IMG/VR virus record: IMGVR_UViG_3300028388_003891 | Span: 5,513 to 69,512 of that record | DNA length: 64,000 nucleotides | Origin: a virus | Lineage: Duplodnaviria > Heunggongvirae > Uroviricota > Caudoviricetes | Direction: 5' to 3' (one strand) | Shown here: piece after piece, positions 1 to 64,000 of the stretch | Numbering within the stretch: position 1 is the stretch's first letter | How the letters are laid out: every line of letters begins with the position of its first letter | Position numbers and translations under genes: made by a program | The notes under the pieces: generated by a model | Databases searched by the model: none | What the model saw: only the letters and a program-made list of their open reading frames with translations | What the model was told of the DNA's origin: nothing

Positions 1-1
1 T

Positions 2-337
2 CCAGATAGTCAGACCATCATCGAACTATCAACATTCATTGCAAAAAATAATTCGTACGAAGCTTCACCTGGTAATCATGATGACACCGTGATGGCATTG
101 GTGCTCTTTGGTTACTACGCCACCAGCCCTATGTTTGAGCGTGAGTTCGAGAAAGACACCAAAACAATGATGTTTGGGGAAGAAGTTCGCAAGATGATTG
201 AAAAGGAGAAAGATTTAGAGCCACCTGAATTAGTGATCGATGCCGGTCACCGTGATTATAACACTTTCGATCGTCCAATTGATGATGTCGACGAATGGTT
301 CGGCGAGCAATCACGACTATACGTTGAACCGTGGTGA
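2..337 (+). CDS. Terminase large subunit, C-terminal fragment (gene truncated by the window start)
   Basis: The reading frame is open from the window edge. It contains the 'GNHDDTVMALVLFGY' (HDDxxxA) motif typical of terminase nuclease C-termini. It sits immediately upstream of sheath/tube/portal, as gp17 does in T4. Confidence 0.45.
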   Translation, partial: PDSQTIIELSTFIAKNNSYEASPGNHDDTVMALVLFGYYATSPMFEREFEKDTKTMMFGEEVRKMIEKEKDLEPPELVIDAGHRDYNTFDRPIDDVDEWFGEQSRLYVEPW

Positions 338-349
338 TCTTGCGCGTTT

Positions 350-357
350 TATAAATA
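350..357 (+). promoter_or_regulatory. T4-type late promoter box TATAAATA upstream of the sheath gene
   Basis: Exact TATAAATA about 55 nt upstream of the sheath ATG. A gp55 late sigma factor is encoded in this window. Confidence 0.5.
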
Positions 358-412
358 CCTTCCATGTGAATTACTTGCAATGATCTCTTAATAAAACGAA
401 AGGTATGAAATT

Positions 413-2185
413 ATGTCACTGACAGGCGCATCTTTGTCACCTGCCATTACAGTTCGCGAGATTGATCTGACGGGTGTTGCACCCAACGTTCCATCTTCAC
501 TCACTGGTATGGTTGGCGATTTTCAGTGGGGTCCTGTCGAAGAGCCAGTACGCGTTTCTAATGAAGGCGAGCTAGCTAGCAAATTCGGCACCCCAACAGC
601 TTCTAGCGCGGTTGACTATATGTCAGCTGCTCAATTCCTGCGTTACAGCGATGGTTTGATCCTCGTTCGTGCGGCTGACAGTGCTGCAGCCAACGCAAGT
701 ATGGATAGTGCTTCATCTATCACTATCAACAATCGTTCGGATTATGAATCTCAAAAAGCCACTCTGAGTGCAGGTGGCAACGGTCGCTGGATCGCAAAAT
801 ATCCTGGCGCTCTAGGTAACAGTCTAGCCGTTTCCATCTTCGCTATTGAAGACGGCGACAGCGCAAGTTCCGCCACGACTCTTTCTAACTGGAATAGTTG
901 GACCTACAAAGATCAATTTATTGGCATCCCCGGCACCAGTACGTGGGCTGCGAACACAACAGGAACTAACACCAACGACGAGATTCATGTAGCTGTAATT
1001 GATGAAGAAGGCTTGATCTCTGGCACTAAAGGAGCCGTTCTTGAAACCTTCGGATTCGTGTCAACAGCCGTTGGCGCTAAAACAGTTGATGGTGGCCGTA
1101 ATTATGTAGCAGACGTTATTAATAACGGATCTTCATATCTGTGGTTTGGTGGTCATGACGACTCGGCAAGTGTAGCGGGTACAAACTGGGGCACAGCGCC
1201 GGATGGTACAGTTAAGGACTACGCTACTGGCGTTTCATGGACCAATGCTACATCTGTTGAATCGTTGGGTGGTGGTGCAAACAGCGGAGTCCTCGGTACA
1301 TCAGAGTACGCACTAGCCTTCGATCAGTTTGAAAACAAAGATCAAATTGACGTACAAATCCTCGTAGCACCCGGACTAGACGCTGCTGCAGATCAAGTGA
1401 CGGTCGTGTCAGATGTTGTTAGCATTGCTGAAGACATCCGCAAGGACTGTGTCGTGGTGGCTTCACCTAACCGTAATGCAGTTGTTAACAACGCTAACCC
1501 TGTTGCGAGCACATTGACTACTACTAATCAGTATCCTGGTTCTAGCTACTTGGTAGTCGACAATAACTACTTGCAGGTGTTTGACAAGTACAACGACCAA
1601 AACATCTACATCCCTGCTGCATCAACCGTTGCTGGTCTGATGGCTGCTACGGACGCCAATTACGCGCCATGGTACAGCCCTGCTGGCGAACGTCGTGGTT
1701 TGATTTCTGGTGCTTCGGGTGTTTCATACTCTCCAACAAAAGCTGAAAGAGACGATCTGTACCGAGCCGGTGTCAACCCAATTGTTCAGTTTGCGGGCCG
1801 TGGCATTCTTTTGTTTGGCGATAAGACAAAACTGGATCGTCCATCAGCATTTGACCGCATTAACGTGCGTCGTCTGTTCCTCGCACTCGAGAAATCCATC
1901 TCGATCGCTGCTCGCAACGTGATGTTCGAGTTCAACGACGAATTTACACGTTCTGAATTTGTCAGTGTGATCGAGCCGATTCTTCGTGAGGTACAAGGCC
2001 GTCGAGGTATTACGGATTTCCGTGTGGTGTGTGATGAAACAAACAACACCCCTGCCGTCGTCGATCGCAACGAGTTGATCTGCACGATCTTCATTAAGCC
2101 CGCTCGGTCAATCAACTTCGTCACTCTCAACTTCGTCGCTGTACGTACTGGCGTCGATTTTGAAGAGGTTGTTGGAACGGTTTAA
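413..2185 (+). CDS. Tail sheath protein (T4 gp18-like)
   Basis: 590 aa. N-terminal 'SPAITVREIDLTG' sheath signature, C-terminal sheath-like domain, and position before the tube gene. Confidence 0.8.
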   Translation: MSLTGASLSPAITVREIDLTGVAPNVPSSLTGMVGDFQWGPVEEPVRVSNEGELASKFGTPTASSAVDYMSAAQFLRYSDGLILVRAADSAAANASMDSASSITINNRSDYESQKATLSAGGNGRWIAKYPGALGNSLAVSIFAIEDGDSASSATTLSNWNSWTYKDQFIGIPGTSTWAANTTGTNTNDEIHVAVIDEEGLISGTKGAVLETFGFVSTAVGAKTVDGGRNYVADVINNGSSYLWFGGHDDSASVAGTNWGTAPDGTVKDYATGVSWTNATSVESLGGGANSGVLGTSEYALAFDQFENKDQIDVQILVAPGLDAAADQVTVVSDVVSIAEDIRKDCVVVASPNRNAVVNNANPVASTLTTTNQYPGSSYLVVDNNYLQVFDKYNDQNIYIPAASTVAGLMAATDANYAPWYSPAGERRGLISGASGVSYSPTKAERDDLYRAGVNPIVQFAGRGILLFGDKTKLDRPSAFDRINVRRLFLALEKSISIAARNVMFEFNDEFTRSEFVSVIEPILREVQGRRGITDFRVVCDETNNTPAVVDRNELICTIFIKPARSINFVTLNFVAVRTGVDFEEVVGTV

Positions 2186-2190
2186 GTCGT

Positions 2191-2218
2191 GGGGGATTTG
2201 AAATCCCCCTTATAAATA
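2191..2218 (+). promoter_or_regulatory. Hairpin (GGGGGATTTGAAATCCCCC) followed by a TATAAATA late promoter box (2211-2218) upstream of the tube gene
   Basis: Perfect 9-bp inverted repeat directly after the sheath stop. TATAAATA begins about 2 nt after the hairpin. Confidence 0.45.
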
Positions 2219-2245
2219 CGACATAGCAATAAAGGAACAATACTA

Positions 2246-2782
2246 ATGGCTATTCTCGCAGTTGACGCGTTCAAAGAATCGCTTGTTGGAGGTGGTGCAC
2301 GTGCTAATATGTTTGAAGCCCGTGTCAGCAGCCCCGCAGCAGGTGGTGTAAGCATTCCAACTCCTCTGTTTACGTTTATGTGCCGTGCGGCTTCAATCCC
2401 AGGGCAAAACGTAGCACCAGTGCCGGTCATGTTTAAAGGCCGCGAAATCAAGGTTGCTGGCGATCGCGTTTTTGATCCGTGGACAATCACCGTGTATAAC
2501 GACACCAACTTTCAGATCCGCAATGAGTTCGAAAAGTGGTCGAACGCACTAAACTCTCACGCTGGAAACGTTGGTCAAGTAACCCCTGTCAGTTACATGG
2601 CTGACATGGAAGTAGATCAACTTGACCAAGATGGTACAGTGCTGCAAACGTACAAGTTTGTCAGTGCATGGCCTTCGGAGATATCACCAATTGAGCTGAC
2701 ATACGATCAGCAAGGTGCAATCGAAGAGTTTCAGGTTGTGATGCAGTACCAATACTGGACACATGAAGGAACCACATCCTAA
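2246..2782 (+). CDS. Tail tube protein (T4 gp19-like)
   Basis: 178 aa. Follows the sheath gene and has a RBS (AAAGGAACAA). Size and sequence style match the gp19 family. Confidence 0.7.
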   Translation: MAILAVDAFKESLVGGGARANMFEARVSSPAAGGVSIPTPLFTFMCRAASIPGQNVAPVPVMFKGREIKVAGDRVFDPWTITVYNDTNFQIRNEFEKWSNALNSHAGNVGQVTPVSYMADMEVDQLDQDGTVLQTYKFVSAWPSEISPIELTYDQQGAIEEFQVVMQYQYWTHEGTTS

Positions 2783-2809
2783 TCGTTCTGGCGATTAATG
2801 GAGTAAATT

Positions 2810-4471
2810 ATGGCTGATACTCGCGACGTCGCACCAGGCGGACTGCGTTTATTCGGGTTTGAAATCAAACGTGCTGGAGCACGTAAAAGAAAAGAGGACA
2901 ACCTTAAATCGGTTGTCCCTCCAACCGACCCTGACGGTGCGGGATACGTAACTACTTCGGGCAATTACTACGGTCACTACGTCGATATTGACGGCGGTGG
3001 CGTAAGTAGTAAAGATAACCGTACGTTAATTCTTACGTATCGCCGCATCGCTCACCATCCCGAGGTTGATATGGCGATTGAAGAGATCGTCAATGAAGCT
3101 ATCGTTACTGGTGACAACAAATCTCCTCTCGAGCTTAATCTTCAGCAAGCTGACATCTCTGATGGCATTAAGAAGAAGATGGAAACTGAGTTTTCAGCTA
3201 TCCTTCGTATGCTTAATGTTAATGAAGCAATTCACGACCTATTTAAGGCATGGTACATCGATGGGCGTTTGTTTCATCATCTAGTTGTGGACTCAAAAAA
3301 CCTCAAAGCTGGCATCCAGCAAATTAGGTATATTGACAGCTCGAAAATTAGGAAAATTCGCAACGTCAAGCGTGACAAGCACGACGCAACGGGTGTTGTA
3401 CTTATTGGCGATGTAGAAGAGTTCTATGTTTTTGAAGAGAAGGCTGGAAACCAATCGTCGCAAGTAAAGCTAGCTCCTGATAGTGTTAGCTACGTTACCT
3501 CTGGACAGCTTGATGAAAATCGCCGCAATGTGGTTTCATACCTTCATAAAGCGATAAAACCAGTCAACCAGCTTAGCATGATGGAAGACTCATTGGTCAT
3601 CTATCGTCTCGCTCGTGCGCCCGAACGCCGCATCTTTTATATTGATGTTGGAACCCTTGGCAAAGCACGCGCTGAGCAGTACATGCAAGGTATTATGTCA
3701 AAATATCGCAACAAGTTGGTGTATGATTCACAAACCGGCTTGATACGCGATGACCGCAAACATATGACAATGTTGGAAGACTTCTGGCTGCCGCGTCGTG
3801 AAGGTGGAAAAGGCACCGAAATATCAACATTGCCAGGTGGGGACAACCTCGGTCAAATCGACGACATCATATACTTCCAAAAGCGGCTTTATAAGGCTCT
3901 CAACGTTCCATTAAACCGGTTGGAACAAGAAGCTCAATTTTCATTGGGTCGTTCGAGTGAAATTACGCGCGACGAAGTGAAATTTCAAAAGTTTATCGAT
4001 CGCCTGCGTCTACGCTTTTCCTATTTGTTCCTTGATATTCTAAAACGCCAACTGCTGTTAAAGCAGGTTATGACAGAAGAAGAATGGGAAGCGATTGAAA
4101 CCAATCTTTTTGTTGATTATCAAAAAGATAACCACTTTTCTGAACTCAAAGATGCAGAAATCCTAAGAGAGAAGCTGCAAACATTAGATGCAGTTGCCCC
4201 GTATGTTGGCCAGTACGTGTCAAGAGAGTGGGTGTGGAAAAACGTCATGTTATTTGACGAAGACCAAATAGAAGAACTTGTTGCTCAGATTGAAGATGAC
4301 CAGAAAGAAATGGTCGTTCAGGGACAAGAACCTCACACAGGTGGTGTATCTGAACCGCCAGAACCCGAGCCACCTGAACAGGCAAATCAACAAGAGGAAA
4401 CCAACCCCCTCGAACAAGCTGAACTTGAGTTATACGAAACTCTTCAAGATTATGTAACAAAATTGAAGTGA
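2810..4471 (+). CDS. Portal protein (gp20-like)
   Basis: 553 aa with an acidic C-terminus. Syntenic position after sheath/tube, as in T4 (17-18-19-20). No motif-level proof. Confidence 0.55.
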
Positions 4472-4475
4472 ACAA

Positions 4476-5483
4476 ATGTCCAACAAACTTGATCCTAAGG
4501 GTCTAGCATTTGCCATTGTTCTGATTAAAGAGCAAATCGCCAAGCTGTCAACAAAGTTTGATAGTCGCCTTGAAGAAGTAACTTTGACGCCTGGCCCTAA
4601 AGGGGAAAGAGGCGAACGAGGCCCCCGTGGTGAACAAGGACTGCAGGGTGAACGAGGTGCACGTGGTCGTCGTGGCGAAAAGGGCGACCAAGGACCCCAA
4701 GGGTTACAGGGGTTGCCTGGCAGTAAAGGAGACAGCGGCGAGCAAGGCCCTAAAGGCGAGCAAGGCCCTAAAGGCCCTAAAGGCGAGCAAGGCCCTCAAG
4801 GCCCTAAAGGCCCTAAAGGCGACAAAGGGGATCAAGGACCACAAGGCCCTAAAGGCCCTAAAGGCGAGCAAGGTGACCGTGGTCTAAAAGGAACTAGTGG
4901 CGACCAAGGCCCTAAAGGCGACAAAGGTGACCGAGGACCACATGGCCCTAAGGGCGACAAAGGTGACCGAGGACCACAAGGCCCTAAAGGCGACAAAGGA
5001 GATCAAGGACCGCCCGGCGAAACACCTGATATCACTGAGTTCATGTCCAAAGCTCAGGGACAGATCACGGCGTGGGAATCAAAGGCTAATAGAGCTCTAG
5101 CAACGTCCACGGCTGGCGGTGGTTCGTTTAAACTACTCGATAACAGCGACGTTGTTCGCAAGCAACTAAGCGAAGTTACTGACAAAGCAATCCTGATATA
5201 TGACGTAAATAAGGGTAAATTTGTAGTTAGTGACATTGAGGAAATTATACTTTCTCTTGGTCTTGGAGCCACACAGGTGCAGTACACACGTCTAATCGAC
5301 GCCGATGGCAATGACACATATATCGGCGAAGCAGTCCCCGGCAGTGATCCTAGTGCTGCAGTATGGCGCATCAAACGGGTGACAGAAGATCCTGTTACCG
5401 AAGACATTACCATTTTATGGGCTGATGGTTCTGCTGAGTTCACTTTCATCTGGGATGACCGACTGTCGTTCAATTATTCATAA
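4476..5483 (+). CDS. Collagen-like triple-helix repeat protein with a non-collagenous C-terminal domain
   Basis: About 55 consecutive Gly-X-Y triplets ([15 protein letters not shown]...) encoded by tandem nucleotide repeats between about 4560 and 5020. Followed by a globular C-terminal domain. Confidence 0.8.
4737..5010 (+). repeat. Tandem 9/18-nt coding repeats (ggccctaaaggcgagcaa-type) of the collagen-like region
   Basis: Direct nucleotide repeats visible in the sequence. They are coding ([12 protein letters not shown] units), not a CRISPR array. Confidence 0.8.
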
Positions 5484-5528
5484 ATACACCATAACTACAA
5501 AGCTAGTCGGCAACGGAGATAATAAAAA

Positions 5529-7328
5529 ATGCCAACCATCACAGATCCGGATCTGTTGAATGATTCCGCTGTAAACACTGGGAGCAATGAAGTATTCATT
5601 GACCCGGCGTTACGCACGATTCGCCTTAACAACGGTTCCAATAACTTAGATGAAACGGGCGTAACAGGTCAGGCTCTTTACTCCTTTCTCAAAGAAGAAT
5701 GGAAAGATGATACCAAAGGCAAGAACCTAATCGCGTATCCGTTCCCCCTTGTCGCAATTACCCCAGAGCAATTTGAATTTCGATCTGGTTGGCAGCCTGC
5801 CAACGACAGCTCACGCAACTTGATTCGCAATGCTGGCTGGAGAGAATTTGCCACTAACAACACCACTCTGAACCGAGAGTACATTGGTACAATTTCGCTC
5901 GGTTCAATCGACGGCGACCAATCTCAAACGGGAGGCGGCGATCAGGATTTTGCGTACTACGCGTTCTTCGATACAAGTGGTGCACCAGTTGCTGGTCCTT
6001 TCAACTTTGATTTCCCAGGACCAGTCAACCAGCCTGTACAAACGTACGACAGTTCCTCTTACGACTACCGTACCAACATTCTAACGATGTTCATCCGTCA
6101 ACCTGGAAAAACGTATGATCAGCAATCTACGGTTCAGATTGGTATTCCAGCTGGTGCAACACTACCGTATAACACCCAGCGTTTCCCTCTACAGGAAGCT
6201 GTTGATCTGAACGTAACTGTGTCAGATGCCACGATTGTAGCTAATGAAGGCGCTGGTGAAAAATACGACAGTAGCGATGTAAACGGCCCCACAATACAGT
6301 ACCTCAGCGACTCCGAGCTTTCTAATACGTTCGGCTATACGCAGGATCTTGTGGATGGTCCACACGGCTTTGGTATCAAGATCTCTGCAGAAGATGGAAC
6401 GGGTGGCTCTCTATCGCTGCAAGAGCTATATTCTTGGGTACAATACAAACTACGTCAAGAAGTTAATATCGAAGACAGCGCTGGATCTACCAAAGTTGGT
6501 AAACTGCAGGACCGCTTGCTACAGTTCGTTGGTCCTACCCTTGAAACCTTGAACGCTACAAACCTTGATGGTGGTGGCACCGGCACAGCAATTATCAACT
6601 TCTCAAACACCGACATCAACAACATTGGGCTTCGGGACAACACAGAAACTCTTCGTCCGTTCCCAATTCTGTCTTCTGGTACTCTTTCATTTTCTGATGA
6701 AATCGTACTTGACAGCGCCAATGCTTCGTACTTTGTTTTCTTTGAGTACACCAAATCTACAAGCGTTTCTGATTTGACAATTTCAGGTGTTGGTCCTTCA
6801 GCTGGCGATCCAGCTGTTGACAGTGCTGAATTTTCTTCATCAGCAACAGAACTGCCCCTACTTGCAGCTGATGATTATTTCCGTGTAACAGGTGCTTCCG
6901 ATCCAAACAACAACCAAGTGTGGCAAGTATCAGTATACCGTGACTCCAGCTCGTTCTCTGCTGTGACTTACGACGATCTTCCCGCAGCAAACGAAGGTCC
7001 GTTTGCCGGCACCATTCGAGAGCACCCAATCAATTCACCTGGAGCCTTGTTGGTAGACAGTGCAGGTACAACAACACCAAATACAGGCGGAATCACCGGC
7101 ACGTTGACTGGCGGTATTTCATCTGTGGCATTCTCCTATGACTATACTAACAACAGTCAAGGGGGTCGACCAAGTGGTGTTAACGCAGACACGGTTAACA
7201 TCTTGATCCGTGCTATTGGCTTGGATAATGGATCGTTTGTGGAACTGGCAGGTCAGACAATTACTGATCAAGCACAGACGTACTCAATTATCTCGGCTAT
7301 TGAGCGTAACTACGACAACCCAGCGTAA
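5529..7328 (+). CDS. Large virion structural protein (fibre- or decoration-like), function unknown
   Basis: 599 aa, rich in Ser/Thr/Gly/Asn with beta-rich character. Lies in the structural block, with a degenerate ATAAATA box at 5479-5486. Confidence 0.35.
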   Translation: MPTITDPDLLNDSAVNTGSNEVFIDPALRTIRLNNGSNNLDETGVTGQALYSFLKEEWKDDTKGKNLIAYPFPLVAITPEQFEFRSGWQPANDSSRNLIRNAGWREFATNNTTLNREYIGTISLGSIDGDQSQTGGGDQDFAYYAFFDTSGAPVAGPFNFDFPGPVNQPVQTYDSSSYDYRTNILTMFIRQPGKTYDQQSTVQIGIPAGATLPYNTQRFPLQEAVDLNVTVSDATIVANEGAGEKYDSSDVNGPTIQYLSDSELSNTFGYTQDLVDGPHGFGIKISAEDGTGGSLSLQELYSWVQYKLRQEVNIEDSAGSTKVGKLQDRLLQFVGPTLETLNATNLDGGGTGTAIINFSNTDINNIGLRDNTETLRPFPILSSGTLSFSDEIVLDSANASYFVFFEYTKSTSVSDLTISGVGPSAGDPAVDSAEFSSSATELPLLAADDYFRVTGASDPNNNQVWQVSVYRDSSSFSAVTYDDLPAANEGPFAGTIREHPINSPGALLVDSAGTTTPNTGGITGTLTGGISSVAFSYDYTNNSQGGRPSGVNADTVNILIRAIGLDNGSFVELAGQTITDQAQTYSIISAIERNYDNPA

Positions 7329-7379
7329 TGGCTGGATTTGATGGGGCTGCATAGCAGCCCCCTATTTTAGGAGTATACT

Positions 7380-7589
7380 ATGAGCACATACCTTACTGTT
7401 GAACAAGCAGCAGCGATAGTTGGATGCACACCTGATGAGCTGCTGTTCTATGCCCAGCAAGGTCGTCTGCGTCGCAGTCTTAATGAAACCGACACCACCA
7501 TCGACTGGCAATTCGTCTTTGAAGATGTGATAGCACTTAAAGATGCTCTTGAGCAGCAATCCACAGAAACGCAACTGCTCGAGGAATGA
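7380..7589 (+). CDS. Hypothetical small protein
   Basis: 69 aa with RBS 'TTTTAGGAG'. No recognisable family. Confidence 0.3.
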   Translation: MSTYLTVEQAAAIVGCTPDELLFYAQQGRLRRSLNETDTTIDWQFVFEDVIALKDALEQQSTETQLLEE

Positions 7590-7592
7590 GTT

Positions 7593-8054
7593 GTGGAATG
7601 TGGTGGCTGCACCGCATGTTGTGATGCGCTAGAAGTCAAGGACATCATTCTCGTCAAGCCAGCTGGCATCAAGTGTCCGCACTCTTGTGATATCGGCTGT
7701 AGCATATATGACAATCGACCACAAGGTTGTCGAGGCTTTGATTGTGTGTATCTTTTGGAACAGGATAGCCCATTAGAGCTTCGTCCTGACAAAACTGGAG
7801 TCATTTTCGAAAAAGTTACCACAAAAATATTCCTAGCACTAATTAAAGCAGAAAGCCTTGAAACGTGGGACACACCACTAATACGTCAATACATCAAACA
7901 ATTAAACAACAAGGGGATCTCCGTCGTTGTCAGCTCGTATGACAAGGGTTTGATGGAGGTGCACACAGCAGCTGCTCACACCCCTGACAAAGTTGTGCAA
8001 ATAACAATGAGATTGGCCAATCAATGGCAGCACCATCGTACTCAACAGACCTAG
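7593..8054 (+). CDS. Cys-rich protein with a CxxCxxCC-type putative zinc/iron-chelating domain
   Basis: N-terminus 'ECGGCTACCDALE...CPHSCDIGCSIYDNRPQGCRGFDC'. Ends with an in-frame TAG. Confidence 0.4.
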   Translation: MECGGCTACCDALEVKDIILVKPAGIKCPHSCDIGCSIYDNRPQGCRGFDCVYLLEQDSPLELRPDKTGVIFEKVTTKIFLALIKAESLETWDTPLIRQYIKQLNNKGISVVVSSYDKGLMEVHTAAAHTPDKVVQITMRLANQWQHHRTQQT

Positions 8055-10000
8055 CCATACACGACGACGCTACAAGCGCAGCTAACTTTAGCGAACCAAC
8101 GGGCATGACAGATCTCGATGGATCTGGCGTCGATGATACTGACCTTGCAATTTATGGAACGCAGTGCGTGTCAGAATCCATGCGTAAGACTGCGCTTGGA
8201 GCGCTTGTGACAGGACCTGCCGCGCGCACACTAGGCACTAATGAAGCGTTTTTTGTATGGTTTAAGTGGTTCGCCCCAAACTCCCTTGCCAACAAAGCAA
8301 ATGGAGGCATCCGAGTACTGATTGGCAACACAACCGCTAACTACTACGGATGGTATGTCGATGGCGCCGACACTTACCAGTACGGTGGTTGGAAAAACTA
8401 CTGTGTTGATCCTCGATTTACAAACGACGCACAACAACAGCAAGGCACCCCCAATACCACCTACCAGCAAGTAGGTATTGGCGTCAACTGCCCTATAGAC
8501 ACACCTCAAAAAGGTAACTCGTACACGATCGATATCATTCGATATGGTCGAGGACAGTTGCTAATTACGGATGGGGATGGCACACTTGGCTATGCGAACT
8601 TTGACAGTGCTGCTCTATTCAATGACTCTGTCAATGGTCGTTATGGCTTGTTCCAGGATCAGGGTGGCTCGTATCTGTGGAAAGGGCTGCTGTCGTTAGG
8701 TTCTTCGACAACCGCTGTTGATTTTAGAGATCAAAACGTCACGATCAATATCGACAATACAGAGTACGTTGACAGCGATTTCAACCGAATCGAGATCAGC
8801 AACGCTGGTTCAAATGTTGAGTGGACTGGCATTTCCATATCATCACTAAGCGCCCGTGCACGCGGTAACCTGCAAATGGTCGATGGTGCTGCCGTATCAA
8901 TGAACGGTTGTAATTTCAACGATATGGGGTACTTCAATTATAACCGCATATCCAACGTTGTCAACGTATCATCGACGTCATTTCGTCGATGTAATGTAGT
9001 ACGTCAAGGAGGGGCCACATTCACGGATTGTGTTTTTGAAGACACAAACGACTCTGCATATGCGTTGCATGTCAGCGATTCTGGAAATGATTTAAGTCTA
9101 ATAAGTGGTTGCACATTCACGGCCCGCGATCAAGGCCTTGGGGCCAATCACGCTATACGCCTTGGTCCCGTCAACCAAACTAAGACTATCTCTCTAGATA
9201 ATGTGACCTTGGAGGGGTACACAGCAGGAGCTACTGGAACTTTTAACGGCGTGACTGGTGGTGACAGTGCTGCTATTGAGGTTGGCGTAACTACCGGCAA
9301 CACGTTAACGATCAATGTGGTTAATGGATCGACGACGCCATCGATACAGAATACGGACACTGGCACTGTCGTCGTGCAAGCAGCGGTGACTGTATCCATT
9401 ACTGGGCTGTTGGGTAACAGCGAAATCAAAGTCCTGCCTACTGCAGGATCGCCTTACTCAGGTAACTCGCTCAATGATACATTAGATATCTCTACAGAAA
9501 ATGTGAGCGCCGACACTTTTATCGGTAATGGTACCGACTACATCTCCTACAACACTGGTGGCTCCAACGTATCCATCGATACCACTAACCTAGCTTTCTC
9601 TGGTGTCCTTAACGATGGTGACATCGCTGCCACAGCTTTAACAGCTGGTGATATCATCCGTGTAACTATTCGCGATAATGATGACAATTCGTCTCTACAG
9701 CTTTTTGATCAGTTTGAAGTATCAGGTACACCCACATCAACTAGTATAGCAACAACGACACTGTCCTCAGGGTTTGTGTCAGTGTTTGGAACGGCACTGA
9801 CAGGCTCTAATAGCAAAACGGTCACTGTGGAAAAGGTCAATGCGTCGTATCAATTCAGTGTATCGTCTGGCACCGAGATTGATTTCCTTGTATTCCGCAC
9901 CGGTTCAATTCCTATCCAAACCACACAGCAGACGATTACTGCTGATAACCGAACCTTTCCGTTATCGCAAAGTGGCGACCGTAACTTCGATAATCCGTGA
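8024..10000 (+). CDS. Large structural protein (tail-fibre-like), start uncertain
   Basis: 658 aa, Ser/Thr/Asn/Gly-rich. The 5' end overlaps the upstream ORF by 31 nt; an internal Met at about 8102 is an alternative start. Confidence 0.35.
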   Translation: MAAPSYSTDLAIHDDATSAANFSEPTGMTDLDGSGVDDTDLAIYGTQCVSESMRKTALGALVTGPAARTLGTNEAFFVWFKWFAPNSLANKANGGIRVLIGNTTANYYGWYVDGADTYQYGGWKNYCVDPRFTNDAQQQQGTPNTTYQQVGIGVNCPIDTPQKGNSYTIDIIRYGRGQLLITDGDGTLGYANFDSAALFNDSVNGRYGLFQDQGGSYLWKGLLSLGSSTTAVDFRDQNVTINIDNTEYVDSDFNRIEISNAGSNVEWTGISISSLSARARGNLQMVDGAAVSMNGCNFNDMGYFNYNRISNVVNVSSTSFRRCNVVRQGGATFTDCVFEDTNDSAYALHVSDSGNDLSLISGCTFTARDQGLGANHAIRLGPVNQTKTISLDNVTLEGYTAGATGTFNGVTGGDSAAIEVGVTTGNTLTINVVNGSTTPSIQNTDTGTVVVQAAVTVSITGLLGNSEIKVLPTAGSPYSGNSLNDTLDISTENVSADTFIGNGTDYISYNTGGSNVSIDTTNLAFSGVLNDGDIAATALTAGDIIRVTIRDNDDNSSLQLFDQFEVSGTPTSTSIATTTLSSGFVSVFGTALTGSNSKTVTVEKVNASYQFSVSSGTEIDFLVFRTGSIPIQTTQQTITADNRTFPLSQSGDRNFDNP

Positions 10001-10043
10001 CGTATGATAAATACTGCCAATAACTGTTTTTGGAAAACAAGCA

Positions 10044-11414
10044 ATGTCTGATTTTGTACGTGTACCAGCTGATGGTGCAGGTAAACGTGTCACAACAAAA
10101 GTATACGCTGATAGCGCTGGCGATCTTTATACGCAAGTGGTGCATGTTGGTGACCGTTCTGACCCCACTCGTCTACAGACAATCGCGGCCGATGGGTCTG
10201 CTCTTGTAGAATTTAGTTCAGGGGTCCCGCAATTTAACGCCTTTAACAGACTTTTGACAACGCAGGATGATCTATTATCCGCATTTAAGTTCTATGAAGG
10301 TCCCAAAGCTGTAGCAACTAAAATTGATGCACAAACTACCGGCTCTGCTTCGGTCTTCTTCAATAGCGCTAACCAATCATACACTTTGCGATGCCCATCA
10401 GGAACAGGCCAAAAGGCGACGTTATCTTCGCACCGACGATTCAGCTATAAACCCGGCGCGTCAATAACGATGTTCTTTGTTGTTTCAGGCAACGCTACGT
10501 CGCAGCCTAACAACATTCGCCGCGCTGGTTTGTTCGACGAGAATGATGGCTTGTTTTTAGAGCTCGAAGATGGAGTTATTAATGTCGTCATCCGCAAAGG
10601 CGGCGTTGATACAAAAGTGCCCCAATCCGCGTGGAACAACGATCGTGTAGATGGAGCCGCCGGCGACTTTAATCGTTCAAGTGCTCGGTTAAATCCCGGC
10701 ACAATGAACATTTTCTTCATCACTTACCAATATCTTTCCGCTGGCGCAGTTACCTTTGGTCATTACGTTGGTGGCACACCTACTGTATTACACCGTGTTA
10801 GCAATTACGGCGAGTTGACCTCTCCATATATGGAAAACACGTATTTGCCACATCGGTTTGAATGTGAAAACACCGGTATTGGCCAGACGGGCGATACGGA
10901 TTTGTATACGTTTTGTTCTGCGACAGTGGCTGAGGGGTACACAGACCTTTTGCGTACACCGCTTGCCTTCGAAGCTACGAAAACTCTTTCCACAGATTCT
11001 GATGTGCCTATCATCACATTTCGCCCCAAACAAACTTACCAAGGCGATGATAACAGATATCGTTATCTACTCCAGTATGTTTCGGCGTACACCCACAATC
11101 AGCCAGTTGTCTTGACATTGTGGGCAACGACGACACCCTCCGGAGCTACGTACGAAGATAGCGCTCTTGGTCTAGAAATAGATACCGCCGCAACCGGAGT
11201 TGCTGGAGGGCTTCCTTACGGCAAATTAATGCTTGCTGCTAATCAAACAGGCGACATCAATTTAACACTAACTGGCGGCGACAATTCGACGGATGGGCTA
11301 TTTCGTAATAACGACATCACACAAAGCGACGTATGGTCTATAACCGGACGACGTTTGACAGATAGTGGAGATGCTGTAGTAACTGTGGGCGGATCCTTTT
11401 TCCAGGTGGAATGA
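10044..11414 (+). CDS. Structural protein (tail fibre or baseplate-like), function unknown
   Basis: 456 aa with beta-rich composition. Preceded by a GATAAATA box at 10006-10013. Confidence 0.35.
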   Translation: MSDFVRVPADGAGKRVTTKVYADSAGDLYTQVVHVGDRSDPTRLQTIAADGSALVEFSSGVPQFNAFNRLLTTQDDLLSAFKFYEGPKAVATKIDAQTTGSASVFFNSANQSYTLRCPSGTGQKATLSSHRRFSYKPGASITMFFVVSGNATSQPNNIRRAGLFDENDGLFLELEDGVINVVIRKGGVDTKVPQSAWNNDRVDGAAGDFNRSSARLNPGTMNIFFITYQYLSAGAVTFGHYVGGTPTVLHRVSNYGELTSPYMENTYLPHRFECENTGIGQTGDTDLYTFCSATVAEGYTDLLRTPLAFEATKTLSTDSDVPIITFRPKQTYQGDDNRYRYLLQYVSAYTHNQPVVLTLWATTTPSGATYEDSALGLEIDTAATGVAGGLPYGKLMLAANQTGDINLTLTGGDNSTDGLFRNNDITQSDVWSITGRRLTDSGDAVVTVGGSFFQVE

Positions 11415-11914
11415 TGCTTGCAACGATGTGGGGAGGCTTCTGGGCCGACTGGGAGCTATATCATAAAGTTACATTCGATGGTCCCAATAGGCTAATTATT
11501 GTAAACCCTGGCGTCAATAACCTTGACATCAAGACCGACGTATATTCAGATTGGAAAGAGTGGGTGGGGGTTTCACCGGATAATGCTAGATGGCCTCAAG
11601 CTATACGTACGATTGGTGGTGACCCTACTGTAGGTTCATTGCGAGCTGGTGATATCTACTTTTTGGTCAATCGATGGAAACTGATTATTGACGTCGAAAC
11701 GGTTCGTGTGACCGGCGCTTTGTTCTCAGATGATTTTGAATCAGCGTATTACAAGAACGTTAACACGCCAGTATTTCCTGCGCAGGTTTCACAGCTTGTT
11801 CAGGCGATCGAAACCCGCGCGGCATTAACAGACGAACAAGCACAACAGCTAGAAGATGGCTACTTAGCCATTTTGAAAGCACTGACAACAAGAAAATACT
11901 TAGCACTTTCTTAG
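11411..11914 (+). CDS. Hypothetical protein, translationally coupled to the upstream structural gene
   Basis: 167 aa. ATGA start/stop overlap with the preceding gene. Confidence 0.3.
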   Translation: MMLATMWGGFWADWELYHKVTFDGPNRLIIVNPGVNNLDIKTDVYSDWKEWVGVSPDNARWPQAIRTIGGDPTVGSLRAGDIYFLVNRWKLIIDVETVRVTGALFSDDFESAYYKNVNTPVFPAQVSQLVQAIETRAALTDEQAQQLEDGYLAILKALTTRKYLALS

Positions 11915-12172
11915 GAGTGAATTATGAACGATGAAAACGATGTGCAGCAAGACCTCACCAACGAAATCGAAGGCCTGATCGATGCTGCACTGCAAAAAGA
12001 TTATGTCCAAGCCGAAAAGCATTTTAGCGCCGCAATTGGCGACAAAGTACTCGACGCTCTTGATGCTCAACGAGTGAATGTAGCCGACACTGTTTGGAAT
12101 AATAAAGCCGCATATGATGCGGAAGAGTCCGAGAGTGAAAACTAACTGGTGCCCCCGCGAATTCAGAGCTTG

Positions 12173-12180
12173 TATAAATA
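12173..12180 (+). promoter_or_regulatory. T4-type late promoter box TATAAATA
   Basis: Exact TATAAATA 7 nt upstream of the 12187 ORF start. Confidence 0.45.
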
Positions 12181-12389
12181 AAACCCATGAAAACTCTTGC
12201 GGACATCCGGATGATGCTCGAAGTAGCTAAACACACTACATACCGTACACATGGTGTAGATGTGGTTATTACAAGAGTAGGAAACAAGTACCAGGCCTCG
12301 ATAGACGGCGAGGTACTTGACACGTACAACACCGAGGACCAAGCAAGACAAATGGCAGTCGCTTTTGCAAAGCAGTATTCGAGTAGAAA

Positions 12390-13040
12390 ATGACGATGAA
12401 GTTAATCACTGAATACACGACCGACTTTGAAGTAGTCTGTGAAGCTACTGAAAGCGGCAAAAAATATGCTATCGAAGGTGTATTTGCACAAGCAGAAGCT
12501 AAAAACCGCAACGGTCGCATCTATCCAAAAAGAGTGATGGAGCAGGCTGTTAACAAATACAAAACCGAACAGGTTGATACGGGACGAGCTGTTGGTGAGT
12601 TAAATCATCCAAAAACGCCGACAGTTAATCTCGACAGAGTTTCTCACCTCATCACTGACCTTCGCTTTGAAGGTAACGATGTGGTTGGAAAAGCGTCTAT
12701 TCTTGAAACACCTATGGGTCACATCGTAAAAGGTTTGCTCGAAGGTGGTGTCAAATTAGGCGTATCTACACGTGGTATGGGAAGCCTTGAGCAGCGCGGC
12801 GGAGTAAACTTCGTCGGCAACGACTTCATGTTGAACACAGTGGACATCGTCCAAGATCCATCAGCACCAGGAGCTTTTGTGAATGGTATTCTTGAAGGGG
12901 TTGATTGGGTATTGAACAACGAAGGAGTTTTTGAGCCTCAAGCACTTGAGCAGCTAGAGACAGAAATTAGCAGGGCACCACGCGGCAAACGCGACTATGT
13001 CGCCGCCGCAGCGTTTCGCAATTTCCTCTCGTCCTTATAA
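12390..13040 (+). CDS. Prohead core protease (T4 gp21-like)
   Basis: 216 aa. Position immediately before scaffold and major capsid genes (gp21-22-23 order). 'GELNHP...STRGMGS' region. Confidence 0.5.
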   Translation: MTMKLITEYTTDFEVVCEATESGKKYAIEGVFAQAEAKNRNGRIYPKRVMEQAVNKYKTEQVDTGRAVGELNHPKTPTVNLDRVSHLITDLRFEGNDVVGKASILETPMGHIVKGLLEGGVKLGVSTRGMGSLEQRGGVNFVGNDFMLNTVDIVQDPSAPGAFVNGILEGVDWVLNNEGVFEPQALEQLETEISRAPRGKRDYVAAAAFRNFLSSL

Positions 13041-13065
13041 CGTCTCTCACACATAGGAGTGTAAG

Positions 13066-13749
13066 ATGAGCGATAACAAAAATCGCCACGATGACGGGAA
13101 AGAAATCGTGGACGAAATGAAGCATGACCCCGCAGCCGCTGAGCAACAATCAGTTGCTTCTGTTGCTAAAACTGACGACAACGTCAAGCGTGCACCTGCA
13201 CGTAAAGGCGACAAGAGAAACAGTGAGCCAATGACTAAAGCTGGAAAGATGAATGCCGTAAATCAGGCGATGAAAGAGATGACGAAAGAAAATTTCGACG
13301 TTCTTTACAACGCTGTAATTAACGGCGAACTGCCTGTTGCAGAAGGTGCAAAAGTTGAGTACGACTACCGTGCTGATCTTTACGACCTGATCGACGAAGA
13401 TGATTCACTTGACGAATCATTCAAAGTACAGGCTGGAACCATCTTTGAAACTGCAGTCAATCAGAAAGTTTCCACCGCACTCGAAAGCCTCGAGGAGCAG
13501 TATCAAGCCGATCTCGATGGGCAAGTAGAATCAATCCGCACAGAGATGGTTGAAGGCATCGATCGCTACTTGACTAATGCGGTAGAGAAGTGGTTGGAAG
13601 AAAATCGCGTTGCTATCGATACTGGCTTGCGTAACGAAATTGCCGAAGGGTTCATGGCGAACCTCAAGGACATCTTCGAGCAACACTATATCGATGCAAC
13701 GAGCAGACCGACGAAAACATTGAGCTTGCTAACGTTGCTGAGCATCTAA
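13066..13749 (+). CDS. Prohead scaffold protein (gp22-like); C-terminus possibly continues in another frame
   Basis: 227 aa, highly acidic with coiled-coil character. Located between protease and capsid genes. Confidence 0.55.
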   Translation: MSDNKNRHDDGKEIVDEMKHDPAAAEQQSVASVAKTDDNVKRAPARKGDKRNSEPMTKAGKMNAVNQAMKEMTKENFDVLYNAVINGELPVAEGAKVEYDYRADLYDLIDEDDSLDESFKVQAGTIFETAVNQKVSTALESLEEQYQADLDGQVESIRTEMVEGIDRYLTNAVEKWLEENRVAIDTGLRNEIAEGFMANLKDIFEQHYIDATSRPTKTLSLLTLLSI

Positions 13750-13811
13750 GCCGAGAGCTCGTTGTACGTGAACTCAGCGAAGGCCTAACCGACACGCAGG
13801 CTGAAAGGCTG

Positions 13812-14018
13812 ATGAGTCTCACTGAGAACGTTGAGTACGAGGACGTCGATGCATTTGCTGAAAAAGTGCAAAACATCCGTGAGTCGTACTTCTCTGGCAA
13901 GCAGTCTGAAGCTGATACACAGCTAACGGAAGGCGTGCTCACAGAAGAAGACGAGGCGGAAGACATCGATGATGTCATGGCAAGCTACGTCGAAACCATT
14001 CGTCGAGCAAAATCCTAA
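13812..14018 (+). CDS. Small acidic protein; may be the C-terminal part of the scaffold
   Basis: Its frame is open from 13635, overlapping the scaffold 3' end. It reads as scaffold-like acidic helical sequence ('...ENIELANVAEHLSRELVVRELSEG...'). Confidence 0.3.
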   Translation: MSLTENVEYEDVDAFAEKVQNIRESYFSGKQSEADTQLTEGVLTEEDEAEDIDDVMASYVETIRRAKS

Positions 14019-14047
14019 TCCCATTTTTCCACGGAGAAAAATAACAA

Positions 14048-15394
14048 ATGCAAAATCTAGTAAACTACAGCGCTCTTACTAAGAAGTGGGCGCCTGTTCT
14101 CGACGAGGAGTCTGTCGGCTCTATTACCGACCGTCACCGTCGTAACGTAACCGCTGCTGTTCTGGAGAACACGCAAGATGCTCTTACTTCAGAGCGTGAG
14201 CAAATCCAATCCTTGATGGAGGCAGCTCCTGCTAACAACACTGGCAATGTTGGCAACTGGGATCCCGTTCTGATCTCTCTCGTACGCCGTGCAATGCCTA
14301 ACCTGATCGCTTACGACGTTTGTGGCGTTCAGCCAATGACTGGTCCTACTGGCCTGATCTTCGCTATGAAGTCTCGCTACCAGTCAACCAAAGCTGGCGC
14401 TACTGCTGGTGACGAAGCTCTGTTCCAAGAAGCTCTCGTTGGCTACTCAGGCGATTCTTCAACACAAGGCAACGGTAGCGACGGTCCTTCTGGCCTCGCT
14501 GGTCTTACTGACTCTAACGGTGACAGCAGCCTCGATAACGACCGTACTGGTCCTTACACTGGTGATGCCTACACGACTCAAGAGGCGGAAGCCTTGGGTG
14601 ACGGCGTAGGTGAAGCTTTTGCTGAGATGGGATTCACCATCGAAAAATCAACTGTGACTGCGAAGTCACGTGCGTTGAAAGCAGAGTACACCATTGAGAT
14701 GGCACAGGATCTGAAAGCGATCCACGGTCTTGACGCCGAAACCGAGCTTGCAAACGTCCTTTCCACGGAAGTGCTTGCTGAAATCAATCGCGAAGTAATC
14801 CGCACCATCAACTCTCAGGCAAAGACTGGATGTCTCCAGGCGAACGTAACTACGAAAGGTATTTTCAACCTTTCAACGGACGCTGATGGTCGTTGGTCTG
14901 CAGAGAAGTTCAAGGGTATGCTTGTACAGCTCGACCGCGAAGCTAACGTAATCGCGAAAGAAACTCGTCGCGGTAAGGGTAACGTTGTTGTGTGTTCTTC
15001 GGATGTCGCAACCGCTCTTGTTGCAACAGGTATGCTGGACTATGCTCCTGCTATCTCCGCAAACTTGCAAGTTGACGATACTGGTAACACCTTTGCTGGA
15101 GTTCTCAACGGACGTACTCGCGTGTACATCGATCCTTACGCAGTTGCTGACTACGTAACGGTTGGTTTCCGTGGTAACAATCCTTTTGATGCTGGCGTCT
15201 TCTACTGCCCATACGTACCGCTGATGATGATGCGTGCTGTTGGGGAAGGTAACTTCCAGCCAAAGATCGGCTTCAAGACCCGATACGGAATGGCTTCAAA
15301 CCCATTCGTAGGTGCGACTCCTGCTAACGGCCTAGCTGCAGCTAAGACTAACCAGTACTACAGAATTTTCAGAGTAGATGGAATTCTGCAATAA
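14048..15394 (+). CDS. Major capsid protein (gp23-like)
   Basis: 448 aa. Follows protease and scaffold, and is followed by a strong terminator. Confidence 0.65.
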   Translation: MQNLVNYSALTKKWAPVLDEESVGSITDRHRRNVTAAVLENTQDALTSEREQIQSLMEAAPANNTGNVGNWDPVLISLVRRAMPNLIAYDVCGVQPMTGPTGLIFAMKSRYQSTKAGATAGDEALFQEALVGYSGDSSTQGNGSDGPSGLAGLTDSNGDSSLDNDRTGPYTGDAYTTQEAEALGDGVGEAFAEMGFTIEKSTVTAKSRALKAEYTIEMAQDLKAIHGLDAETELANVLSTEVLAEINREVIRTINSQAKTGCLQANVTTKGIFNLSTDADGRWSAEKFKGMLVQLDREANVIAKETRRGKGNVVVCSSDVATALVATGMLDYAPAISANLQVDDTGNTFAGVLNGRTRVYIDPYAVADYVTVGFRGNNPFDAGVFYCPYVPLMMMRAVGEGNFQPKIGFKTRYGMASNPFVGATPANGLAAAKTNQYYRIFRVDGILQ

Positions 15395-15424
15395 GAACTA
15401 GATTCCTTATAAGGAACTATTTCA

Positions 15425-15447
15425 AGGGGCTTCGGCCCCTTTTTTAT
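15425..15447 (+). terminator. Rho-independent terminator after the capsid gene
   Basis: AAGGGGCTTCGGCCCCTT hairpin followed by a TTTTTTATT run. Confidence 0.75.
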
Positions 15448-15525
15448 TACGAAGGGTTAACCGTCTTATTCAGCTTGTGAGTCCTTGGATAATTGGGGGC
15501 CTTATACTCGACGGCCTTAATCACA

Positions 15526-15789
15526 CTATTCATGAATTGCTTGCTCCACGCACTCTAGTAGTTCTTCCCCGAGCTTATAGATACGTTGGTCTCTAGTTAC
15601 GGGATCTTTATCCTGCGCCTCTTCCAGAGGAATATCCACTGTGATTCGCAGCAAGGGCGTCAACGTTTGCTCATCCATGGCAAACTCATTCCAATATAAT
15701 CTCATATCAGTACATCGGCTGATGACGAGACTTCCAGAGACCATAAATCTCAAGCTCTTCAACGATCTTTTCAACTTGCCGTTCGTCAA
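15526..15789 (-). CDS. Hypothetical protein (minus strand)
   Basis: 87 aa. Overlaps the upstream minus-strand ORF by about 80 nt in another frame. Confidence 0.25.
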   Translation of the reverse strand: MTNGKLKRSLKSLRFMVSGSLVISRCTDMRLYWNEFAMDEQTLTPLLRITVDIPLEEAQDKDPVTRDQRIYKLGEELLECVEQAIHE

Positions 15790-15970
15790 ATGGTCCTAGT
15801 TCTGGATACACGTTAGAACTAGGAGGCGTAATACACGCTGTACTAGTTTCTAGTGTGGGGTGGTCTGTGTTGACCCACAACTGCAATTGCTCACACTCTT
15901 CGAAAGAGGGGGTCTGAATTGCAATTGCAGGTGTACCTAGAAAAAAGATGAGCAGGAATGTCTTTATCAT
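15707..15970 (-). CDS. Small secreted protein (signal peptide MIKTFLLIFFLGTPAIA), start chosen at an internal Met
   Basis: Hydrophobic N-terminal signal sequence. The longer 129-aa ORF to 16096 is also possible. Confidence 0.3.
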   Translation of the reverse strand: MIKTFLLIFFLGTPAIAIQTPSFEECEQLQLWVNTDHPTLETSTACITPPSSNVYPELGPFDERQVEKIVEELEIYGLWKSRHQPMY

Positions 15971-16164
15971 TTGGTTAGCACCATTAGTAGCCACACGAAT
16001 GTTGGTATAGACGCTACACAAAGCACTCGTGGTGTGTGTAAAGGATCCCAGAACGCCGGTGTAAAACGCTTCACAAATAATGCTGACAGCACACATATTA
16101 TGACTGTCAGTATCAATGCTATTAATCGAACGTCCATAGCAAAACCGGCACTAGGCCGGTTTAC

Positions 16165-17607
16165 TCATGCAACCGCATAACGATCGCTCATGATTGTGTC
16201 AAGCATTACAGAATGCGGTGTCAACGTGCCTCCTAGCAACCCTTTAACGACTGCAGGACTTGCACCGCTGACGAGTGCTGCTCCGCTTTCATGCATCGTC
16301 ACAGGAATGTTATTGCCACGATCACACACATTCCACCATACAAGCTGAGGAACCTCGTATCCAGCTTTGCTGAACATCTCACGAGCCATTTCCTGTGCGG
16401 TAAAGTTAGTGCCTCGCCGTTGCACAAAGGGATGATCAAACTGCATATCGCTGATCACCAACAGATGCGTTGGCATGTCCTCTTGCGACAGATTAGCACG
16501 CTTTGCTGCAGTCAGTACTGCCTTAAATGTTTTCTGCAAATCGGTGTTCGCACCCCAGCCTGCAGATTCAACACTCTGCCAGCGCTGTTTCAGCGTTTTG
16601 CCTTTGATTACTTGCATTTGCGGACGCTCACTAAACGTAATGAACTGATCCTTAAAGATCGAAGTATTACGCTCGGCAAGGTACATTGCCAGAGACGTCG
16701 ACACGTCCATCGCTGTAACCGTTCCCGACCCCAGCGTTTGATTCATCGAGCACGACACGTCACAAACAACCATAAATCGAGCGTTGCTGTCGCCAATGTA
16801 ATCAGGCAGCGCTTTCCACTGTGCATCAGCCACTTGTGCATCACCGAGACGCAGTGATTTAACGATGTCGTATGGAAACACAGCACTTGCATTGACCTTG
16901 ACATCAGCATCCCCACGAGACAACTTTGCGCGGTACGAAGCATAGCCATCAGGATCGTGGCGGTAGAACGCTGCCTGGTAACGGGCTGCCGCAACCGACG
17001 GCACATGGCTGTAGGTGATCTGCGACCATTCATTGGCACACATACGCTGCTCGACAGTGTCGGACAGCGGCACAATCAATCTGCGCCACGCTTTTTCGTT
17101 GCGAACACCTGCTGCCTTAATAAGCGGCCGGGCCCCTTTCTTCACTTTACGTGGGGCCCACTTAGCCGCAAGACCATTGCCTTGCTCGATTGCTGTAACC
17201 CACAGCTCTGCTGCAAATGACTCGAGTGGTGTACCGAACGCCGCTTGAAGGTCGTCCCAGCGGCCAACTTCCGGAAGACGCTGTATTAGCGTCTGCGCTA
17301 CCTCTCGTAGCTCGGGGTTTGGTGCACCAGCAAGACCATTGATAATAAGGCGAACCGTTTCACGCTCGCCAGCACCACCACGAATGTCGCGGCCCCACAG
17401 CACAATACGCATTGCGTATTCTGGATTTTCCTGATACGCAGCCATAAACTGCCCAATCAGGTCTTTTCCCCGAGAAGAGCCTATCTGAAAAAACAGATCA
17501 ACGCAATCATTTAGCGAGCTGTGGAACGCTTCCATCCCATTCTCGGTGATCGTTGTGTTGGTCATTTGTGCCGCAAGTTTGCTTACTTGTGTCATAATAA
17601 TCTCCAA
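16165..17607 (-). CDS. vWA-domain protein (tentatively DUF2828; possibly Ro60/TROVE-related)
   Basis: 480 aa. MIDAS-type motif 'VVCDVSCSM' (DxSxS), a helical N-terminal domain and 'GMEAFHSS...DLFFQIG' N-terminus. Minus-strand terminator hairpin at about 16130-16160. Confidence 0.5.
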   Translation of the reverse strand: MEIIMTQVSKLAAQMTNTTITENGMEAFHSSLNDCVDLFFQIGSSRGKDLIGQFMAAYQENPEYAMRIVLWGRDIRGGAGERETVRLIINGLAGAPNPELREVAQTLIQRLPEVGRWDDLQAAFGTPLESFAAELWVTAIEQGNGLAAKWAPRKVKKGARPLIKAAGVRNEKAWRRLIVPLSDTVEQRMCANEWSQITYSHVPSVAAARYQAAFYRHDPDGYASYRAKLSRGDADVKVNASAVFPYDIVKSLRLGDAQVADAQWKALPDYIGDSNARFMVVCDVSCSMNQTLGSGTVTAMDVSTSLAMYLAERNTSIFKDQFITFSERPQMQVIKGKTLKQRWQSVESAGWGANTDLQKTFKAVLTAAKRANLSQEDMPTHLLVISDMQFDHPFVQRRGTNFTAQEMAREMFSKAGYEVPQLVWWNVCDRGNNIPVTMHESGAALVSGASPAVVKGLLGGTLTPHSVMLDTIMSDRYAVA

Positions 17608-17972
17608 AACAGACTGTACACTATCGCTACCATTTTAAATTTGCTGCAGACAGTCTTTGCTAGTAACGGAATGATTTTTCCTAGCGTTTGTTTGAGGACA
17701 AACCTTTCGATTGGTTGCTGTAATCATTCCTAAATTCTACTCAGCGAATAACGGGTCGCCTTGCTCATCAACGAGGTTGTCGTTGCGTACGATTTGAACG
17801 ACACCTCGATTTCCTCGCCGCGAAATTCCGTCAAAGGGGAGCAGTACGTACGTATACTCCCCACTGCTTATGATCGGGAAAACCCTTTGCTTGGTTTTCT
17901 TAATCCGTGTAGTTTTTAACATTCGAGTATCTTCCTTCGATCAAAAGCAATTGTCAACAGATAAATATCTGT

Positions 17973-18476
17973 ATGTCAACATGCATCGACAACCTTAGCT
18001 ATTTCCAACCAACCGGGTTTCGCATTATCGTCGATCGTACCCATTATCCTGCCTTTCAATTCTTTGCTCAACAGGTTACATTGCCGCAAGTAATCGTCGA
18101 ACCAGCGCCGCAAGGCGCGTCTAGGATCAACAGCATCCCTCATACAGGAGACGCCATTACCTTTGGTGAGTTGAATGTCTCCATGATTTTGGACGAAGAT
18201 TTCATTGGGTACACGGAGATATTAAACTGGATGATTCGACAAGTCAACACCAATCGTTATGGACAGCGAACACCACGCGACCAGCAGCGCCCGCCGTTGC
18301 AAGCTGACATTAAGGTAGAGGCACTTACGAGTCATAACAACAAAAACATTACCTTCACCTATCAAGGCGCTTTCCCCGTTTCACTTGGAGAGATATCGTT
18401 ACAATCGTCTGTTGCTGACGTCGAATACATCACCGTGCCAGTTGGATTCCGCTATACTCAATTCGATATAAGTTAA
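17973..18476 (+). CDS. Hypothetical protein
   Basis: 167 aa. No confident family. Upstream of uvsY. Confidence 0.3.
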   Translation: MSTCIDNLSYFQPTGFRIIVDRTHYPAFQFFAQQVTLPQVIVEPAPQGASRINSIPHTGDAITFGELNVSMILDEDFIGYTEILNWMIRQVNTNRYGQRTPRDQQRPPLQADIKVEALTSHNNKNITFTYQGAFPVSLGEISLQSSVADVEYITVPVGFRYTQFDIS

Positions 18477-18504
18477 TCTTTAACATACATTATGAGGTAT
18501 CGAT

Positions 18505-18957
18505 ATGGCTGAACATCTGACGATCGACGGCATCTACGATATGTGGAACGCAGAGTGTCAAATTGGGATTGACCTCGCCGAAGAATCCAGAAAAACGCCT
18601 ATTTTGCATTCCAAATACAGTCAGCTGCTGTCAACAGCCACATTACTGAAGCGCCGCGCTGAGAATCGATTAGATTCGCTCCTACAGACGAAATATCTGT
18701 ACTACAACGGAAAGCTAGACCCTAAAACTATCAGGCAACACGGATGGAACATTGATCCCTTCAATGGCGTCAAAATAATGAAGGGCGACCTCAATTATTG
18801 GTATAACGCTGACGTCGACATCCAGCAAGCTAAAGACCGCGTCGAATACTACAAGACGATGATCGACGCACTCAAGCAGATTTGTGATGCTCTAAAATGG
18901 CGTCACCAAACTATTCGAAATACACTCGAATTTATGAAATTTCAAGCAGGTGGTTAA
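18505..18957 (+). CDS. uvsY: UvsY recombination mediator protein
   Basis: 150 aa. C-terminus '...YKTMIDALKQICDALK...TLEFMKFQAGG' parallels T4 UvsY '...LDFCSGALDAIK...MRAFEAGK'. 'KYLYYNGKLD' parallels 'RLDYYSGRGD'. Confidence 0.7.
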   Translation: MAEHLTIDGIYDMWNAECQIGIDLAEESRKTPILHSKYSQLLSTATLLKRRAENRLDSLLQTKYLYYNGKLDPKTIRQHGWNIDPFNGVKIMKGDLNYWYNADVDIQQAKDRVEYYKTMIDALKQICDALKWRHQTIRNTLEFMKFQAGG

Positions 18958-20459
18958 TGTCGCACATACAAGCACAGCTGATCGATCACTGTGATGTACT
19001 ATTGTTCAGCAAAGACGGTGGAATCTACAACGACCTTAACAACCATCTCTCGTTCTTAGCCCCAAATTACAAATACAATCCCAAATATAAAAAGGGGGTG
19101 TGGGATGGCTACATTCGCCTGGTAACGAAGGGACGTGTCGGTGTTGGTCTATGGCCACGTGTCCAAGAAATTTGCAAGACGTACGGTCATACGCTAGAAG
19201 TTGTACCAAGTCCTGTGCACGGATGCCCCCTTGACAAAGACTCAGTTCACCCTAGCGCTTTCGTTGACTTCATAAAGACCCTCAGTTTACCTCATGTACC
19301 TCATGATTTTCAGTACAAAACAGCCCTTGATTCAATACGCGATCGTAGAAAATTAATAATTTCGCCGACAGGCTCTGGCAAGTCGTTGATCGCTTATATG
19401 CTTACTAGGTGGGTCGTTGACAAACAGCACGGTAAGGTGTTGGTGGTCGTTCCTTCGATTAATCTGTTAAACCAGATTGTCAATGATTTTGCTGAGTATG
19501 GTTACGATATTGGCAACCATGTACTAAAGATTCATGATGAAAACGACAGCCACACCGTTGAGTATGCAGATGTCGTGGTTACAACTTGGCAAAGTGTGTA
19601 TAGACGACCACAGGAGTGGTTCGCACCCTTTACGTGTGTGATTGGGGATGAAGCGCATTCATTCCAAGCAAAGAGTTTGCATACCCTGATGAGCAAATGC
19701 GGCAATGCCATGTATAGATTTGGTCTGACAGGAACACTTGATGGCACTAAAGTTCATCAGCTTGTGCTTGAGTCTATGTTTGGTCCTGTCACTCATACGT
19801 CTTCAACTAAAGAGCTGCAAGACCGAAGTATCTTGGCGCCATGCGAGATTAAGGTACTGCTTGTTCATCACACCGATGAGCACAAACGTCAATGTGAAAA
19901 CATGATTCGCATGCAAAAACTAGAGCACACTAAAGCGAAGGCTTATAGACTGCAGCTTGAGTTTATTGCACAGATTGAGGCACGTAACAAATTGATTGCC
20001 AATCTCGCCAACGATATTAGCGGCAAAACAATTATTCTGTTTAGGTTCAAGCAGCATGGCAAAACAATTCGACAATTACTAGAGGATACTACAGACCGTA
20101 ACGTGTACTATTTCGATGGCACTGTTGAATCGAGCAAAAGGGAAAGCATGCGCCAACAGATCGAAGCTGATCCTACAGCATTAGTTGTAGCGTCATATGG
20201 AACATTCTCTGCGGGGATCAACATTAAAACAATCGACTCTGTAATTTTTGCCTCGCCATACAAAAGCACCATCAAAGTCCTTCAATCGATAGGTCGTGCA
20301 TTGCGCTATGTTGAGGGTAAGTCGGCTACTGTATACGACATTGTTGATGATTTGAGTAATGATGATCAATCAAATTACGCTATCCAGCACGGCATTAGTA
20401 GAAACCAAATTTACAATAAACAACAATTCCCAGTAACGCATTACGAGGTTAACCTTTAA
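18956..20459 (+). CDS. uvsW: UvsW-like DEAH-box helicase
   Basis: Walker A 'SPTGSGKS' and DEAH box 'VIGDEAHSF'. Start chosen at the TAATG overlap with the uvsY stop. The ORF-track start at 18897 is an N-terminal extension. Confidence 0.7.
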
Positions 20460-20902
20460 TGACAACAGACCAACAAGAACAGCAAAGAGATATCAAACAA
20501 TACAAATTAGTATCGGGGGAAGAAATTATCGTGTCTATTGAAGGACACGACCCATCAACAGGAGCTGTCATTGTTTATGCTCCACTTGTGATTACTGCAA
20601 TAGGCGACAACTTGATTTCGAGTGATGGCGGTTCTTCAATACACTCGGGTTATGCATTGAGGCCGTGGATAACATATGCTGATACACTTATGCAGCCTGT
20701 TGCATTAGCTAGTAACAGCATCATCGGCGCTAGTGTACCTGGTGAGATGATGAAAGCGCAATACGACTTGGCGTGCGCCAACATTGAAATGGCGTTGACA
20801 GAACTTGCTGTAAGCATGGCTGAAGAAGGACTCACAACCAATGATAGCGATACGCCTCGTGGTGGGACTGTGATTAACTTTAATAATCGCACCAAGCACT
20901 AA
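20459..20902 (+). CDS. Hypothetical protein
   Basis: 147 aa. ATGA overlap with the uvsW stop. Confidence 0.3.
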   Translation: MTTDQQEQQRDIKQYKLVSGEEIIVSIEGHDPSTGAVIVYAPLVITAIGDNLISSDGGSSIHSGYALRPWITYADTLMQPVALASNSIIGASVPGEMMKAQYDLACANIEMALTELAVSMAEEGLTTNDSDTPRGGTVINFNNRTKH

Positions 20903-21060
20903 GCGGGTATCTAACCCCCCCATCGGCGGCTGCCTTTATGTATAAAGGATAGTCGCCAAAAACACCTTTTTTTAATTTTTTTTTGTCGTTGTGGAGTTAC
21001 CTAATAACAGGTGACCTTTGTCTGTATTCAACAGATAGTGTTCCAATTCTGGAGATTATT

Positions 21061-21693
21061 ATGAGTGAAAGTTTAACGAAACGTGAACAAGCACGCAAAA
21101 AGCCACACTATGTCAGCAATAGTGAATTCACTGACGCGGTCGTCGAGTATGTTAAACAATGCCAATCAGCTGAAAAGCGAGGACATTCTCTACCAACTGT
21201 TCCCACATACATTGCTGAGTGCTTCATAAAAATATCACAGGGGGTGTCACACCGACCGAATTTTGTTCGGTATACCTATCGTGACGATATGGTAATGGAT
21301 GGCGTAGAAAACTGCTTACGTGCGATTCGCAATTACGATATCAATGCTGCAACTCGTTCAGGGCGGCCCAATGCATTTGCGTATTTCACACAAATAGTGT
21401 GGTTTGCGTTTTTACGACGTATCAACAAAGAGAAGCATCAACATAATATCAAGGTCAAATATTTGACGCACGGCGTTTTAGATCAGTATCTCGTCGATGC
21501 TGGTGACGATGTTTACGCGTCTGAAACGATACGTGCATTTGTCGAAGAGTTACGCAGCAAAGTGTCTGTTGCAGAAGATGATCGAACCAAGTATTATGAC
21601 ATGCTAACCGACAGCGACATTGCAGTAACTGCAAGTGTTGCCAGCTCTAAAATTGAAATAGAAGACCCTGATGAAAGCAGCCATTCTAACTGA
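21061..21693 (+). CDS. Late-transcription sigma factor gp55
   Basis: 'KKPHYVSNSEFTDAVVEY' and 'RPNAFAYFTQIVWFAFLRRINKEK' parallel T4 gp55 'KPKYNYVNNKELLQAIIDW' and '[21 protein letters not shown]'. Internal Met start with a RBS. Followed by the 47/46 genes, as in T4. Confidence 0.75.
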   Translation: MSESLTKREQARKKPHYVSNSEFTDAVVEYVKQCQSAEKRGHSLPTVPTYIAECFIKISQGVSHRPNFVRYTYRDDMVMDGVENCLRAIRNYDINAATRSGRPNAFAYFTQIVWFAFLRRINKEKHQHNIKVKYLTHGVLDQYLVDAGDDVYASETIRAFVEELRSKVSVAEDDRTKYYDMLTDSDIAVTASVASSKIEIEDPDESSHSN

Positions 21694-22729
21694 CACGCAC
21701 GTTGGAATACGCAACAACTCCGACATCTTCATCGACTACCAAAGACGGTTCTACGAAGAAGTGTTCTTTCCTTATTGCGTTGAAAACGACATCAATGAAA
21801 TTATTCACCTCGGCGATTACTACGACAATAGGAAAAGCGTAAACTTAAAGGCACTGAACGCTAACCGACTTTGTTTCCTTGAGAAACTGCGTGAATATGG
21901 GATGCACATGACTATTATCCCTGGTAATCACGATGTATATTGGCGAAACACCAACGAACTATGTTCTCTTAATGAGCTAATGGGACACTACCTTAGTGAA
22001 GTAACAATTGTTGATACAGCTCAAGATTATCAGCTGGGCGATATGACGATTGGACTGATACCATGGATCACTGAGAGTAACTGGGAACACACCAAGCACT
22101 ACATCGAAAAGACTTCATGCACGATAGTAGGCGCACATCTTGAACTCGCTGGGTTTGAAATGCAGCGTGGCGTTGAGTGTCATGGTGGAATGGAAGCAGA
22201 CCTTTTCTCCAAGTTTGATTTGGTGCTAACAGGCCATTTCCACACCTGTTCTCATAAAGCAAACATTCGTTATCTTGGCTCGTCCATGGAATTTTTTTGG
22301 AGTGATGCACACGACGACAAATTCTTTCACGTACTGGATACGACGACCCAACAAATAGAAGCTATTCGCAATCCGCTGACGCTCTTTGCTCGTATTGGCT
22401 ACGATGACACCAAGTATGATTATGATAAAGCCGACCTAACAGGTTTCGATGATATCTTTGTCAAGATCACCGTGCGCCGTAAAACTGATATGGAAATGTT
22501 CAATCGGTTGATTGATCGACTACAACAGCGTAATTTACACGACCTAAAAATCATCGAAGATCAGACAGCAATCGCTGCAAATTCTATTGACCAGCAAATT
22601 GACGTCAAAGACACAGACGAGATCATCCAAATGTATATTAACAGCATGGATACCGACCTCGATCGCAATCGCCTTACACGCATGCTGTATGACCTTAAAC
22701 AAGAAGCGTACCAATTGCAGGTCGTATGA
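21671..22729 (+). CDS. gp47-like recombination nuclease (Mre11/SbcD family)
   Basis: Phosphoesterase motifs 'LTDTHVG', 'HLGDYYD' and 'GNHDVYW'. Adjacent to the Rad50-like gene. Confidence 0.8.
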   Translation: MKAAILTDTHVGIRNNSDIFIDYQRRFYEEVFFPYCVENDINEIIHLGDYYDNRKSVNLKALNANRLCFLEKLREYGMHMTIIPGNHDVYWRNTNELCSLNELMGHYLSEVTIVDTAQDYQLGDMTIGLIPWITESNWEHTKHYIEKTSCTIVGAHLELAGFEMQRGVECHGGMEADLFSKFDLVLTGHFHTCSHKANIRYLGSSMEFFWSDAHDDKFFHVLDTTTQQIEAIRNPLTLFARIGYDDTKYDYDKADLTGFDDIFVKITVRRKTDMEMFNRLIDRLQQRNLHDLKIIEDQTAIAANSIDQQIDVKDTDEIIQMYINSMDTDLDRNRLTRMLYDLKQEAYQLQVV

Positions 22730-24473
22730 GGATAACGTCATAATCACCTTCGAGAAAATACGATACAAAAATCTTTTGTCTGCTGGCAATCAGTGGATAG
22801 AGGTTGATCTGTCCGCACGCGCAACCACCTTGATCATAGGTGAGAATGGCGCTGGCAAGTCGACGATGCTCGACGCGCTGTCGTTTGCCTTATTCGGTAA
22901 GCCTCATCGCAACATCAATAAGCCAATGCTGATCAACAGTATCAATCAGCGCGAGTGCGAAGCGGAAGTCGAATTTACTGTCCACAATTCGAAGTACAAA
23001 ATTGTACGTGGTATGAAACCGACCAGATTTGAAATCTGGCGTGATGGCGAAAGAGTCAACCAAGACAGCAATAGCGCAGACGATCAGAAAATGGTCGAGT
23101 CGACAATTCTCGGTATGAATCACAAGACGTTTCATCAAGTTGTGGTGCTTGGATCGTCGACGTTTACTCCTTTTCTCCAATTATCTACTGCCCAACGACG
23201 TGTAGTAATTGAACAGCTGCTCGACATTTCAATTTTTGGTTCAATGAATCAAGTGGTCAAGCACCATATAAGCGATCTTAAAAGACAATATCAGGAGCAA
23301 ACTGTACACAATAATGCACTGCGTGACGCGATAAAAAGCGAGCAGCGTCATCGCGAGAATCTTGCATCTATCGTGGCACAAAACGAAGATGCCATTCAAC
23401 AACAAGTCGATCACCACAACGATGAAATTGCTAAACTGCGCGCAGCAAATCAAGCAATCAACGAACAATATGGTGGTGATTTGCAAGAAAGTGTTCTAAT
23501 AGCACTCGATGAACGGATCAAGCACTGTGATAAAATTAGCAGCTTGGTGCTCAAGCTACAATCGCAACGTAGCACGTTGGCCAAAGAGCGCACAGTGTTT
23601 GAGCGTGAGGGGCCATGCCCGACCTGCCATCAAGTGATGGATCATGAGACACGCGAAGCCAAACTTGGCGAAATAAGCAACCGCATTCCTGAGATTGAAA
23701 CGGCTCTGGAACAGTTGGTATCTAAACAACGAAAAGCACAGCAAGACGTTGGCGATCTTAGAACGCAGCTTGATCAGATCACTGCGCACCTCAAAGAGAT
23801 CGATGTCAATAATCTACAGATTGACAGCCATCAGCAATCGATCTCTAAGTTGCAGACTAACAAAGGTGGTTCTCATGACCAAGAGCTAAAAACGATTGAC
23901 GCCACAATTGCACGTAAAAGTGGCGAGCTAGTAAAGTGTATGGAGCAAGTAAACGACACGTTTACAACAATGCAGTATTACGACGTAATACAAGAGCTAC
24001 TTAAAGACACAGGAATCAAGGCGAAAGTAATCGATCAGTACTTGCCCGTAATCAATCAGCAGGTCAACAAATACCTGCAAGCTCTTGATTTGTTTGTTGA
24101 TTTTGAACTCGATAATGTTTTTACCGACACTATTCGTGCTCGCCACCGTGATGAAATGTCTTACCCTTCATTCAGCGAAGGTGAAAAAACGCGAATCGAT
24201 GTCGCGCTTCTTTTTGCGTGGCGCGAGGTGGCTAGACTAAAAAATAGTATAAGTACCAACCTACTGATCCTCGATGAAACATTCGACGCCTCACTCGACG
24301 GTGCAGGTGTTGATAACCTATTAGACGTTCTTTATGATACACGTCAATCAACGAACGTGTTCGTAATATCTCATAAGGCACGTCTTCAGGACAGGTTCGA
24401 TGCCACGATGCAGTTTACAAAACCATCGCTTTTTTCTTCATACACTATACTAGAGAATAATGAGTCAAACTAA
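22587..24473 (+). CDS. gp46-like recombination ATPase (Rad50/SbcC family); true start probably near 22730-22745
   Basis: Walker A 'GENGAGKST', Q-loop, CxxC zinc-hook 'CPTCHQ', Walker B/D-loop 'LLILDETFDASLD' and coiled coils. The first roughly 50 aa of the ORF overlap gp47 in another frame, and no in-frame ATG/GTG/TTG lies near the homology start. Confidence 0.8.
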   Translation: MTSKLTSKTQTRSSKCILTAWIPTSIAIALHACCMTLNKKRTNCRSYEDNVIITFEKIRYKNLLSAGNQWIEVDLSARATTLIIGENGAGKSTMLDALSFALFGKPHRNINKPMLINSINQRECEAEVEFTVHNSKYKIVRGMKPTRFEIWRDGERVNQDSNSADDQKMVESTILGMNHKTFHQVVVLGSSTFTPFLQLSTAQRRVVIEQLLDISIFGSMNQVVKHHISDLKRQYQEQTVHNNALRDAIKSEQRHRENLASIVAQNEDAIQQQVDHHNDEIAKLRAANQAINEQYGGDLQESVLIALDERIKHCDKISSLVLKLQSQRSTLAKERTVFEREGPCPTCHQVMDHETREAKLGEISNRIPEIETALEQLVSKQRKAQQDVGDLRTQLDQITAHLKEIDVNNLQIDSHQQSISKLQTNKGGSHDQELKTIDATIARKSGELVKCMEQVNDTFTTMQYYDVIQELLKDTGIKAKVIDQYLPVINQQVNKYLQALDLFVDFELDNVFTDTIRARHRDEMSYPSFSEGEKTRIDVALLFAWREVARLKNSISTNLLILDETFDASLDGAGVDNLLDVLYDTRQSTNVFVISHKARLQDRFDATMQFTKPSLFSSYTILENNESN

Positions 24474-25353
24474 AGAGAAAACGATCAGGTACACAGAGAT
24501 CTTTTACTCCCCTCAAGGCGAGGGGGAGCATACGGGCAAGATGACAGCATGGGTAAGGCTATTCAGTTGCAACCTTGAGTGCCGAGGGTTTGGACAACCG
24601 GACCCAGCAGATCCTAAAACGTATCACCCCGTCGGCAATGAACTCGATTTGTCAGATATCACTTCTCTTGAGCAACTGCAAGTTTTCCCTGTTGGGTGCG
24701 ACAGCGCCTACAGTGTTGCTAAACGATTTCGTCATCTAGCACATCAAGCCACAGCCAGCGAGATTGCTCAACAGCTAGTTGATCTGATACCTAATAACAG
24801 TTGGACAAATCAGCCTACTGGTAATGATATTCACTTAGCGTTCACAGGCGGAGAGCCTATGATGCAGCAGCGTGCCATCGCCGACATCATTGACGCTTTA
24901 ATCAGTCTCGGCCAGTGCCCTCTTAACGTCACAATCGAGACTAACGGAACCATGCCTACCACTGATCAGATTCGGCATGCGGTGCGAGCGATAGAGTCGC
25001 GTGGTGGTTCATGGTTCTGGTCTTTATCTCCTAAGCTACACAACACAGCTGGCGAGCCTACTGAAAAGGCGATCAAGCCTGATGTGGTGCATGAGTATCA
25101 AAAGCTGTCAGATAAAGGTCAGCTCAAGTTTGTCGTTAACGGGTCTAAAGCATCGTGGGATGAGCTTGATTCTACCTTAATTAAGTTTAGACAAAATGAC
25201 GTATTGTTTTCCGCGTGGGTGATGGGTGTCGGTGGTACTATCGAAAATCTCAGGCTGACCGAAGCTGACATTGCCGTGGAAGCAATTAAACGGGGTTATC
25301 ATTACTCGTCGAGAGTACACGCACATCTCTTTGGAAATGAATTAGGGACATAA
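24460..25353 (+). CDS. QueE-like radical-SAM 7-carboxy-7-deazaguanine synthase
   Basis: N-terminus 'EIFYSPQGEGEHTGKMTAWVRLFSCNLEC' matches the QueE 'F.S.QGEG..G.P..FiRl.GCnl.C' signature. Confidence 0.55.
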   Translation: MSQTKEKTIRYTEIFYSPQGEGEHTGKMTAWVRLFSCNLECRGFGQPDPADPKTYHPVGNELDLSDITSLEQLQVFPVGCDSAYSVAKRFRHLAHQATASEIAQQLVDLIPNNSWTNQPTGNDIHLAFTGGEPMMQQRAIADIIDALISLGQCPLNVTIETNGTMPTTDQIRHAVRAIESRGGSWFWSLSPKLHNTAGEPTEKAIKPDVVHEYQKLSDKGQLKFVVNGSKASWDELDSTLIKFRQNDVLFSAWVMGVGGTIENLRLTEADIAVEAIKRGYHYSSRVHAHLFGNELGT

Positions 25354-25354
25354 T

Positions 25355-25660
25355 ATGAATTTTTACAAACCCTTCACGGGACAAATTGTAGTATTGATGA
25401 CACCGATTGGCGAAATCGTTGGGCGATTTAAGACGGGGTCTGAGAACTGGGTCGAGCTAAAGGATCCGCGACTGTTCTTTGCATCAGGAGAGGGTCAAGG
25501 TGGTTTTACACCAGGGGTTTCACAAATCGGTGTTAGTGAACCAGATTCCTCACCTTTTTCTACTAGCCAGATCATCACCATCCAGATTGCACGAGATGAG
25601 GTTGCGCAAGCGTGGCAACAAGTAACAACTGGTTTGGTGGTACCGCAAGGAGCGTTGTAA
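25355..25660 (+). CDS. Hypothetical protein
   Basis: 101 aa, inside the deazaguanine cluster. No recognisable family. Confidence 0.3.
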   Translation: MNFYKPFTGQIVVLMTPIGEIVGRFKTGSENWVELKDPRLFFASGEGQGGFTPGVSQIGVSEPDSSPFSTSQIITIQIARDEVAQAWQQVTTGLVVPQGAL

Positions 25661-26154
25661 TGCAACCTGTATCATACAAATTCGTGAGCACTAAAGAATA
25701 TATCGATGCCTTTCCTTGTGCCTATAGACAACACCGTGCCGACTCTCACTGTAATCTGATACACGGATATAGCTTTTCAATGAAGTTCTGGTTTGGCAGT
25801 GATGACCTTGATGTGCGCAATTGGGTAGCAGATTATGGCGGCCTTAAAGAGCTGAAAACCGTTTTACAGGAACAGTTCGATCACACTCTCCTCGTTGCGG
25901 AGGACGATCCTAAGATCCAAGTGTTCAAATTGCTCGAGCAACGCAATCTTGCACGGTTAACAATTCTACCTCGCCTTGGATGTGAAGGGCTAGCAGACAT
26001 GCTGTATAAATATGTGAACGGCGTCTACATCCCTGATTACTGGGGTCCTTCCGAAGCAGAGCGACTGTGGTGTTTTCGTGTTGAGGTACGGGAAACGCAA
26101 AGCAACATGGCCTACCGTGAAGGGCATCGCGAATGGAATGAAGAGCTGTTCTAA
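25612..26154 (+). CDS. QueD-like 6-carboxytetrahydropterin synthase (T-fold)
   Basis: 'HCNLIHGYSF' parallels the QueD zinc motif 'CGRLHGHSF' (HGH is HGY here), with a histidine cluster upstream. Confidence 0.55.
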   Translation: MATSNNWFGGTARSVVMQPVSYKFVSTKEYIDAFPCAYRQHRADSHCNLIHGYSFSMKFWFGSDDLDVRNWVADYGGLKELKTVLQEQFDHTLLVAEDDPKIQVFKLLEQRNLARLTILPRLGCEGLADMLYKYVNGVYIPDYWGPSEAERLWCFRVEVRETQSNMAYREGHREWNEELF

Positions 26155-26265
26155 ACAACGAGTTTTCTATCTGTTGTTCCACGCAATGTGGGTTTTAGAT
26201 AGCCAAGGTACAGTCCGCCCTTGCTTCTTTCTACGGACGTTAAGCTAAACCCGAAAGGAGATTAC

Positions 26266-26934
26266 ATGTCTAAATCAAATCCCGACCTCGGTCGGCAAGT
26301 AAACGAGCACCTCGTGCAACTTGGAATTCATACCCCCGTTACCGATATGGTGATGGAAGATCGTGAAACCAAAATTGCAAAGGTCGCAGAACTCACTAGA
26401 GAAATGTTGGAGGTACTTGGTCTCGATCTCTCAGACGACAGCTTGGAAGAAACTCCAATGCGCGTTGCGAAGATGTACGTCGATGAGACTTTTGCCGGTC
26501 TTCGTTATGATACTTTTCCTAAATGCACCACAGTAGAAAACAAGTTCTGCCACGGTGATGAATTTGTCCTCGAGAAGAACATAACGCTATACAGCGACTG
26601 CGAACATCACCTTCGTCCTATTATTGGCAAAGCGCACATTGCGTACATACCAAAGGATAAAGTGATGGGGCTGTCAAAGTTGAATCGCATCACACAATAC
26701 TTCGCCAGGCGCCCGCAAGTGCAAGAGCGTCTTAATCAGCAAATTGCTCACTCAATCGCATTCATCACTGAAAGTGAAGATGTGATGGTAGTGATCGAAG
26801 CTGAACACACCTGTGTGTCCCAACGCGGTATTAAAGACACTTCAAGCTCAACTGTCACGGCTTGTTGCCTTGGTCAGTTTGGCATTCACAACAGCGAGCT
26901 GCGTAAAGAGGTTATGGCCAATATCAATAGGTAA
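26266..26934 (+). CDS. folE: GTP cyclohydrolase I (FolE)
   Basis: Conserved 'CEHHLRPI', 'GLSKLNRI' and 'QVQERLN' blocks. RBS AAAGGAG before ATG 26266. The ORF-track start at 26221 is an extension. Confidence 0.8.
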   Translation: MSKSNPDLGRQVNEHLVQLGIHTPVTDMVMEDRETKIAKVAELTREMLEVLGLDLSDDSLEETPMRVAKMYVDETFAGLRYDTFPKCTTVENKFCHGDEFVLEKNITLYSDCEHHLRPIIGKAHIAYIPKDKVMGLSKLNRITQYFARRPQVQERLNQQIAHSIAFITESEDVMVVIEAEHTCVSQRGIKDTSSSTVTACCLGQFGIHNSELRKEVMANINR

Positions 26935-27350
26935 TGAATCAGCCATACAAGTTTTATATCGCCAAGGCAACAAATAACAAACACCCAATACCAGAAAACA
27001 AGCAGTTCTTGAAATTTGGCATTACGCACCATATGGATGCCGCCAAACGGTTTGACCCAACACAGGATGATGGGTACGACAAGAAGTATGAGGACTGGGA
27101 CTTTCGAATTATGTTCTCTTTGGTTTGCAAAACGCGAGAGCAGGCAGAACTGATCGAGTCGTATTGGCTCGGCGAAGTGTTTCCAGCTGACGGGCCCACT
27201 AAAGTGTGGGTTGAAAGTTATCTGGGGCTTGAAGATGATCAGTACTATTCGGATATGTCTGGTATAACGGAACTGCGCCTACTCAGCCAGAAACAGGCTG
27301 GGTGGGCGATTCGTAAGGCATATGAGCTGTACAAACCAAATCAAGGTTAA
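26934..27350 (+). CDS. Hypothetical protein (weak GIY-YIG-like N-terminus)
   Basis: 'KFYIA...KFGIT' spacing is reminiscent of GIY-YIG, but other catalytic residues are not clear. Confidence 0.25.
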   Translation: MNQPYKFYIAKATNNKHPIPENKQFLKFGITHHMDAAKRFDPTQDDGYDKKYEDWDFRIMFSLVCKTREQAELIESYWLGEVFPADGPTKVWVESYLGLEDDQYYSDMSGITELRLLSQKQAGWAIRKAYELYKPNQG

Positions 27351-27356
27351 TACATT

Positions 27357-27770
27357 ATGAATCAGCAAATGGGTACTGTTACATCGTACATTACTGTACG
27401 AACCGACTTTGAGGGGTATCACCGCTACAAGGGAGCAAGTGAAATCGACCCTCGACTAGAGTTTCTCGAGCATCGTCATCGACACAAGTTTTATGTCACA
27501 GTGACAATTTCCGTCACCCACGACGATCGCGAGCTTGAGTTTTTCTTGGTTAAGTGGGACCTGCGGGATTTCATCGACAGTCGCTTGATTAAGGGTCGCC
27601 AAAATGACACGATGATTGAGTCATGTGAAATGATTGCTAGATGCATCCTTGACGAGCATTTAATTCCAGCATACGGAACTGACAGAAGTTACTTCATCGT
27701 CGTGTCGGAAGATGGTGAAAACGATGGCGCCATCCACTACATTCCCCCTGCCACGGAGGTCCAACCATGA
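27357..27770 (+). CDS. Second T-fold (PTPS/QueD-like) protein
   Basis: His-rich 'FEGYHRYKG...LEHRHRHKFYVTV' resembles PTPS/QueD zinc-site blocks. No QueF signature. Confidence 0.35.
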   Translation: MNQQMGTVTSYITVRTDFEGYHRYKGASEIDPRLEFLEHRHRHKFYVTVTISVTHDDRELEFFLVKWDLRDFIDSRLIKGRQNDTMIESCEMIARCILDEHLIPAYGTDRSYFIVVSEDGENDGAIHYIPPATEVQP

Positions 27771-28618
27771 GCCTCAGAAAGATTGATTTCTGTTACATTA
27801 TGCCAACGGCCCTACTGCCTAAATTCGGAAATCTTAGCAAGTCGCATCTTGTGTTAGCCCATCTTGTTGAGCAGGATGATACATACACCGAGTATTTCGC
27901 ACAGAGCGAAAAGTTCAAGATAATGGATAACAGCGCGTTTGAGATGTTTAAACAAGGGCGCGAGATGTATCCCTCTGACAAGCTGATCGAGATGGCGACT
28001 AGGTGCAAAGCTGATATGATCGTTATGTCAGACTATCCTAATGAACCTGCTAAAAAGACGATCGATGCTGCGAAGCGCCTTGCGTTCGAGTACAAAGAAG
28101 CTGGGTTTGAAACCTTCTTTGTGCCACAGAGCGTAGCTGGCGACAAGGATGGATACCTCAATTCAATTAGGTGGGGCCTTGAGTACTCTGACTTGATTGA
28201 TCGTATTGGACTGTCTATCCTCGGCGCTCCCAACGCGTATGGCGTGCTTCGCAACCCATTGCAGCGTACACTAGCTCGGTGGCGCGTACTTCACGAGCTA
28301 GATGTAGCAGGGGATCTAGTGTCACGCAACAAGCAGTTTCATTGTCTTGGTATGCTCGATGGACCCAACGAAATTTTGTTGCTCAAAGATTATGTCGCTA
28401 AGATTGCTTCGTGGGACACCTCGGCGCCTGTGTGGGCTGGATTGCATGGCATTACGTTTGATGAAACGCCGACTGGCTTAAAAGAAGGCAAGTTCGAGCG
28501 CGAGGTCGATTTTGACTACGGTAAGAATAGCCCAATCACCGACACCCAGCGACAATGTATCATGACCAACTGCAAGATGATACAAAACAACCTAAAGCAT
28601 GTGGAATACACACCATGA
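27767..28618 (+). CDS. Possible DpdA/TGT-like transglycosylase (tentative) in the 7-deazaguanine cluster
   Basis: 283 aa. Call rests on genomic context (FolE-QueD-QueE neighbours). No diagnostic motifs confirmed. Confidence 0.3.
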   Translation: MSLRKIDFCYIMPTALLPKFGNLSKSHLVLAHLVEQDDTYTEYFAQSEKFKIMDNSAFEMFKQGREMYPSDKLIEMATRCKADMIVMSDYPNEPAKKTIDAAKRLAFEYKEAGFETFFVPQSVAGDKDGYLNSIRWGLEYSDLIDRIGLSILGAPNAYGVLRNPLQRTLARWRVLHELDVAGDLVSRNKQFHCLGMLDGPNEILLLKDYVAKIASWDTSAPVWAGLHGITFDETPTGLKEGKFEREVDFDYGKNSPITDTQRQCIMTNCKMIQNNLKHVEYTP

Positions 28619-28947
28619 CCGACCAAAAAGAATTACGAGTTAAACGTGGAGAGTTAAAGATCATTGACGAGCTTCGTGATTATGTAATCGCGACGTACAA
28701 CCAGCACTATCGTACAGAAAATGAAGATGGTGATGAGATCCAAGTACTGGATATTTGGGAAGCACTCGATATGGATATTGCGGCGATGCATTCTAACATC
28801 GTCAAGTATGCCTTTCGTTACGGTCGCAAAAACGGGTACAATCGAAAAGATCTTTTCAAAATACTCCATTACACCGTGCTGTTGATCCACTACAGCGAAC
28901 AACGTGGGTTATTCACTGTAGTGGATCCACAGCTGGAGAGTGTGTAA
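28617..28947 (+). CDS. Hypothetical protein
   Basis: 110 aa. Start at the ATGA overlap with the upstream stop. Confidence 0.3.
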
Positions 28948-29468
28948 TGAGTCTGCGTAATATAGCCCTTTCCACCAATCCAGCAGAGTTGTCTCATACT
29001 GAAGAGGATGATGTTCAGCCAAATGCTGTCGACATACGTCTCGATAAAGTGTGGCAAATTTCCAACGAGACGTTTACCCTCAGTGATAGTCACAAGGGGC
29101 ATCGTGGGTCCGAAGAGCTGTCGTTTACCCGTCATTTCCCCGACCATGAAGGCGAATGGATCGATCTATATCCAGGCAGCTATGAGTTTACCGCTAGAGG
29201 TACTGTGCTAGTTCCGCCTGGGTTCGCTGGGTGGGTAGTTACTCGAAGCACACTGAACCGTAATGGTGTCTTCATAACATCCGGCCTGTACGATAGCGGC
29301 TATCATGGAGTAATGGCCGGCGTAATACATGTATCTTGCGGTCCCTTTCTGGTTCAGCGAGGAACACGCATTGGTCAGTTTATACTTGTCGACGCTGAAA
29401 CATCTCATCAGTACGATGGCGATTACGGTTTGGGTAAAAAGCACGATGATAAGTACACGACTGCGTAG
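28947..29468 (+). CDS. dCTP deaminase / dUTPase-fold protein
   Basis: 'QPNAVDIRLD', 'VPPGFAGWVVTRSTLNRNGV', 'SGLYDSGYHG' and 'RIGQFIL' blocks characteristic of the Dcd/Dut beta-barrel. Its TAG stop (29466-29468) lies inside the following tRNA. Confidence 0.6.
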   Translation: MSLRNIALSTNPAELSHTEEDDVQPNAVDIRLDKVWQISNETFTLSDSHKGHRGSEELSFTRHFPDHEGEWIDLYPGSYEFTARGTVLVPPGFAGWVVTRSTLNRNGVFITSGLYDSGYHGVMAGVIHVSCGPFLVQRGTRIGQFILVDAETSHQYDGDYGLGKKHDDKYTTA

Positions 29469-29535
29469 CACAATCTGGTAGTGCGCTGAACTCTAAATTC
29501 ATGAGATAACGGTTCAAATCCGTTCGCAGTCACCA
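29459..29535 (+). tRNA. tRNA with anticodon CUA (amber-suppressor-like), CCA encoded
   Basis: Acceptor GACUGCG/CGCAGUC, D arm GCAC-AAUCUGGUA-GUGC, anticodon arm CUGAA-CUCUAAA-UUCAU (C27.U43 mismatch), T arm AACGG-UUCAAAU-CCGUU, A73-CCA. Confidence 0.5.
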
Positions 29536-29576
29536 TATATACACCGCAATGACTAATGACTTTAAGGGAAACAAAC

Positions 29577-30173
29577 ATGATTGATTTAGTATGTGTTCTG
29601 GACCGTTCAGGTTCAATGTATGCTGACGCTGCAAAGGTGATCAGCTCGTTCAATGAGTTTATCGCGATGCAGCGCGGACGGATGCTAACACGCCCCGACC
29701 TTATGCGTGTTACGCTAGTGCTGTTCGATAATCAATACGAGGTGGTGTACAAAAGCATTCCCATTGATGCTGTCCCCGAACTGACATCAGCTGTGTACAA
29801 CACACGAGGTATGACCGCACTCAATGATGCCGTTGGCAAGACGATTAACGAGCTACGTGACAACGAGAACGTCTTTATGTACATCGAGACCGACGGCCAC
29901 GAAAATAGTTCCAAAGAGTTTAATGGCGACCAAATCAAAACCATGATTAGGGATGCGGAACGCCGTGGATGGGAGTTTATGTTCACCGGTGCCGATTTAA
30001 CCAAACAACAAACACTCGACATGGCCAGCTCGTACGGGATCAAATCGTCGAACACCATCTCGATCAATAAAACGTCGGATGGGTACGCCACTCGCAACGC
30101 CCTGTTCTCTACTGCTGTATCTTCGTATGTGGACGATGTTACTAGCAAGTCGAGTTCTACAGAGACAATCTAA
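29577..30173 (+). CDS. vWA-domain protein
   Basis: N-terminal MIDAS 'CVLDRSGSM' (DxSxS). Rossmann-like alternating pattern. Confidence 0.6.
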   Translation: MIDLVCVLDRSGSMYADAAKVISSFNEFIAMQRGRMLTRPDLMRVTLVLFDNQYEVVYKSIPIDAVPELTSAVYNTRGMTALNDAVGKTINELRDNENVFMYIETDGHENSSKEFNGDQIKTMIRDAERRGWEFMFTGADLTKQQTLDMASSYGIKSSNTISINKTSDGYATRNALFSTAVSSYVDDVTSKSSSTETI

Positions 30174-30289
30174 AGTCGGAGACAAAAATGTCCACTGAAG
30201 GCATGTAGGTATTCAAACCTCCATAACAGTAACTCTTTTACGGCACACTAACATAACAATGTTTACTGTTTCAAAAGAGAGTTACTATT

Positions 30290-30799
30290 ATGAAAACCAA
30301 CCTAATCAAACTGAAAGTCAAGTCAAAGAGTCTTGCCGAAGAGGCTCGTATAATTCGCAAAGAGGAACGCAAGGCGCTTAATCGCTTTAACAACGTCCAT
30401 GCAACTAAAGAGCCAAACCGCGACTATTGGGAATGGACGACACAAGAGCAGCAGGCTTACAACGCTTACGCCTCATTGCACACACACCGCACAGATGACG
30501 TAAGACGTGAATCACGTGCAACCCATCTGGCGATAGCGTTCCTTAAAGGTAGAACATACCGGTCTGTAGAACGCAATTCTAAAGACGATTACGACAAACA
30601 GAGAGCCTTGCTGCGTGCAGCGAAGATTGCGTTCAAGTACATATGGAACGACCATCCTAGCTACCAGCTATTTAAACAGCAACATGCGAGGCAAATGCAA
30701 GCGGTGCCTCGTACGCCAAGAGAAGAGTACGCACGCAAAAATATCAGAGTAACTGCAAATTTACAATATGAGATCTTCCGGAAATGGTCGGAAGAATAA
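30290..30799 (+). CDS. Hypothetical basic/helical protein
   Basis: 169 aa with RBS AGAGTT...ATG. No family recognised. Confidence 0.3.
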   Translation: MKTNLIKLKVKSKSLAEEARIIRKEERKALNRFNNVHATKEPNRDYWEWTTQEQQAYNAYASLHTHRTDDVRRESRATHLAIAFLKGRTYRSVERNSKDDYDKQRALLRAAKIAFKYIWNDHPSYQLFKQQHARQMQAVPRTPREEYARKNIRVTANLQYEIFRKWSEE

Positions 30800-31089
30800 A
30801 TACGAGCAGTTGAACAACTACCCACCTCGATTTTAGACATTGGAACCAGAGTCCCAATGACGGACAAACCAGTCGCGGCACAGGCGATCAATATTGTTGT
30901 AGAACTGCGTGAAGCTCGAGATCATGAACTGAAACGATTGACTCGTCGCCAGTTGCAAAGTATCATTGATAAAGAAACTGCCCGACAAACACAGCGGAGG
31001 ACTACATCTGATGGCTATTGGCGAAGATCGTGATCCAATCTATGGAATAGTGTACGCATCTTGTACGCTAGTGATTGGCGGCCCGATTC

Positions 31090-31457
31090 TTGCATTTGCT
31101 GGTGGGGCGTTCCATTAACGAAATTCGATGAAGCACAACGAACGGTGCTAAGGACGGGGGTTCGATTCCCCCCACCTCCACCAAAAAGCATACTCTTCCC
31201 GCGAAAGCGGTGCGATGGAAGTCGTCATAATCAACCAAGGGAGTATGCTTTTTGATGGGGGTGCACTGGCTTCGACTTGGACTTAATAGCTTGTGTGGAG
31301 AATAGGTGCGGAAGCTACCTTAAACGCAACAAAGTAAAAAAGTGACGCAGCTAATGATGCTGTGTATGATGTGGCTCTAGCAGCCTGATCATACTGGGGA
31401 TTGACTATCCTTATTATCCAATAAGTCCGGGCAGGTTAAACCTGCCCGTTTTAGTTT
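31090..31457 (+). ncRNA. ssrA: Two-piece (circularly permuted) tmRNA gene: acceptor piece first, coding piece second
   Basis: Acceptor piece ends ...GGACGGGGGUUCGAUUCCCCC-CACCUCC-A-CCA at 31174. The coding piece starts at 31257 with GGGGGUG, which pairs with CACCUCC. The coding-piece head GGGGGUGCACUGGCUUCGAC resembles the tmRNA 5' head GGGGCUGAUUCUGGAUUCGAC. An in-frame tag ORF GCA GCU AAU GAU GCU GUG UAU GAU GUG GCU CUA GCA GCC UGA (31348-31388) encodes AANDAVYDVALAA. The 82-nt intervening segment forms a 13-bp hairpin. Terminator at 31427-31456. Confidence 0.75.
31427..31456 (+). terminator. Rho-independent terminator closing the tmRNA coding piece
   Basis: CCGGGCAGG-TTAAA-CCTGCCCG hairpin followed by a TTTTAGTTTT run. 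Confidence 0.65.
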
Positions 31458-31553
31458 TCTAATTGTAAACGGCCCCTTCTGTTGAATTACGTTTGATAGA
31501 TACGTGACTGTATGGTTGCTGAAAAACAGCAATCCTTTGAAATGGAGATCATT

Positions 31554-32504
31554 ATGAAACAAGTGTTTCGCTCAATTGCGATAGCTACCGCAATCGCATT
31601 AACCGCCGCGTGTGGTGCCAAGGTGGAAGTGCCGCCTGCTCACGTTGGCAAAGTCCTTACCCGAAACGGCTTTGCGCCGGAAACTCTCGCCCCAAGCAAA
31701 TTCCGCCTCGAGCCGTGCATAGCGTACTGTGACAAGCTAGTTTTGCTGCAGGCTAATGACGCGCCATTCCATGAGAAAATGGAAGTGTTCATGCCTGAAG
31801 ACAAACTGAATCTTAGTGTTGAGGTTCGTGGCACGATGTCGATCATGTCGAATAACAGCCGTACAATCGATTCACTATATGATCGCATTACTGCTGTGCC
31901 AACGGACGACAATGATGTCAATGTCATAACCGCAGAATTGATATATCGTACATACGGGCAACCGACCCTACGTGGTGTTGTGCGCAATAAGATTGCGGAA
32001 TACACAATTGCTGATGTGATGGCCAACCGTGAAGCGCTTGCTCAGACTATTCACGACGCCATTGTTGATAGGATGGAAGCTACCAGCACTCCATTAATGT
32101 TTTCGCGCTTTGAGCTTGCTGACATCCAGCCGCCTCTAGTGATTATCGAGGCACAAGTTACCGCGAAAAAACGTGAGATCGACATCATGACGGCCAACGC
32201 CGACGCCGAGGTCAAAATGGTGGAAGCAGAGCGCGACCTCGAGATAGCTCAGAAACGACGTCTTGTAGAGCGTGAAAAAGCAGAGGCAATTGCTGAGCAA
32301 AACCAGATCGCGGCCGCTTCAATTACCCCACAGCTACTCGAATATCGACGTCTCGAAGTACAAGAGCGCGTGTTTACACAACTTGCTAACGGTACCAACG
32401 AAGGTCTAATGATCGTGCCGATTGACACTAACAGCATCAACTCGACCACTGAGGGTGCTGTGTTTGGACGTGTCGCTGGCAAGCAAATCGCTAGCGCTAA
32501 GTAA
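31554..32504 (+). CDS. SPFH/band-7 (prohibitin/stomatin-like) domain lipoprotein
   Basis: Lipobox 'ALTAAC' after a signal peptide, an SPFH-like core and a C-terminal charged coiled coil (EIDIMTANADAEVKMVEAERDLEIAQKRRLVEREKAEAIAEQ). Start taken at the Met with a GGAG RBS. Confidence 0.55.
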   Translation: MKQVFRSIAIATAIALTAACGAKVEVPPAHVGKVLTRNGFAPETLAPSKFRLEPCIAYCDKLVLLQANDAPFHEKMEVFMPEDKLNLSVEVRGTMSIMSNNSRTIDSLYDRITAVPTDDNDVNVITAELIYRTYGQPTLRGVVRNKIAEYTIADVMANREALAQTIHDAIVDRMEATSTPLMFSRFELADIQPPLVIIEAQVTAKKREIDIMTANADAEVKMVEAERDLEIAQKRRLVEREKAEAIAEQNQIAAASITPQLLEYRRLEVQERVFTQLANGTNEGLMIVPIDTNSINSTTEGAVFGRVAGKQIASAK

Positions 32505-32515
32505 CGGAGGCAGCT

Positions 32516-32920
32516 ATGAACTGGGACCTTAATTTTGGCAACATCGCGTTTGGACTGATACCTTGGGTATCGCTGGTAGCGTCAGCTACGATCGCTCACT
32601 TGATGTTTGTAGGTTTTTGCAAGCACACAAAATTCGTTGACGATGAATCGTTTTTGGTTTATCACAAATTGATAACGAAAATAGCACCTGTGTTTTTTAT
32701 TGGCACACTTGCGATTGCAGTGCTGCTGTCTGTTCAAACGTACGGTCCCAGAGCAACCCTTAATGCAGTACCATACAACTACAATCCCGAGCCAGCAGAG
32801 ATAGTTCCATCCGAGAACTCGATCACAGGTCGCAGAGATGATGCACCAGATTGGCGTGGTAGGTTTGAAGACAGGCTTGCTGAGCCACCTGTAACAATCA
32901 AAAAGCAAGACGACCAGTAG
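32516..32920 (+). CDS. Small two-TM membrane protein adjacent to the SPFH gene (NfeD-like partner?)
   Basis: Two hydrophobic segments then a soluble tail. Immediately downstream of the SPFH protein. Confidence 0.35.
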   Translation: MNWDLNFGNIAFGLIPWVSLVASATIAHLMFVGFCKHTKFVDDESFLVYHKLITKIAPVFFIGTLAIAVLLSVQTYGPRATLNAVPYNYNPEPAEIVPSENSITGRRDDAPDWRGRFEDRLAEPPVTIKKQDDQ

Positions 32921-32928
32921 GATAAAGC

Positions 32929-33600
32929 ATGCAACTAACCGATCAGGATATTAAAATTCTAACTAACTTTGCATCGATCCAGCCCAATATTGTATTGGGG
33001 CCTGGATCGTCTGTTTTAACGCTTGCAGAAGGTCACCATATAGCAGCGGCAGCTGAACTGAGCCAAGAGATACCTCGTGAGTCGCCTATATACGACCTCG
33101 GGGAATTCCTGCAAGCTGTGTCGCTGCTCGAAGAGCCTTCATTTCGATTCACCGACAAAGCTATAGTGATGAGTGGTGGAGGTAGTCAGGTTCGATATTT
33201 CCTCACAGACAAAGAGATGCTGACATTTCCTCCAAGGGAACCACTAGTTGCGCCAACAGACGGTGTGTTGATCCACTTGTCTGATGAGACTCTGACGGCA
33301 ATCAGAAAAGCATGCTCAGCCTTGAAACATGATGTGATGACGATCGCCAGTCAGGACCAACGTGCTGTTATAACAGTTAGCGATCCAACGATCGATACTA
33401 GCAATGCGTGGGCCACACAGGTAGATATCGAGCGGAACAGCTTTAGTTCTTTTTCAGCGGTGTTCTCCGTTGCAAACATGAAACTGATTCGTGGAAGCTA
33501 TGACGTTCAAATAACACCACACATCTACAAATTCACTAATACCCAAGAGCCGGTGCGCTATTACATGGCACCACATCGACTGTCCACCTTTACGGAGTAA
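32929..33600 (+). CDS. Sliding clamp gp45
   Basis: 'LTNFASIQPNIVLGPGSSVLTLA' parallels T4 'LKNFATINSGIMLKSGQFIMTRA'. 'IYDLGEFLQAVSLLEE' parallels 'IYDLNGFLGILSLVND'. 'ANMKLIRGSYDV' parallels 'ANMKMQPGNYKL'. Confidence 0.8.
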   Translation: MQLTDQDIKILTNFASIQPNIVLGPGSSVLTLAEGHHIAAAAELSQEIPRESPIYDLGEFLQAVSLLEEPSFRFTDKAIVMSGGGSQVRYFLTDKEMLTFPPREPLVAPTDGVLIHLSDETLTAIRKACSALKHDVMTIASQDQRAVITVSDPTIDTSNAWATQVDIERNSFSSFSAVFSVANMKLIRGSYDVQITPHIYKFTNTQEPVRYYMAPHRLSTFTE

Positions 33601-33603
33601 ATT

Positions 33604-33831
33604 ATGGACCAATCAACACAGCAACAGCTAGTGCAGCTGTCCACCAAAGTAGCACGTACATCACAAGCGGTGATCGACACTCTTGCACGCCGCGGTGGCT
33701 TTGCGGGGGAAGAACTGTTTTCCGTCGGAGACCTACGCAACTCTTGCGTACAGCTGATTCAGATGCTTGAGCAGATTGAAAGCGAAGCTGCAGCATCTCA
33801 AGCATCCGCTAAGAGCAAGGACAGCAAGTAG
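33604..33831 (+). CDS. Hypothetical small protein
   Basis: 75 aa, between clamp and clamp-loader genes. Confidence 0.3.
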   Translation: MDQSTQQQLVQLSTKVARTSQAVIDTLARRGGFAGEELFSVGDLRNSCVQLIQMLEQIESEAAASQASAKSKDSK

Positions 33832-33842
33832 CGGAGGTTGAT

Positions 33843-34052
33843 ATGAAGCACATCATATCGTTTGATAATCAAGAACAGCTTGTTTTGTTCATGCTCCAGC
33901 AGGGGCATGAAGTACCAATCCCCATGATCAAAAGCATGGGGGTTCGCAACCCAAGGGCAGTTGTGTTTCGCTTACGGACTCGAGGGTACAACATCCGTCT
34001 CAGATCAAAACACGACGGTGCCCGTTCGTATCGTATGGTGGGTGCGCACTAA
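33843..34052 (+). CDS. Hypothetical small basic protein
   Basis: 69 aa. ATGA-coupled to gp44. Confidence 0.3.
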   Translation: MKHIISFDNQEQLVLFMLQQGHEVPIPMIKSMGVRNPRAVVFRLRTRGYNIRLRSKHDGARSYRMVGAH

Positions 34053-34987
34053 TGGATCTACTGTGTGAGAAGTATCGGCCTAAAAACATCGACAGCTTGA
34101 TAGCACCGCCCGAACTGATAGGACAGCTAACCAGTGTGGTTGAGAGTGGGAATATTCCCAACATGCTGTTTTACGGTTCGTCAGGGGTTGGTAAGACCAG
34201 TGCTGCTCGAGCAATCTGCGATCAGATTAACGCAAGCGTAATGATGATTAATGGTTCCGATGAGCGCAATATCGATGTCCTGCGAGGCAAGATAACGCAA
34301 TTTGCAACCACTGTGTCTCTTGATGGGTCGCAGAAAGTGGTGATTATCGACGAGGCTGACTACCTCAACGCACAGAGCACCCAGCCTGCTCTTCGCAACT
34401 TCATGGAAGAGTATAGCGGCAACTGTCGTTTCATAATGACGTGCAACTTTCCAAAGCGAATCATCGAATCGCTGCATTCGCGTTGTAGCACATATGACTT
34501 CGGGATTGCCAACAAGGATCTGCAAGCGCTGTGTGCTCAAATGCTTAAGCGGTGCAAATGGATCCTAGAACAAGAGGGCGTGACGTACGACGTACAAGAC
34601 GTCGCTCACATTATCCTCAAGCAGGCACCCGATTGGCGTCGTATACTCAACACAATCCAAAAGCACGTATCTATTGGACAACTGATCGTACCAGAAAAAC
34701 TTGATGACGACGGTGGCGTAGTTGCTGATCTAATCAAGTTTATCAAGGCCGATGACTTTTCCAAAGTACGTGGATGGATTGCACGCAACACAGACATTGA
34801 TAATGCAGCTGTATTCCGAGCTCTATACGAGCATCTCGCGCCACAGGCCGTTGATGAACCCAACCTTGCACAGATGATCTTGATACTTGCTGACTACGGC
34901 TACAAAGACGCGTTTGTTGTTGATCGGGAAGTTAATCTTGCTGCTTGTGCCGTTCAGATAATGTCACAGATCAAGTTTAAATCATGA
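34052..34987 (+). CDS. Clamp loader large subunit gp44 (AAA+)
   Basis: Walker A 'GSSGVGKTSAARAI', Walker B 'VVIIDEADYL' and sensor/SRC motif 'HSRCSTYDF'. Confidence 0.85.
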   Translation: MDLLCEKYRPKNIDSLIAPPELIGQLTSVVESGNIPNMLFYGSSGVGKTSAARAICDQINASVMMINGSDERNIDVLRGKITQFATTVSLDGSQKVVIIDEADYLNAQSTQPALRNFMEEYSGNCRFIMTCNFPKRIIESLHSRCSTYDFGIANKDLQALCAQMLKRCKWILEQEGVTYDVQDVAHIILKQAPDWRRILNTIQKHVSIGQLIVPEKLDDDGGVVADLIKFIKADDFSKVRGWIARNTDIDNAAVFRALYEHLAPQAVDEPNLAQMILILADYGYKDAFVVDREVNLAACAVQIMSQIKFKS

Positions 34988-35388
34988 CGGACAAGATCAC
35001 GCCGTTTACATTCGTTAACTCGATATCAAGCAGCTCCCGGCCTCTTGAGATCAATGACGACAATCGCAAACACTATGTGCCATTTGTGATCAATCGTGCT
35101 TTGTCTTATCGCCGCGATGCAGTTCGTGTCGCTAACGAAATTAATCGGTTTAGTGATCTTGACGTCGACATGCAGTACAGGTTTCTCAAAGGCGTTGTCC
35201 CCAACTCACGGCAGTTTAGTAAGTGGGGCAAGAAGCAACAGGACAAACAGGACGCAATAGACGCTATTGCTCGACTGTATAAGTGCAGCAAGCGAGAAGC
35301 AGCCCAGTATTTGAGTGTACTTGACCGACAATCCGTGGACGCCATCGTTGAGCGTGCTTCGCTTGGAGGAACGAAATCTACTAAATAA
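34984..35388 (+). CDS. Clamp loader small subunit gp62
   Basis: 'GVVPNSRQFSKWGKKQQDKQDAIDAIARLYK' parallels T4 gp62 '[32 protein letters not shown]'. Overlaps the gp44 stop. Confidence 0.6.
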   Translation: MTDKITPFTFVNSISSSSRPLEINDDNRKHYVPFVINRALSYRRDAVRVANEINRFSDLDVDMQYRFLKGVVPNSRQFSKWGKKQQDKQDAIDAIARLYKCSKREAAQYLSVLDRQSVDAIVERASLGGTKSTK

Positions 35389-35417
35389 CCGTAGTATAAT
35401 TCAAACAATTAAACACT

Positions 35418-35825
35418 ATGGATCAAGCGATAGTAGATTGGACCATCAATTCGATGGTCGAAGTGACTCTGGAACATCCAGACGATTTCCTCAAGGTTCG
35501 CGAGACGTTGACACGAATCGGTGTAGCGTCCCGCACAGAAAACAAGCTGTACCAGTCGTGCCATATTCTGCATAAGCAGGGTAGGTATTTCATCGTCAGC
35601 TTTAAAGAACTGTTCTTGTTGGATGGGAAGAAATCGACATTAATGGAAAACGACGTACGTCGTCGCAACACAATAGCCACGTTGCTCAGCGATTGGGGAC
35701 TGGTAGACATTGTGGATAAAGACAAGGTACGTGACTGTGCGCCTATGCGCCAAATAAAGATTATCCCCCATCGTGACAAAGACCAGTGGGAGCTAGTGCC
35801 GAAGTATAAGATCGGCAACGGCTAA
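35418..35825 (+). CDS. regA: Translational repressor RegA
   Basis: 'HPDDFLKVRETLTRIGVAS...LYQSCHILHKQGRYFIVSFKE' and C-terminal 'WELVPKYKIGNG' are near-identical in pattern to T4 RegA. TATAAT box at 35386. Confidence 0.85.
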   Translation: MDQAIVDWTINSMVEVTLEHPDDFLKVRETLTRIGVASRTENKLYQSCHILHKQGRYFIVSFKELFLLDGKKSTLMENDVRRRNTIATLLSDWGLVDIVDKDKVRDCAPMRQIKIIPHRDKDQWELVPKYKIGNG

Positions 35826-35884
35826 ACAGCCCGCGGAGTATTTCCGGGGCATAATATTCTTGCTTAGTTTTAAGGAGAAGACCC

Positions 35885-36316
35885 ATGTCTATATTTCCAT
35901 CTTCTTTTATTGGTTTCGACGACTTGCTCAGCCATGCAGCAGCGTTACCTAGAAGCGATAACTCTTTTCCCCCATACGATGTACGTCAGCTAGACGAGTC
36001 GATGTACGAACTACGTATGGCCGTTGCTGGATATAAAGAGCAGGATCTCGAAGTCCTACTACGCGATGTTCATCTCACTATCACAGGTAAGGTGGACGTT
36101 GAACGTAGCAATTTCCTTCATAAGGGCATTTCCACGCGTAAGTTTCACCGCAATTTCCGATTAGCGGAAGGTGTCGAGGTTAGCAGCGTTGTTTTGGAGG
36201 ACGGCATCTTGACGATTACTCTTAATCGCTCAGTGCCAGAAGCATTGCAAACCAAGCGCTTAGAGATCGGCTATCGAAGTAGTCAACGAGGCGATCCACA
36301 GCTTCTGGAAGAATAA
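35885..36316 (+). CDS. Small heat-shock protein (Hsp20/alpha-crystallin family)
   Basis: Alpha-crystallin domain pattern '...YELRMAVAGYKEQDLEV...LTITG...F.R.F.L.EGVEVSSVVLEDGILTITL'. Confidence 0.7.
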   Translation: MSIFPSSFIGFDDLLSHAAALPRSDNSFPPYDVRQLDESMYELRMAVAGYKEQDLEVLLRDVHLTITGKVDVERSNFLHKGISTRKFHRNFRLAEGVEVSSVVLEDGILTITLNRSVPEALQTKRLEIGYRSSQRGDPQLLEE

Positions 36317-36319
36317 ACA

Positions 36320-36347
36320 GGAACCCGCTTCGGCGGGTTCCCTTTTG
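36320..36347 (+). terminator. Rho-independent terminator after hsp20
   Basis: GGAACCCGC-TTCG-GCGGGTTCC hairpin followed by CTTTTG. Confidence 0.7.
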
Positions 36348-36378
36348 TTGCATAATGGTGTAGAGTAGATCTTTACAG

Positions 36379-38913
36379 TTGGAGAATCATATGTATTGTG
36401 ACGTAACACGTATCAAAGACGATATTTGCGTACGTGGGTACACCCCCAGCGGTGAACGATACCAACGCCGCGTTCCATTTAAGCCAACGATGTACCTCCC
36501 ATCGTCCGATCCCACAGATTGGCGCACATTAGGTGGTGTACACGTAGCTCCTGTTATATGCGACTCAATGAGCGACGCAAGTCGTATGGTCAAAGAGTAT
36601 GAAGGCGTTGCACGCCTTGCAGTGTTTGGAATGGACAACTACGTCACGCAGTTCGTTGAGCAAGCATTCCCCGGTGATTTTAAATATGATATAACAAGCG
36701 TCAATGTTGTGTCGTTTGACATTGAGGTATACAGTCCCGATGGTTTTCCACACGCAAGTGAAGCTCAATATCCCGTTGTCTCCATCGCAGCTCATAGCTC
36801 TAAATTTGATCAGTATATTTTATGGGCGACAAAGGACTTCACGCCAACACAAGAGACTCCAACCAACCTGACTTTTGTTCGCTGTGATGATGAACACGAT
36901 TTGCTCAGCAAGTTTCTGAGCTGGTGGGAAGGCAGTGATACAAGTCCCGATGTTGTGACAGGGTGGAATGTCAAGCTGTTTGATATTCCGTACCTCGTTA
37001 ACCGCATACGACAAACAATGGGGGAAGCGCCAGCAAGACGTCTATCGCCATGGGGCTTTATTCGCGAACACGCAGTACAAATTGGCAATCGCTCCAACCA
37101 AGCGTTTGTATTAGCTGGCATTCAGATTCTCGATTACATCGAATTGTACCGCAAGTTTGCAGTGCTAACACTAGGCGTTCCCGAGTCGTACAAGCTCGAC
37201 CACATTGCGTCCCTCGTTCTCGGCCGTAAAAAGTTGTCATACGACGAGCATCGATCTCTGCACTCTCTATATGATAAAGATCCCAATCGCTTCTTCGATT
37301 ACAACATTCGCGACACGGAACTGATCGTTGAAATGGACCGTAAGCTCCAGTTGATCACGTTGGCTATAACAATCGCCTACAAAGCAGGGGCTCAATATAC
37401 AGACGCGTTCGGAACTACGGCTGTTTGGGATGCTTTAATATACAGGTCTCTCAATCAGCGCGGCATCGTCGTTCCCCCTAAGATAGTAGGAGCAAAACAG
37501 AATCTTGATGGCGCGTATGTTAAGACACCACAGTTAGGGCGACACAAGTGGGTCGCATCATTTGACCTCAATAGCCTGTACCCAATGACGATGATTCAGT
37601 ACAACATGTCTCCTGAAACAATCGTCGATACGTACAGCGATTTAACGCCCGAAAAGATTCTCGAGACGGATGGCCAAGCAGCTATTGATAGTTCGGTACC
37701 TAATTGCACCACCGCTGCAAACGGGATCCACTACACCACAAATCAGAAGGGGATCATTCCAGAGTTGATCGATAAGCTGTACAGCGATCGATCTCAGGCT
37801 AAGAAGGCAAAGATTGAACTAGACAAAAAGGTTCAACGAGCTCGTAATCCTGAAACAAAAGCTAAATTGGAAAAAGAGCGTGATCAGTTGGACAGCGCGC
37901 AGATGGCATTTAAGATTTTGATGAACAGCTGTTACGGAGCTCACGGCAGTCCGTACTTCCGCTATTTTGACATGCGAACAGCCAACGCAATTACTTCTTG
38001 TGGAAGACTGACGATTCGCTGGGCCGAGAAGGCTATCAACGAGCTACTGAACAAGATCCTTAAAACAGACAACGTCGACTATGTGATTGCAGCTGACACG
38101 GACTCGCTGTATATAAACATGGGTCCTCTTGTCGATATGATGGGCATCGGTGATCGTCCGGAAGACGAAGTTGTCACTATCATTGATCAAATATGCAACG
38201 ACAAGTTTGAACCGCACCTCGACCAAGCGTACGTTAAACTTGGAGAGGTGATGAGTGCATTTTCTCTGCGAATGAAGATGAAGCGCGAAGTGATTGCAAG
38301 TGGTGGAATATGGGTGGCTAAAAAGAGGTACACTCTTTTGGTGCATGATGATGAAGGAGTTCGATACGAAACACCGAAGCTCAAGATCATGGGCATTGAG
38401 GCTGTCAAATCGAGCACACCACAAGTGTGTCGCGACAAACTCAAAGAGGTGTTTCGTTTGCTGGTCAAAGGCAAGTTCGACGAAGCCATGGAGTTCTGTG
38501 AACAGTTTCGTGAGGATTTTAGGCAGCTAGAGCCACATGAGGTCGCCTCGCCTCGTTCTGCGAACAATATAAGCAAGTGGCAGGATTCACAAACGATATA
38601 CGGTAAAGGAACGCCGATACACATCAAAGGATCACTGCTATACAACAATTTCATCGAACAGGTTGATGAGACAGGTAATCAGTTTCCTCGTATTGGTGAT
38701 GGTGAAAAGATTAAGTTTATACCTCTGTTAAAGCCAAATCCAATTCGCGATACAGTGATATCCTTTCCAGACTATCTGCCTGAGGAGTTGAATCTTCACA
38801 AGTACCTTGACTACAATAGCCAATTCGAAAAGACCTTTATGTCCGTCGTCGATCACATGATCGAAGCGGCTGGTTGGTCTCGTCATCCCACCCTCGATGC
38901 TTTTTTTACATGA
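36379..38913 (+). CDS. DNA polymerase, family B (gp43)
   Basis: Exo I 'FDIE', motif A 'DLNSLYPM', KKRY 'VAKKRYTL', motif C 'AADTDSLYI'. 844 aa. Confidence 0.9.
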   Translation: MENHMYCDVTRIKDDICVRGYTPSGERYQRRVPFKPTMYLPSSDPTDWRTLGGVHVAPVICDSMSDASRMVKEYEGVARLAVFGMDNYVTQFVEQAFPGDFKYDITSVNVVSFDIEVYSPDGFPHASEAQYPVVSIAAHSSKFDQYILWATKDFTPTQETPTNLTFVRCDDEHDLLSKFLSWWEGSDTSPDVVTGWNVKLFDIPYLVNRIRQTMGEAPARRLSPWGFIREHAVQIGNRSNQAFVLAGIQILDYIELYRKFAVLTLGVPESYKLDHIASLVLGRKKLSYDEHRSLHSLYDKDPNRFFDYNIRDTELIVEMDRKLQLITLAITIAYKAGAQYTDAFGTTAVWDALIYRSLNQRGIVVPPKIVGAKQNLDGAYVKTPQLGRHKWVASFDLNSLYPMTMIQYNMSPETIVDTYSDLTPEKILETDGQAAIDSSVPNCTTAANGIHYTTNQKGIIPELIDKLYSDRSQAKKAKIELDKKVQRARNPETKAKLEKERDQLDSAQMAFKILMNSCYGAHGSPYFRYFDMRTANAITSCGRLTIRWAEKAINELLNKILKTDNVDYVIAADTDSLYINMGPLVDMMGIGDRPEDEVVTIIDQICNDKFEPHLDQAYVKLGEVMSAFSLRMKMKREVIASGGIWVAKKRYTLLVHDDEGVRYETPKLKIMGIEAVKSSTPQVCRDKLKEVFRLLVKGKFDEAMEFCEQFREDFRQLEPHEVASPRSANNISKWQDSQTIYGKGTPIHIKGSLLYNNFIEQVDETGNQFPRIGDGEKIKFIPLLKPNPIRDTVISFPDYLPEELNLHKYLDYNSQFEKTFMSVVDHMIEAAGWSRHPTLDAFFT

Positions 38914-39854
38914 TTGAACTGACCGTTTTCGCTTCACAGTACGACAACAGGACAAATCGCCGTGTAAAATTCGACGATTGGGGCTCGTTTGTGTCAACGC
39001 TAAAAGCGTCATCGCGATGTCGCTTCGCTTCAAAAAAAGCCGCGGAGCTTATATCGCCGGCTATATACAAACCTAACACGACCAGAGCTATCAACAACGT
39101 TGAAAAGTGGGCTGGATGGCTGGCATTGGACATCGATAGTATGGACATAACTTCCAGCACGATGCACATCGCTTTTGAGCAATTTAATTCATATCAGTAC
39201 GTGTGCTACAGCACAGCAAGCTCCAGTCATGAACAGCCGAAGTTTCGCTTAGTGCTTCCGTTAAGCCGAGACGCTAACGGCCCTACTGAAATCCAACGAC
39301 TGTGGTACGCTACTAACCGAGAGCTAGGAGACGTCGCAGACCCACAAACTAAAGACGTTACCCGAATGTTTTACGTGCCGGGCAATTACGCTTCAGCTGA
39401 ATACCAATTCTTTATCGACAATCGCCACGGGCAGGTACTTGATGTTGATGAGCTACTAGCCAAATGGCCGTATCAGCCCCCGAAAGATCATACATCGGTT
39501 TATTCGGCGTTGCCAGAATATTTGCAGCAAGCTGTGAGAGAATATCGTCAGAATAGAGCGAGCAACATTGATGCGACATGGACAGACTACACCGATTGTC
39601 CGTTCGTTCCGCAATCATTAATTGAACAATATAAGAACATTTCCGATGGCGGCTGGTACCGCATGTTATATCGAATCATGGTAGCCACCGCTATTAACGC
39701 CATAGAAGCAGACTACCCAATTACTGAGGAGCAAATTGAGCAAATAGCTCGCGACATTGATCGCGATAACGGGTTATGGTACAAAAAAAGGCCATTCAAA
39801 AGAGAGGCTGCGAACGCGTTAGCATACGCGTATCAACATGCCATGATAGGATAG
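38910..39854 (+). CDS. Hypothetical protein with DxD motif (possible primase-polymerase-like); start at internal Met
   Basis: 'WLALDIDSMD' acidic motif. Otherwise unassigned. Overlaps the polymerase stop. Confidence 0.3.
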   Translation: MIELTVFASQYDNRTNRRVKFDDWGSFVSTLKASSRCRFASKKAAELISPAIYKPNTTRAINNVEKWAGWLALDIDSMDITSSTMHIAFEQFNSYQYVCYSTASSSHEQPKFRLVLPLSRDANGPTEIQRLWYATNRELGDVADPQTKDVTRMFYVPGNYASAEYQFFIDNRHGQVLDVDELLAKWPYQPPKDHTSVYSALPEYLQQAVREYRQNRASNIDATWTDYTDCPFVPQSLIEQYKNISDGGWYRMLYRIMVATAINAIEADYPITEEQIEQIARDIDRDNGLWYKKRPFKREAANALAYAYQHAMIG

Positions 39855-39863
39855 GAGAGATAT

Positions 39864-40916
39864 ATGTCGATAATGGATCGGCTAAAGAAAAACACAAAAC
39901 TCAAACACACTAGTGTAATGAGCGAAAGCACTATGTTTGGTAAGCGTGACATGGTGCCCACAGATGTACCAATGCTCAACGTTGCTTTATCAGGCGATGT
40001 CAACGGCGGGTTGACATCCGGCGTCACAATTGTGGCTGGACCAAGTCGCCATTTTAAAACAGCATACAGTCTTCTAATGGCTGCTGCGTACCTTAAAGCC
40101 AAACCACAGGCTGTCTTGTTGTTCTACGATAGTGAGTTTGGCTCGCCTCAAGCGTATTTTGAGACGTGGAACATCGACACTAGCCGTGTCCTCCACACAC
40201 CAATTACGAACGTTGAAGAACTGAAGCACGACCTTGTCAATCAACTACAGCAAATTGAACAGGGTGATGATGTCATAATCGTGATAGACTCGATTGGAAA
40301 TTTGGCGTCGATGAAAGAAGTGGAAGATGCTGTCGACGGAAAACAAGTGGCAGACATGACACGTGCGAAAGCGATGAAGAGTCTTTTTCGTATGATCACG
40401 CCAATGGTCAACCTCAAAGACATTCCTTTAATTGCTATCGCTCACACCTATAAAACAATGGAGATCTATTCCAAGGACGTTGTGAGCGGTGGAACGGGAT
40501 TGATGTATAGCGCTGACACAGTGTGGATTGTTGGACGTCGACAAAACAAAAACGGCACTGAGGTAGAAGGGTATGATTTCATCATTAATGTCGAAAAATC
40601 GCGATTTGTTCGCGAAAAATCTAAGATTCCTATTACGGTGTCTTGGGATGGTGGTATCGATCGCTATAGTGGTGTGGTGGACCTTGCTTGTGCCGGTGGG
40701 TTTATTGCTTGCCCTAGTAGGGGGTGGTTTAGCCGTATTAATCTCGATACGGGAGAAGTTAGTGAAGCTAAGTGCCGCGCCAAAGACATTGACGAACAGT
40801 GGATAACCGAGATTCTTGAGAGTCCAAAATTCCAGCAATATGTTGCCAATTTGTATCAAATTGGCAAGTATAGTGCAAATCCCATTGATTTTGAGGAGGC
40901 GCCAGGCGATGAATAA
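39864..40916 (+). CDS. uvsX: UvsX RecA-like recombinase
   Basis: Walker A 'VAGPSRHFKTAYSL'. Extensive colinearity with T4 UvsX ('IDSIGNLASMKEVEDA...DMTRAKAMKSLFRMITP', 'GGTGLMYSADTVWIVGRRQ'). Confidence 0.9.
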   Translation: MSIMDRLKKNTKLKHTSVMSESTMFGKRDMVPTDVPMLNVALSGDVNGGLTSGVTIVAGPSRHFKTAYSLLMAAAYLKAKPQAVLLFYDSEFGSPQAYFETWNIDTSRVLHTPITNVEELKHDLVNQLQQIEQGDDVIIVIDSIGNLASMKEVEDAVDGKQVADMTRAKAMKSLFRMITPMVNLKDIPLIAIAHTYKTMEIYSKDVVSGGTGLMYSADTVWIVGRRQNKNGTEVEGYDFIINVEKSRFVREKSKIPITVSWDGGIDRYSGVVDLACAGGFIACPSRGWFSRINLDTGEVSEAKCRAKDIDEQWITEILESPKFQQYVANLYQIGKYSANPIDFEEAPGDE

Positions 40917-41229
40917 CATTGAGTACGACATTGTTCAACTTAACAACTACGTCGATCCGTCGATCGATCGCCCAGCGTCTCTTGGTATAAAGATACACGA
41001 CTCAACGTACGGCAAAGAAACAATCGCTATACACGATGTATTGGTCAAGGGTTTAGATACAGAAGATCCGGCGTTTGAGGTGTTTTGGTCGATTGTTGAC
41101 TCGCCAGAACACCCATTTATTCACGATAAAGAGCTGCGACGAATAGTCGGCAACATCGTGACCATAGAGATTGCCAAACAACTTGAAGTCGTTCTAGCCG
41201 AACATGGCGTGTTGAGGATCAATAAGTGA
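40909..41229 (+). CDS. Hypothetical protein (positional analogue of T4 gene 40)
   Basis: 106 aa, between uvsX and the helicase gene. Start overlaps the uvsX stop. Confidence 0.3.
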   Translation: MNNIEYDIVQLNNYVDPSIDRPASLGIKIHDSTYGKETIAIHDVLVKGLDTEDPAFEVFWSIVDSPEHPFIHDKELRRIVGNIVTIEIAKQLEVVLAEHGVLRINK

Positions 41230-41513
41230 CCATTCCTTCATTCGAGATGACGCAGGCAATTTATCCACCAAGAGAAGGGGAGCAAGAGGTATCGCTTGGG
41301 GCAAAAATCACTATAAAAGATGGGCCGTTTGAGGGGTACACCATACTGGTGACCGAGGTGTTTGATGATGGCAGTCCGTATAGTCTCGGTCTGAAATATA
41401 ATGCAGTAGCCCCATCAAACGAAACAGATGAGATTGATTATGACGCGTTGGACCCCGTGGTGGGTGCAATAATTGAAAAAGCTGTGGAGAGCTCGTTAAA
41501 TGACTATGAATAA
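41226..41513 (+). CDS. Hypothetical acidic protein
   Basis: 95 aa. Translationally coupled. Confidence 0.3.
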   Translation: MTIPSFEMTQAIYPPREGEQEVSLGAKITIKDGPFEGYTILVTEVFDDGSPYSLGLKYNAVAPSNETDEIDYDALDPVVGAIIEKAVESSLNDYE

Positions 41514-42870
41514 CGATATCGAGCATATCATTGTTTCATCCCTTTTCACTAAAGAGCAATTTTTGCGTAAAGTGGTTCCATTTATGGAACTCGAGTATTT
41601 TACGCCGCCATATCAGGATCTGTTCAGAGTATTTGTGACATACGTTGCACAATACAATAAATCGCCGTCTCCACAAGAGTTGCTTGTGGAGCTCGACAAA
41701 TACAGAGATAAATTCCCACCAGAGCGTTACACAAACGCTGTAACGACAGCACCTCAAATGTTTATTGAGCCAGATGTTGACGATGACTGGCTGATCGACG
41801 TCACAGAAACGTGGTGCAAAGAGCGAGCTATTCATAATGCTCTAATGCGGTCGATATCGATCTTAGATGATAAAGACAAGTCCTTGTCAAAAGACGGTAT
41901 TCCTGGTCTTTTGCAGGACGCTCTTGCTGTGTCATTCGACGTTAATGTGGGACATGACTACATCGATAATGCTGAGCAGCGCTATGAATTTTATACGACG
42001 AAAGAATCACGCATAGTGCTCGACCTCGACATCCTTAATGAGATAACACAAGGAGGTCTTACCAATAAATCAATGGCAGTGATAATAGCGCCGACTGGCG
42101 TTGGTAAGAGTCTCGTGATGTGCCATATGGCTGCGGGCGCAGTAAGAAATGGGTATAACGTGCTTTACATAACAGCCGAAATGGCTGAATATCGTATAGC
42201 CGAAAGAATAGATGCGAATCTGTTTGATGTTCCTATCGATCAGCTTTCGACGATGTCGAAAGACATGTTTATGAAACAAGTCGAAAAGGTGTCGGGGCAG
42301 CAGTTTGGCCGTCTGGTGGTTAAAGAATACCCAACGGGTCAAGCACACAGTGGTCATTTTCGTGCTTTATTGAACGAGTTAAAGCTCAAGAAAAAATTTA
42401 AGCCACACATCATATTTGTGGACTATCTCAATATCTGTGCCAGCGCCAAGTTGAAAGGAATTGGTGGATCGGTTAACTCTTACACATACGTCAAAACAAT
42501 TGCTGAAGAGCTTAGAGGTCTTGCTGTTGAACAAGATCTTCCAATCGTCACTGCAACGCAAACTAATCGTGCGGGGTACAACAACACTGACCCCGATCTC
42601 GACGCCACTTCTGAATCATATGGTCTGCCATCGACTGCAGATCTGATGCTAGCCCTTATCTCAACCGAGGAGCTTGAGCAACAGCAAATGCTAATGTGGA
42701 AGCAATTGAAAAACCGCTATCGTAATCCATCTCATTATCGGCGTTTTGTCACGGGGATTGACCGTTCAAAAATGCAGCTCAAAAATATTGAACAAATCGA
42801 TTTGACACAAGATCCAGATATAAGTAGCCACAACCAACCAGCTCCAGTGAGTGCCGACTATGAGTGGTAA
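41500..42870 (+). CDS. Replicative DNA helicase gp41 (DnaB-like)
   Basis: Walker A 'IAPTGVGKSLV', 'ITAEMAEYRIAERI' and a RecA-like core. 456 aa. Confidence 0.85.
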   Translation: MTMNNDIEHIIVSSLFTKEQFLRKVVPFMELEYFTPPYQDLFRVFVTYVAQYNKSPSPQELLVELDKYRDKFPPERYTNAVTTAPQMFIEPDVDDDWLIDVTETWCKERAIHNALMRSISILDDKDKSLSKDGIPGLLQDALAVSFDVNVGHDYIDNAEQRYEFYTTKESRIVLDLDILNEITQGGLTNKSMAVIIAPTGVGKSLVMCHMAAGAVRNGYNVLYITAEMAEYRIAERIDANLFDVPIDQLSTMSKDMFMKQVEKVSGQQFGRLVVKEYPTGQAHSGHFRALLNELKLKKKFKPHIIFVDYLNICASAKLKGIGGSVNSYTYVKTIAEELRGLAVEQDLPIVTATQTNRAGYNNTDPDLDATSESYGLPSTADLMLALISTEELEQQQMLMWKQLKNRYRNPSHYRRFVTGIDRSKMQLKNIEQIDLTQDPDISSHNQPAPVSADYEW

Positions 42871-43210
42871 AGGTAGTAATCCAAGACCAATGAATGTCGA
42901 TCGTTCGACGTTTGAATCCAATTGGGACGCTATATTTAAGCCTAAGCCTCCGTCACAGTCGGTGCCTACACCACAAGGAAAACCAAGCATTGAGGACGCC
43001 AGCACTGTACAACGTCAAACGCTACAAAAAGAAGCATAGAATCGTTTTAGCGGCATTGGGGACAATGTGTATCATCATATTAATGTCTGCATGCTCGCAC
43101 ACTATTAGCAATACAGGCAGCCGAATAAAAGGACGACCTGTTACTGGATCATCTGAAGCTTACGTTGAAATGTGTAAGCGAGAGTTGATAGACAACCCCG
43201 ACACACCTCT

Positions 43211-43645
43211 TTGTCCGAAAAGTGTAGAACGATGAATGAACAACAGCAATTAGAAGCCGTGCAAGCCCTACATCGTACGATGTGGGGGCTATTCGATTAT
43301 CAGCACGACGAACGCACGTACCAACAGATAGAGCACTGGCGATCACATGCAGATGCTGTGTTGCACAACGAGCGGTTTACAGATGATTGTGACGGATACG
43401 CATGGACGGCTTGTGAGATATTGTTAGAAGAGGGGTTCAGCCCATCAAATGTGTTGTTTATCGTATGCAAAACAGAATTGAATGAGGGACACGCAGTATG
43501 TGGTGTCAACATTGGCGCTGACACATACATTGTTGATAACCGTTTCAAACACGTATACAAATGGACGGAACGAGAAGATTACCAGTGGGATTTCAAAATG
43601 AGCCTTGACCAGCCCGGTCAATGGTACGTGGTTACAAATGGCTGA
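43211..43645 (+). CDS. Hypothetical protein with Cys/His pair (possible papain-fold peptidase-like)
   Basis: 'DDCDGYAWTACEIL...EGHAVCG' region. Weak call. Confidence 0.25.
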   Translation: MSEKCRTMNEQQQLEAVQALHRTMWGLFDYQHDERTYQQIEHWRSHADAVLHNERFTDDCDGYAWTACEILLEEGFSPSNVLFIVCKTELNEGHAVCGVNIGADTYIVDNRFKHVYKWTEREDYQWDFKMSLDQPGQWYVVTNG

Positions 43646-43904
43646 ATTTAATGATTTTGGGTTTACTGCTGTTGACGACACAGAACTAGAACCCGTTGTC
43701 ACAACATCAACACAGCTGAGCGAGGCGTACAGTGCCTTGCGACAGATACGCATGCGTATTGATCGGTTGCTAACAAACTTACAAGCTAACCCTGAGAAAG
43801 ACTATCTGTACTGGCCCAATCGCGTTGAGCACGTGGAGGCGTTTCGTCGTGAACTCGACGCAATAGCCATCGAAAGCGACGACGAACCGAACTTCGCTGA
43901 TTAG
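43605..43904 (+). CDS. Hypothetical protein
   Basis: 99 aa. Confidence 0.3.
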   Translation: MTSPVNGTWLQMAEFNDFGFTAVDDTELEPVVTTSTQLSEAYSALRQIRMRIDRLLTNLQANPEKDYLYWPNRVEHVEAFRRELDAIAIESDDEPNFAD

Positions 43905-43934
43905 CTACCCGTTGTGCTTCAAGCCGCAATTGGG

Positions 43935-43950
43935 GATAATGTCCCTGTTG
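43935..43950 (+). promoter_or_regulatory. Conserved motif GGGATAATGTCCCTGTTG (one of three copies), candidate promoter or operator
   Basis: Same 16-18-mer at 61038-61055 and a one-mismatch copy at 50472-50489. Each lies 20-40 nt upstream of an ATG with a RBS. Confidence 0.4.
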
Positions 43951-43969
43951 GCAAAAAAGGAGCAACGAC

Positions 43970-44323
43970 ATGACACGACGCAACAGCACTTCTTCTGGTC
44001 ATCCCATTCCGCAAGACGCTGAAGAGTGGACTACTGAGTGGCGTAAAGAAGGTGGCGCGATCGTTCCGGTTGCAGTACCTATCGCCGAGTACAACGCTAA
44101 GCGTGATACGATGGCAAAGCGTAAGCTCAATGGCGATACTTCCGCCAACAACAACGTGATCGAAAAGCCTAAGCGTGCAAAGCGCAGCAAGGCTGATACT
44201 GCAGAGCGCAAAGCTCGTGCACATGAGATGTTCCGCAACGGCTCATCTGTTAGTGACGTTGCCAAAGAGTTAGACATCTCTTATGGCAACGCTCACTACT
44301 TCCACAGGACCTTCAAATCGTGA
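43970..44323 (+). CDS. DNA-binding protein with C-terminal helix-turn-helix
   Basis: C-terminal 'SSVSDVAKELDISYGNAHYF' HTH. Basic middle region. Confidence 0.4.
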   Translation: MTRRNSTSSGHPIPQDAEEWTTEWRKEGGAIVPVAVPIAEYNAKRDTMAKRKLNGDTSANNNVIEKPKRAKRSKADTAERKARAHEMFRNGSSVSDVAKELDISYGNAHYFHRTFKS

Positions 44324-44516
44324 TCTTCAACGTACAAGAAATCACCGCCCTGATCGACAACGCGACAACGCGTCGGTCGCTTTACGATAGCGATGGTGAA
44401 GAGCACTGGGTTCCGTTTGTCGATCGTGTGGCTGTGTACAACGAACTGGTGTACAATCATAACCTGAGCCGTTTGCAAGCGGACGCAGTAATGAAAAAAT
44501 ACGAGCACTTGATGTA

Positions 44517-45020
44517 GTGATGACACGGATCGAACAAGCTGAGTTATTTGCGGTTGAGGCCCACCAAGGGCAGGTTCGCAAGTACACAGGTCTACCGTAC
44601 GTCACGCATCCATTCGCGGTTGCGGAGATCGTAAAGACCGTCGACCACACTGAAGAAATGATCATCGCTTCTCTTCTACATGACACTGTGGAAGACACGG
44701 ATGTGTATCTGTTCCAGATTGCTCGCTTGTTCGGCGTTGATGTGTCAGTCCTCGTTTACTACACATCTGAGGTCAGCCAGAAGCATCACGGCAATCGAGC
44801 CGTTCGCAAAGCGATGGACAGGGAGCACTACGCTCGAGGTCCTGCTGACTCTCAGACCATCAAAGTCGCTGACTTGATCCATAACGCCGGATCGATCAAG
44901 AAATACGATCCCAAGTTTTGGAAAGTGTTTCGTGAAGAGAAAAGGGCGTTGTTAAACGCCCTTGTCCTTGCCGACCCAAAGCTGGTACAATTAGCATATA
45001 GGATCATTGAGGAGGAATGA
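44517..45020 (+). CDS. HD-domain (p)ppGpp hydrolase-like protein (small alarmone hydrolase / RelA-SpoT HD family)
   Basis: 'EAHQGQVRKYTGLPYVTHPFAVAEI...ASLLHDTVEDT' matches the Rel/Spo HD hydrolase signature. Confidence 0.65.
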   Translation: MMTRIEQAELFAVEAHQGQVRKYTGLPYVTHPFAVAEIVKTVDHTEEMIIASLLHDTVEDTDVYLFQIARLFGVDVSVLVYYTSEVSQKHHGNRAVRKAMDREHYARGPADSQTIKVADLIHNAGSIKKYDPKFWKVFREEKRALLNALVLADPKLVQLAYRIIEEE

Positions 45021-46135
45021 CGATGAAAATGGATATTTTGTATAGTCGCGATGCTAAGGGTCGCGAGATCCAATGGCAGGGTGAAGTGATTGACAATCGG
45101 TACCGTACGATCAATGGTCTGGTTGGCGGCAACCTCAAGACGTCTGAGTGGACCGAGTGTGGTTACAAGAACTACGGCAAGAGCAACGAAGTGCCGCCCG
45201 AAGAGCAGGCGATTAAAGAGATGGAAGCCATGTACGCTAAGAAACTGCGTACTAAGTACTCCGTGGAGCGTGGCGCTATCCATGAAACGATCAAGCCAAT
45301 GCTTGCAGTGCCGTGGAAGAAAATGATCGACCGCATCGACTACCACAAGGGCGTGTTCGTTCAGCCCAAGCTTGATGGTATCCGCTGCCTCGCTACTAAG
45401 GACGGACTGTTCAGCCGCACAGGCAAAGAGATCGTTGCTGTCCCTCACGTGTTTGAGTCGCTGCGGCCATTTTTCGAAGAGAACCCTGACACTATTTTGG
45501 ATGGTGAGCTGTACAATCACGACCTACGTGACAACTTCAACGAGATCACCAGCATCGTACGCAAGCAGAAGGTCACGCAGCAGGACATCGTCCGTGCACG
45601 TGAAGGTATCCAATACCATATGTACGACTGCATCGTTAGCAAATTTCCAGACCTTGATTTCGAAAGTCGCTTTCACAGACTGATCACCGCGGAGCTGGCT
45701 GCCAGAGAACCTCACATCGTTACGGTCGATACCACGACGGCCAACAGCCTCGAGGCTGTCAACGATCTGTACTCCTCCTACATCGGTCAGGGATACGAGG
45801 GTGGCATCGTTCGCGTCAACGGTCGTTACGAGAACAAGCGGTCCAATCTGCTGATCAAGCGCAAGGACTTCTTCGACGAGGAGTTCGACGTGATCTCGAT
45901 TGAAGAGGGCACAGGCAATTGGGCTGGCCTTGCCAAGCGAGTGGTGCTGCGTCACCCCAATGGTAACGAATTCGGTGCTGGTATGATGGGCTCCAAGGAT
46001 TACGCTAAATACATCCTCGACAATGCACAAAAGTTCATTGGCAAGCAAGCGACGGTTCAGTACTTCGAGTTGACACCTGGTGGCGTTCCTCGCCACGGCA
46101 CCGTCAAACAGTTCCATGAACAGCCGAGGTGGTAA
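45017..46135 (+). CDS. ATP-dependent DNA ligase
   Basis: Motif I 'QPKLDGIRC' (KxDG), motif IV 'YEGGIVR' and motif V 'LLIKRK'. 372 aa. Confidence 0.7.
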   Translation: MTMKMDILYSRDAKGREIQWQGEVIDNRYRTINGLVGGNLKTSEWTECGYKNYGKSNEVPPEEQAIKEMEAMYAKKLRTKYSVERGAIHETIKPMLAVPWKKMIDRIDYHKGVFVQPKLDGIRCLATKDGLFSRTGKEIVAVPHVFESLRPFFEENPDTILDGELYNHDLRDNFNEITSIVRKQKVTQQDIVRAREGIQYHMYDCIVSKFPDLDFESRFHRLITAELAAREPHIVTVDTTTANSLEAVNDLYSSYIGQGYEGGIVRVNGRYENKRSNLLIKRKDFFDEEFDVISIEEGTGNWAGLAKRVVLRHPNGNEFGAGMMGSKDYAKYILDNAQKFIGKQATVQYFELTPGGVPRHGTVKQFHEQPRW

Positions 46136-46939
46136 TTGGTTTGGATCACGTACGCAATGAGCGTAGCGATAGCGGCGGTAGCTGCTTGGTACAGCATCAC
46201 AGGGTTAACAGCGATCTTTGCGGGGGCGAAGATCGCTATCGTTGTTATGGGGTGTGTACTCGAAGCAGGCAAACTGGTTGCCGTAAGCTGGCTACAACGA
46301 AATTGGCACGCAGCACCTCTTGCAATCAAGAGCTATCTGACAGCTGCAGTCGCCGTGCTGATGGTGATTACCTCGCTCGGCATTTTCGGTTTCTTGTCTA
46401 AAGCACACATTGAGCACACTACGCTTGTAGGAACAGATAATGATATCACAATGGAGGTCGTCGAGACCCGTATCGCCATTCACCAACGATCGATCGAAGA
46501 CGCTCGTACTGCTCTCTCCCAACTCGACGACGCGGTGGACGTTCTCATCTCGTACGATCGTATTAGAGGTCCCGATGGAGCGTTACAGGTTCGTGCCTCG
46601 CAACAAGATGAAAGGGATGCACTCAACGAAACGGTCAATCAAGCGCTACGTGAACTTGAAGTACTGCAGCAAGAGAAAGCGCAGATCCAACGAAAAAAGG
46701 CCGAAGTTGAAGTGGAGGTTGGACCAATTAGGTACGTGGCTGCACTCATTGGAGACGACGAGACAGACCTCGGACGAGCCGTCCGTGTGGTAACGCTATT
46801 GCTGGTGTTCGTTTTCGATCCACTGGCCGTAGCATTACTAATGGCTGCAAATGCAGCGTGGAGTAATAAAGCAGCTCGAGCGTCAAAGAACACTCTTATC
46901 ATTCCAAAATCACAAGTTGCAAAATATGACAATGATTGA
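46136..46939 (+). CDS. Membrane protein with C-terminal coiled coil
   Basis: Three N-terminal hydrophobic helices. Confidence 0.35.
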   Translation: MVWITYAMSVAIAAVAAWYSITGLTAIFAGAKIAIVVMGCVLEAGKLVAVSWLQRNWHAAPLAIKSYLTAAVAVLMVITSLGIFGFLSKAHIEHTTLVGTDNDITMEVVETRIAIHQRSIEDARTALSQLDDAVDVLISYDRIRGPDGALQVRASQQDERDALNETVNQALRELEVLQQEKAQIQRKKAEVEVEVGPIRYVAALIGDDETDLGRAVRVVTLLLVFVFDPLAVALLMAANAAWSNKAARASKNTLIIPKSQVAKYDND

Positions 46940-47170
46940 ACATGACAGTGATGTAGGTGAAGGCGTAACGGGTGTGATCACAATCACACAAACGCCCGAA
47001 GCAGATAAATGGTTTTCAGAACTACACCCCGACCAGCAAATAGTCATAGCCGACCTCGAGCAACGGTTAGCTCAAGCTAGAGCTGCTGGCGACACGCAAA
47101 CGACAAAGGAGCTGTCCGAAGAGCTGGGCCGTTTGCTTGGCTCTTTACTTTGTGACACACTAGGTTTATA

Positions 47171-47839
47171 ATGACATTCAATCTTGACTTGATACAGGGC
47201 ATTCCCGAGAGCGAGCGCATTGAGATAGATGGCGTTCGACACTACGTACTAGAGGACGGGTGCCACAAACCTTATCCTTCTGTGACGACAGTTGTCGAAA
47301 CTGATCCTGGTAAACAACGAAGTTTATTAGCATGGCGTCAGCGAGTAGGCGACAAAAACGCTGACCATATTTCCGATCAAGCAGCCGACACGGGTAGCAA
47401 GGCGCACAAGTTGATCGAAAACTATATACGAGGGGATGAGCTTGATTTTTCACAATGCGGTTTAGTGGCCCAAGATATGTTTCACCGCTTACAACAGACA
47501 GCGGACGAACATATAAACAACGTGCGAATGATCGAGCAGCAGATGGTTTCGCATCATCTTCGCGTAGCTGGTACAGTAGACCTAGTGGCTGAGTGGGATC
47601 AGCAGCTCGCAATTATTGATTGGAAAACTTCACGAAAACAAAAACGTGTTGAATATATCGACGGCTATTTTATGCAAGAGTCTGCGTACGCCGTAATGGT
47701 CGAGGAGATGACGGGAATTCCGATAACCAAGCTAGTGACAGTAATCGCAACGCTCGATGGTCATTTGCAGGTGTTTGAAAGTGAAAGAGATCAGTGGATC
47801 GACAAATTCATTGCGTTACGCAGCCGCATGGCTGATTGA
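47171..47839 (+). CDS. PD-(D/E)xK nuclease (YqaJ/lambda-exonuclease-like)
   Basis: 'VAGTVDLVAEW...LAIIDWKTSRK' D...(D/E)xK arrangement. Confidence 0.5.
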   Translation: MTFNLDLIQGIPESERIEIDGVRHYVLEDGCHKPYPSVTTVVETDPGKQRSLLAWRQRVGDKNADHISDQAADTGSKAHKLIENYIRGDELDFSQCGLVAQDMFHRLQQTADEHINNVRMIEQQMVSHHLRVAGTVDLVAEWDQQLAIIDWKTSRKQKRVEYIDGYFMQESAYAVMVEEMTGIPITKLVTVIATLDGHLQVFESERDQWIDKFIALRSRMAD

Positions 47840-47915
47840 GGGTACATTATGCTCCGCAGAATAGGACTGATGAGTCAATTTACATTGTGGTTGAGGCTAT
47901 TTTGGGCTAAAGCGC

Positions 47916-48203
47916 GTGGATGCCCATATCCAGGTGCCACATACGATGCCACTCTGCACAAGTACATTGTGCATGATTTCCGTTTGTATCAGTTTGCTCG
48001 CTTACATGGGTACGCAGAGTACCGCGATGATTGATATGTTGACGCCATGTGTGAGAATGTGTGGCGTCAACGATGAGGGACGCTGTCAAGGTTGCGGCCG
48101 TACAGAGCAACAGCTAAGGGAATGGCGCTACTATAGTGATGATCAGAAGCGATCTATTATCACACGTTTAACGCAGCAACAGCAGAACCAACGTCGCCAG
48201 TAG
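47916..48203 (+). CDS. Small Cys-rich protein (DUF1289-like CxxxCGxxxxGxCxGCxRT motif)
   Basis: 'CVRMCGVNDEGRCQGCGRTEQQLREW'. Confidence 0.3.
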   Translation: MDAHIQVPHTMPLCTSTLCMISVCISLLAYMGTQSTAMIDMLTPCVRMCGVNDEGRCQGCGRTEQQLREWRYYSDDQKRSIITRLTQQQQNQRRQ

Positions 48204-48430
48204 GTGCTAAGATTGTCGTTTTGTTGCCATGACGGACAGCTACAACATTCTTTCCATTAGCACGAGCCCGTAGGTTAGGAGGTAGCTCGGCAACAGTGAC
48301 CCCCCGTTTCCCCTCTAACGCGCTCTGTACGCTGGGCGGCAAATCATTGTAGTCAATGACCTCAGTGTTAATTGGGGTGAATGGCTTGCGGCGAGTGGCC
48401 ATAACAACTCCATGATAGTTTTCAGTTATT

Positions 48431-48438
48431 TATAAATA
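48431..48438 (+). promoter_or_regulatory. T4-type late promoter box TATAAATA upstream of the basic-protein genes
   Basis: Exact TATAAATA. Confidence 0.45.
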
Positions 48439-48556
48439 CAAGAAACACATCCAATGGGGCCCCTATGAATCAGACAAAGACATCGACAATGATGGCGATG
48501 CCGATTCGACCGATCGATACTTACACAATCGCCGCAAGACCGTTACCAAAGCTGTA

Positions 48557-48943
48557 ATGCACGACGGTAAAACCGTTAAAGAAAGCGACTGCAACAAGCG
48601 TAAAATGAGGGGTAGGTCGTTTAGTAGTATGACGACCGACGAAATTGGCAACCTGCCAAAAAACAAAACTGCTTTAGGTCATCAACAATCGTCAGACAAG
48701 TCTGCAGCACATCAGCAAATTAAAGACCTGTATGCGCGCCGTGCTCAGACAAGCGGACATGGCAAACGTGCTAAAATCACAGCTCGGATTGACGCTCTCA
48801 AAAAGCAGCACGGCATCAAAGAAGATGGTGAGGACATGATTGTTGAGGGTTATGGATCCGTATTCAACAACATAGATAGCGACAATGACAAGATAGTGCC
48901 AGGCGCGTTCCAGCGATCACTTAAAAAGCGTAAACTACGCTGA
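48557..48943 (+). CDS. Highly basic protein 1 (possible internal head / DNA-binding protein)
   Basis: 128 aa, Lys/Arg-rich. First of three consecutive basic ORFs next to the tRNA array. This position parallels the T4 ip genes next to its tRNA cluster. Confidence 0.4.
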   Translation: MHDGKTVKESDCNKRKMRGRSFSSMTTDEIGNLPKNKTALGHQQSSDKSAAHQQIKDLYARRAQTSGHGKRAKITARIDALKKQHGIKEDGEDMIVEGYGSVFNNIDSDNDKIVPGAFQRSLKKRKLR

Positions 48944-48956
48944 ACGAGATACACAT

Positions 48957-49388
48957 ATGCACGGTCTGCGTCATAGAGGCTACAAGGACAACAGCCCCCT
49001 TATGAAGGCCTACGACCAGGCGCAGAAACGTCGAATGAGTGGCCTAACTCGTGCGCATAAGCGTCTCAACAAAGAAAACGCTGAGCATCTTGATGAGCTG
49101 CGTAAATCCACGTATGCTAAGTACATTAGCAAAGCAGCTCGTTCTTCTTCGTACAACATGAAGGATGCAGAGACGTCAGACCAAGATGCCGATTACCACA
49201 ATGCGCGTGGCAACGAGTACCACCCAAACAATATGACGCCTGGCAACACATTGAAAAGTGAGCCTACTGCCAAAATGCACTACAAGATGGCTGATAAGCA
49301 TCGTGCCGCTGCAGGTAAGTCTCGCGCTAAGATGCTCAAGCGTCACAAGGGCGTTGACCGTGCTTTGCGACTGATGATGCAAAAGTAA
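48957..49388 (+). CDS. Highly basic protein 2
   Basis: 143 aa, Lys/Arg/His-rich. Confidence 0.4.
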   Translation: MHGLRHRGYKDNSPLMKAYDQAQKRRMSGLTRAHKRLNKENAEHLDELRKSTYAKYISKAARSSSYNMKDAETSDQDADYHNARGNEYHPNNMTPGNTLKSEPTAKMHYKMADKHRAAAGKSRAKMLKRHKGVDRALRLMMQK

Positions 49389-49957
49389 TGGAAAAGTACA
49401 AGCCGAGCAAGCACGAATGGGGCAAACCAGCTTCCACTCGTCTTGCAAAGAAAATCACACCTAATGAGAAGGTAAAAATGGAATCGTTCGAGTCATTCAT
49501 TTGTGAGATCAGCCAAAGTACCAAAGACCGTTACCTGCGTCGAGCGACTGGTGATGCGACTATGGCCAACTTTGCAAAACGTAGCACGTCTGGCAAAGAG
49601 CAAGAGTACTGGGCACGCAAAGAGAAGAATCGCAAGAAGGGTATCGCGCGAGCTCTTCCAAAAAGAAACTACACTGCTGAATCGAGCAAGCCCAAGCCGA
49701 TTGCGAGTGTGAGTTCTACTTCCGGGTCGAACACGCATTACATCCATCACTGGGACAATGGCGAGATCACATCCCACGGTGGCCGCAGCAAAACATCTCT
49801 GGCGCTCTCTAACCACGCCTTCAATCATCGAGGTGGAACCAAAGCAGCGGCGAAGGCAGTGACTGATGTTGTAAAGAGCGCAAAGAACAGCGATGATCTT
49901 GCCAATAAGTTGAACAGCAGTCGCCTTGGCTCAACTAACTGGAAACCAGTAAAATAA
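49388..49957 (+). CDS. Highly basic protein 3
   Basis: 189 aa, Lys/Arg/Ser-rich. Confidence 0.4.
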   Translation: MEKYKPSKHEWGKPASTRLAKKITPNEKVKMESFESFICEISQSTKDRYLRRATGDATMANFAKRSTSGKEQEYWARKEKNRKKGIARALPKRNYTAESSKPKPIASVSSTSGSNTHYIHHWDNGEITSHGGRSKTSLALSNHAFNHRGGTKAAAKAVTDVVKSAKNSDDLANKLNSSRLGSTNWKPVK

Positions 49958-50112
49958 TTTTCGATTGCCTGGTTGATAAACGACACTAACGGACTATATA
50001 CTATCACTATGTTGACGAATTTACATACAACAATACTCCCCCAAAGTAATCGCCCACTGATTGGCGGTTGGGGATCGTATTGTGTGGCGTTTGAGCGCAA
50101 AGATCCCAACAT

Positions 50113-50170
50113 AGTCCCCCTGATGAGTCTTATCGGAGACGAAACGCAAAGCTAAAGTAGCGTCGGGGAA
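50113..50170 (+). ncRNA. Hammerhead ribozyme 1 (type I, open stem I); predicted cleavage between 50164 and 50165
   Basis: GUCCCC-CUGAUGA-GUCU[UAUCGG]AGAC-GAAA-CGC[AAAGCUAAAGUA]GCG-UC^GGGGA. All core nucleotides are present (C3-A9, G12-A14, A15.1-U16.1, C17). Confidence 0.7.
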
Positions 50171-50275
50171 GAGAGAAGAAAATCTTCCCCCAGCTACCAC
50201 GAACTGTGAGCGTGGGAATCGCGGAGGGCAACAAGTCTCTTGTGACGGAAACCGATGCGACTTATCACAAATTAA

Positions 50276-50361
50276 CGCGGGATATACAAGCGGTCAACGT
50301 GATAGGGCTCATAACCCTATACCTTAGTGTTTCGTGGGTTCGAATCCCACTCCCGCAACCA
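50276..50361 (+). tRNA. tRNA-fMet-like (anticodon CAU), initiator features, unusual 14-nt variable region
   Basis: C1.A72 mismatch (CGCGGGA/UCCCGCA), anticodon stem with three G-C pairs (UAGGG-CUCAUAA-CCCUA), T arm GUGGG-UUCGAAU-CCCAC, A73-CCA. Confidence 0.55.
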
Positions 50362-50991
50362 AATTAACAGGCTGCCTTTCACATAGCCTGTTTTGACCGG
50401 CCCCTGTTTTTCCTCCTCCTTTTCGCAGGGGCCGGTCACCCTCTCCCCCGTTGCCCTCAATCTGACATTAAGAGATAATGTCTATGTTGAATTGAGGAGG
50501 CACCAATGAGCAAATACATTGTTTTCCAAATCGAAGTGACCCGCGCCATGGCCGACAAGATCGAGGTGTGATCGACATCAGAGAGTCGATAATGCCGACC
50601 CACGTCACACTGGCGATTGAAGACGGCCGCCTGATGGTCGTCGACGGCAGTGGGTATGACTTCATCATTGAGGAAGAAGATGAAACACAATCCAGTAGCT
50701 AAACACGCACACAAGTTCAACAAATGCGCCAAGCATGTTGACCGTAAGGCGCGTTCTAAGCGAGGATATCGCAAACACAGGAGAATTGATAATGGGTGTT
50801 GAGAACACAAATGTGGATACCAAAGAGCTCATGGTCGAGATTGATCTTGAACTTGGATCACTTGCGGCGCGGATCGCAACCGGCCTAACGTACAGCGAAA
50901 TCGTCGCGTTCGTTGAAATGATTGATAGCGAGGTATCCGACACCGAGTTTACGGACCAACTGATTAACGCCGTCCTACGCCTCAATGATTA

Positions 50992-51045
50992 ACTGCCCTG
51001 ATGAGTCTTACAGGAGACGAAACGCGCTGATAGCGCGTCGGCAGA
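50992..51045 (+). ncRNA. Hammerhead ribozyme 2 (type I); cleaves between 51039 and 51040, exactly at the tRNA-Tyr 5' end
   Basis: AACUGCC-CUGAUGA-GUCU[UACAGG]AGAC-GAAA-CGCGC[UGAUA]GCGCG-UC^GGCAGAG. Stem I is formed by the upstream CUGCC and the tRNA 5' acceptor strand GGCAG. Confidence 0.75.
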
Positions 51046-51121
51046 GTACACCCGTAACTGGTAGCGGCCCGCACTGTAACTGCGCATAACGTTGGGGGTT
51101 CGAATCCCTCCTCTGCCACCA
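51040..51121 (+). tRNA. tRNA (anticodon GUA, Tyr-type) with short variable region
   Basis: Acceptor GGCAGAG/CUCUGCC-A-CCA, anticodon arm (C)CGCA-CUGUAAC-UGCG(C), T arm GGGGG-UUCGAAU-CCCUC. D arm poorly paired. Confidence 0.55.
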
Positions 51122-51136
51122 AATTGAAAGGAGTTT

Positions 51137-51499
51137 GTGATGAATAAACGCTTCACGATTATCGCTGCGATAGTGATAGGCATCGGTAGTTTGTTTACTC
51201 TTTACGAAGGGGTCAAAGCTATCCGGCAGTATGCGTGGAACCATGAGGTTGTTGACGCTCGTCCCGTCGGTCCCGTTCGCACTGAGCAACGATTGATCGA
51301 ATGTGAGTATACAGGAATATGCTCTCGCTTTGATCCGCTGAACGGCGAGATGAGAACGGGGTTATCATCCTTTTGTCGCGGTCACCGTCCGGTCGTTGCT
51401 CGCATACAAGATGTGCAAGAGACGCTTCGTAACGGCGAGCAACGAATTCGAGAAGAGATAATGAGTCGCACAATCGTCGAGGGCGTAGCATGCAGATGA
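51137..51499 (+). CDS. Hypothetical membrane-anchored protein
   Basis: 120 aa with N-terminal TM helix. RBS AAAGGAG. Confidence 0.35.
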   Translation: MMNKRFTIIAAIVIGIGSLFTLYEGVKAIRQYAWNHEVVDARPVGPVRTEQRLIECEYTGICSRFDPLNGEMRTGLSSFCRGHRPVVARIQDVQETLRNGEQRIREEIMSRTIVEGVACR

Positions 51500-51533
51500 G
51501 CAAAGACGTAACCAAAGAGATTCTCAAAACGAA

Positions 51534-51607
51534 AGGGGATTAGCATAACGGTAGTGCGTCGGACTCTGACTCCGAATGTGGTGGTTCAATTCCACCATCC
51601 CCCGCCA
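51534..51607 (+). tRNA. tRNA-Gln (CUG)
   Basis: Anticodon arm UCGGA-CUCUGAC-UCCGA, T arm GGUGG-UUCAAUU-CCACC, acceptor AGGGGAU/AUCCCCC (A1.C72), G73-CCA. Confidence 0.6.
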
Positions 51608-51612
51608 ACAAA

Positions 51613-51688
51613 GCAGCTTTAGCAATGATGGTTCATGCGCTGGCCTGAAGTCCCAGATATCTCGGTTCGATCCCGAGGAGCTGCACCA
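51613..51688 (+). tRNA. tRNA-Phe (GAA)
   Basis: Acceptor GCAGCUU/GAGCUGC, anticodon loop CUGAAGU with C31.C39 mismatch, T arm CUCGG-UUCGAUC-CCGAG, A73-CCA. Confidence 0.55.
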
Positions 51689-51708
51689 AACAACAAAGGC
51701 GATGAGCA

Positions 51709-51969
51709 ATGTATGCAGTTCCCGAACGGTTTGATGTCCAGGCGCTTGGACGCACGATTACAGTGGTCTCCACGGCGAAGCCAGAAGATGGCGTGTATCA
51801 ATTGTGCGTAGAGATAGATGGCGAAATGGTACAGCTCGATACCTCGGTGCGAATAGAAGGACAGGAACTCTCATATATGATTCACGAGGAGGGGTATCAC
51901 GACATCTTGTTCCGTCTGGTTGCAGACGCAATTGAAGAACAGATGGGCCGTTCAGAAGCAAACAGCTAA
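51709..51969 (+). CDS. Hypothetical acidic protein
   Basis: 86 aa. Stop abuts tRNA 51971. Confidence 0.35.
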   Translation: MYAVPERFDVQALGRTITVVSTAKPEDGVYQLCVEIDGEMVQLDTSVRIEGQELSYMIHEEGYHDILFRLVADAIEEQMGRSEANS

Positions 51970-51970
51970 A

Positions 51971-52048
51971 GCGCCTGTAGCCCAATCAGGTAGAGGCAGC
52001 GGCTTTAAACCCCGTTCAGTGTGGGTTCGATCCCCTCCAGGCGCACCA
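51971..52048 (+). tRNA. tRNA with Leu anticodon UAA but class-I architecture (5-nt variable loop)
   Basis: Acceptor GCGCCUG/CAGGCGC, D stem GCC/GGC, anticodon arm GCGG(C)-UUUAAAC-(C)CCGU, T arm GUGGG-UUCGAUC-CCCUC, A73-CCA. Confidence 0.5.
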
Positions 52049-52082
52049 ACATCGGTTGACGACAACACGCTGGTAAGGGACA

Positions 52083-52301
52083 ATGAGTCTTTTGGAGGAT
52101 AAAACAATGGGTGAACGAACAATTCCTGCTCCAACAGAGCATCACTTCAGCTTTGCGACGGCAGTGGTCGATAATATGGTTCGCAACTGTGGAATCACAA
52201 GCTCCGGCGAAGACATCGATAAACTTAAAGACGCGATGGTTTCGTGCATTGCCCACCGTGACGCAGAGATCCTGTGGCTGCGCAAACTGGTGCATCCGTG
52301 A
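52083..52301 (+). CDS. Hypothetical protein
   Basis: 72 aa with RBS GGAGGA. Confidence 0.35.
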   Translation: MSLLEDKTMGERTIPAPTEHHFSFATAVVDNMVRNCGITSSGEDIDKLKDAMVSCIAHRDAEILWLRKLVHP

Positions 52302-52603
52302 TGTTGTACACTCCAGATAGATGGGTGTTGCTGGAAATCGAGCCGTACAAGTTGTACAAAGTGCTGGCGGGGTGGAATGGTGGTTATCTTTCGGCGGACG
52401 AATGGCGGATCAACTCCGGCATTAAAAGTCTGACCGATGAAGGCCAATATTTCACAGCAACAGGACACAGCGGCAGTGAATACCGTTTGTACAAGGATGC
52501 AGAGGGGTTCAATAAGATCAGCGCAGATGTGCTGTACAACCTCCAGAATGCTTATCCCCATATCGTCACTGTTTCTGCTGAACAATATTTTACGCGGGTG
52601 TAG
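52302..52603 (+). CDS. Hypothetical protein (start at the Met following the upstream stop)
   Basis: 100 aa. Ends with a TAG inside tRNA-Gly. Confidence 0.35.
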
Positions 52604-52669
52604 CTCAGTTGGTAGAGCATCTGGTTGCCAATCAGAAGGCCGTGGGATCGTGACCCATCACCCGCTCCA
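52594..52669 (+). tRNA. tRNA-Gly (GCC) with non-canonical T loop AUCGUGA
   Basis: Acceptor GCGGGUG/CACCCGC, D arm GCUC-AGUUGGUA-GAGC, anticodon arm UCUGG-UUGCCAA-UCAGA, U73-CCA. Overlaps the TAG stop of the upstream ORF. Confidence 0.65.
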
Positions 52670-52803
52670 AATTCTTGAATATGGAATGAGGAGAACTTAG
52701 TGAACAAACTTCGTAATCCGTACGATTCAAGGCAAGCGCCATCTGGGCGCGAATCTAAACAAAACGAACAACCCAGCCCATACGACGCGAGTGGTGTTCG
52801 TCG

Positions 52804-53100
52804 TTGGCTCGAACGGAAAACGAGGCGAAAACATCAAAAGTGAGATTGCTAATTTTTGCAGCGGTGCTGCTTTGTACAGCCTGCTCGACTACGCCGCCAG
52901 GAGTGACAAAACAGTGCGTACGTTACGAGTACAACAACGACTGGGAAATTGTTCAAATGGGCGGCTTCTACAGAGTAAAAGCGCCTCAGATGATATGCCG
53001 AAAATGGATGTATTATGAAAGTAGCAGTGACCGGTACGCGCCACGGAATGACTCGTCCACAAAGACAAATGGTGATGTCGACGATCCACCAGTAGACTGA
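52804..53100 (+). CDS. Small lipoprotein
   Basis: Signal peptide with lipobox 'LLCTAC'. Confidence 0.4.
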   Translation: MARTENEAKTSKVRLLIFAAVLLCTACSTTPPGVTKQCVRYEYNNDWEIVQMGGFYRVKAPQMICRKWMYYESSSDRYAPRNDSSTKTNGDVDDPPVD

Positions 53101-53101
53101 G

Positions 53102-53470
53102 TTGCATCAAGGATGCTGCAAAGGCGTTGATCGCGAATGCTACCTAATGGCAGCAGACAATCCAGACTACGACATAACGATTTACTCGTACCCACCAATT
53201 AATGATCACTATGCGATCAAGTGCCTCGGTCATGTCAATTACAAGCCACAGCCGTTCCTTGTACGCGATCGTGCTCTGGTAGATGCGGCGGATATTCTGC
53301 TATCGATGCCACTTACTGATTACGAGACATTTCGCAGTGGTACATGGTACACTACACGCTATGCTCTGCAGCAGGACAAGCCTGTCGTACTGATTCAACC
53401 TAACGGCACTAGTGTGCCTGCTGATGAAATTGAGAGATACTTACTACCTGGAAAATGGGGTGAAAGGTAA
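53102..53470 (+). CDS. Hypothetical protein (nucleoside 2-deoxyribosyltransferase-like fold?)
   Basis: 'ALVDAADILLSMP...TWYTTRYALQQDKPVVLI'. Weak call. Confidence 0.25.
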   Translation: MHQGCCKGVDRECYLMAADNPDYDITIYSYPPINDHYAIKCLGHVNYKPQPFLVRDRALVDAADILLSMPLTDYETFRSGTWYTTRYALQQDKPVVLIQPNGTSVPADEIERYLLPGKWGER

Positions 53471-54435
53471 TGGAATTCATCAAATACAGCTCGATTGAGA
53501 ATCACTACCGTGAGAAGGTTGTCGACTGGTATCGTGAAAATGGATTAGAAAACGTCGGATGGATCTTGACGGAGAAGATCCATGGCGCTAACTTTTCTTT
53601 CTGGTGCAACAGCAGCGAAGTCAAGGTCGCATCTCGTAACCAATGGGTCGACAGCACATTCTATAGCTGTCAGGACATCATCGACGCGTACACGCCCGTT
53701 GTGCTAGAGCTCGCTACTTTCTTCCCCAACAGCACTGTAGCTGTGTATGGGGAGCTGTACGGACCCGGTATTCAGAAGGGGGTCAATTACGGCGACAAAA
53801 AAGATTTCGTTGCCTTCGACATTCGAGTTGACGGATACTTCCTAGATCGTAATAAAGTACATGTGTACATCGCTGGTGCAAACCAGCTGACATTACAAAA
53901 GCACGGTCAGAGGTCCACCTTGATGGACGTTGTCCCTATTGTTGGCTCGACAGTGTCACTAACACAAGTGCTTGAGTTTGATAACGAGTTTGTATCTGTG
54001 CTTGGCCGTCTCAATGGTGTCGACGACGATGCCAACCTTGCTGAGGGATTCATTGCAACGCCAGTCGGCAAAGCGTACCAACGCATTGGCAGCGACCGTG
54101 TGATCCTCAAATCGAAAGGTGAAAAGTGGACAGAGAAAAGCAAGAAGGTAAAGACGCCTCGTGCTCCTGTTACTGAGCACCCACTGACATCAACGGTTGA
54201 GCAGTATGTCAACACCAACCGTGTCGATGCTGTCACAAGTAAGATGGGCCCGTTGACTCCAAAGGACTTTGGTCGGATCATTAGGGCTGTTTGTGATGAT
54301 GTCATTGATGACATGGTGAAGGACGGTGATGTTCGTAGCTGCTGGCGCGATGACGAAGAGACGAAAGACCTTGGCAAGGTTGTTAACAAAGTGGTAGTGC
54401 CTTTCCTCAAGAAAGAGCTGCTACCGACGTTGTAA
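53470..54435 (+). CDS. RNA ligase, Rnl2 family
   Basis: Nucleotidyltransferase motif I 'TEKIHGANF' (compare T4 Rnl2 'EKIHGTNF'). 321 aa. Embedded in the tRNA/ribozyme array. Confidence 0.65.
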   Translation: MEFIKYSSIENHYREKVVDWYRENGLENVGWILTEKIHGANFSFWCNSSEVKVASRNQWVDSTFYSCQDIIDAYTPVVLELATFFPNSTVAVYGELYGPGIQKGVNYGDKKDFVAFDIRVDGYFLDRNKVHVYIAGANQLTLQKHGQRSTLMDVVPIVGSTVSLTQVLEFDNEFVSVLGRLNGVDDDANLAEGFIATPVGKAYQRIGSDRVILKSKGEKWTEKSKKVKTPRAPVTEHPLTSTVEQYVNTNRVDAVTSKMGPLTPKDFGRIIRAVCDDVIDDMVKDGDVRSCWRDDEETKDLGKVVNKVVVPFLKKELLPTL

Positions 54436-54452
54436 CACGCTTGGCAGTGTAG

Positions 54453-54497
54453 GCGGGTGAGGAACCACGAACTGGATCCAGTGACCCCGCCGTTTTA
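54453..54497 (+). terminator. Terminator-like hairpin after the RNA ligase gene, leading into a TATAAAT box before tRNA-Glu
   Basis: GGCGGG...CCCGCC stem with an internal CTGGATCCAG palindrome, then GTTTTATAAAT. Confidence 0.4.
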
Positions 54498-54505
54498 TAA
54501 ATTAC

Positions 54506-54582
54506 GTCCCTATAGGTTAACAGGTTAGACCTTCAGGCTTTCAACCTGGCAGAGTGGGGTTCGAGTCCCCCTAGGGACACCA
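54506..54582 (+). tRNA. tRNA-Glu (UUC)
   Basis: Acceptor GUCCCUA/UAGGGAC, anticodon arm UCAGG-CUUUCAA-CCUGG, T loop UUCGAGU, A73-CCA. Confidence 0.7.
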
Positions 54583-54586
54583 AATT

Positions 54587-54686
54587 ACGTGCTTGGTGTA
54601 ATGCGTAGCATACCAAGACCGAACTGCGCGAACGCAGATGTAGGCAATCAAAATGGGAGGTCCAGGTTCGAATCCTGGGGCACGTA
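54587..54686 (+). other. tRNA-like element (about 100 nt) with canonical T arm and 3' acceptor strand but no recognisable anticodon arm; no CCA
   Basis: 5' ACGUGCU pairs with 3' GGCACGU-A. T arm CCAGG-UUCGAAU-CCUGG. Interior consists of two hairpins (CUUGGUGU...ACCAAG and CUGCG-CGAA-CGCAG). Confidence 0.3.
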
Positions 54687-54695
54687 ACTAATAAA

Positions 54696-54772
54696 CTGGG
54701 TATAGGGCAGTCTGGTAGCCTACCTCCCTTGGAAGGAGGATGTCGATGGTTCAAATCCATCTACCCAGACCA
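54696..54772 (+). tRNA. tRNA-Pro (UGG)
   Basis: C1-G72 acceptor CUGGGUA/UACCCAG, anticodon arm CCUCC-CUUGGAA-GGAGG, T arm GAUGG-UUCAAAU-CCAUC, A73-CCA. Confidence 0.75.
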
Positions 54773-54924
54773 ATTTTGGCTTGTACGCAAGCGGTGACGG
54801 AAGCAGCTTGCAGAATGTGTTGAACGTCAGATGTGGGTAATACTAGAATCGCTATCTAGAACTAAGACATAGCCACGATGCCGGAGATCCGTGGGGTGCG
54901 TCGTGGCGGCCAAAATTCAACAGA

Positions 54925-55000
54925 GGTGCCGTAGCTTAACGGGGAAAGGCTCAGACTGTCAATCTGAGAGATACGGGTTCGAGACCCGTCGGTACCGCCA
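54925..55000 (+). tRNA. tRNA-Asp (GUC)
   Basis: Anticodon arm UCAGA-CUGUCAA-UCUGA, T arm ACGGG-UUCGAGA-CCCGU, acceptor GGUGCCG/CGGUACC, G73-CCA. Confidence 0.7.
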
Positions 55001-55018
55001 AACTAAAAGGAGAAGAAA

Positions 55019-55267
55019 ATGGACGACAACCAGTTGTATTCCATCAGTTGTATTAGCTTCTTTTTTACGATATGCGTCATAGCGTTTACAATCGGATCTT
55101 GTAATACCAGAGAAGCAGAGCAGGAAACGGAGAGGTATCGAATCGAAATGGATCGATACGATCCTGGTTCGATTGACTATTTGGAAGCGCAGTGTATCGA
55201 GAAGTCGGGACTCCATGCTTCGATACTTCGGTTCTGTGAAGAAGCGCTGGAGAAAGCAAACGGATAA
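55019..55267 (+). CDS. Small membrane protein inside the tRNA array
   Basis: 82 aa with RBS AAGGAG and one TM helix. Confidence 0.4.
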   Translation: MDDNQLYSISCISFFFTICVIAFTIGSCNTREAEQETERYRIEMDRYDPGSIDYLEAQCIEKSGLHASILRFCEEALEKANG

Positions 55268-55268
55268 T

Positions 55269-55345
55269 GCGCCCCTACGCAAATTGGCAAAGCGGCTGGC
55301 TTTAGAAGCCGGTGTTTCTCGGTTCGAGTCCGAGGGGGCGTACCA
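55269..55345 (+). tRNA. tRNA with Leu anticodon UAG, class-I architecture
   Basis: Acceptor GCGCCCC/GGGGCGU (G1.U72), anticodon arm CUGGC-UUUAGAA-GCCGG, 5-nt variable loop, T arm CUCGG-UUCGAGU-CCGAG, A73-CCA. Confidence 0.5.
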
Positions 55346-55351
55346 AACAAT

Positions 55352-55428
55352 GGGTCGTTAGCTTAATTGAGTAAAGCAGCAGGCTTTTAACCTGCCAGAT
55401 CTGAGTTCGAGTCTCAGGCGGCCTACCA
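55352..55428 (+). tRNA. tRNA-Lys (UUU)
   Basis: D arm GCUU-AAUUGAGUA-AAGC, anticodon arm GCAGG-CUUUUAA-CCUGC, T arm CUGAG-UUCGAGU-CUCAG, A73-CCA. Confidence 0.7.
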
Positions 55429-55568
55429 AATCAATATGGCGCTAACTCGTGCCCCGACCACCAGATCGGACTACAATGCTGGTAGGCACCTAGGCCTATA
55501 CTCGCCCCAGTCGAGTGAACGTGTGACAGTTACGACGACACGACCATAATGGAACTGGGACAAATTCT

Positions 55569-55644
55569 TGGCATGTAGCATTGAAGGTAATGCGCCGCAC
55601 TGTTAATGCGGAGGAATCCGGTTCGATCCCGGACGTGCCAGCCA
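55569..55644 (+). tRNA. tRNA-Asn (GUU)
   Basis: Acceptor UGGCAUG/CGUGCCA, D arm GCAU-UGAAGGUA-AUGC, anticodon arm CCGCA-CUGUUAA-UGCGG, T arm UCCGG-UUCGAUC-CCGGA, G73-CCA. Confidence 0.7.
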
Positions 55645-55910
55645 ATTATGGTCCGTTGCATTGGGATGCATCCCTTTGCTGATAAACGAAGGGGAGTAAG
55701 TCGGGCACGCGACCGACCGGAAGCCGGATATAAAGCTGTCATCTGACATGGTGGCAGTCGGACCGCCATACAATGGGGCGAAGTGACGTAGACGCGCGTT
55801 AAGAACAGCCGATCTGAGCCCCACCATAAATAGGTCAACACACTACAGGTTGACAACATGATAGCTTTCAAGGACCATATTCAAGAATCAAGAACAGCTA
55901 AAGTTTTAAC

Positions 55911-55984
55911 GCCCGGTTAGCTCAATGGGAGAGCTACTGCCTTACAAGCAGAGGACGGTGGTTCGATTCCATCACTGGGTACCA
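55911..55984 (+). tRNA. tRNA-Val (UAC)
   Basis: D arm GCUC-AAUGGGA-GAGC, anticodon arm (A)CUGC-CUUACAA-GCAG(A), T arm GGUGG-UUCGAUU-CCAUC, A73-CCA. Confidence 0.65.
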
Positions 55985-56016
55985 AGAATAGTGGAGGGCT
56001 AATGCCCATCTGCGAG

Positions 56017-56084
56017 CTCCACAACGACTGGCAAATGGCGCTGGGGTGTCCCGGAACGGAGGTTCGATTCCTCCCAGTTCGTAC
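56017..56084 (+). other. Truncated tRNA-like element (acceptor-like stem, one hairpin, canonical T arm), no CCA
   Basis: T arm GGAGG-UUCGAUU-CCUCC followed by CAGUUCG-U. Imperfect 5' partner CGACUGG. Preceded by a GUGGAG...CUCCAC nested hairpin at 55991-56023. Confidence 0.25.
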
Positions 56085-56245
56085 TACAACACCGGTTAGT
56101 GATACGAGTAACGATTAAGTTACAGTTGTGGAGCGGTACTATTAGGAATGGCTACAGCATCTAATTACTACGCAGCCAAAGAAAGCCATTCCGTAACAAT
56201 TAAGAGTGTTTGCAGCAACTAATCTTCCATGCTAAGGACGAGGCC

Positions 56246-56302
56246 GCAGGTTCGAATCCTGCTCCCCGCCATCGACGGTGGGGGTAGCTCAGCGGTAGAG
56301 CG
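56246..56302 (+). other. tRNA half-fragments: T arm plus 3' acceptor (CCUGC-UCCCCGC-C) followed 7 nt later by a tRNA 5' half (GGUGGGGG-UA-GCUC-AGCGGUA-GAGC-GC)
   Basis: The 3' strand UCCCCGC(C) upstream pairs perfectly with GGUGGGG downstream, a permuted or fragmented arrangement. The 5' half resembles tRNA-Ala. Confidence 0.3.
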
Positions 56303-56328
56303 CGTAGAAATACACTCTGTTTATTTTT

Positions 56329-56400
56329 GGGGGTGCCGTATGGGACGGACTTAGCCCTTGCAAGGCTGATGGTCGGGATCGTTACCCGATACCTCCACCA
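56329..56400 (+). tRNA. tRNA-Ala-like (UGC) with G3.U70 but a degenerate D arm; possibly a disrupted gene
   Basis: Acceptor GGGGGUG/UACCUCC (G3.U70), anticodon arm UAGCC-CUUGCAA-GGCUG, T arm UCGGG-AUCGUUA-CCCGA, A73-CCA. Preceded by a U-run and the tRNA 5' half fragment. Confidence 0.4.
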
Positions 56401-56406
56401 AACATT

Positions 56407-56484
56407 CACCGTGTAGCTCAGTCTGGTCAGAGCGTTCGCTTTGGAAGCGTAGGGCCACTGGTTCGAATCCAGTCATGGTGACCA
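56407..56484 (+). tRNA. tRNA-Pro (UGG), second copy with different sequence
   Basis: C1-G72 acceptor CACCGUG/CAUGGUG, D arm GCUC-AGUCUGGUCA-GAGC, anticodon arm UUCGC-UUUGGAA-GCGUA (one mismatch), T arm ACUGG-UUCGAAU-CCAGU, A73-CCA. Confidence 0.55.
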
Positions 56485-56664
56485 AATTGGTTCGTGGACT
56501 ACCGTAAGACGCCTACGTTTAGGTGCCGCGACCCCACGAACAAGTCGTGGGACGACAAGCGCGAATGTGTTATATACTTCACACGGACGGTGGCGTCTGT
56601 TGTTGTGAAAGTCGTTAACTAGCGTTGAGCTGATCACTCTAGTCCCGCGGCGGCGCTATTAAAT

Positions 56665-56740
56665 GGGTCGTTAGCTTAACTGGCAAAGCTCCGGTCTCCA
56701 AAACCGGCAGATCGCGGTTCGAAGCCGTGGCGGCCCGCCA
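56665..56740 (+). tRNA. tRNA-Trp (CCA)
   Basis: Anticodon arm CCGGU-CUCCAAA-ACCGG, D arm GCUU-AACUGGCA-AAGC, T arm CGCGG-UUCGAAG-CCGUG, G73-CCA. Confidence 0.7.
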
Positions 56741-56817
56741 AACAGCTCATAAGGTGAGCAGTTGCGACTGGTACATATTCGCCGCCACGCCATATTTTCT
56801 CTTGCCGGAAGATAAAC

Positions 56818-56893
56818 GCTCCTAAAGCATTGCTGGCCGATGCACGGGTCTTGTAAGCCTGAGAACTCAGTTCGATTCTGAGTAGGAGCACCA
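56818..56893 (+). tRNA. tRNA-Thr (UGU)
   Basis: Acceptor GCUCCUA/UAGGAGC, D arm GCAU-UGCUGGCCG-AUGC, anticodon arm CGGGU-CUUGUAA-GCCUG, T arm CUCAG-UUCGAUU-CUGAG, A73-CCA. Confidence 0.65.
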
Positions 56894-56897
56894 ACAT

Positions 56898-56973
56898 GCC
56901 CTCAAAGCATTGCCGATTGATGCGCGAGTTTCGTAAACTTGATAACTGCGTTTGATTCGCAGTGAGGGCTCCA
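56898..56973 (+). tRNA. tRNA-Thr (CGU)
   Basis: Acceptor GCCCUCA/UGAGGGC, anticodon arm CGAGU-UUCGUAA-ACUUG, T arm CUGCG-UUUGAUU-CGCAG, U73-CCA. Confidence 0.65.
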
Positions 56974-57022
56974 ATTGAGCAACTGCAGAATGTCTGCGGT
57001 GATATACAGGTAGGACGCATAA

Positions 57023-57099
57023 GCCGCAGTGACCCAATTGGCAGAGGTGCCAGTTTCAAAAGCTGGATGTTGTCGGTTCGACTCCGACCTGCGGTACCA
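57023..57099 (+). tRNA. tRNA with Leu anticodon CAA, class-I architecture
   Basis: Acceptor GCCGCAG/CUGCGGU, anticodon arm CCAGU-UUCAAAA-GCUGG, 5-nt variable loop, T arm GUCGG-UUCGACU-CCGAC, A73-CCA. Confidence 0.5.
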
Positions 57100-57184
57100 A
57101 ACTACGACGTCGAGCTCAAGATAACACCGGGGACCGGCGTGTGGGAAGGCTATTTGGAATACGGACTGCTTATAAAATGGTTAT

Positions 57185-57259
57185 AGGGATGTAGCGCAAT
57201 TGGTAGAGCAGCGGAGTTTGATTCCGCAGATTCCGGTTCGAATCCGGACATCCCTTCCA
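57185..57259 (+). tRNA. tRNA-Gln (UUG)
   Basis: Acceptor AGGGAUG/CAUCCCU, anticodon arm GCGGA-GUUUGAU-UCCGC, T arm UCCGG-UUCGAAU-CCGGA, U73-CCA. TATAAAAT box about 15 nt upstream. Confidence 0.65.
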
Positions 57260-57347
57260 AGGACAGTAAAATGAACGTACTACGAGAGTACGAACACCAC
57301 AACAAGCTGGTACTCAGTATTTTAATGGATGCTTTAGCTGATCCACC

Positions 57348-57422
57348 GGGCCGGTAGCTTAATGGTAGAGCAGTGCCCTCATAAGGCAACGGTTGTGGGT
57401 TCGATTCCCTCCCGGCCCACCA
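57348..57422 (+). tRNA. tRNA-Met (CAU), elongator type, or Ile2 if lysidinylated
   Basis: Acceptor GGGCCGG/CCGGCCC, anticodon arm (G)UGCC-CUCAUAA-GGCA(A), T arm GUGGG-UUCGAUU-CCCUC, A73-CCA. Confidence 0.6.
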
Positions 57423-57517
57423 GTTACGTAACGCAGGCCGCCCCTGCGACACTTGGGTAGCGCCCAAAACCCCTCTCGAGGACTAGAGAGGCAAAACCAA
57501 AGGTCAACCAATTCAAT

Positions 57518-57593
57518 GCCCTCGTAGCTTAACGGATAGAGCGACTCGCTACGAACGAGTTAGGTGGGAGTTCAATTCTCTCCGAGGGTGCCA
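57518..57593 (+). tRNA. tRNA-Arg (ACG)
   Basis: Acceptor GCCCUCG/CGAGGGU, anticodon arm ACUCG-CUACGAA-CGAGU, T arm GGGAG-UUCAAUU-CUCUC, G73-CCA. Confidence 0.7.
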
Positions 57594-57739
57594 AACGTAG
57601 TTCGTGTGAGCAACCGGTTGTCTGCAGACACCAACGGGAAACGAACTGGCCGGGACAGTGAGATGCTCACACATCACTGATCCACCAATTATGGGGTGAG
57701 GGCGCGCGACTAAGGAATACCTGATCCCCACCATACAAC

Positions 57740-57815
57740 GACGCGATGGCTCGAGTGGTTAGGCCGCCGCCTGCAAAGCGGAAGAATGTCGGTTCGATTC
57801 CGACTCGCGTCTCCA
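57740..57815 (+). tRNA. tRNA-Cys (GCA)
   Basis: Acceptor GACGCGA/UCGCGUC, anticodon arm GCCGC-CUGCAAA-GCGGA (27.43 mismatch), T arm GUCGG-UUCGAUU-CCGAC, U73-CCA. Confidence 0.6.
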
Positions 57816-57821
57816 AACAAT

Positions 57822-57915
57822 GGAAGGTAATGCAGTGCCGATGGTGGCGCGACTGGCCTTGAAAACCAGGTCCCGGCTAAAACCGGGTGGGGTTCGACTC
57901 CTCTGCCTTCCGCCA
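57822..57915 (+). tRNA. tRNA-Ser (UGA), class II with long variable arm
   Basis: Acceptor GGAAGGU/GCCUUCC, anticodon arm CUGG(C)-CUUGAAA-(A)CCAG, variable arm CCCGG-CUAAAA-CCGGG, T loop UUCGACU, G73-CCA. Confidence 0.7.
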
Positions 57916-57932
57916 ACATAGGAGATGGCAAC

Positions 57933-58190
57933 ATGGAAAAGTTTGCAGTGCTTGCCATTACGGCAGGCTTAATCGGTTTGGGGCTAATCCTCATCGCCCT
58001 TGCAATGTCGAAAATTTCAATCCCAGAATGGTTCTTCCGCACACAGGATGGTGTGCGTATTGGAGTGCGTACAGACGTGTTGGGCAACACGAAAGTGCGA
58101 GTTGACTTTGCTGACAAAACAACACGCGCGCTGATCTACAAACGAGCCAAAGCTGTTAACGACCGTGTGACTATGAGTGCACTGCGTTGA
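57933..58190 (+). CDS. Small membrane protein
   Basis: 85 aa with RBS AGGAG. One TM helix (AVLAITAGLIGLGLILIALA). Confidence 0.4.
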   Translation: MEKFAVLAITAGLIGLGLILIALAMSKISIPEWFFRTQDGVRIGVRTDVLGNTKVRVDFADKTTRALIYKRAKAVNDRVTMSALR

Positions 58191-58340
58191 CCTGACAGCC
58201 GGGATTGGAGACAATAAGTACTGATTTGGGCCATTTCGAAAATTGCTGAATTGCTATGTGTGGCCCCGTTTTGCGGCTATATAGAAAGAAGACCGAGGAG
58301 CATAAGCGTAAAATCGCTGAATCTCTACGGAATAGAAAAC

Positions 58341-58417
58341 GCAGGACTGGTGTTTAACGGCTAGCATCTCTGGCTTCCAACCAGAAGGTAGGAGTTCGAG
58401 TCTCCTGTTCTGCTCCA
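58341..58417 (+). tRNA. tRNA-Gly (UCC)
   Basis: Acceptor GCAGGAC/GUUCUGC, anticodon arm UCUGG-CUUCCAA-CCAGA, T arm AGGAG-UUCGAGU-CUCCU, U73-CCA. Confidence 0.65.
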
Positions 58418-58437
58418 AATAATGTCGAGGACAGATC

Positions 58438-58776
58438 GTGGATAATCTGGTTGGAAACCGTTACAATCTGTATGGTGTGTGGGACGACCACATCAAACTG
58501 AACGATACCGTGTACCGTATCGACGTAGACCCGTTTGATGGCTATCGATCCTACCTCAATGGGGTTACGGCGGTACTGCAGACGCCAGAGATGGTGTTTT
58601 CGACGTTGCCCATAGCTGAAATCGTGGTGCACGAAGATCGCACGGAGTGCAAAAACGGATACATCTTGAAAGACGACCTAGGTCACGTGTGGCTTGAGCT
58701 CGGTACCGATCACCACGACAGTTGGTATCCGTATGTGTACATGCGGTATAATCCCAAAGAACCAGATAACGTATGA
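58438..58776 (+). CDS. Hypothetical protein
   Basis: 112 aa. Confidence 0.35.
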   Translation: MDNLVGNRYNLYGVWDDHIKLNDTVYRIDVDPFDGYRSYLNGVTAVLQTPEMVFSTLPIAEIVVHEDRTECKNGYILKDDLGHVWLELGTDHHDSWYPYVYMRYNPKEPDNV

Positions 58777-58777
58777 T

Positions 58778-58855
58778 GGTGGTCGTAGCTCAATTGGTTA
58801 GAGCGTCGGTTTGTGACACCGAAGGCCGAGGGTTCGATCCCCTCCGATCACCCCA
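58778..58855 (+). tRNA. tRNA-His (GUG) with encoded G-1 pairing with C73
   Basis: G-1 at 58778, acceptor GUGGUCG/CGAUCAC, D arm GCUC-AAUUGGUUA-GAGC, anticodon arm UCGGU-UUGUGAC-ACCGA, T arm GAGGG-UUCGAUC-CCCUC, C73-CCA. Confidence 0.75.
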
Positions 58856-58931
58856 AATTAACGACGACTGCAGCCCGATATACAGAGAAGAATAAATACT
58901 GTCCCACAATTCAATTTATTAACACCGATGA

Positions 58932-59008
58932 GCCCTCGTAGCTTAACTGGATAGAGCAACGGAATTCTACTCCGTTTGATGTGGGTTCGAATCCTACCGA
59001 GGGTGCCA
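58932..59008 (+). tRNA. tRNA-Arg (UCU)
   Basis: Acceptor GCCCUCG/CGAGGGU, anticodon arm ACGGA-AUUCUAC-UCCGU, T arm GUGGG-UUCGAAU-CCUAC, G73-CCA. Confidence 0.7.
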
Positions 59009-59010
59009 AT

Positions 59011-59298
59011 TTGAAATACGATCTGCCAGCATTATATGATGAGCTGAGCCCAAAACAAAGACGAGACGTCCGCCTACAATATGTTGAGCAACAACAAGGC
59101 AAGTGCTATTGGTGCAACCATGACCTCAACCAGGATCCTCCAATTTCGATACTTAATGAATGGATCAACTGGGACCTATTTCCCGACGGGTTCCGAAAAC
59201 ATCCGATCCATCTGCAGCACGACCACGATACGGGACTGACGGAGGGCGCCGTGCATATGAGATGTAATGCCTATATGTGGCAGTATCGTGGACGGTAA
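59011..59298 (+). CDS. Small HNH-like endonuclease (CxxC...HxxH motifs); TTG start just after the tRNA
   Basis: 'CYWCNHDL...HLQHDHDTGLTEGAVHMRCNAY'. The ORF-track ATG start at 58981 lies inside the tRNA, so a TTG with a GAGGGTG RBS was used. Confidence 0.35.
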   Translation: MKYDLPALYDELSPKQRRDVRLQYVEQQQGKCYWCNHDLNQDPPISILNEWINWDLFPDGFRKHPIHLQHDHDTGLTEGAVHMRCNAYMWQYRGR

Positions 59299-59348
59299 TA
59301 TATCTGTATAGTAGAATTTGGGCTAATATACCGATATAGTAGAATTAT

Positions 59349-59423
59349 GGCTTCATAGCTCAATGGCAAGAGCACTCGGCCGATAACCGGGAGATCTAAG
59401 TTCGATTCTTAGTGAAGCTACCA
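59349..59423 (+). tRNA. tRNA-Ile (GAU)
   Basis: Acceptor GGCUUCA/UGAAGCU, D arm GCUC-AAUGGCAA-GAGC, anticodon arm CUCGG-CCGAUAA-CCGGG, T arm CUAAG-UUCGAUU-CUUAG, A73-CCA. Confidence 0.7.
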
Positions 59424-59428
59424 AACAC

Positions 59429-59503
59429 GCCCCTGTAGTACAACCGGTAGTACACCACCTTGGTAAGGTGGAGAACGTGGGTCGGGACCACGCTGGGGCA
59501 CCA
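59429..59503 (+). tRNA. tRNA-Thr (GGU) with non-canonical T loop GUCGGGA
   Basis: D arm GUAC-AACCGGUA-GUAC, anticodon arm CCACC-UUGGUAA-GGUGG, T arm CGUGG-GUCGGGA-CCACG, acceptor GCCCCUG/CUGGGGC (one mismatch), A73-CCA. Confidence 0.6.
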
Positions 59504-59510
59504 AACTAAA

Positions 59511-59588
59511 GCCTGAGTACCCCAATTGGCAGAGGGGCGAGATCGAGAATCTCGTTAGGTGTGGGTTCGAGTCCCACCTCAGGTACCA
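59511..59588 (+). tRNA. tRNA with Leu anticodon GAG, class-I architecture
   Basis: Acceptor GCCUGAG/CUCAGGU, D arm CCCC-AAUUGGCAGA-GGGG, anticodon arm CGAGA-UCGAGAA-UCUCG (C33), T arm GUGGG-UUCGAGU-CCCAC, A73-CCA. Confidence 0.5.
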
Positions 59589-59869
59589 ACGCGTGCAACC
59601 TGTGTTACGTTGCAAACGTGCACACGGTCATCCACCTTGATGCGCAATTGCGCTCCGACGTTGATCTGCTGGTCATTCGTATCGAGCTCGACGTCACTAT
59701 TTGGACGCAGCTTTAACGTGCAATCAGATTCGACGACCCAGTCGCCTCGTCGGTCAGTCTGAACGAGTACGACTGACGGGGCAAACCACACTGAGCGAAT
59801 CTCCGTTGGGTGTGGTGCGGCAAAGGCCGCTGTTGACAAAAGTGCTAATGCTAGTAGAAGGTATTTCAC
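59579..59869 (-). CDS. Small secreted protein (signal peptide MKYLLLALALLSTAAFA)
   Basis: 96 aa on the minus strand. The hairpin at 59590-59625 may terminate it. Confidence 0.4.
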   Translation of the reverse strand: MKYLLLALALLSTAAFAAPHPTEIRSVWFAPSVVLVQTDRRGDWVVESDCTLKLRPNSDVELDTNDQQINVGAQLRIKVDDRVHVCNVTQVARVGT

Positions 59870-59930
59870 AATAGGCTCCTATGAGTGTATATAAGGTATA
59901 TATGCTCTATACATCTTCTCGGAATACATT

Positions 59931-60080
59931 ATGAGTAAAAAGGCGAAAGATTCACAGCTCCTCATCAAAGTTAACAAAGAGGACAAGAAAGCCTTCATTG
60001 AAATATGTGAATCGCAAGACACGACTGCAAGTCGTGAGATCCGCAGATTCATTTCACGCACTATCAAAAAACATGGGTGA
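59931..60080 (+). CDS. Small ribbon-helix-helix-like protein (49 aa, not in ORF track)
   Basis: 'KVNKEDKKAFIEICESQDTTASREIRRFI' beta-strand/helix pattern typical of Arc/CopG/ParD-like RHH proteins. 7 nt upstream of the next ORF. Confidence 0.3.
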   Translation: MSKKAKDSQLLIKVNKEDKKAFIEICESQDTTASREIRRFISRTIKKHG

Positions 60081-60086
60081 TGTATT

Positions 60087-60383
60087 ATGACGAACATTAA
60101 GCGGGACGACGTGCAACAGTCCTTTACGAACCGCCGTAACGAAATCGCGAACAGGCTTGAGGCATCTCTCTTTGGGGCACGTAACGAAGACATTACGATG
60201 AGCCCTCGCGCCCTTGAAGCGGTTGAGGTGTGCGCGGAGGGGATCGATACGATGGGCAAGTACATTGACTATTTGGAAGCTGCCCTACATAAGGCGCGCA
60301 CACGTGTAAAGGACCTCGAGCGCATCACAGCATCACCACAAGACGTCACTGTTGTCAAAGATGGCGCGCAGGTGCGACTATAG
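60087..60383 (+). CDS. Hypothetical protein downstream of the RHH gene
   Basis: 98 aa. Ends with a TAG abutting tRNA-Ser. Confidence 0.3.
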   Translation: MTNIKRDDVQQSFTNRRNEIANRLEASLFGARNEDITMSPRALEAVEVCAEGIDTMGKYIDYLEAALHKARTRVKDLERITASPQDVTVVKDGAQVRL

Positions 60384-60390
60384 CTATATT

Positions 60391-60482
60391 GGAAGGTTGC
60401 CAGAGAGGTCGATTGGGGCTCCCTGCTAAGGAGTTGACCCTCTTATGAGGGTCCGAGAGTTCGAATCTCTCACCTTCCGCCA
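60391..60482 (+). tRNA. tRNA-Ser (GCU), class II
   Basis: Acceptor GGAAGGU/ACCUUCC, anticodon arm GCUCC-CUGCUAA-GGAGU, variable arm GACCCUC-UUAU-GAGGGUC, T arm GAGAG-UUCGAAU-CUCUC, G73-CCA. Confidence 0.7.
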
Positions 60483-60499
60483 ACACGAGGAGGAATGTA

Positions 60500-60775
60500 A
60501 TGGTCAAAGAGCGTATTGGTAATGCTCTGTACTGGTTTAGGGATGACGACATACGTGAACGAGCTCTTCGTCTCTATGCGTGCAGGTCAATGCCAATGAC
60601 ATATCGTGAAGCCTTGTGTGACAGTAGCCTGACTCAAATGGCTGAGGTAGTGATCGACATGGAGAGACAGGTATTGATCAAGTGCCGACCGGTATTGCTG
60701 GAGGATTTAATCGATCACTACCTTGAGGTAGGACCGAGCGAGCAGTATCGAGCCACAGCTCAGTTGTCCGGCTGA
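60500..60775 (+). CDS. Hypothetical protein
   Basis: 91 aa with RBS GAGGAGGAA. Confidence 0.35.
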   Translation: MVKERIGNALYWFRDDDIRERALRLYACRSMPMTYREALCDSSLTQMAEVVIDMERQVLIKCRPVLLEDLIDHYLEVGPSEQYRATAQLSG

Positions 60776-60784
60776 ATAACCGAC

Positions 60785-60808
60785 CCCGCTACGGCGGGGT
60801 TTTTTTTG
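60785..60808 (+). terminator. Rho-independent terminator
   Basis: CCCCGC-TACG-GCGGGG hairpin plus TTTTTTTT. Confidence 0.75.
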
Positions 60809-60828
60809 TGCAAATTAAGGAGAATGTG

Positions 60829-61011
60829 ATGGAAACTGTAATTAAGGCTGTTACGACTCTGGTGGTTGCAGTGGTGATTGGTTTCCTGTTCAGCTATCCG
60901 CTAATGCTACTGTGGAACGGCTGTTTGGTGTCGGCTATCGATGGTGTGCGCGAAATATCGTGGCTGCAAACGTGGGGTATCGCAGTTTTGTTTCATTTTC
61001 TGTTCAAGTAG
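60829..61011 (+). CDS. Small two-TM membrane protein (holin-like size)
   Basis: 60 aa from the internal ATG with RBS AAGGAGAA. Two hydrophobic helices. Confidence 0.3.
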   Translation: METVIKAVTTLVVAVVIGFLFSYPLMLLWNGCLVSAIDGVREISWLQTWGIAVLFHFLFK

Positions 61012-61081
61012 CACTGTTGTCCTCCTCCGTGTAATTTGAGATAATGTCCCTGTTGAGTTAATAACCACACGGAGATATCAC

Positions 61082-61429
61082 ATGGCTATCGTAACCAAGG
61101 ATTTCATCGAAAACTTTATCGCGACCCACAGCGAGAAAGAGGTTGCTCACTTCATCGGTCGTGCACTGGTCGTGATCTTTAACAACCAGACTGAAGACGA
61201 GAAGCGCGACAACGAGACTCGTGTTTACAACAACATCGGGTTTACTGGTGCCGACGGTCGTGTCGGTGCTCTTGGCGCCAAGTCGTTCCTCAAGAACGGC
61301 ACGCTGCTTGACTGGCAGGTTGATCAGTGGACCAAGCGTAACAAGCAAGGTACGATGCGGATCGCCAAATACTGGCGTCAGCTCAACAAAGCCGCTGAGC
61401 GCAAAGCTCAGCGGAAGGAGGCAGCATGA
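61082..61429 (+). CDS. Hypothetical protein downstream of the GAGATAATGTCCCTGTTG motif
   Basis: 115 aa with RBS ACGGAGA. Confidence 0.35.
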   Translation: MAIVTKDFIENFIATHSEKEVAHFIGRALVVIFNNQTEDEKRDNETRVYNNIGFTGADGRVGALGAKSFLKNGTLLDWQVDQWTKRNKQGTMRIAKYWRQLNKAAERKAQRKEAA

Positions 61430-61602
61430 GAGAGACTGTACAGCAGTTCTTGCAACGTGGAGGGCGCATCACCAAGTGCCCAAGTTCGGCTGATCGTGAC
61501 ACTACATGGCGTCGTGGTTATAAGCGAGATGCAGTGCTACACCGCCTCGGTGGTTCATTCGGCGACATGATGCCCTTCGCGCGCAAGCCGGGCAAGCAAT
61601 AG

Positions 61603-62196
61603 TCACCCGGTCCGCTCAATTACTAAGCACCCAGCTTTGCCGCGATCATAATCGATCGCGGTTTTCCACGTATCCGGCTGTACGGTGGTAGTGAATTTCA
61701 TTACAGCTTTGAACAGCGCACGATTGTTTTGGTTGACATCATGGAACGCGATGTACTTGGAAACTGAGCTCGCGTGCACATTGAGCTCATTGAGAAGATG
61801 TCCAGCATTGTGGAGAGAGTCGATATGTAGCATGTCACATGGAGACACGGTGCTTGGGTCGGTGGATGACCTACGTATAATATCAACACGCTTGCCAGTT
61901 TGCTCGCAGTACACATCAACCAGCCGACGAAGAGAGTCGTCGTACAGCTGAGTAGAGATGTCCACACCGATGTAATGCTCGACGGAAGGTTGCAGCAACA
62001 TCTTGATCAATGACGCTCCTTGATAAACGCCGAGCTCTTTGATGACCCGACAACGACCAGCGTACTCGCGTAGTATGTTGTCGCGGTCGAACTCAGGTAG
62101 ATACTTGTGGTCTGGATCGTACTGTAACAACCAATCGTGGTGCTCGACTGCTTGCGTCATCGTGTTACATCGTGTGAAGTCTACTAGTCGGCCCAT
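61603..62196 (-). CDS. Class I SAM-dependent methyltransferase-like protein
   Basis: Gly-rich motif I 'VIKELGVYQGASL'. 197 aa, minus strand. Confidence 0.4.
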   Translation of the reverse strand: MGRLVDFTRCNTMTQAVEHHDWLLQYDPDHKYLPEFDRDNILREYAGRCRVIKELGVYQGASLIKMLLQPSVEHYIGVDISTQLYDDSLRRLVDVYCEQTGKRVDIIRRSSTDPSTVSPCDMLHIDSLHNAGHLLNELNVHASSVSKYIAFHDVNQNNRALFKAVMKFTTTVQPDTWKTAIDYDRGKAGCLVIERTG

Positions 62197-62256
62197 GTTG
62201 TCATCTTCGATGTGAGAGTGTAAGGTGTGGTTGTCATTAACAAAAGGAGATATGAC

Positions 62257-62502
62257 ATGAAAAAGTTACTTATCGCAACTCTGGCTGCGATTACGCTGTC
62301 TGCCTGTACGAACGAAGGCAAAACTTACGACGTACTGCGTAAAGCAGGTTATACCGACATCAAGGTCGGCGGATGGGCGCCGTTTTCATGCAGTGAAGAC
62401 GACGTGTTTAAAACCAAGTTTACAGCAACTAACCCCACGGGCCAGACCGTCGAAGGCGTCGTATGTGCGGGCTGGTTCAAGGGCGGAACGATAAGGCTTT
62501 GA
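62257..62502 (+). CDS. Small lipoprotein
   Basis: 'MKKLLIATLAAITLSAC' signal peptide with lipobox. Confidence 0.45.
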   Translation: MKKLLIATLAAITLSACTNEGKTYDVLRKAGYTDIKVGGWAPFSCSEDDVFKTKFTATNPTGQTVEGVVCAGWFKGGTIRL

Positions 62503-62771
62503 CATGGCGCACGTAACCAGAGAGTTTATTATCGCGAACAAGTGCGTCGGGCGTATAAAGCATGGGAGAATGACGCACAGTCCGGTGACACAGGTATTTC
62601 AGATCTCGAGATGGAACGAGTCGAGGTGCGTAAGATCGTGATAGTTCACAATGAGTACACAGCAGACCCAGATTATTGGCCTTGATCGGTTGACATTACA
62701 ACCACAGTAGAGGAATATGTAGTTTCTGTCGCTGAGGCGACGTTCTCAAAAAAATCAAAAGGAGTTACATT

Positions 62772-63728
62772 ATGGTAGCAGCAGTAGAAAGTATGGCATA
62801 CGCAGGTGAAGTGCCTTGGCATAACCTTGGAACTAAGGTACCCGCTGACCTGGCACCAATCCAGATGATGAAACAGGCTGGTCTCGACTGGCGCGTCGAA
62901 GAAGTACCGGCGATGATCGAGTGGAAGGGTCAAACCGTGCCCACCGGCCAGAAGGCTCTGGTTCGTGAAACCGATGGCAAGATTCTTACGTCAGTCGGTG
63001 CTGGGTGGAATCCCGTCCAGAACGAGCAGGCGTTCGAATTTTTTCACGATTTCTGTGCCGCAGGTGACATGGAGATGCACACCGCGGGGTCACTGAACGG
63101 TGGCAAGAACGTGTGGGTGCTCGCTAAGGTTAACGAGTCATTCGATATCCTGGATGGTGATCAGGTTGATAGCTACCTGCTGTTCTCCAACCCCCATCAG
63201 TACGGTCGCAGCATCGAGATTCGGTTCACGCCGATCCGCGTTGTGTGCAATAACACACTGACGATGTCTCTCAACCTGGACGCCGCCAACTCGGTCAAGC
63301 TCAACCACCGCACGGCCTTCAATGGCGATATCGTCAAAGAGACGCTTGGCATCGCTCACGATAAGCTCGCCAAGTACCGTGACACCGCCGAGTTCCTCGC
63401 CGGCAAGCAGTTCTCGATGGACAACCTGATCCAGTACTACAATGAGGTGTTCCCTCACACGTACGCTGGGTCCAAGAACAAGGAAATCAAGACTGCCGAC
63501 GATCTCACCAAGACTGGTAAACGTGCTCTCGAGCTGATTGAAGTGCAGCCTGGTGCTAACTACGGTGAAGGCTCATGGTGGCAGGCGTTCAACAGCGTCA
63601 CGTACCTTGCAGACCACGAGATGGGTCGTAGTGACGAGTCACGCCTGTCGAGCGCATGGTTCGGCCAGAACCAGCGCCGCAAGGTCAAGGCCCTGTCCAA
63701 GGCGATCGAGTACGCTGAGGCTGCATAA
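62772..63728 (+). CDS. DUF932 (phage/plasmid-like protein) family member
   Basis: N-terminal 'ESMAYAGEVPWHNLGTKV...QAGLDWRVEEVP' signature of the DUF932/TIGR03299 family. Confidence 0.55.
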   Translation: MVAAVESMAYAGEVPWHNLGTKVPADLAPIQMMKQAGLDWRVEEVPAMIEWKGQTVPTGQKALVRETDGKILTSVGAGWNPVQNEQAFEFFHDFCAAGDMEMHTAGSLNGGKNVWVLAKVNESFDILDGDQVDSYLLFSNPHQYGRSIEIRFTPIRVVCNNTLTMSLNLDAANSVKLNHRTAFNGDIVKETLGIAHDKLAKYRDTAEFLAGKQFSMDNLIQYYNEVFPHTYAGSKNKEIKTADDLTKTGKRALELIEVQPGANYGEGSWWQAFNSVTYLADHEMGRSDESRLSSAWFGQNQRRKVKALSKAIEYAEAA

Positions 63729-63946
63729 TGCGATGGACTGGTATTAAGACGCAGAGGGCACGTAAACGTGCCCTTCGCTGTTTGTGGCACTCTTGGTTTG
63801 CTTGGTACCCGATCGCTATAAAAGATCCGATTGGTGACCACGAGATGACAGTGTGGATGGAGTGGGTTCAACGCCGTCGGGTACTCTCAACCACGGGGCC
63901 CCGCACCGGTTGGCATTGGGAGTACAGGGAGAACCCAAATGGATAA
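63728..63946 (+). CDS. Hypothetical small protein
   Basis: 72 aa. ATGA-coupled to the upstream gene. Confidence 0.3.
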   Translation: MRWTGIKTQRARKRALRCLWHSWFAWYPIAIKDPIGDHEMTVWMEWVQRRRVLSTTGPRTGWHWEYRENPNG

Positions 63947-64000
63947 AAGAAGCGATACTTTGGCGCAAGTGAACGAAGACTTCGGTACTTGGTGGACCAA

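Follow-up and report, generated by a model that had tools for sequence, protein, structure and literature searches.

The window, by which is meant the whole 64,000-nucleotide stretch of viral DNA analysed here, carries a complete type I hammerhead ribozyme, HHR2, directly 5' of a tRNA-Tyr gene. This confirms the central observation of the original prediction, as every core element listed there is present, and the stem I it described, made of an upstream CUGCC and of the GGCAG with which the tRNA begins, is found in the sequence, with the cleavage site, C51039, placing the cut at tRNA position +1. The pattern of variation among homologous sequences shows the arrangement to be conserved and, to all appearances, selected, and its recurrence at tRNA-Tyr points to a natural tRNA 5' end made by a ribozyme and not by RNase P. 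We hold it probable that HHR2 is active, cleaving in cis on the nascent transcript, releasing a leaderless 5'-OH tRNA-Tyr and ending the upstream mRNA. We infer cleavage itself, its kinetics, the 5'-end chemistry in vivo and the independence from RNase P from the features described below.

HHR2 occupies positions 50993–51044 of the + strand, on which all of its elements lie, and the predicted scissile bond is that between 51039 and 51040. The 5' strand of stem I (CUGCC, 50993–50997) pairs with GGCAG (51040–51044), that is, with nucleotides 1–5 of the tRNA, and is followed by the core stretch C3–A9 (CUGAUGA, 50998–51004). Stem II, described in the original prediction as GUCU/AGAC, is present and lengthened by one U.G pair (GUCUU/GAGAC, 51005–51009 and 51014–51018; loop ACAG), so that stem-loop II spans 51005–51018. 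Then come G12–A15.1 (GAAA, 51019–51022), stem III (CGCGCU/AGCGCG, 51023–51028 and 51032–51037; loop GAU), forming stem-loop III at 51023–51037, U16.1 at 51038 and C17 at 51039. The conserved core consists of C3 U4 G5 A6 N7 G8 A9 together with G12 A13 A14 (GAA, 51019–51021), and the cleavage triplet GUC (51037–51039) is of the N-U-H type, where H is not G. By the descriptor used, the three stems have 5, 5 and 7 pairs, with loops closing II and III and stem I left open. Since the first five bases of the tRNA form part of the ribozyme, the cut is predicted to fall exactly at the first tRNA base. Immediately 5' of stem I lies a conserved A-R dinucleotide (50991–50992, +), here the last two bases of a stop codon (TAA, 50990–50992); it stands opposite the near-invariant A6-G7 of the tRNA and may lengthen stem I or take part in a tertiary contact.

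The Rfam model Hammerhead_1 (RF00163) aligns with HHR2 from end to end, scoring 18.3 bits, below the gathering score of 34; the low Rfam scores of the hammerheads studied here are probably due to their long stem III and short stem I. With a covariance model built from tRNA-linked hammerheads (model R1), HHR2 reached 70.1 bits, and four junctions outside the training of this model (L230, L234, L188 and L235) scored 51–78 bits. When the whole window was searched with model R1, it matched only HHR2 and a second hammerhead, HHR1. A permissive type I descriptor likewise found 2 sites in the window against a mean of 0.045 per shuffle in 200 dinucleotide-preserving shuffles, 8 of which contained at least one site and one of which contained at least two. 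Regarding the fold, the minimum-energy structure of the nascent transcripts 50986–51046 and 50986–51075 is the three-way hammerhead junction, with -21.1 kcal/mol (z = -2.94) for the 61-mer 50986–51046, while in the full-length RNA the acceptor stem takes the place of stem I, the two being mutually exclusive.

The tRNA-Tyr gene (51040–51121, +) has its anticodon, GUA, at 51076–51078 and an encoded CCA at 51119–51121; the window yielded no other tRNA-Tyr. It was matched by the Rfam tRNA model (RF00005) at 51040–51118 with 40.4 bits (gathering score 29), and shows a T-loop cloverleaf with the discriminator A73. ARAGORN did not call it, while its homologues were called as tRNA-Tyr. A 3-nt insert separates A9 from the D stem, and the variable region measures about 8 nt, the long class II variable arm of bacterial-type tRNA-Tyr being absent from this gene; other ribozyme-linked tRNA-Tyr genes, of 82–87 nt, have a longer variable region able to form a stem. 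All four cloverleaf stems covary among 8 homologues, in which 12 of the 20 pairs have changed in a compensatory way. Upstream lies an ORF (50792–50992, +) of 66 aa from ATG 50792, with GGAG 8 nt upstream, or of 85 aa from ATG 50735; it has no family match, and its stop codon directly adjoins HHR2. The downstream ORF (51140–51499, +; ribosome binding site AAGGAG at 51128–51133) starts only 18 nt past the CCA. Protein-coding genes of the same strand thus enclose the ribozyme-tRNA unit on both sides. The phage also carries its own tmRNA. An Rfam scan of 50050–51150, with E values up to 10, gave no match to the HDV family.

Recurrence of the junction, which the original prediction had suggested as a check, was assessed by pattern scans of IMG/VR and of JGI metagenomes, in which the hammerhead core and the T-loop were specified and the anticodon was not; the patterns were exact-match ones with a fixed 14-nt stem-loop II. 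At least 19 unique hammerhead-tRNA junctions (that of the window included) were found, from more than 15 metagenomes. Among the matches listed, the cut falls exactly at tRNA +1 in 19/19 junctions and the tRNA is tRNA-Tyr(GUA) in all 19, so that, on the sequences of these matches, the module is shown to be restricted to tRNA-Tyr. In the loci fetched, a hammerhead-like core ending at -1 precedes 13 of the 27 tRNA-Tyr genes called by ARAGORN; 4 of 448 other tRNAs matched a loose regular expression, none of them with a real hammerhead (Fisher p = 5e-15 against tRNA-Tyr). About half of the tRNA-Tyr genes in these loci have no hammerhead, which means that being a tRNA-Tyr does not in itself call for one. 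The modules sit in large tRNA arrays, on contigs that are T4-like wherever flanking genes could be checked and one of which measures 347–410 kb. Degenerate copies of the hammerhead occur in L188 and L230. In GTDB genomes there were 12 pattern matches and no real hammerhead, several of the matches coming from Gallionella and Nitrosomonadales, where a conserved stretch, CUGAAGAG...CGAAA, precedes tRNA-Met. The remark in the original prediction that the arrangement is not standard in T4-like phages holds for cultured ones, since blastn of window positions 50000–51500 and of two related modules against 50,697 phage records gave no relevant match. In the closest cultured relative by capsid protein (64% identity), Phage C48C1, the first 50 kb are syntenic with the window and contain just three isolated tRNA genes. 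No published description of a hammerhead-tRNA junction in nature was found.

The 16 ribozyme pairs were compared across 19 homologues, with 98.3% of the cells paired and compensatory changes at 12 of the 16 pairs, values reached in none of 500 shuffles, while slid controls gave 33–52% pairing. Stem I was paired in all 95 cells (100%), and four of its five pairs show double changes, although the junction finder demanded at least 3 consecutive stem I pairs and the pairing at stem I positions 1–3 is inflated by this; inspection by eye of the matches that the finder had rejected yielded only one further junction with a mismatch, L188. Stem I also covaries with the acceptor stem, the upstream strand tracking the 3' acceptor strand of the tRNA. 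The closing pairs G10.1-C11.1 and A15.1-U16.1 (G-C and A-U) are invariant in 19/19, stem III varies in sequence while its pairing is kept, and all 13 catalytic core positions are conserved, the listed core being invariant across the 19 homologues save for N7. At this last position the homologues carry U, C or A, and as cleavage triplet GUC, GUA, GUU or AUA; the variation seen stays within what hammerhead activity tolerates. Conservation in the homologues also reaches unpaired positions, namely A at -7 and tRNA A6-G7, and at loop II its first A together with the U.G pair that closes it; A at -7 and A6/G7 are at least 90% conserved (alignment A1). Neither a loop-loop tertiary contact joining stem I to stem II, of the kind that fast cleavage at physiological Mg2+ needs, nor a pairing partner for the conserved unpaired positions was identified. 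A6-G7 is conserved only in ribozyme-linked tRNA-Tyr and not in hammerhead-less tRNA-Tyr genes, so the ribozyme constrains the sequence of the tRNA. The traits of this subfamily are the fixed 14-nt stem-loop II, the 5-bp stem I and the A-R and A-G flanks; the flanks are not shared by phage type I hammerheads in general, for in the wider GUCU...AGAC set they are A-rich but lack the motif, and the non-tRNA members of the 14-nt subfamily are too few to tell whether the flank motif is general. A complementarity in the window between loop II (UUACAG) and the anticodon loop (CUGUAA) is due to chance, as homologues do not keep it.

According to the mechanism proposed, the first 5–7 nucleotides of tRNA-Tyr, once transcribed, would pair with the upstream CUGCC and close stem I, the three-way junction would form and the ribozyme would cleave after C51039. 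The products would be an upstream mRNA whose 3' end carries a 2',3'-cyclic phosphate after the two ribozyme hairpins, and a leaderless tRNA-Tyr starting at G51040 with a 5'-OH. Some 70 nt further on, with the 3' acceptor strand made, the 5-bp stem I would give way to the 7-bp acceptor stem, whose formation would let the tRNA fold and prevent the reverse (ligation) reaction. The ribozyme would represent a boundary marker between a protein-coding message and a tRNA, the message being usually a small ORF of the DUF7230 family in relatives and the ORF ending at 50992 in the window. The stem III hairpin is stable and ends 2 nt from the tRNA; a sequestered 5' leader is described as blocking RNase P (PMC7897497). 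With a stem I of only 5 bp and no loop-loop contact identified, the ribozyme might cleave slowly at cellular Mg2+, and the time before the competing acceptor stem forms is short. Self-cleavage at +1 would mean that no RNase P step is needed for tRNA-Tyr; the tRNA is nevertheless a formally valid substrate of RNase P, which could therefore make the same end, and between bypass and back-up it is bypass that we infer.

Almost universally, tRNA 5' ends are taken to be the work of RNase P. It acts on the same phosphodiester bond, between tRNA -1 and +1, as a trans-acting ribonucleoprotein or protein that leaves a 5'-phosphate by hydrolysis, whereas a hammerhead works in cis, with a single turnover, by transesterification, and leaves a 5'-OH. 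If the reading given here is true, a cis hammerhead cutting at +1 is an RNase P-independent route to a mature tRNA. Engineered hammerhead-tRNA cassettes ('transzymes') were reportedly devised for in vitro tRNA synthesis by Fechter et al. in 1998. Their design is identical, a cis upstream hammerhead with a stem I completed by the 5' acceptor strand of the tRNA and a cut at +1, and their 5'-OH tRNA is usable in aminoacylation and translation; transzymes are man-made, whereas the HHR2 module appears to be a natural counterpart under purifying selection, nature having seemingly reached the biochemists' design. The cassette approach is mentioned in general terms in PMC12228740.

Theta ribozymes (Kienbeck et al. 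2024, PMC10879173), minimal HDV-like ribozymes located beside the tRNA genes that gut Caudoviricetes carry, resemble HHR2 in being small self-cleaving ribozymes joined in cis to the tRNA gene of a phage, with the proposed task of maturing one end of the tRNA independently of host RNases; they too were found by bioinformatics in uncultured phages and are biased to certain tRNAs. They have an HDV fold, however, lie 3' of the tRNA, process its trailer, leave a 2',3'-cyclic phosphate on it and occur mainly with suppressor tRNAs in gut phages. HHR2 is instead a hammerhead located 5' of the tRNA, with tRNA nucleotides within the ribozyme and a predicted 5'-OH tRNA as its product, and its module occurs, among the matches listed, with tRNA-Tyr(GUA) only, on metagenomic viral contigs. 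The theta ribozyme paper makes no mention of hammerheads and assigns 5' maturation to RNase P (PMC10879173). What theta ribozymes are to the 3' ends of phage tRNAs, HHR2 would be to a 5' end if it is active as proposed. Hammerheads flanking phage and prophage genes are also known (Perreault et al. 2011, PMC3088659), sharing the core, the three stems and the intergenic, polycistronic phage context, a description that HHR1 fits; they were not reported to adjoin tRNAs or to borrow tRNA nucleotides as a stem strand. The present module would give DNA-phage hammerheads a concrete biological role, a question open since 2011. Moreover, the restriction to Tyr, the A6-G7 constraint and the fusion with an often stopless small ORF raise questions about the interplay of ribosome and ribozyme, and about why phage tRNA-Tyr is special.

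The small basic ORF in question (MKHNPVAKHAHKFNKCAKHVDRKARSKRGYRKHRRIDNGC) is located in the window at 50680–50802 (+) and belongs to DUF7230 (Pfam PF23876, 38.9 bits against a cut-off of 27, E = 9.3e-10; phrog_1359), as do 8/8 of its aligned homologues. All-against-all blastp of the flanking ORFs gave no conserved upstream ORF common to all junctions, and the linkage was recognised afterwards, by reading the upstream sequences. A DUF7230 homologue adjoins the hammerhead in 11/19 unique junctions, usually with no stop before the ribozyme, and the translated hammerhead, ...LPDESYRGRN..., forms the end of 28 of 59 DUF7230 cluster representatives. Indels at the joint of ORF and ribozyme are whole codons (KHKS-LPDE and KHKNS-LPDE). 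In the other 8/19, the window included, DUF7230 is not directly upstream; in the window it lies 190 nt upstream of the hammerhead and has its own stop codon. Stop-bearing variants have the stop inside the core in L234 and just before stem I in L235 and in the window, so a non-stop message is not obligatory. In E. coli, the arfA mRNA is made non-stop by RNase III cleavage. The likeness is one of analogy only: a small basic ORF, a message cut within or at the end of the frame and a product that would need ribosome rescue. DUF7230 has no detected sequence relationship with arfA, would have its message cut by a ribozyme instead of RNase III and has stop-bearing variants, and the idea that it is an ArfA-like rescue factor was rejected (hhalign probability 0.4%; DUF7230 as the only Pfam assignment; no PDB relative).

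The frequent joining of a stopless DUF7230 frame to the ribozyme, its ending in translated hammerhead and the whole-codon indels speak, together with the known position of phage hammerheads next to genes (PMC3088659), for a reading in which the ribozyme is active but has been selected on the mRNA side, setting and stabilizing the 3' end of the upstream message or making it non-stop, with the tRNA 5' end as a by-product for which RNase P would serve just as well. This is possible but rather unlikely, since pure mRNA processing needs neither a cut at +1, found in every one of the 19 junctions, nor a stem I taken from tRNA nucleotides; the variants with stops (L234, L235 and the window) oppose the non-stop version, and eight junctions, that of the window among them, lack DUF7230 directly upstream. 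A two-sided device coupling translation and tRNA supply is a speculation to which we give little credence: self-cleavage behind the stopless DUF7230 ORF of most relatives would free tRNA-Tyr and leave the DUF7230 message non-stop, what becomes of its product would hinge on ribosome rescue, the phage having a tmRNA of its own, and a ribosome entering the ribozyme would unfold the hammerhead and delay tRNA release. Still less should be staked on a structural or regulatory switch with slow or no cleavage in vivo, in which the fold would conditionally hold the 5' acceptor strand while RNase P matures the end. The mutual exclusion of stem I and acceptor stem, the minimal-looking architecture with its short stem I and the modulation of folding expected when a ribosome terminates at the ribozyme or reads through it would suit such a switch; nevertheless, a structural role would not require 13 conserved core positions whose variation obeys the rules of activity, and stem III stays paired though its sequence varies. 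As to a chance resemblance or a functionless decaying relic, the Rfam score under threshold and the degenerate copies in L188 and L230 could suggest it, but with a shuffle expectation of 0.045 per window and with recurrence and compensatory covariation in 19 unique sequences it is hardly credible and, for practical purposes, already refuted.

Another alternative concerns the second ribozyme. HHR1 (50115–50169, +; model R1 match at 50113–50171) has a predicted cut after C50164 and scores 26.8 bits with Rfam Hammerhead_1, below the gathering score of 34, and 70.0 bits with model R1 (E = 1.6e-17), though it was left out of that model. By its sequence it belongs to the ribozyme subfamily of HHR2, a membership that, like the tRNA-Tyr specificity and the DUF7230 linkage, the original prediction had missed. 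With two hammerheads of one subfamily on the same strand, 875 nt apart, a tandem of hammerhead-tRNA units in L078 and an Rnl2-like gene downstream, the pair might be thought to excise an 875-nt RNA (50165–51039) for circularisation or re-ligation by the phage RNA ligase. The Rnl2-family gene about 2.4 kb downstream of HHR2 that the original prediction had pointed out is real (53470–54435; Pfam RNA_ligase and T4_Rnl2_C), while a functional link with the ribozyme is unsupported. Rnl2-type ligases join a 5'-phosphate to a 3'-OH, a mismatch with hammerhead products, which carry a 5'-OH and a 2',3'-cyclic phosphate; no polynucleotide kinase for end healing was seen among the window ORFs scanned, and the flanks that were available for the other junction loci contained no Rnl2 homologue. 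Separate transcripts are also hinted at by hairpins followed by U-runs after the tRNA at 50276–50361, seen in the sequence though a terminator scan called none, and by a promoter-like site at 50451–50479. Excision and re-ligation are in consequence considered very improbable.

Two further ideas belong to the speculation of a two-sided device, given little credence above: the 5'-OH made by the ribozyme could mark or protect the phage tRNA, and DUF7230 and tRNA-Tyr could be a functional pair, for example a counter-defence unit, a phage tRNA-Tyr being known to neutralise the Retron-Eco7 effector, which depletes host tRNA-Tyr (PMC11555353). As for HHR1, its 3' product, in a fold of the 111 nt downstream, opens with an 8-bp hairpin (50165–50190) and not with a tRNA.

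The complete type I hammerhead HHR2 lies at 50993-51044 (+) and reads CUGCC / CUGAUGA / GUCUU-ACAG-GAGAC / GAAA / CGCGCU-GAU-AGCGCG / U-C / GGCAG, with every conserved core position and the closing pairs G10.1-C11.1 and A15.1-U16.1 present, GUC as the cleavage triplet, stems II and III capped by loops and stem I open. The 3' strand of stem I (51040-51044) coincides with nucleotides 1-5 of a tRNA gene (51040-51118, +, with CCA at 51119-51121; Rfam 40.4 bits, gathering score 29), which is assigned to tRNA-Tyr because of its anticodon GUA, received no ARAGORN call and is the sole tRNA-Tyr of the window. The hammerhead of the original prediction, with CUGCC and the GGCAG of a GUA tRNA as stem I, was thus found with all its elements in place. 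The Rfam model Hammerhead_1 aligned over its full length to 50993-51044, but with 18.3 bits it missed the gathering threshold of 34. A permissive type I descriptor applied to both strands of the window returned exactly two sites, HHR2 and a second hammerhead, HHR1, the background being a mean of 0.045 sites in 200 dinucleotide-preserving shuffles.

In truncated RNAs from which the 3' half of the tRNA is absent (50986-51046 and 50986-51075), the minimum-energy fold was the hammerhead three-way junction, whereas in the full 141-nt RNA GGCAGAG paired with the 3' acceptor strand instead of forming hammerhead stem I. These two folds exclude each other, and during transcription the hammerhead would arise first and the acceptor-stem fold second. 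The best-supported reading for HHR2 is co-transcriptional self-cleavage after C51039, cleavage and its rate both being inferred. The products would be the mRNA from upstream, closed at its 3' end by both ribozyme hairpins and a 2',3'-cyclic phosphate, and a leaderless tRNA-Tyr, presumably with a 5'-OH in vivo; the acceptor stem would then form and sequester the stem I strand, so that the cut would be irreversible. This tRNA-Tyr would have no need of RNase P, which may also be hindered, since just 2 nt lie between the end of stem III and the cleavage site and structure in the leader is described as blocking RNase P (PMC7897497).

Whether such junctions recur had been left by the original prediction to a scan of the phage and its relatives, and they do. 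IMG/VR, GTDB genomes and JGI metagenomes were scanned with exact patterns combining hammerhead core pieces with a T-loop at tRNA distance, the anticodon never being set, and a script retained type I hammerheads whose cleavage site directly precedes an acceptor stem of 7 bp that closes on a T-arm. At least 19 unique hammerhead-tRNA junctions, window included, were obtained from more than 15 metagenomes; among the matches listed, the predicted cut fell exactly before tRNA +1 and the anticodon was GUA in every case, though other ribozyme subfamilies or tRNAs could have escaped, since the patterns required exact matches and in most cases a stem-loop II of exactly 14 nt together with a canonical T-loop. 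Manual inspection of the filter rejects added L188 and L230, both degenerate copies, and the junctions of loci L234 and L235 were discovered afterwards via the neighbouring protein. None of the 12 pattern matches in GTDB genomes was a real hammerhead, and blastn of cultured phages with related hammerhead-tRNA modules gave no match, in agreement with the original prediction, which knew of no such arrangement as standard in T4-like tRNA clusters.

The junctions reside in large phage tRNA arrays (up to ~25 tRNA genes within the stretch fetched), where the ribozyme occurs only at tRNA-Tyr. Over all fetched loci, a hammerhead-like core ending at -1 precedes 13 of 27 ARAGORN-called tRNA-Tyr genes, as against 4 of 448 other tRNAs matching a loose regular expression (Fisher p = 5e-15), none of these four having hammerhead stems on inspection. 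The host contigs are T4-like wherever flanking sequence is present, L225 carrying portal, protease and gp23 at 55% identity to the window and L188 gp46/47 homologues.

In a MAFFT alignment of 19 ribozymes together with the first 7 tRNA nucleotides, 98.3% of the cells of the hammerhead structure are paired and compensatory double changes occur at 12 of 16 pairs; the covariation score was 0.578 against 0.199 ± 0.021 in shuffles (0/500 reached the observed value), and sliding the 3' partners by 1-3 columns reduced pairing to 33-52%. All 95 cells of stem I, in which the upstream strand meets tRNA nucleotides 1-5, are paired, and double changes occur at four of its five pairs (U-A, G-C, C-G and A-U at position 3), although pairing at positions 1-3 is partly ascertained because the junction finder demanded at least three consecutive pairs, positions 4-5 and stems II/III beyond the minimum being free. 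The same tRNA nucleotides covary with the 3' acceptor strand too. Stem III varies freely in sequence and length (10-24 nt) with pairing kept, position N7 holds U, C or A, and the triplet is GUC, GUA, GUU or AUA across junctions; all this variation conforms to the known rules for hammerhead activity. A covariance model built from the alignment had just two matches in the window, HHR2 with 70.1 bits and HHR1 with 70.0 bits, and recovered L230, L234, L188 and L235 at 51-78 bits, these four and HHR1 being outside the training set.

The ribozyme also constrains the tRNA sequence: across the ribozyme-linked genes of this alignment, A at -7 and the tRNA nucleotides A6 and G7 each reach at least 90% conservation, and positions 6-7 read UG, AG, GA, GG or UU in 14 tRNA-Tyr genes lacking a hammerhead. 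Two body types of ribozyme-linked tRNA-Tyr were distinguished. One, of 82-87 nt, has the long variable arm that is normal for bacterial tRNA-Tyr, and the other, of 77-79 nt and including the window copy, has 3 extra nucleotides ahead of the D stem and a short variable region, with compensatory changes at 12 of 20 cloverleaf pairs. In an alignment of tRNA-Tyr bodies, the shorter type shows five nucleotides, not two, between acceptor and D stems (51047-51052 in the window).

Regarding the genomic context, HHR2 starts directly after the TAA (50990-50992, +) of an ORF without family match (66 aa from ATG 50792, with GGAG, or 85 aa from ATG 50735), and the downstream ORF starts 18 nt past CCA with a good RBS. 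Upstream of other junctions a small basic ORF, MKNNFVAKHANKFNTAKVFDNRKARAKRGYSKHK..., is conserved, belonging to Pfam DUF7230 / phrog_1359, families without known function, and stem I begins precisely where its conserved part stops in 11 of the 19 unique junctions. Most of these abutting loci have no stop codon ahead of the ribozyme; the frame continues across the hammerhead (...S-L-P-D-E-S-Y-R-G-R-N...), a UAA inside the tRNA-Tyr anticodon loop being its usual stop. The stopless loci are L126, L161, L172, L176, L183 (9124-9318), L202, L207, L212, L215 and L229. In protein searches (proteins P0001-P0033), the translated hammerhead ...LPDESYRGRN... was an apparent C-terminal extension on 28 of 59 DUF7230 cluster representatives, a fraction biased upward because the first of two queries included the extension; gene callers therefore annotate ribozyme and tRNA sequence as protein. 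The other 31 representatives have 34-62 aa, those under ~45 aa stopping few residues past KHKG. As variants, L234 uses the UGA of the CUGAUGA core as stop codon and L235 has UAG directly ahead of stem I, comparable to the window TAA. The window's own DUF7230 gene (50680-50802, +; E = 9.3e-10) has a normal stop codon and overlaps the start of the intervening ORF. Since it lies 190 nt upstream of HHR2 with that ORF between, the ancestral unit looks like DUF7230 - hammerhead - tRNA-Tyr, the extra ORF having apparently been inserted in the window phage.

This linkage offers a historical explanation of the restriction to tRNA-Tyr, not of the unit's retention. The main rival explanation places selection on the mRNA side, namely on 3'-end formation, stabilisation or a non-stop message, and it fits the DUF7230 fusion, where self-cleavage would turn the stopless mRNA into a non-stop one; however, it leaves unexplained that the cut always falls exactly at +1 and that stem I is built from tRNA nucleotides. 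It is compatible with the self-cleavage reading. The Rnl2-family RNA ligase gene signalled nearby in the original prediction does exist (53470-54435, Rnl2-like by sequence), but its link to the ribozyme found no support, since Rnl2 joins 5'-phosphate to 3'-OH, which are not hammerhead ends, no end-healing kinase was seen among the window ORFs scanned, and the flanks of the other junction loci contained no Rnl2 homologue.

Engineered hammerhead-tRNA cassettes, which serve in vitro tRNA synthesis, share the design of HHR2 and its tRNA-Tyr. The approach is mentioned in PMC12228740. A search of the full-text literature, with subscription journals mostly outside its scope, brought up no account of a hammerhead occurring naturally at the 5' end of a tRNA; the 2011 hammerhead survey (Perreault et al., PMC3088659) has phage and prophage hammerheads flanking genes and reports no tRNA junction, and such a position is also absent from a 2019 review of ribozyme biology. 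The closest system is that of the theta (HDV-like) ribozymes, which unlike HHR2 sit 3' of phage tRNAs; the paper describing them assigns 5' maturation to RNase P and leaves hammerheads unmentioned (Kienbeck et al. 2024, PMC10879173). Therefore, the natural fusion of a known ribozyme with a known tRNA is previously undescribed as far as the literature searched.

HHR1 (about 50114-50170, +; Hammerhead_1 26.8 bits; predicted cut after C50164) is a member of the HHR2 subfamily and carries the AG ... AG flanks of tRNA-linked hammerheads. Its 3' product opens with an 8-bp hairpin (50165-50190) that would, in the predicted structure, compete with stem I by the same logic as at HHR2. The product begins, within 50115-50199, with GGGGAAGA-(10 nt)-UCUUCCCC, then CAGCUACCA, and its GGGGAAG / CUUCCCC is identical to the acceptor stem of the ribozyme-linked tRNA-Tyr of L203. 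HHR1 may be what remains of a second hammerhead-tRNA-Tyr unit after loss of the tRNA body; tandem units exist in a 347-410 kb viral contig (L078 6478-6756; also L213 and L221), 20 nt apart and differing from one another in stem I and acceptor sequences, where both cuts would free a ~150-nt unit in which the first tRNA is attached to the second ribozyme. In L230 (~963-1110), the hammerhead is intact (78.5 bits) and the tRNA acceptor stem degenerate, and the anticodon stem-loop is the exact reverse complement of that of L172 (CCAGA-UUUACAG-UCUGG versus CCAGA-CUGUAAA-UCUG), a hairpin inversion inside the tRNA gene. At 111 nt downstream of the HHR1 cut, ARAGORN calls a tRNA-Met(CAU) (50276-50361, +) that has hallmarks of a bacterial initiator tRNA-fMet, namely a C1xA72 mismatch and an anticodon stem with three G-C pairs at its base; its variable region is unusual (~13 nt) and two hairpins with U-runs follow.

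The 64 kb window (47.8% G+C) comes from a divergent T4-like phage, encoding gp18 sheath, gp20 portal, gp23 capsid, UvsW, a gp46-like ATPase, family B DNA polymerase, UvsX, DNA ligase and the Rnl2-like ligase. Among 50,697 phage records, the closest capsid relative is Phage C48C1 (Kyanoviridae; 64% identity), and none matched the DNA around the hammerhead-tRNA. ARAGORN and Rfam give ~31 tRNA genes and a permuted, two-piece tmRNA, all on the + strand; the tmRNA (31123-31388; tmRNA_permuted 95.2 bits) has the ARAGORN-predicted tag peptide DAANDAVYDVALAA. Two sub-threshold elements without ARAGORN call, 57822-57911 (tRNA-Sec, 41.1 bits against a gathering score of 47) and 56238-56306 (YrlA, Y RNA-like, 28.4 bits), may represent additional non-canonical tRNAs, or RNAs resembling tRNA, in the array. 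Adjacent QueD-like (PTPS) and GTP cyclohydrolase I genes (25612-26934) correspond to the first steps of 7-deazaguanine (preQ0/queuosine) synthesis; queuosine recipients include tRNA-Tyr(GUA), and phages also use this pathway for DNA modification. Distant from the main array, a tRNA with the amber suppressor anticodon CUA (29459-29535, +; Rfam 65.8 bits), labelled tRNA-Pyl by ARAGORN, resembles CUA tRNAs in some fetched IMG/VR loci, e.g. L010 and L015.

Follow-up and report, generated by a model that had tools for sequence, protein, structure and literature searches.

The analyzed window, a stretch of 64,000 nucleotides, belongs to an 87-kb IMG/VR viral record (47% complete) that represents a T4-like myovirus, with a portal protein matching Portal_T4 (E-value 8e-170) and further matches to a gp18-type sheath protein, a UvsW-like helicase, a family B polymerase and a gp41-like helicase. 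Judging by the portal, the closest deposited genome is that of Phage C48C1 (Kyanoviridae; 61% identity), the next relatives, at about 50% identity, being pelagiphages, Methylophilales phages and cyanophages. A large tRNA array spans positions 50276–60482 of the window (ARAGORN), and within it a hammerhead ribozyme motif directly precedes a tRNA-Tyr gene. The features of this region, in window coordinates, are the following:

50115–50169, + strand: paralogous hammerhead, named HHR1 in an earlier sequence-only reading of this DNA (Rfam RF00163, 26.8 bits)
50650–50802, + strand: small basic ORF of 50 aa, DUF7230 (Pfam PF23876, E-value 6.2e-9)
50735–50992, + strand: ORF of 85 aa (ORF list; no Pfam match)
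50993–50997, + strand: 5' strand of stem I, CUGCC (sequence)
50998–51004, + strand: catalytic core C3–A9, CUGAUGA (sequence; invariant in 14 homologs)
51005–51018, + strand: stem II hairpin, 5 bp with the 4-nt loop ACAG (sequence, alignment, folding)
51019–51021, + strand: core G12–A13–A14, GAA (sequence; invariant in homologs)
51022–51038, + strand: stem III hairpin from A15.1 to U16.1, 7 bp with the loop GAU (sequence)
51039, + strand: C17, the cleavage-site nucleotide (hammerhead numbering)
51040–51044, + strand: dual-use GGCAG, 3' strand of stem I and tRNA acceptor nucleotides 1–5 (sequence, folding)
51040–51121, + strand: tRNA-Tyr, anticodon GUA, with encoded CCA (Rfam RF00005, 40.4 bits)
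51137–51499, + strand: ORF of 120 aa outside any known family (ORF list, Pfam)
53470–54435, within the tRNA array: Rnl2-family RNA ligase (PF09414, 1.2e-17; PF18043, 2.9e-13)

The genes around the hammerhead are tightly packed. The DUF7230 ORF of the window lies 190 nt upstream of the ribozyme, and in five contigs (L302, L158, L303, L305 and L143) its homologs, identified by tblastn, stop 2–3 nt before the hammerhead, which supports both shared descent and co-transcription. In the window, the TAA stop codon of the 85-aa ORF (50990–50992) is set directly against stem I, implying a co-transcript of mRNA, ribozyme and tRNA. On the other side, an AAGGAG sequence about 15 nt 3' of the tRNA-Tyr is followed by the start codon of the 120-aa ORF, which places the tRNA inside an operon-like run of genes.

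The ribozyme motif is a complete type I hammerhead at 50993–51039, with stem I completed by nucleotides 1–5 of the tRNA-Tyr. Stem I is open and stems II and III are closed hairpins, which is the type I topology, and the hammerhead numbering puts the predicted scissile bond between 51039 and 51040. The catalytic core that the sequence-only reading had described as complete is borne out base by base (CUGAUGA, GAA and C17), and so are the composition of stem I, CUGCC paired with the GGCAG of the tRNA, and the GUA anticodon of the adjacent tRNA. The helices that it had given for the other two stems exist but are longer: its 6-bp stem III extends to 7 bp when the A15.1–U16.1 pair is counted (A15.1 plus CGCGCT, loop GAT, AGCGCG plus U16.1), and its GUCU/AGAC stem II, of the GUCUU/GGAGAC type, consists of those four Watson-Crick pairs and a fifth, U.G pair. 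The A15.1–U16.1 pair, A51022–U51038 in the window, is A–U in 14 of 14 homologs, and position H17 is C or A in all of them and never G.

The Rfam Hammerhead_1 model (RF00163) aligns with 50993–51044 from end to end but yields 18.3 bits, short of the gathering score (34); the homologs score 21.8–22.6 bits with this model, the seed of which comes mostly from other lineages, whereas a covariance model of their own group gives its members 50–77 bits. By its defining features, as read from the nucleotide sequence, the element is a type I hammerhead, and the Rfam score threshold is the only test that went against it. A scan for the structural motif (core plus three helices) produced exactly two matches in the 64-kb window, namely, the copy at 50993 and the paralog at 50115–50169, and zero matches in 200 dinucleotide-preserving shuffles of the window. 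No match to an HDV-family Rfam model was found in 50900–51200 at E-values up to 10. The paralog has a stem II nearly identical to that of the tRNA-linked copy, and a covariance model (hereafter R1) built from an alignment of 14 distinct junction sequences (A1) assigns 67.6 bits to this copy, which is outside the training set. Its predicted cut, at 50164/50165, is away from any tRNA, so the family evidently serves other purposes as well.

The tRNA-Tyr gene (body, 51040–51118, followed by CCA up to 51121) scores well above the RF00005 gathering score of 29, has the anticodon loop CUGUAAC and contains G1–C72, A73 and G34–U35–A36, all evident in the sequence. It is nevertheless atypical: ARAGORN does not call a tRNA at 51040, and in the Infernal alignment, there are 3 inserted nucleotides after position 9, before the D stem. 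The variable region of about 9 nt has no stem, such that the class II combination of a long arm and a 2-nt connector is not found here; long variable arms do occur in the ribozyme-linked relatives from L158, L302, L303, L305 and L126. A whole-record ARAGORN run combined with a regular-expression scan showed that no other tRNA in the 87-kb record carries the anticodon GUA; the tRNA set of the record is otherwise near-complete. As the sole tRNA-Tyr of a tRNA-rich record, it is presumably used.

To look for the same arrangement elsewhere, we employed a pattern that prescribes the core, the stem II subtype found here and, 62–92 nt after GAAA, the T-loop of a tRNA. Because only the core, stem II and the T-loop are fixed, the pattern selects neither for a particular tRNA nor for the sequences of stems I and III, and yet every one of its matches, in 5 IMG/VR and 11 JGI metagenome stretches, turned out to be a junction of a hammerhead with tRNA-Tyr (GUA) with the predicted cut at +1. 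A complete census of IMG/VR with a generic hammerhead core (58 + 83 stretches) was then followed by a stricter script. Altogether, 17 hammerhead/tRNA-Tyr junctions were identified in 14 contigs of uncultivated phages, 16 of them distinct and one (L313) truncated at the contig end, and the predicted cut coincides with tRNA +1 in 17 of 17. One candidate, L231, in which a hammerhead is present and a tRNA is not, was dropped as a false positive. R1 recovers copies outside its training set, including the truncated L313 (51.9 bits) and, in L307, a variant with an extra U in the core (50.6 bits). The junctions all reside within dense phage tRNA arrays (16–23 tRNAs per locus), in which short spacers set the other tRNAs apart and none of these has a ribozyme. 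Most of the contigs carry a single hammerhead in the locus searched, whereas a 347-kb jumbo phage (L037/L306) and L307 contain tandem ribozyme-tRNA units. As the junction sequences share descent, they represent fewer than 17 independent events.

The arrangement is far from being the rule for phage tRNA-Tyr, in agreement with the sequence-only reading, which did not know it as standard in T4-like tRNA clusters. Of 65 phage tRNA-Tyr genes that share the D-loop motif, 61 have no hammerhead, and R1 found no match in 60 loci with ribozyme-less tRNA-Tyr genes, nor any in five deposited genomes (Phage C48C1, S-CBWM1, S-SCSM1, Salicola phage SCTP-2 and Pseudomonas phage Astolliot). GTDB species genomes contained zero matches to the pattern of this stem II subtype, and in a blastn search of INPHARED with three ribozyme-tRNA units, the tRNA parts alone were matched. 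The recurrence of such junctions in relatives, which that reading had proposed to check, is confirmed, and its predicted cut at the tRNA 5' end is supported by the junction counts, by the covariation and by the tRNA-His case described below. The cassette is inherited within a group of aquatic tRNA-rich phages, including T4-like myoviruses and jumbo phages, and appears tied almost exclusively to tRNA-Tyr.

The census adds two junctions with other tRNAs, tRNA-His in L166 and tRNA-Gly in L180. The hammerhead of L166 (39.3 bits with R1) is predicted to cut one base before the ARAGORN start of the tRNA-His, that is, directly upstream of G-1, the pairing partner of C73. In bacteria, G-1 belongs to mature tRNA-His, so that the cut falls at the true mature end, which argues against a ribozyme that is merely adjacent. 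The match in L180 is weaker (22.7 bits), and its predicted cut leaves one extra U on the tRNA-Gly.

The structure of the junction is strongly supported by covariation. In the A1 alignment, pairing is intact in 99.5% of the helix cells, and both partners vary in 10 of 15 pairs. Covariation scores 0.64, compared with 0.22 in shuffles, of which 0 of 500 reach 0.64; in the controls with slid partners, covariation is at most 0.15 and pairing at most 51%. Compensatory changes are present in all three helices, including four of the five outer pairs of stem III. Stem I is paired in 100% of the cases, with both-side changes in four of its five pairs, although it is formed by ten different pairs of strands (for example, CUGCC/GGCAG, CUACC/GGUAG, CCUGC/GCAGG, CUGGC/GCCAG and UUGCC/GGCAA), indicating that the upstream strand tracks the acceptor stem of the tRNA. 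The register of the junction is kept across tRNA bodies that have greatly diverged. As judged by this covariation, the junction is a natural design under selection.

The ribozyme-linked tRNAs score low throughout with Rfam (27.8–40.4 bits), and their tRNA-Tyr bodies are of at least four types; from this, we conclude that the tie to tyrosine is either old or has a functional reason. L307 encodes two canonical tRNA-Tyr (62 and 54 bits with Rfam) without a hammerhead and two atypical ones (35.5 and 31.6 bits), each with a hammerhead. This contig can be regarded as an internal control.

Folding predictions suggest when the cut would be made. For transcripts that end at tRNA nucleotide 7 or at nucleotide 61, the hammerhead is the minimum-free-energy fold (z = -3.0 for the transcript ending at nucleotide 7), whereas in the full precursor, nucleotides 1–7 pair with nucleotides 66–72 and the acceptor stem replaces stem I. 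Given that the hammerhead is the nascent fold and the acceptor stem belongs to the completed precursor, the predicted cleavage most likely occurs during transcription. The course of events that we envisage begins with the transcription of the DUF7230 ORF, the 85-aa ORF, the ribozyme, the tRNA and the next ORF as one RNA, in which the ribozyme would fold, as seen in the folding predictions, once tRNA nucleotides 1–5 emerge and pair with the upstream CUGCC. By the known hammerhead chemistry, transesterification after C17 would cut the RNA at 51039/51040, leaving a leader that ends in a structured hammerhead bearing a 2',3'-cyclic phosphate, and a tRNA that starts at G1 with a 5'-OH. The 5-bp stem I would then melt, with nucleotides 1–7 and 66–72 forming the stabler acceptor stem, such that the mature 5' end would arise without RNase P; the 3' end, just past the encoded CCA, would still depend on host nucleases. 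A phage kinase could phosphorylate the 5'-OH. Stem III base-pairs the leader up to position -2, so that the uncut precursor should, given the way bacterial RNase P binds leaders, be a poor substrate for this enzyme. Only about 60–70 nt are transcribed before the 3' strand of the acceptor is made, and with a time window this short, cleavage may be incomplete, in which case RNase P may finish the job.

Several details of stem I are compatible with this scheme. Stem I is 5 bp long in all but two cases (6 bp in those); lengthening it would need changes in the upstream strand alone. Two nucleotides upstream of stem I, there is a conserved A, and the other flank is formed by A6–G7 of the tRNA, a dinucleotide found in 16 of 17 ribozyme-linked tRNA-Tyr as opposed to 6 of 54 ribozyme-less phage tRNA-Tyr. 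Natural fast hammerheads need a tertiary contact between loop II and stem I. The short stem I and the flanking A and A6–G7 may reflect constraints imposed by product release and by a contact with loop II. Loop II shows 5–7 nt of complementarity to the upstream sequence in four members (L308, L103, L126 and the second L306 unit); this potential pseudoknot was not seen in the window or in most of the other members.

The preceding observations could also be accounted for if an active hammerhead had been selected for processing of the polycistronic transcript, in which case its role would be to provide the DUF7230/85-aa mRNA with a structured, cyclic-phosphate-capped 3' end or to uncouple the mRNA from the tRNA, and the 5' end of the tRNA would be a by-product that RNase P could equally make. 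The direct contact of the ribozyme with the DUF7230 ORF in five contigs and with the TAA codon in the window fits this explanation, as does the paralog at 50115–50169 that cuts away from a tRNA, and hammerheads flanking prophage genes have been proposed to shorten long phage transcripts into mRNAs (PMC3088659). However, mRNA processing alone needs neither a +1 cut in 17 of 17 tRNA-Tyr nor a cut at G-1 in tRNA-His, in L304, L307 and the second L037 unit the ribozyme is preceded by another tRNA instead of an ORF, and the pairing of the leader by stem III up to -2 should, judging from leader contacts, hinder RNase P. We consider selection for transcript processing, in either of these roles, to be improbable. 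That the motif arose by chance or is a relic without activity or present function is hardly credible: the Rfam score below the family threshold would be in line with this possibility, but the shuffles gave 0 matches in 200, none of the 14 aligned sequences departs from the core and each helix shows compensatory changes among them, and the junction stays in register across highly diverged tRNA bodies.

The remaining alternatives involve RNA ligases. The sequence-only reading correctly pointed to an Rnl2-family gene about 2.4 kb downstream: this gene, at 2.43 kb, encodes both the nucleotidyltransferase and the Rnl2-specific C-terminal domains (141.8 bits with NCBIfam TIGR02307, under the equivalog cut-off of 197). 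In addition, about 6 kb past the end of the window, an ORF for an AAA_33 P-loop kinase overlaps an Rnl1-family ligase ORF (G000:C1:75651–77010). RtcB and the Pnkp phosphatase domain (PNK3P) were not found in this 47%-complete record. Rnl2 requires 3'-OH and 5'-phosphate ends, which hammerheads do not make. Together with the kinase and Rnl1, the location of the Rnl2 gene inside the tRNA array might suggest that the 5'-OH is handed on purpose to phage RNA repair, ribozyme and ligase forming one system. Against this, in the 347-kb genome (94% complete) that carries two ribozyme-tRNA-Tyr units, neither RNA_ligase (PF09414) nor AAA_33 (PF13671) was matched, only one of the four other contigs tested (L126) has an RNA_ligase match, maturation of the 5' end does not require ligases, and tRNA-rich phages often carry tRNA-repair genes for unrelated reasons. 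We find such a repair system very unlikely; as a near-complete jumbo phage genome shows no match to the ligase or kinase family, the association is not conserved and we treat it as coincidental, so that the link between the ribozyme and Rnl2 implied in the sequence-only reading is not supported. The presence of RNA ligase genes in the record, of two same-strand hammerheads within the window and of tandem ribozyme-tRNA units in L037/L306 and L307 could also be read in terms of retrozyme- or viroid-like elements, with hammerheads bounding an RNA that is excised and circularized or mobilized; the window pair, spaced by 876 nt, or the L037 and L307 tandems would then supply a 5'-OH and a 2',3'-cyclic phosphate to a ligase. 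This appears exceedingly unlikely given that most contigs have one hammerhead in the locus searched, that RtcB, the type of ligase that joins such ends, was not found in the record, that Rnl1 and Rnl2 need healed ends, that hairpins and a U run follow a tRNA at 50362–50440, between the two ribozymes (by eye; the terminator scan was silent), and that no repeat or mobility signature was seen.

We therefore favor the view, which we hold to be likely on strong comparative evidence, that a functional, cis-acting type I hammerhead in the 5' leader makes the 5' end of pre-tRNA-Tyr. Because the same design recurs with compensating mutations, the 5' end of this tRNA is very probably made by its own transcript, and not by RNase P, which the hammerhead would replace at tRNA-Tyr. 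Going further, and much more tentatively, we suspect that a group of aquatic phages can form tRNA 5' ends naturally without RNase P, through a built-in hammerhead that takes the acceptor stem as its substrate helix, and that the 5'-OH or the independence from host RNase P is itself under selection; as part of this conjecture, the route would be selective, serving almost always tRNA-Tyr and once tRNA-His, including G-1. If this is the case, the possible gains are that atypical tRNA bodies poorly handled by RNase P would become usable or that the phage tRNA-Tyr would evade host nucleases that depend on a 5'-phosphate, or tRNA-targeting defenses. The 5' ends of tRNAs are held to be made by RNase P in nearly all cases, and a conserved natural cis-hammerhead that does the same job would, if real, represent a new role for the most studied small ribozyme. 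Little is known as yet about what hammerheads do in bacteria and phages (PMC6765202).

RNase P, which in bacteria consists of the M1 RNA and the C5 protein, is, like the hammerhead, an RNA catalyst that generates the +1 end or, in tRNA-His, the -1 end, but it acts in trans, with multiple turnover, by hydrolysis and leaves a 5'-phosphate, whereas the hammerhead acts in cis, with a single turnover, by transesterification, so that the tRNA receives a 5'-OH and the leader a 2',3'-cyclic phosphate (PMC6765202). Hammerheads of the same class have been described in intergenic regions of phages and prophages, several per locus, as in our window with its two copies, and a role in the processing of long transcripts has been proposed for them, with no tRNA junction described and the word tRNA confined to the title of a reference (Perreault et al. 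2011, PMC3088659); in the present case, unlike in those, one of the ribozyme helices is part of the tRNA itself. In the literature that we searched, including the main surveys of hammerheads, we found no description of a natural hammerhead at the 5' end of a tRNA; one 2026 paper places hammerheads 'adjacent to tRNAs in bacteriophages' and yet cites for this the work on the HDV-like theta ribozymes.

The theta ribozymes (Kienbeck et al. 2024, PMC10879173) are the closest precedent for the arrangement described here and its counterpart at the 3' end: they too are small self-cleaving ribozymes fused to phage tRNAs, discovered by comparative genomics in uncultivated Caudoviricetes and proposed to replace a host nuclease step. 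The theta ribozyme, however, is an HDV-like double pseudoknot at the 3' trailer of the tRNA, found in gut phages and mostly with suppressor tRNAs (PMC10879173), whereas the element studied here is a hammerhead at the 5' end, present in aquatic phages and mostly with tRNA-Tyr; the theta-ribozyme paper does not mention hammerheads (PMC10879173). If the hammerhead acts as we propose, it mirrors theta, and built-in RNA catalysts would let phages mature their tRNAs at the 5' as well as the 3' end. The same architecture, that is, a 5' ribozyme with stem I including tRNA nucleotides and a cut at +1, is known from engineered cis-hammerhead/tRNA cassettes (Fechter et al. 1998, in the summary of PMC9136035). 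Such fusions yield 5'-OH tRNAs that are fully active in aminoacylation, according to the account in PMC9136035, which cites Fechter et al. 1998. These cassettes are laboratory T7 designs, whereas the phage element is natural, conserved and located between phage genes; a directly testable system of about 130 nt, it supplies evolution-tested designs for ribozyme-tRNA expression cassettes.

Candidate hammerhead-tRNA junctions, in addition to that of tRNA-Tyr(GUA) in the window, are present in other uncultivated phage contigs (designated by L-numbers), with the tRNA genes belonging to three different specificities:

L166:12183-12324, minus strand, hammerhead fused to tRNA-His
L180:9975-10100, minus strand, hammerhead-like element by tRNA-Gly(UCC), 22.7 bits
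L307:769-1474, four tRNA-Tyr genes within 700 nt

In the tRNA-His fusion, the predicted cut falls directly 5' of G-1, so that the tRNA released by the ribozyme would carry its special 8-bp acceptor end. The predicted cut of the L180 element would leave one extra U 5' of tRNA-Gly(UCC); either this junction is imprecise or the two elements are neighbours by chance. Two of the four tRNA-Tyr genes in L307 are atypical and hammerhead-linked, the other two being canonical and free of a ribozyme; one of the two hammerheads in this locus contains an extra U 3' of the CUGAUGA core. Ribozyme-linked tRNAs nearly always have AAUU or AAAU (ACCAAAUU) directly 3' of the encoded CCA, both in the window (51119-51126) and at the equivalent position of 13 related loci, and this motif may be a common 3'-processing site.

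The neighbourhood of the tRNA-Tyr-linked ribozyme in the window includes a small ORF, a paralogous hammerhead and another tRNA:

50650-50802, very basic 50-aa ORF matching Pfam DUF7230
50115-50169, second hammerhead from the same family, with GUCUUAUCGGAGAC as its stem II
50276-50361, tRNA with anticodon CAU, 86 nt long, Rfam 45.3 bits

In five further contigs (L302, L158, L303, L305 and L143), homologues of the DUF7230 ORF stop 2-3 nt 5' of the hammerhead, so that DUF7230-hammerhead-tRNA-Tyr looks like a conserved cassette. The paralogous hammerhead scores 26.8 bits with Rfam and 67.6 bits with R1, our covariance model of tRNA-Tyr-linked hammerheads. There is no tRNA at its predicted cut (50164/50165); the predicted 3' product opens with an 8-bp hairpin (GGGGAAGA...UCUUCCCC), and the 111 nt that separate the cut from the next tRNA fold better than shuffled sequences (z = -2.2). 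The CAU tRNA shows initiator hallmarks, namely, a C1xA72 mismatch and three G-C pairs adjoining the anticodon loop, along with an unusually long variable arm, and is followed on its 3' side by two hairpins, the first with a U run.

Potential RNA-repair genes extend beyond the window, into the remainder of the 87-kb record (G000:C1):

G000:C1:75651-77010 (= L314:1447-2806), AAA_33 P-loop kinase ORF (163 aa) overlapping an Rnl1-family RNA ligase ORF (316 aa)

This pair adjoins a nicotinate phosphoribosyltransferase gene and, together with Rnl2 (window 53470-54435), looks like an RNA-repair set, with no Pnkp phosphatase domain recognisable in the record, which is 47% complete.

The window encodes further RNAs of the translation apparatus:

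29459-29535, amber suppressor tRNA (anticodon CUA), labelled 'Pyl' by ARAGORN, Rfam tRNA 65.8 bits
57822-57911, class II tRNA, anticodon UGA (Ser), missed by ARAGORN
31091-31479, phage tmRNA in permuted (two-piece) form, Rfam RF04321, 95.2 bits

The CUA tRNA is located far from the main tRNA array, and the sole match of the UGA tRNA, to the tRNA-Sec model, is sub-threshold (41.1 vs 47 bits). For the tmRNA, ARAGORN predicts a tag peptide. The two-piece form, typically seen in alphaproteobacteria and in some of the cyanobacteria, gives a hint as to the host.

Follow-up and report, generated by a model that had tools for sequence, protein, structure and literature searches.

Hammerhead ribozymes cleave RNA so as to leave 5'-OH and 2',3'-cyclic phosphate ends. 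At physiological Mg2+, minimal hammerheads cut slowly; a contact between loop I and loop II speeds cutting at low Mg2+. In laboratory hammerhead-tRNA fusions, a hammerhead is placed 5' of a tRNA and forms its stem I with tRNA bases 1-5, resulting in a precise tRNA 5' end. Mature 5' ends can also arise without RNase P in Nanoarchaeum, where the placement of the promoter gives leaderless tRNAs. Hammerheads are known in both phages and bacteria, and some of the phage examples self-cleave in vitro (Perreault et al., 2011; PMC3088659).

In the present work, a 64,000-nt stretch of viral DNA (the window) was analyzed, which corresponds to G000:5513-69512 of an IMG/VR record (87,243 bp; CheckV completeness 47%). 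The source record is, as judged from its sequence, a T4-like myophage. Pfam matched a Gp23 major capsid protein, a tail sheath protein and a family-B DNA polymerase (Table 1), and also a UvsW-like helicase, a DnaB-like helicase and an SbcC-like ATPase. About 28 tRNAs called by ARAGORN or Rfam form an array at 50276-60482. ARAGORN called a tRNA-Pyl with the amber-suppressor-like CUA anticodon at window 29459-29535, and such a gene in a T4-like phage may be a hint of amber stop-codon recoding. A tmRNA gene with the tag peptide DAANDAVYDVALAA was located at window 31091-31479.

Sequence inspection and structure search revealed a full hammerhead core with three stems at window 50993-51044 (Table 1). 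A complete core had been claimed by the sequence-only reading of this DNA, and all the parts it named (CUGAUGA, stem II, GAAA, stem III and GUC) could be located. Stem II consists of four Watson-Crick pairs and one U-G pair, while stem III opens with A15.1-U16.1 (A51022-U51038) and has 6-7 bp depending on the counting at the GAU loop. The A15.1-U16.1 pair and H17 (C51039), which are expected of a hammerhead, were present, as were the three helices with stems of 5, 5 and 6-7 bp. No extended stem I appeared in the folds and no tertiary contact between loop I and loop II (or pseudoknot) was found; a loop I-loop II contact is impossible because the 5 bp of stem I are open-ended and not closed by a loop. 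In layout, the element is a minimal hammerhead ribozyme of type I, with predicted cleavage. Rfam alone would give no hammerhead label, since the scores of both models, Hammerhead_1 (18.3 bits against a gathering threshold of 34, E = 0.097) and RAGATH-1 (19.4 bits against 56.3), fell under their thresholds. The name is based on the match to the consensus core and on the conservation of the helices. When the whole window was shuffled 50 times with its dinucleotide content kept, hammerheads with stems of at least 4/3/4 bp were found in none of the shuffles, compared with two in the real window. The bare motif CTGANGAGTC was not enriched within the window, and enrichment was seen only for the full three-helix structure.

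Table 1. Positions of the features in the window (1 is its first nucleotide).
Feature	Position	Strand	Remarks
Tail sheath	413-2185		Pfam
Gp23 major capsid	14048-15394		Pfam
Family-B DNA polymerase	36379-38913		Pfam
Second hammerhead	50115-50169	+	Related to the 50993-51044 element; same core; predicted cut 50164/50165
Strong hairpin GGGGAAGA...UCUUCCCC	50165-50190	+	Directly 3' of the predicted cut of the second hammerhead
ORF upstream of the hammerhead, 85 aa	50735-50992	+	No Pfam match; TAA at 50990-50992, directly before the hammerhead
Stem I, 5' strand CUGCC	50993-50997	+	Complements tRNA bases 1-5 (GGCAG, 51040-51044); 5 bp
Core CUGAUGA (C3-A9)	50998-51004	+	Agrees with the CUGANGA consensus; joins stems I and II
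Stem II GUCUU/GAGAC, loop ACAG	51005-51018	+	G51005-U51009 with A51015-C51018
G12-A13-A14 and A15.1 (GAAA)	51019-51022	+	G12-A14 at 51019-51021
Stem III ACGCGCU/AGCGCGU, loop GAU	51022-51038	+	A51022-U51028 with A51032-U51038
Predicted cut site	51039-51040	+	Between C17 (C51039) and tRNA base 1 (G51040)
tRNA-Tyr (GUA)	51040-51121	+	Rfam 40.4 bits; stem I of the hammerhead takes its 3' strand from bases 1-5
Rnl2-family RNA ligase	53470-54435	+	Pfam RNA_ligase and T4_Rnl2_C; inside the tRNA array

The earlier description of stem I as CUGCC paired with the first five nucleotides (GGCAG) of a tRNA with anticodon GUA was confirmed by the sequence and by Rfam. The Rfam tRNA match spans 51040-51118, aligning the first model position with 51040, and CCA is encoded up to 51121. 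The predicted hammerhead cut (C51039/G51040) coincides exactly with the 5' end of tRNA-Tyr, as had been claimed from its position. ARAGORN failed to call this tRNA-Tyr even with relaxed settings, and Rfam recovered it. Both this tRNA and its hammerhead-linked homologues have an apparent mismatch, C27:C43, where the anticodon stem has its base, and the hammerhead-linked tRNA-Tyr genes carry one D-arm base more than most phage tRNA-Tyr. The mismatch and the extra base may be the reason why ARAGORN overlooks some of these genes.

The second hammerhead of the window is followed directly by neither a tRNA nor an ORF start. Instead, a strong hairpin begins at its predicted cut, and the 3' arm of this hairpin (UCCCC) matches the 5' strand of the hammerhead's own stem I. 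For their stem I, both hammerheads of the window use the 5' arm of the structure that follows them. Beyond these two, no further copies were found in the 87,243-bp record.

Whether hammerhead-tRNA junctions recur in relatives had been raised by the sequence-only reading, and a search gave a positive answer. A scan of viral contigs with the core and stem II pattern yielded 21 loci, and a wider scan for the family yielded more than 118 loci, representing about 104 distinct hammerheads. Only a minority of them were tied to tRNAs. A hammerhead followed by tRNA-Tyr, with the predicted cut on tRNA base 1, was found in five units from four records: the one in the window and four further units in three other viral records. 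L011 has two tandem units, the first tRNA of which was not called by ARAGORN; L017 has one unit, and so does L135, where it was found by a pattern joining the hammerhead 3' end to the tRNA D-arm. All the units predicted to cut at a tRNA start carry tRNA-Tyr (GUA). The L011 record is a 347-kb jumbo phage (94% complete), and the Gp23-like capsids of the L011 and L017 records share only about 34-35% identity with that of the window, which indicates recurrence of the arrangement among T4-like phages that are only distantly related. However, a hammerhead was present at only 4 of the 82 phage tRNA-Tyr genes sampled, so most relatives manage without it. At the DNA level, megablast against phage genomes returned only tRNA-Gly matches in Ruegeria phages, and the matches of a distant blastn search with hammerhead plus tRNA were limited to the T-arm stretches of many tRNAs. 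Other structured RNAs were observed in contigs of the same survey. RAGATH-14 RNAs scored above the Rfam gathering threshold in L038, L057, L076 and L129, phage contigs which also have hammerheads of this family and tRNA arrays, and L010 (IMG/VR contig 3300010885_008904) has a permuted tmRNA (RF04321) with a family hammerhead in a phage tRNA array.

The presence in distantly related T4-like phages, the tandem pair in L011 and the constant association with tRNA-Tyr could also mean that hammerhead and tRNA-Tyr form a mobile cassette, spread by gene transfer or recombination, in which the ribozyme may be of more use to the cassette than to translation in the host phage. We consider this very unlikely as the main explanation. 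No mobility genes and no flanking repeats were found, phage tRNA genes often move without a ribozyme, and mobility would in any case be compatible with a function in processing. What can be stated from these comparisons is that the hammerhead-tRNA-Tyr unit recurs as a cassette among T4-like phages, so far seen with tRNA-Tyr only.

The helices of six related hammerheads were then compared. At pair 3 of stem I, the units have G-C, C-G, A-U or U-A, and both partners are likewise exchanged at pairs 2 and 4. Pair 4 of stem II is U-A in some hammerheads and C-G in others, and the sequence of stem III is wholly different between units with the pairing retained over 6-7 bp. In all five units, stem I pairs with bases 1-5 of its own tRNA (GGCAG, GCCAG, GCGGG, GGUAG and GCAGG). 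Since stems I and III change on both sides and yet pair, selection maintains both the folded structure and the predicted cleavage position at the start of the tRNA. A trivial origin of the stem I pairing, with the upstream strand being a copy of the acceptor 3' strand, was considered and rejected: the two strands differ in three of the five units. Resemblance to the acceptor strand is itself uninformative, because any partner of bases 1-5 must resemble it, and it is the register that is informative. Selection on the register of the predicted cut provides the principal evidence for a ribozyme shaped to generate the 5' end of the tRNA.

The constant register bears on a different role of the element, namely that the hammerhead serves mainly to trim the mRNA of the upstream gene at its 3' end, with the cut landing on the tRNA start only by coincidence. 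The hammerhead of the window directly follows the stop codon of the upstream ORF, and the same placement, directly 3' of the stop codon of an ORF of at least 50 aa, was found for 53 of the 104 family members. This placement of about half of the family fits intergenic processing, and an mRNA ending in 2',3'-cyclic phosphate would be shielded from 3' exonucleases. However, in both units of L011 and in L017 the hammerhead comes after a tRNA rather than an ORF. Family hammerheads elsewhere are predicted to cut at varied intergenic positions, whereas the predicted cut falls on tRNA base 1 in five of five units and stem I tracks the 5' sequence of each tRNA. mRNA trimming as the main role is unlikely in our opinion, though it does not exclude tRNA processing and both products may matter.

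How the hammerhead might act on tRNA-Tyr was explored by folding. A partial transcript ending just past stem I folded into the complete hammerhead (MFE z-score -1.9). In equilibrium folding of successive transcript lengths, the probability of stem I was about 0.7-0.97 in the window and L017 while tRNA bases 5-77 emerge, and about 0.05-0.08 in the full precursor, where stem I is lost because the 7-bp acceptor stem takes bases 1-5. The values during transcription were lower in L011 and L135 (0.1-0.4). Because the finished acceptor stem out-competes stem I, cutting would be expected during transcription. The ribozyme would fold once G51044 is transcribed and then cut C51039/G51040, within an interval of about 75 nt that would be closed by synthesis of the tRNA 3' acceptor strand. 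Alternatively, cleavage could occur later through slow breathing of the acceptor stem. The expected products are a tRNA-Tyr with a mature 5' end carrying 5'-OH and an upstream RNA ending in 2',3'-cyclic phosphate. Among public sequencing runs, none was listed with RNA from this region, which speaks neither for nor against expression or cleavage. Uncut precursors that keep the leader would remain normal substrates of RNase P, so that the host enzyme could act as a backup.

The main weakness of this processing model is that no tertiary contact through loop I is available, and the minimal hammerhead may be too slow for the roughly 1-2 s of transcription. Together with the Rfam scores below thresholds and a stem I that is mostly gone once the tRNA is complete, this minimal architecture could mean that the element is a relic without activity, or cuts too slowly to be of consequence, and that tRNA-Tyr is matured by host RNase P alone. 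We give this reading a low though appreciable probability. The co-changes of stems I and III in five units of distantly related phages argue against it, and, unless the fold is selected for, a cut register held constant on tRNA base 1 is difficult to account for. On balance we lean, with modest confidence, towards the view that the hammerhead provides 5' maturation of tRNA-Tyr independently of RNase P during transcription, with RNase P as the backup. The sequence-only reading had proposed ribozyme-driven 5' processing that replaces RNase P; structure, recurrence and both-sided changes speak for the first part of this proposal, but not for the replacement. A ribozyme acting first with RNase P behind it is likelier, because a precursor bearing the leader still suits RNase P.

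The fate of the 5'-OH end was considered with regard to the RNA ligases and kinase of the phage. The Rnl2-family ligase gene, which had been placed about 2.4 kb downstream, is real and supported by Pfam, and its ORF starts about 2.35 kb beyond the end of tRNA-Tyr. The substrates of Rnl2 are 5'-phosphate and 3'-OH ends in a duplex. A link of this ligase to the ribozyme products, as the earlier reading had hinted, is unlikely because Rnl2 cannot join 5'-OH and 2',3'-cyclic phosphate ends. RtcB was also considered as the ligase for hammerhead ends, and no RtcB was found in the phage record. Just outside the window, G000:74219-75140 and 75705-77300 encode a nicotinate phosphoribosyltransferase (NAPRTase) and, next to it, a 163-aa Pnk-like kinase with an AAA_33 domain and a ligase of the Rnl1 type (RNA_lig_T4_1). 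The ORFs of the kinase and of the Rnl1-type ligase overlap by about 80 nt, which is possibly a split Pnk or a frameshift. It is a speculative idea that the Pnk-like kinase could phosphorylate the 5'-OH of the tRNA. A complete route, in which T4-like phages mature tRNA-Tyr by the cis-acting hammerhead without RNase P and the Pnk-like kinase then phosphorylates the 5'-OH, seems improbable to us. If true, maturation would be owned by the phage and its supply of tRNA-Tyr would be independent of host RNase P, which could be useful, for example, if RNase P or the leader were blocked by a host defence.

If the ribozyme does process tRNA-Tyr, the cleavage by RNase P, a highly conserved step, would have a natural self-cleaving RNA alternative. 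It would also give a clear biological role to phage hammerheads, many of which lack an assigned function. Furthermore, tRNAs with 5'-OH ends in infected cells would raise questions on EF-Tu binding and on phage kinases. In the literature searched, no report of a natural hammerhead that makes a tRNA 5' end was found, which is not proof of novelty. The recurring hammerhead-tRNA-Tyr cassette places a known class of ribozymes in a new context.

The element shares the CUGANGA, GAAA and U16.1-H17 core, the three helices and the type I layout with the hammerheads described earlier (Perreault et al., 2011; PMC3088659). It differs from them in that the first bases of the tRNA complete stem I and that the predicted cut makes the tRNA 5' end, a linkage to tRNA that was not described there, and in having no tertiary loop interaction. 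With RNase P, the predicted cut has in common the phosphodiester bond (at G51040) and the resulting 5' end. However, RNase P is a host enzyme that acts in trans and leaves a 5'-phosphate, whereas the hammerhead would act in cis through co-transcriptional folding, the predicted products being a tRNA that starts with 5'-OH and a leader that ends in 2',3'-cyclic phosphate. The difference from Nanoarchaeum lies in the step that sets the tRNA 5' end, which is the start of transcription there and predicted self-cleavage in the phage. The laboratory hammerhead-tRNA fusions have the same design, but stem I is usually longer in the fusions, and the phage version is natural and minimal.
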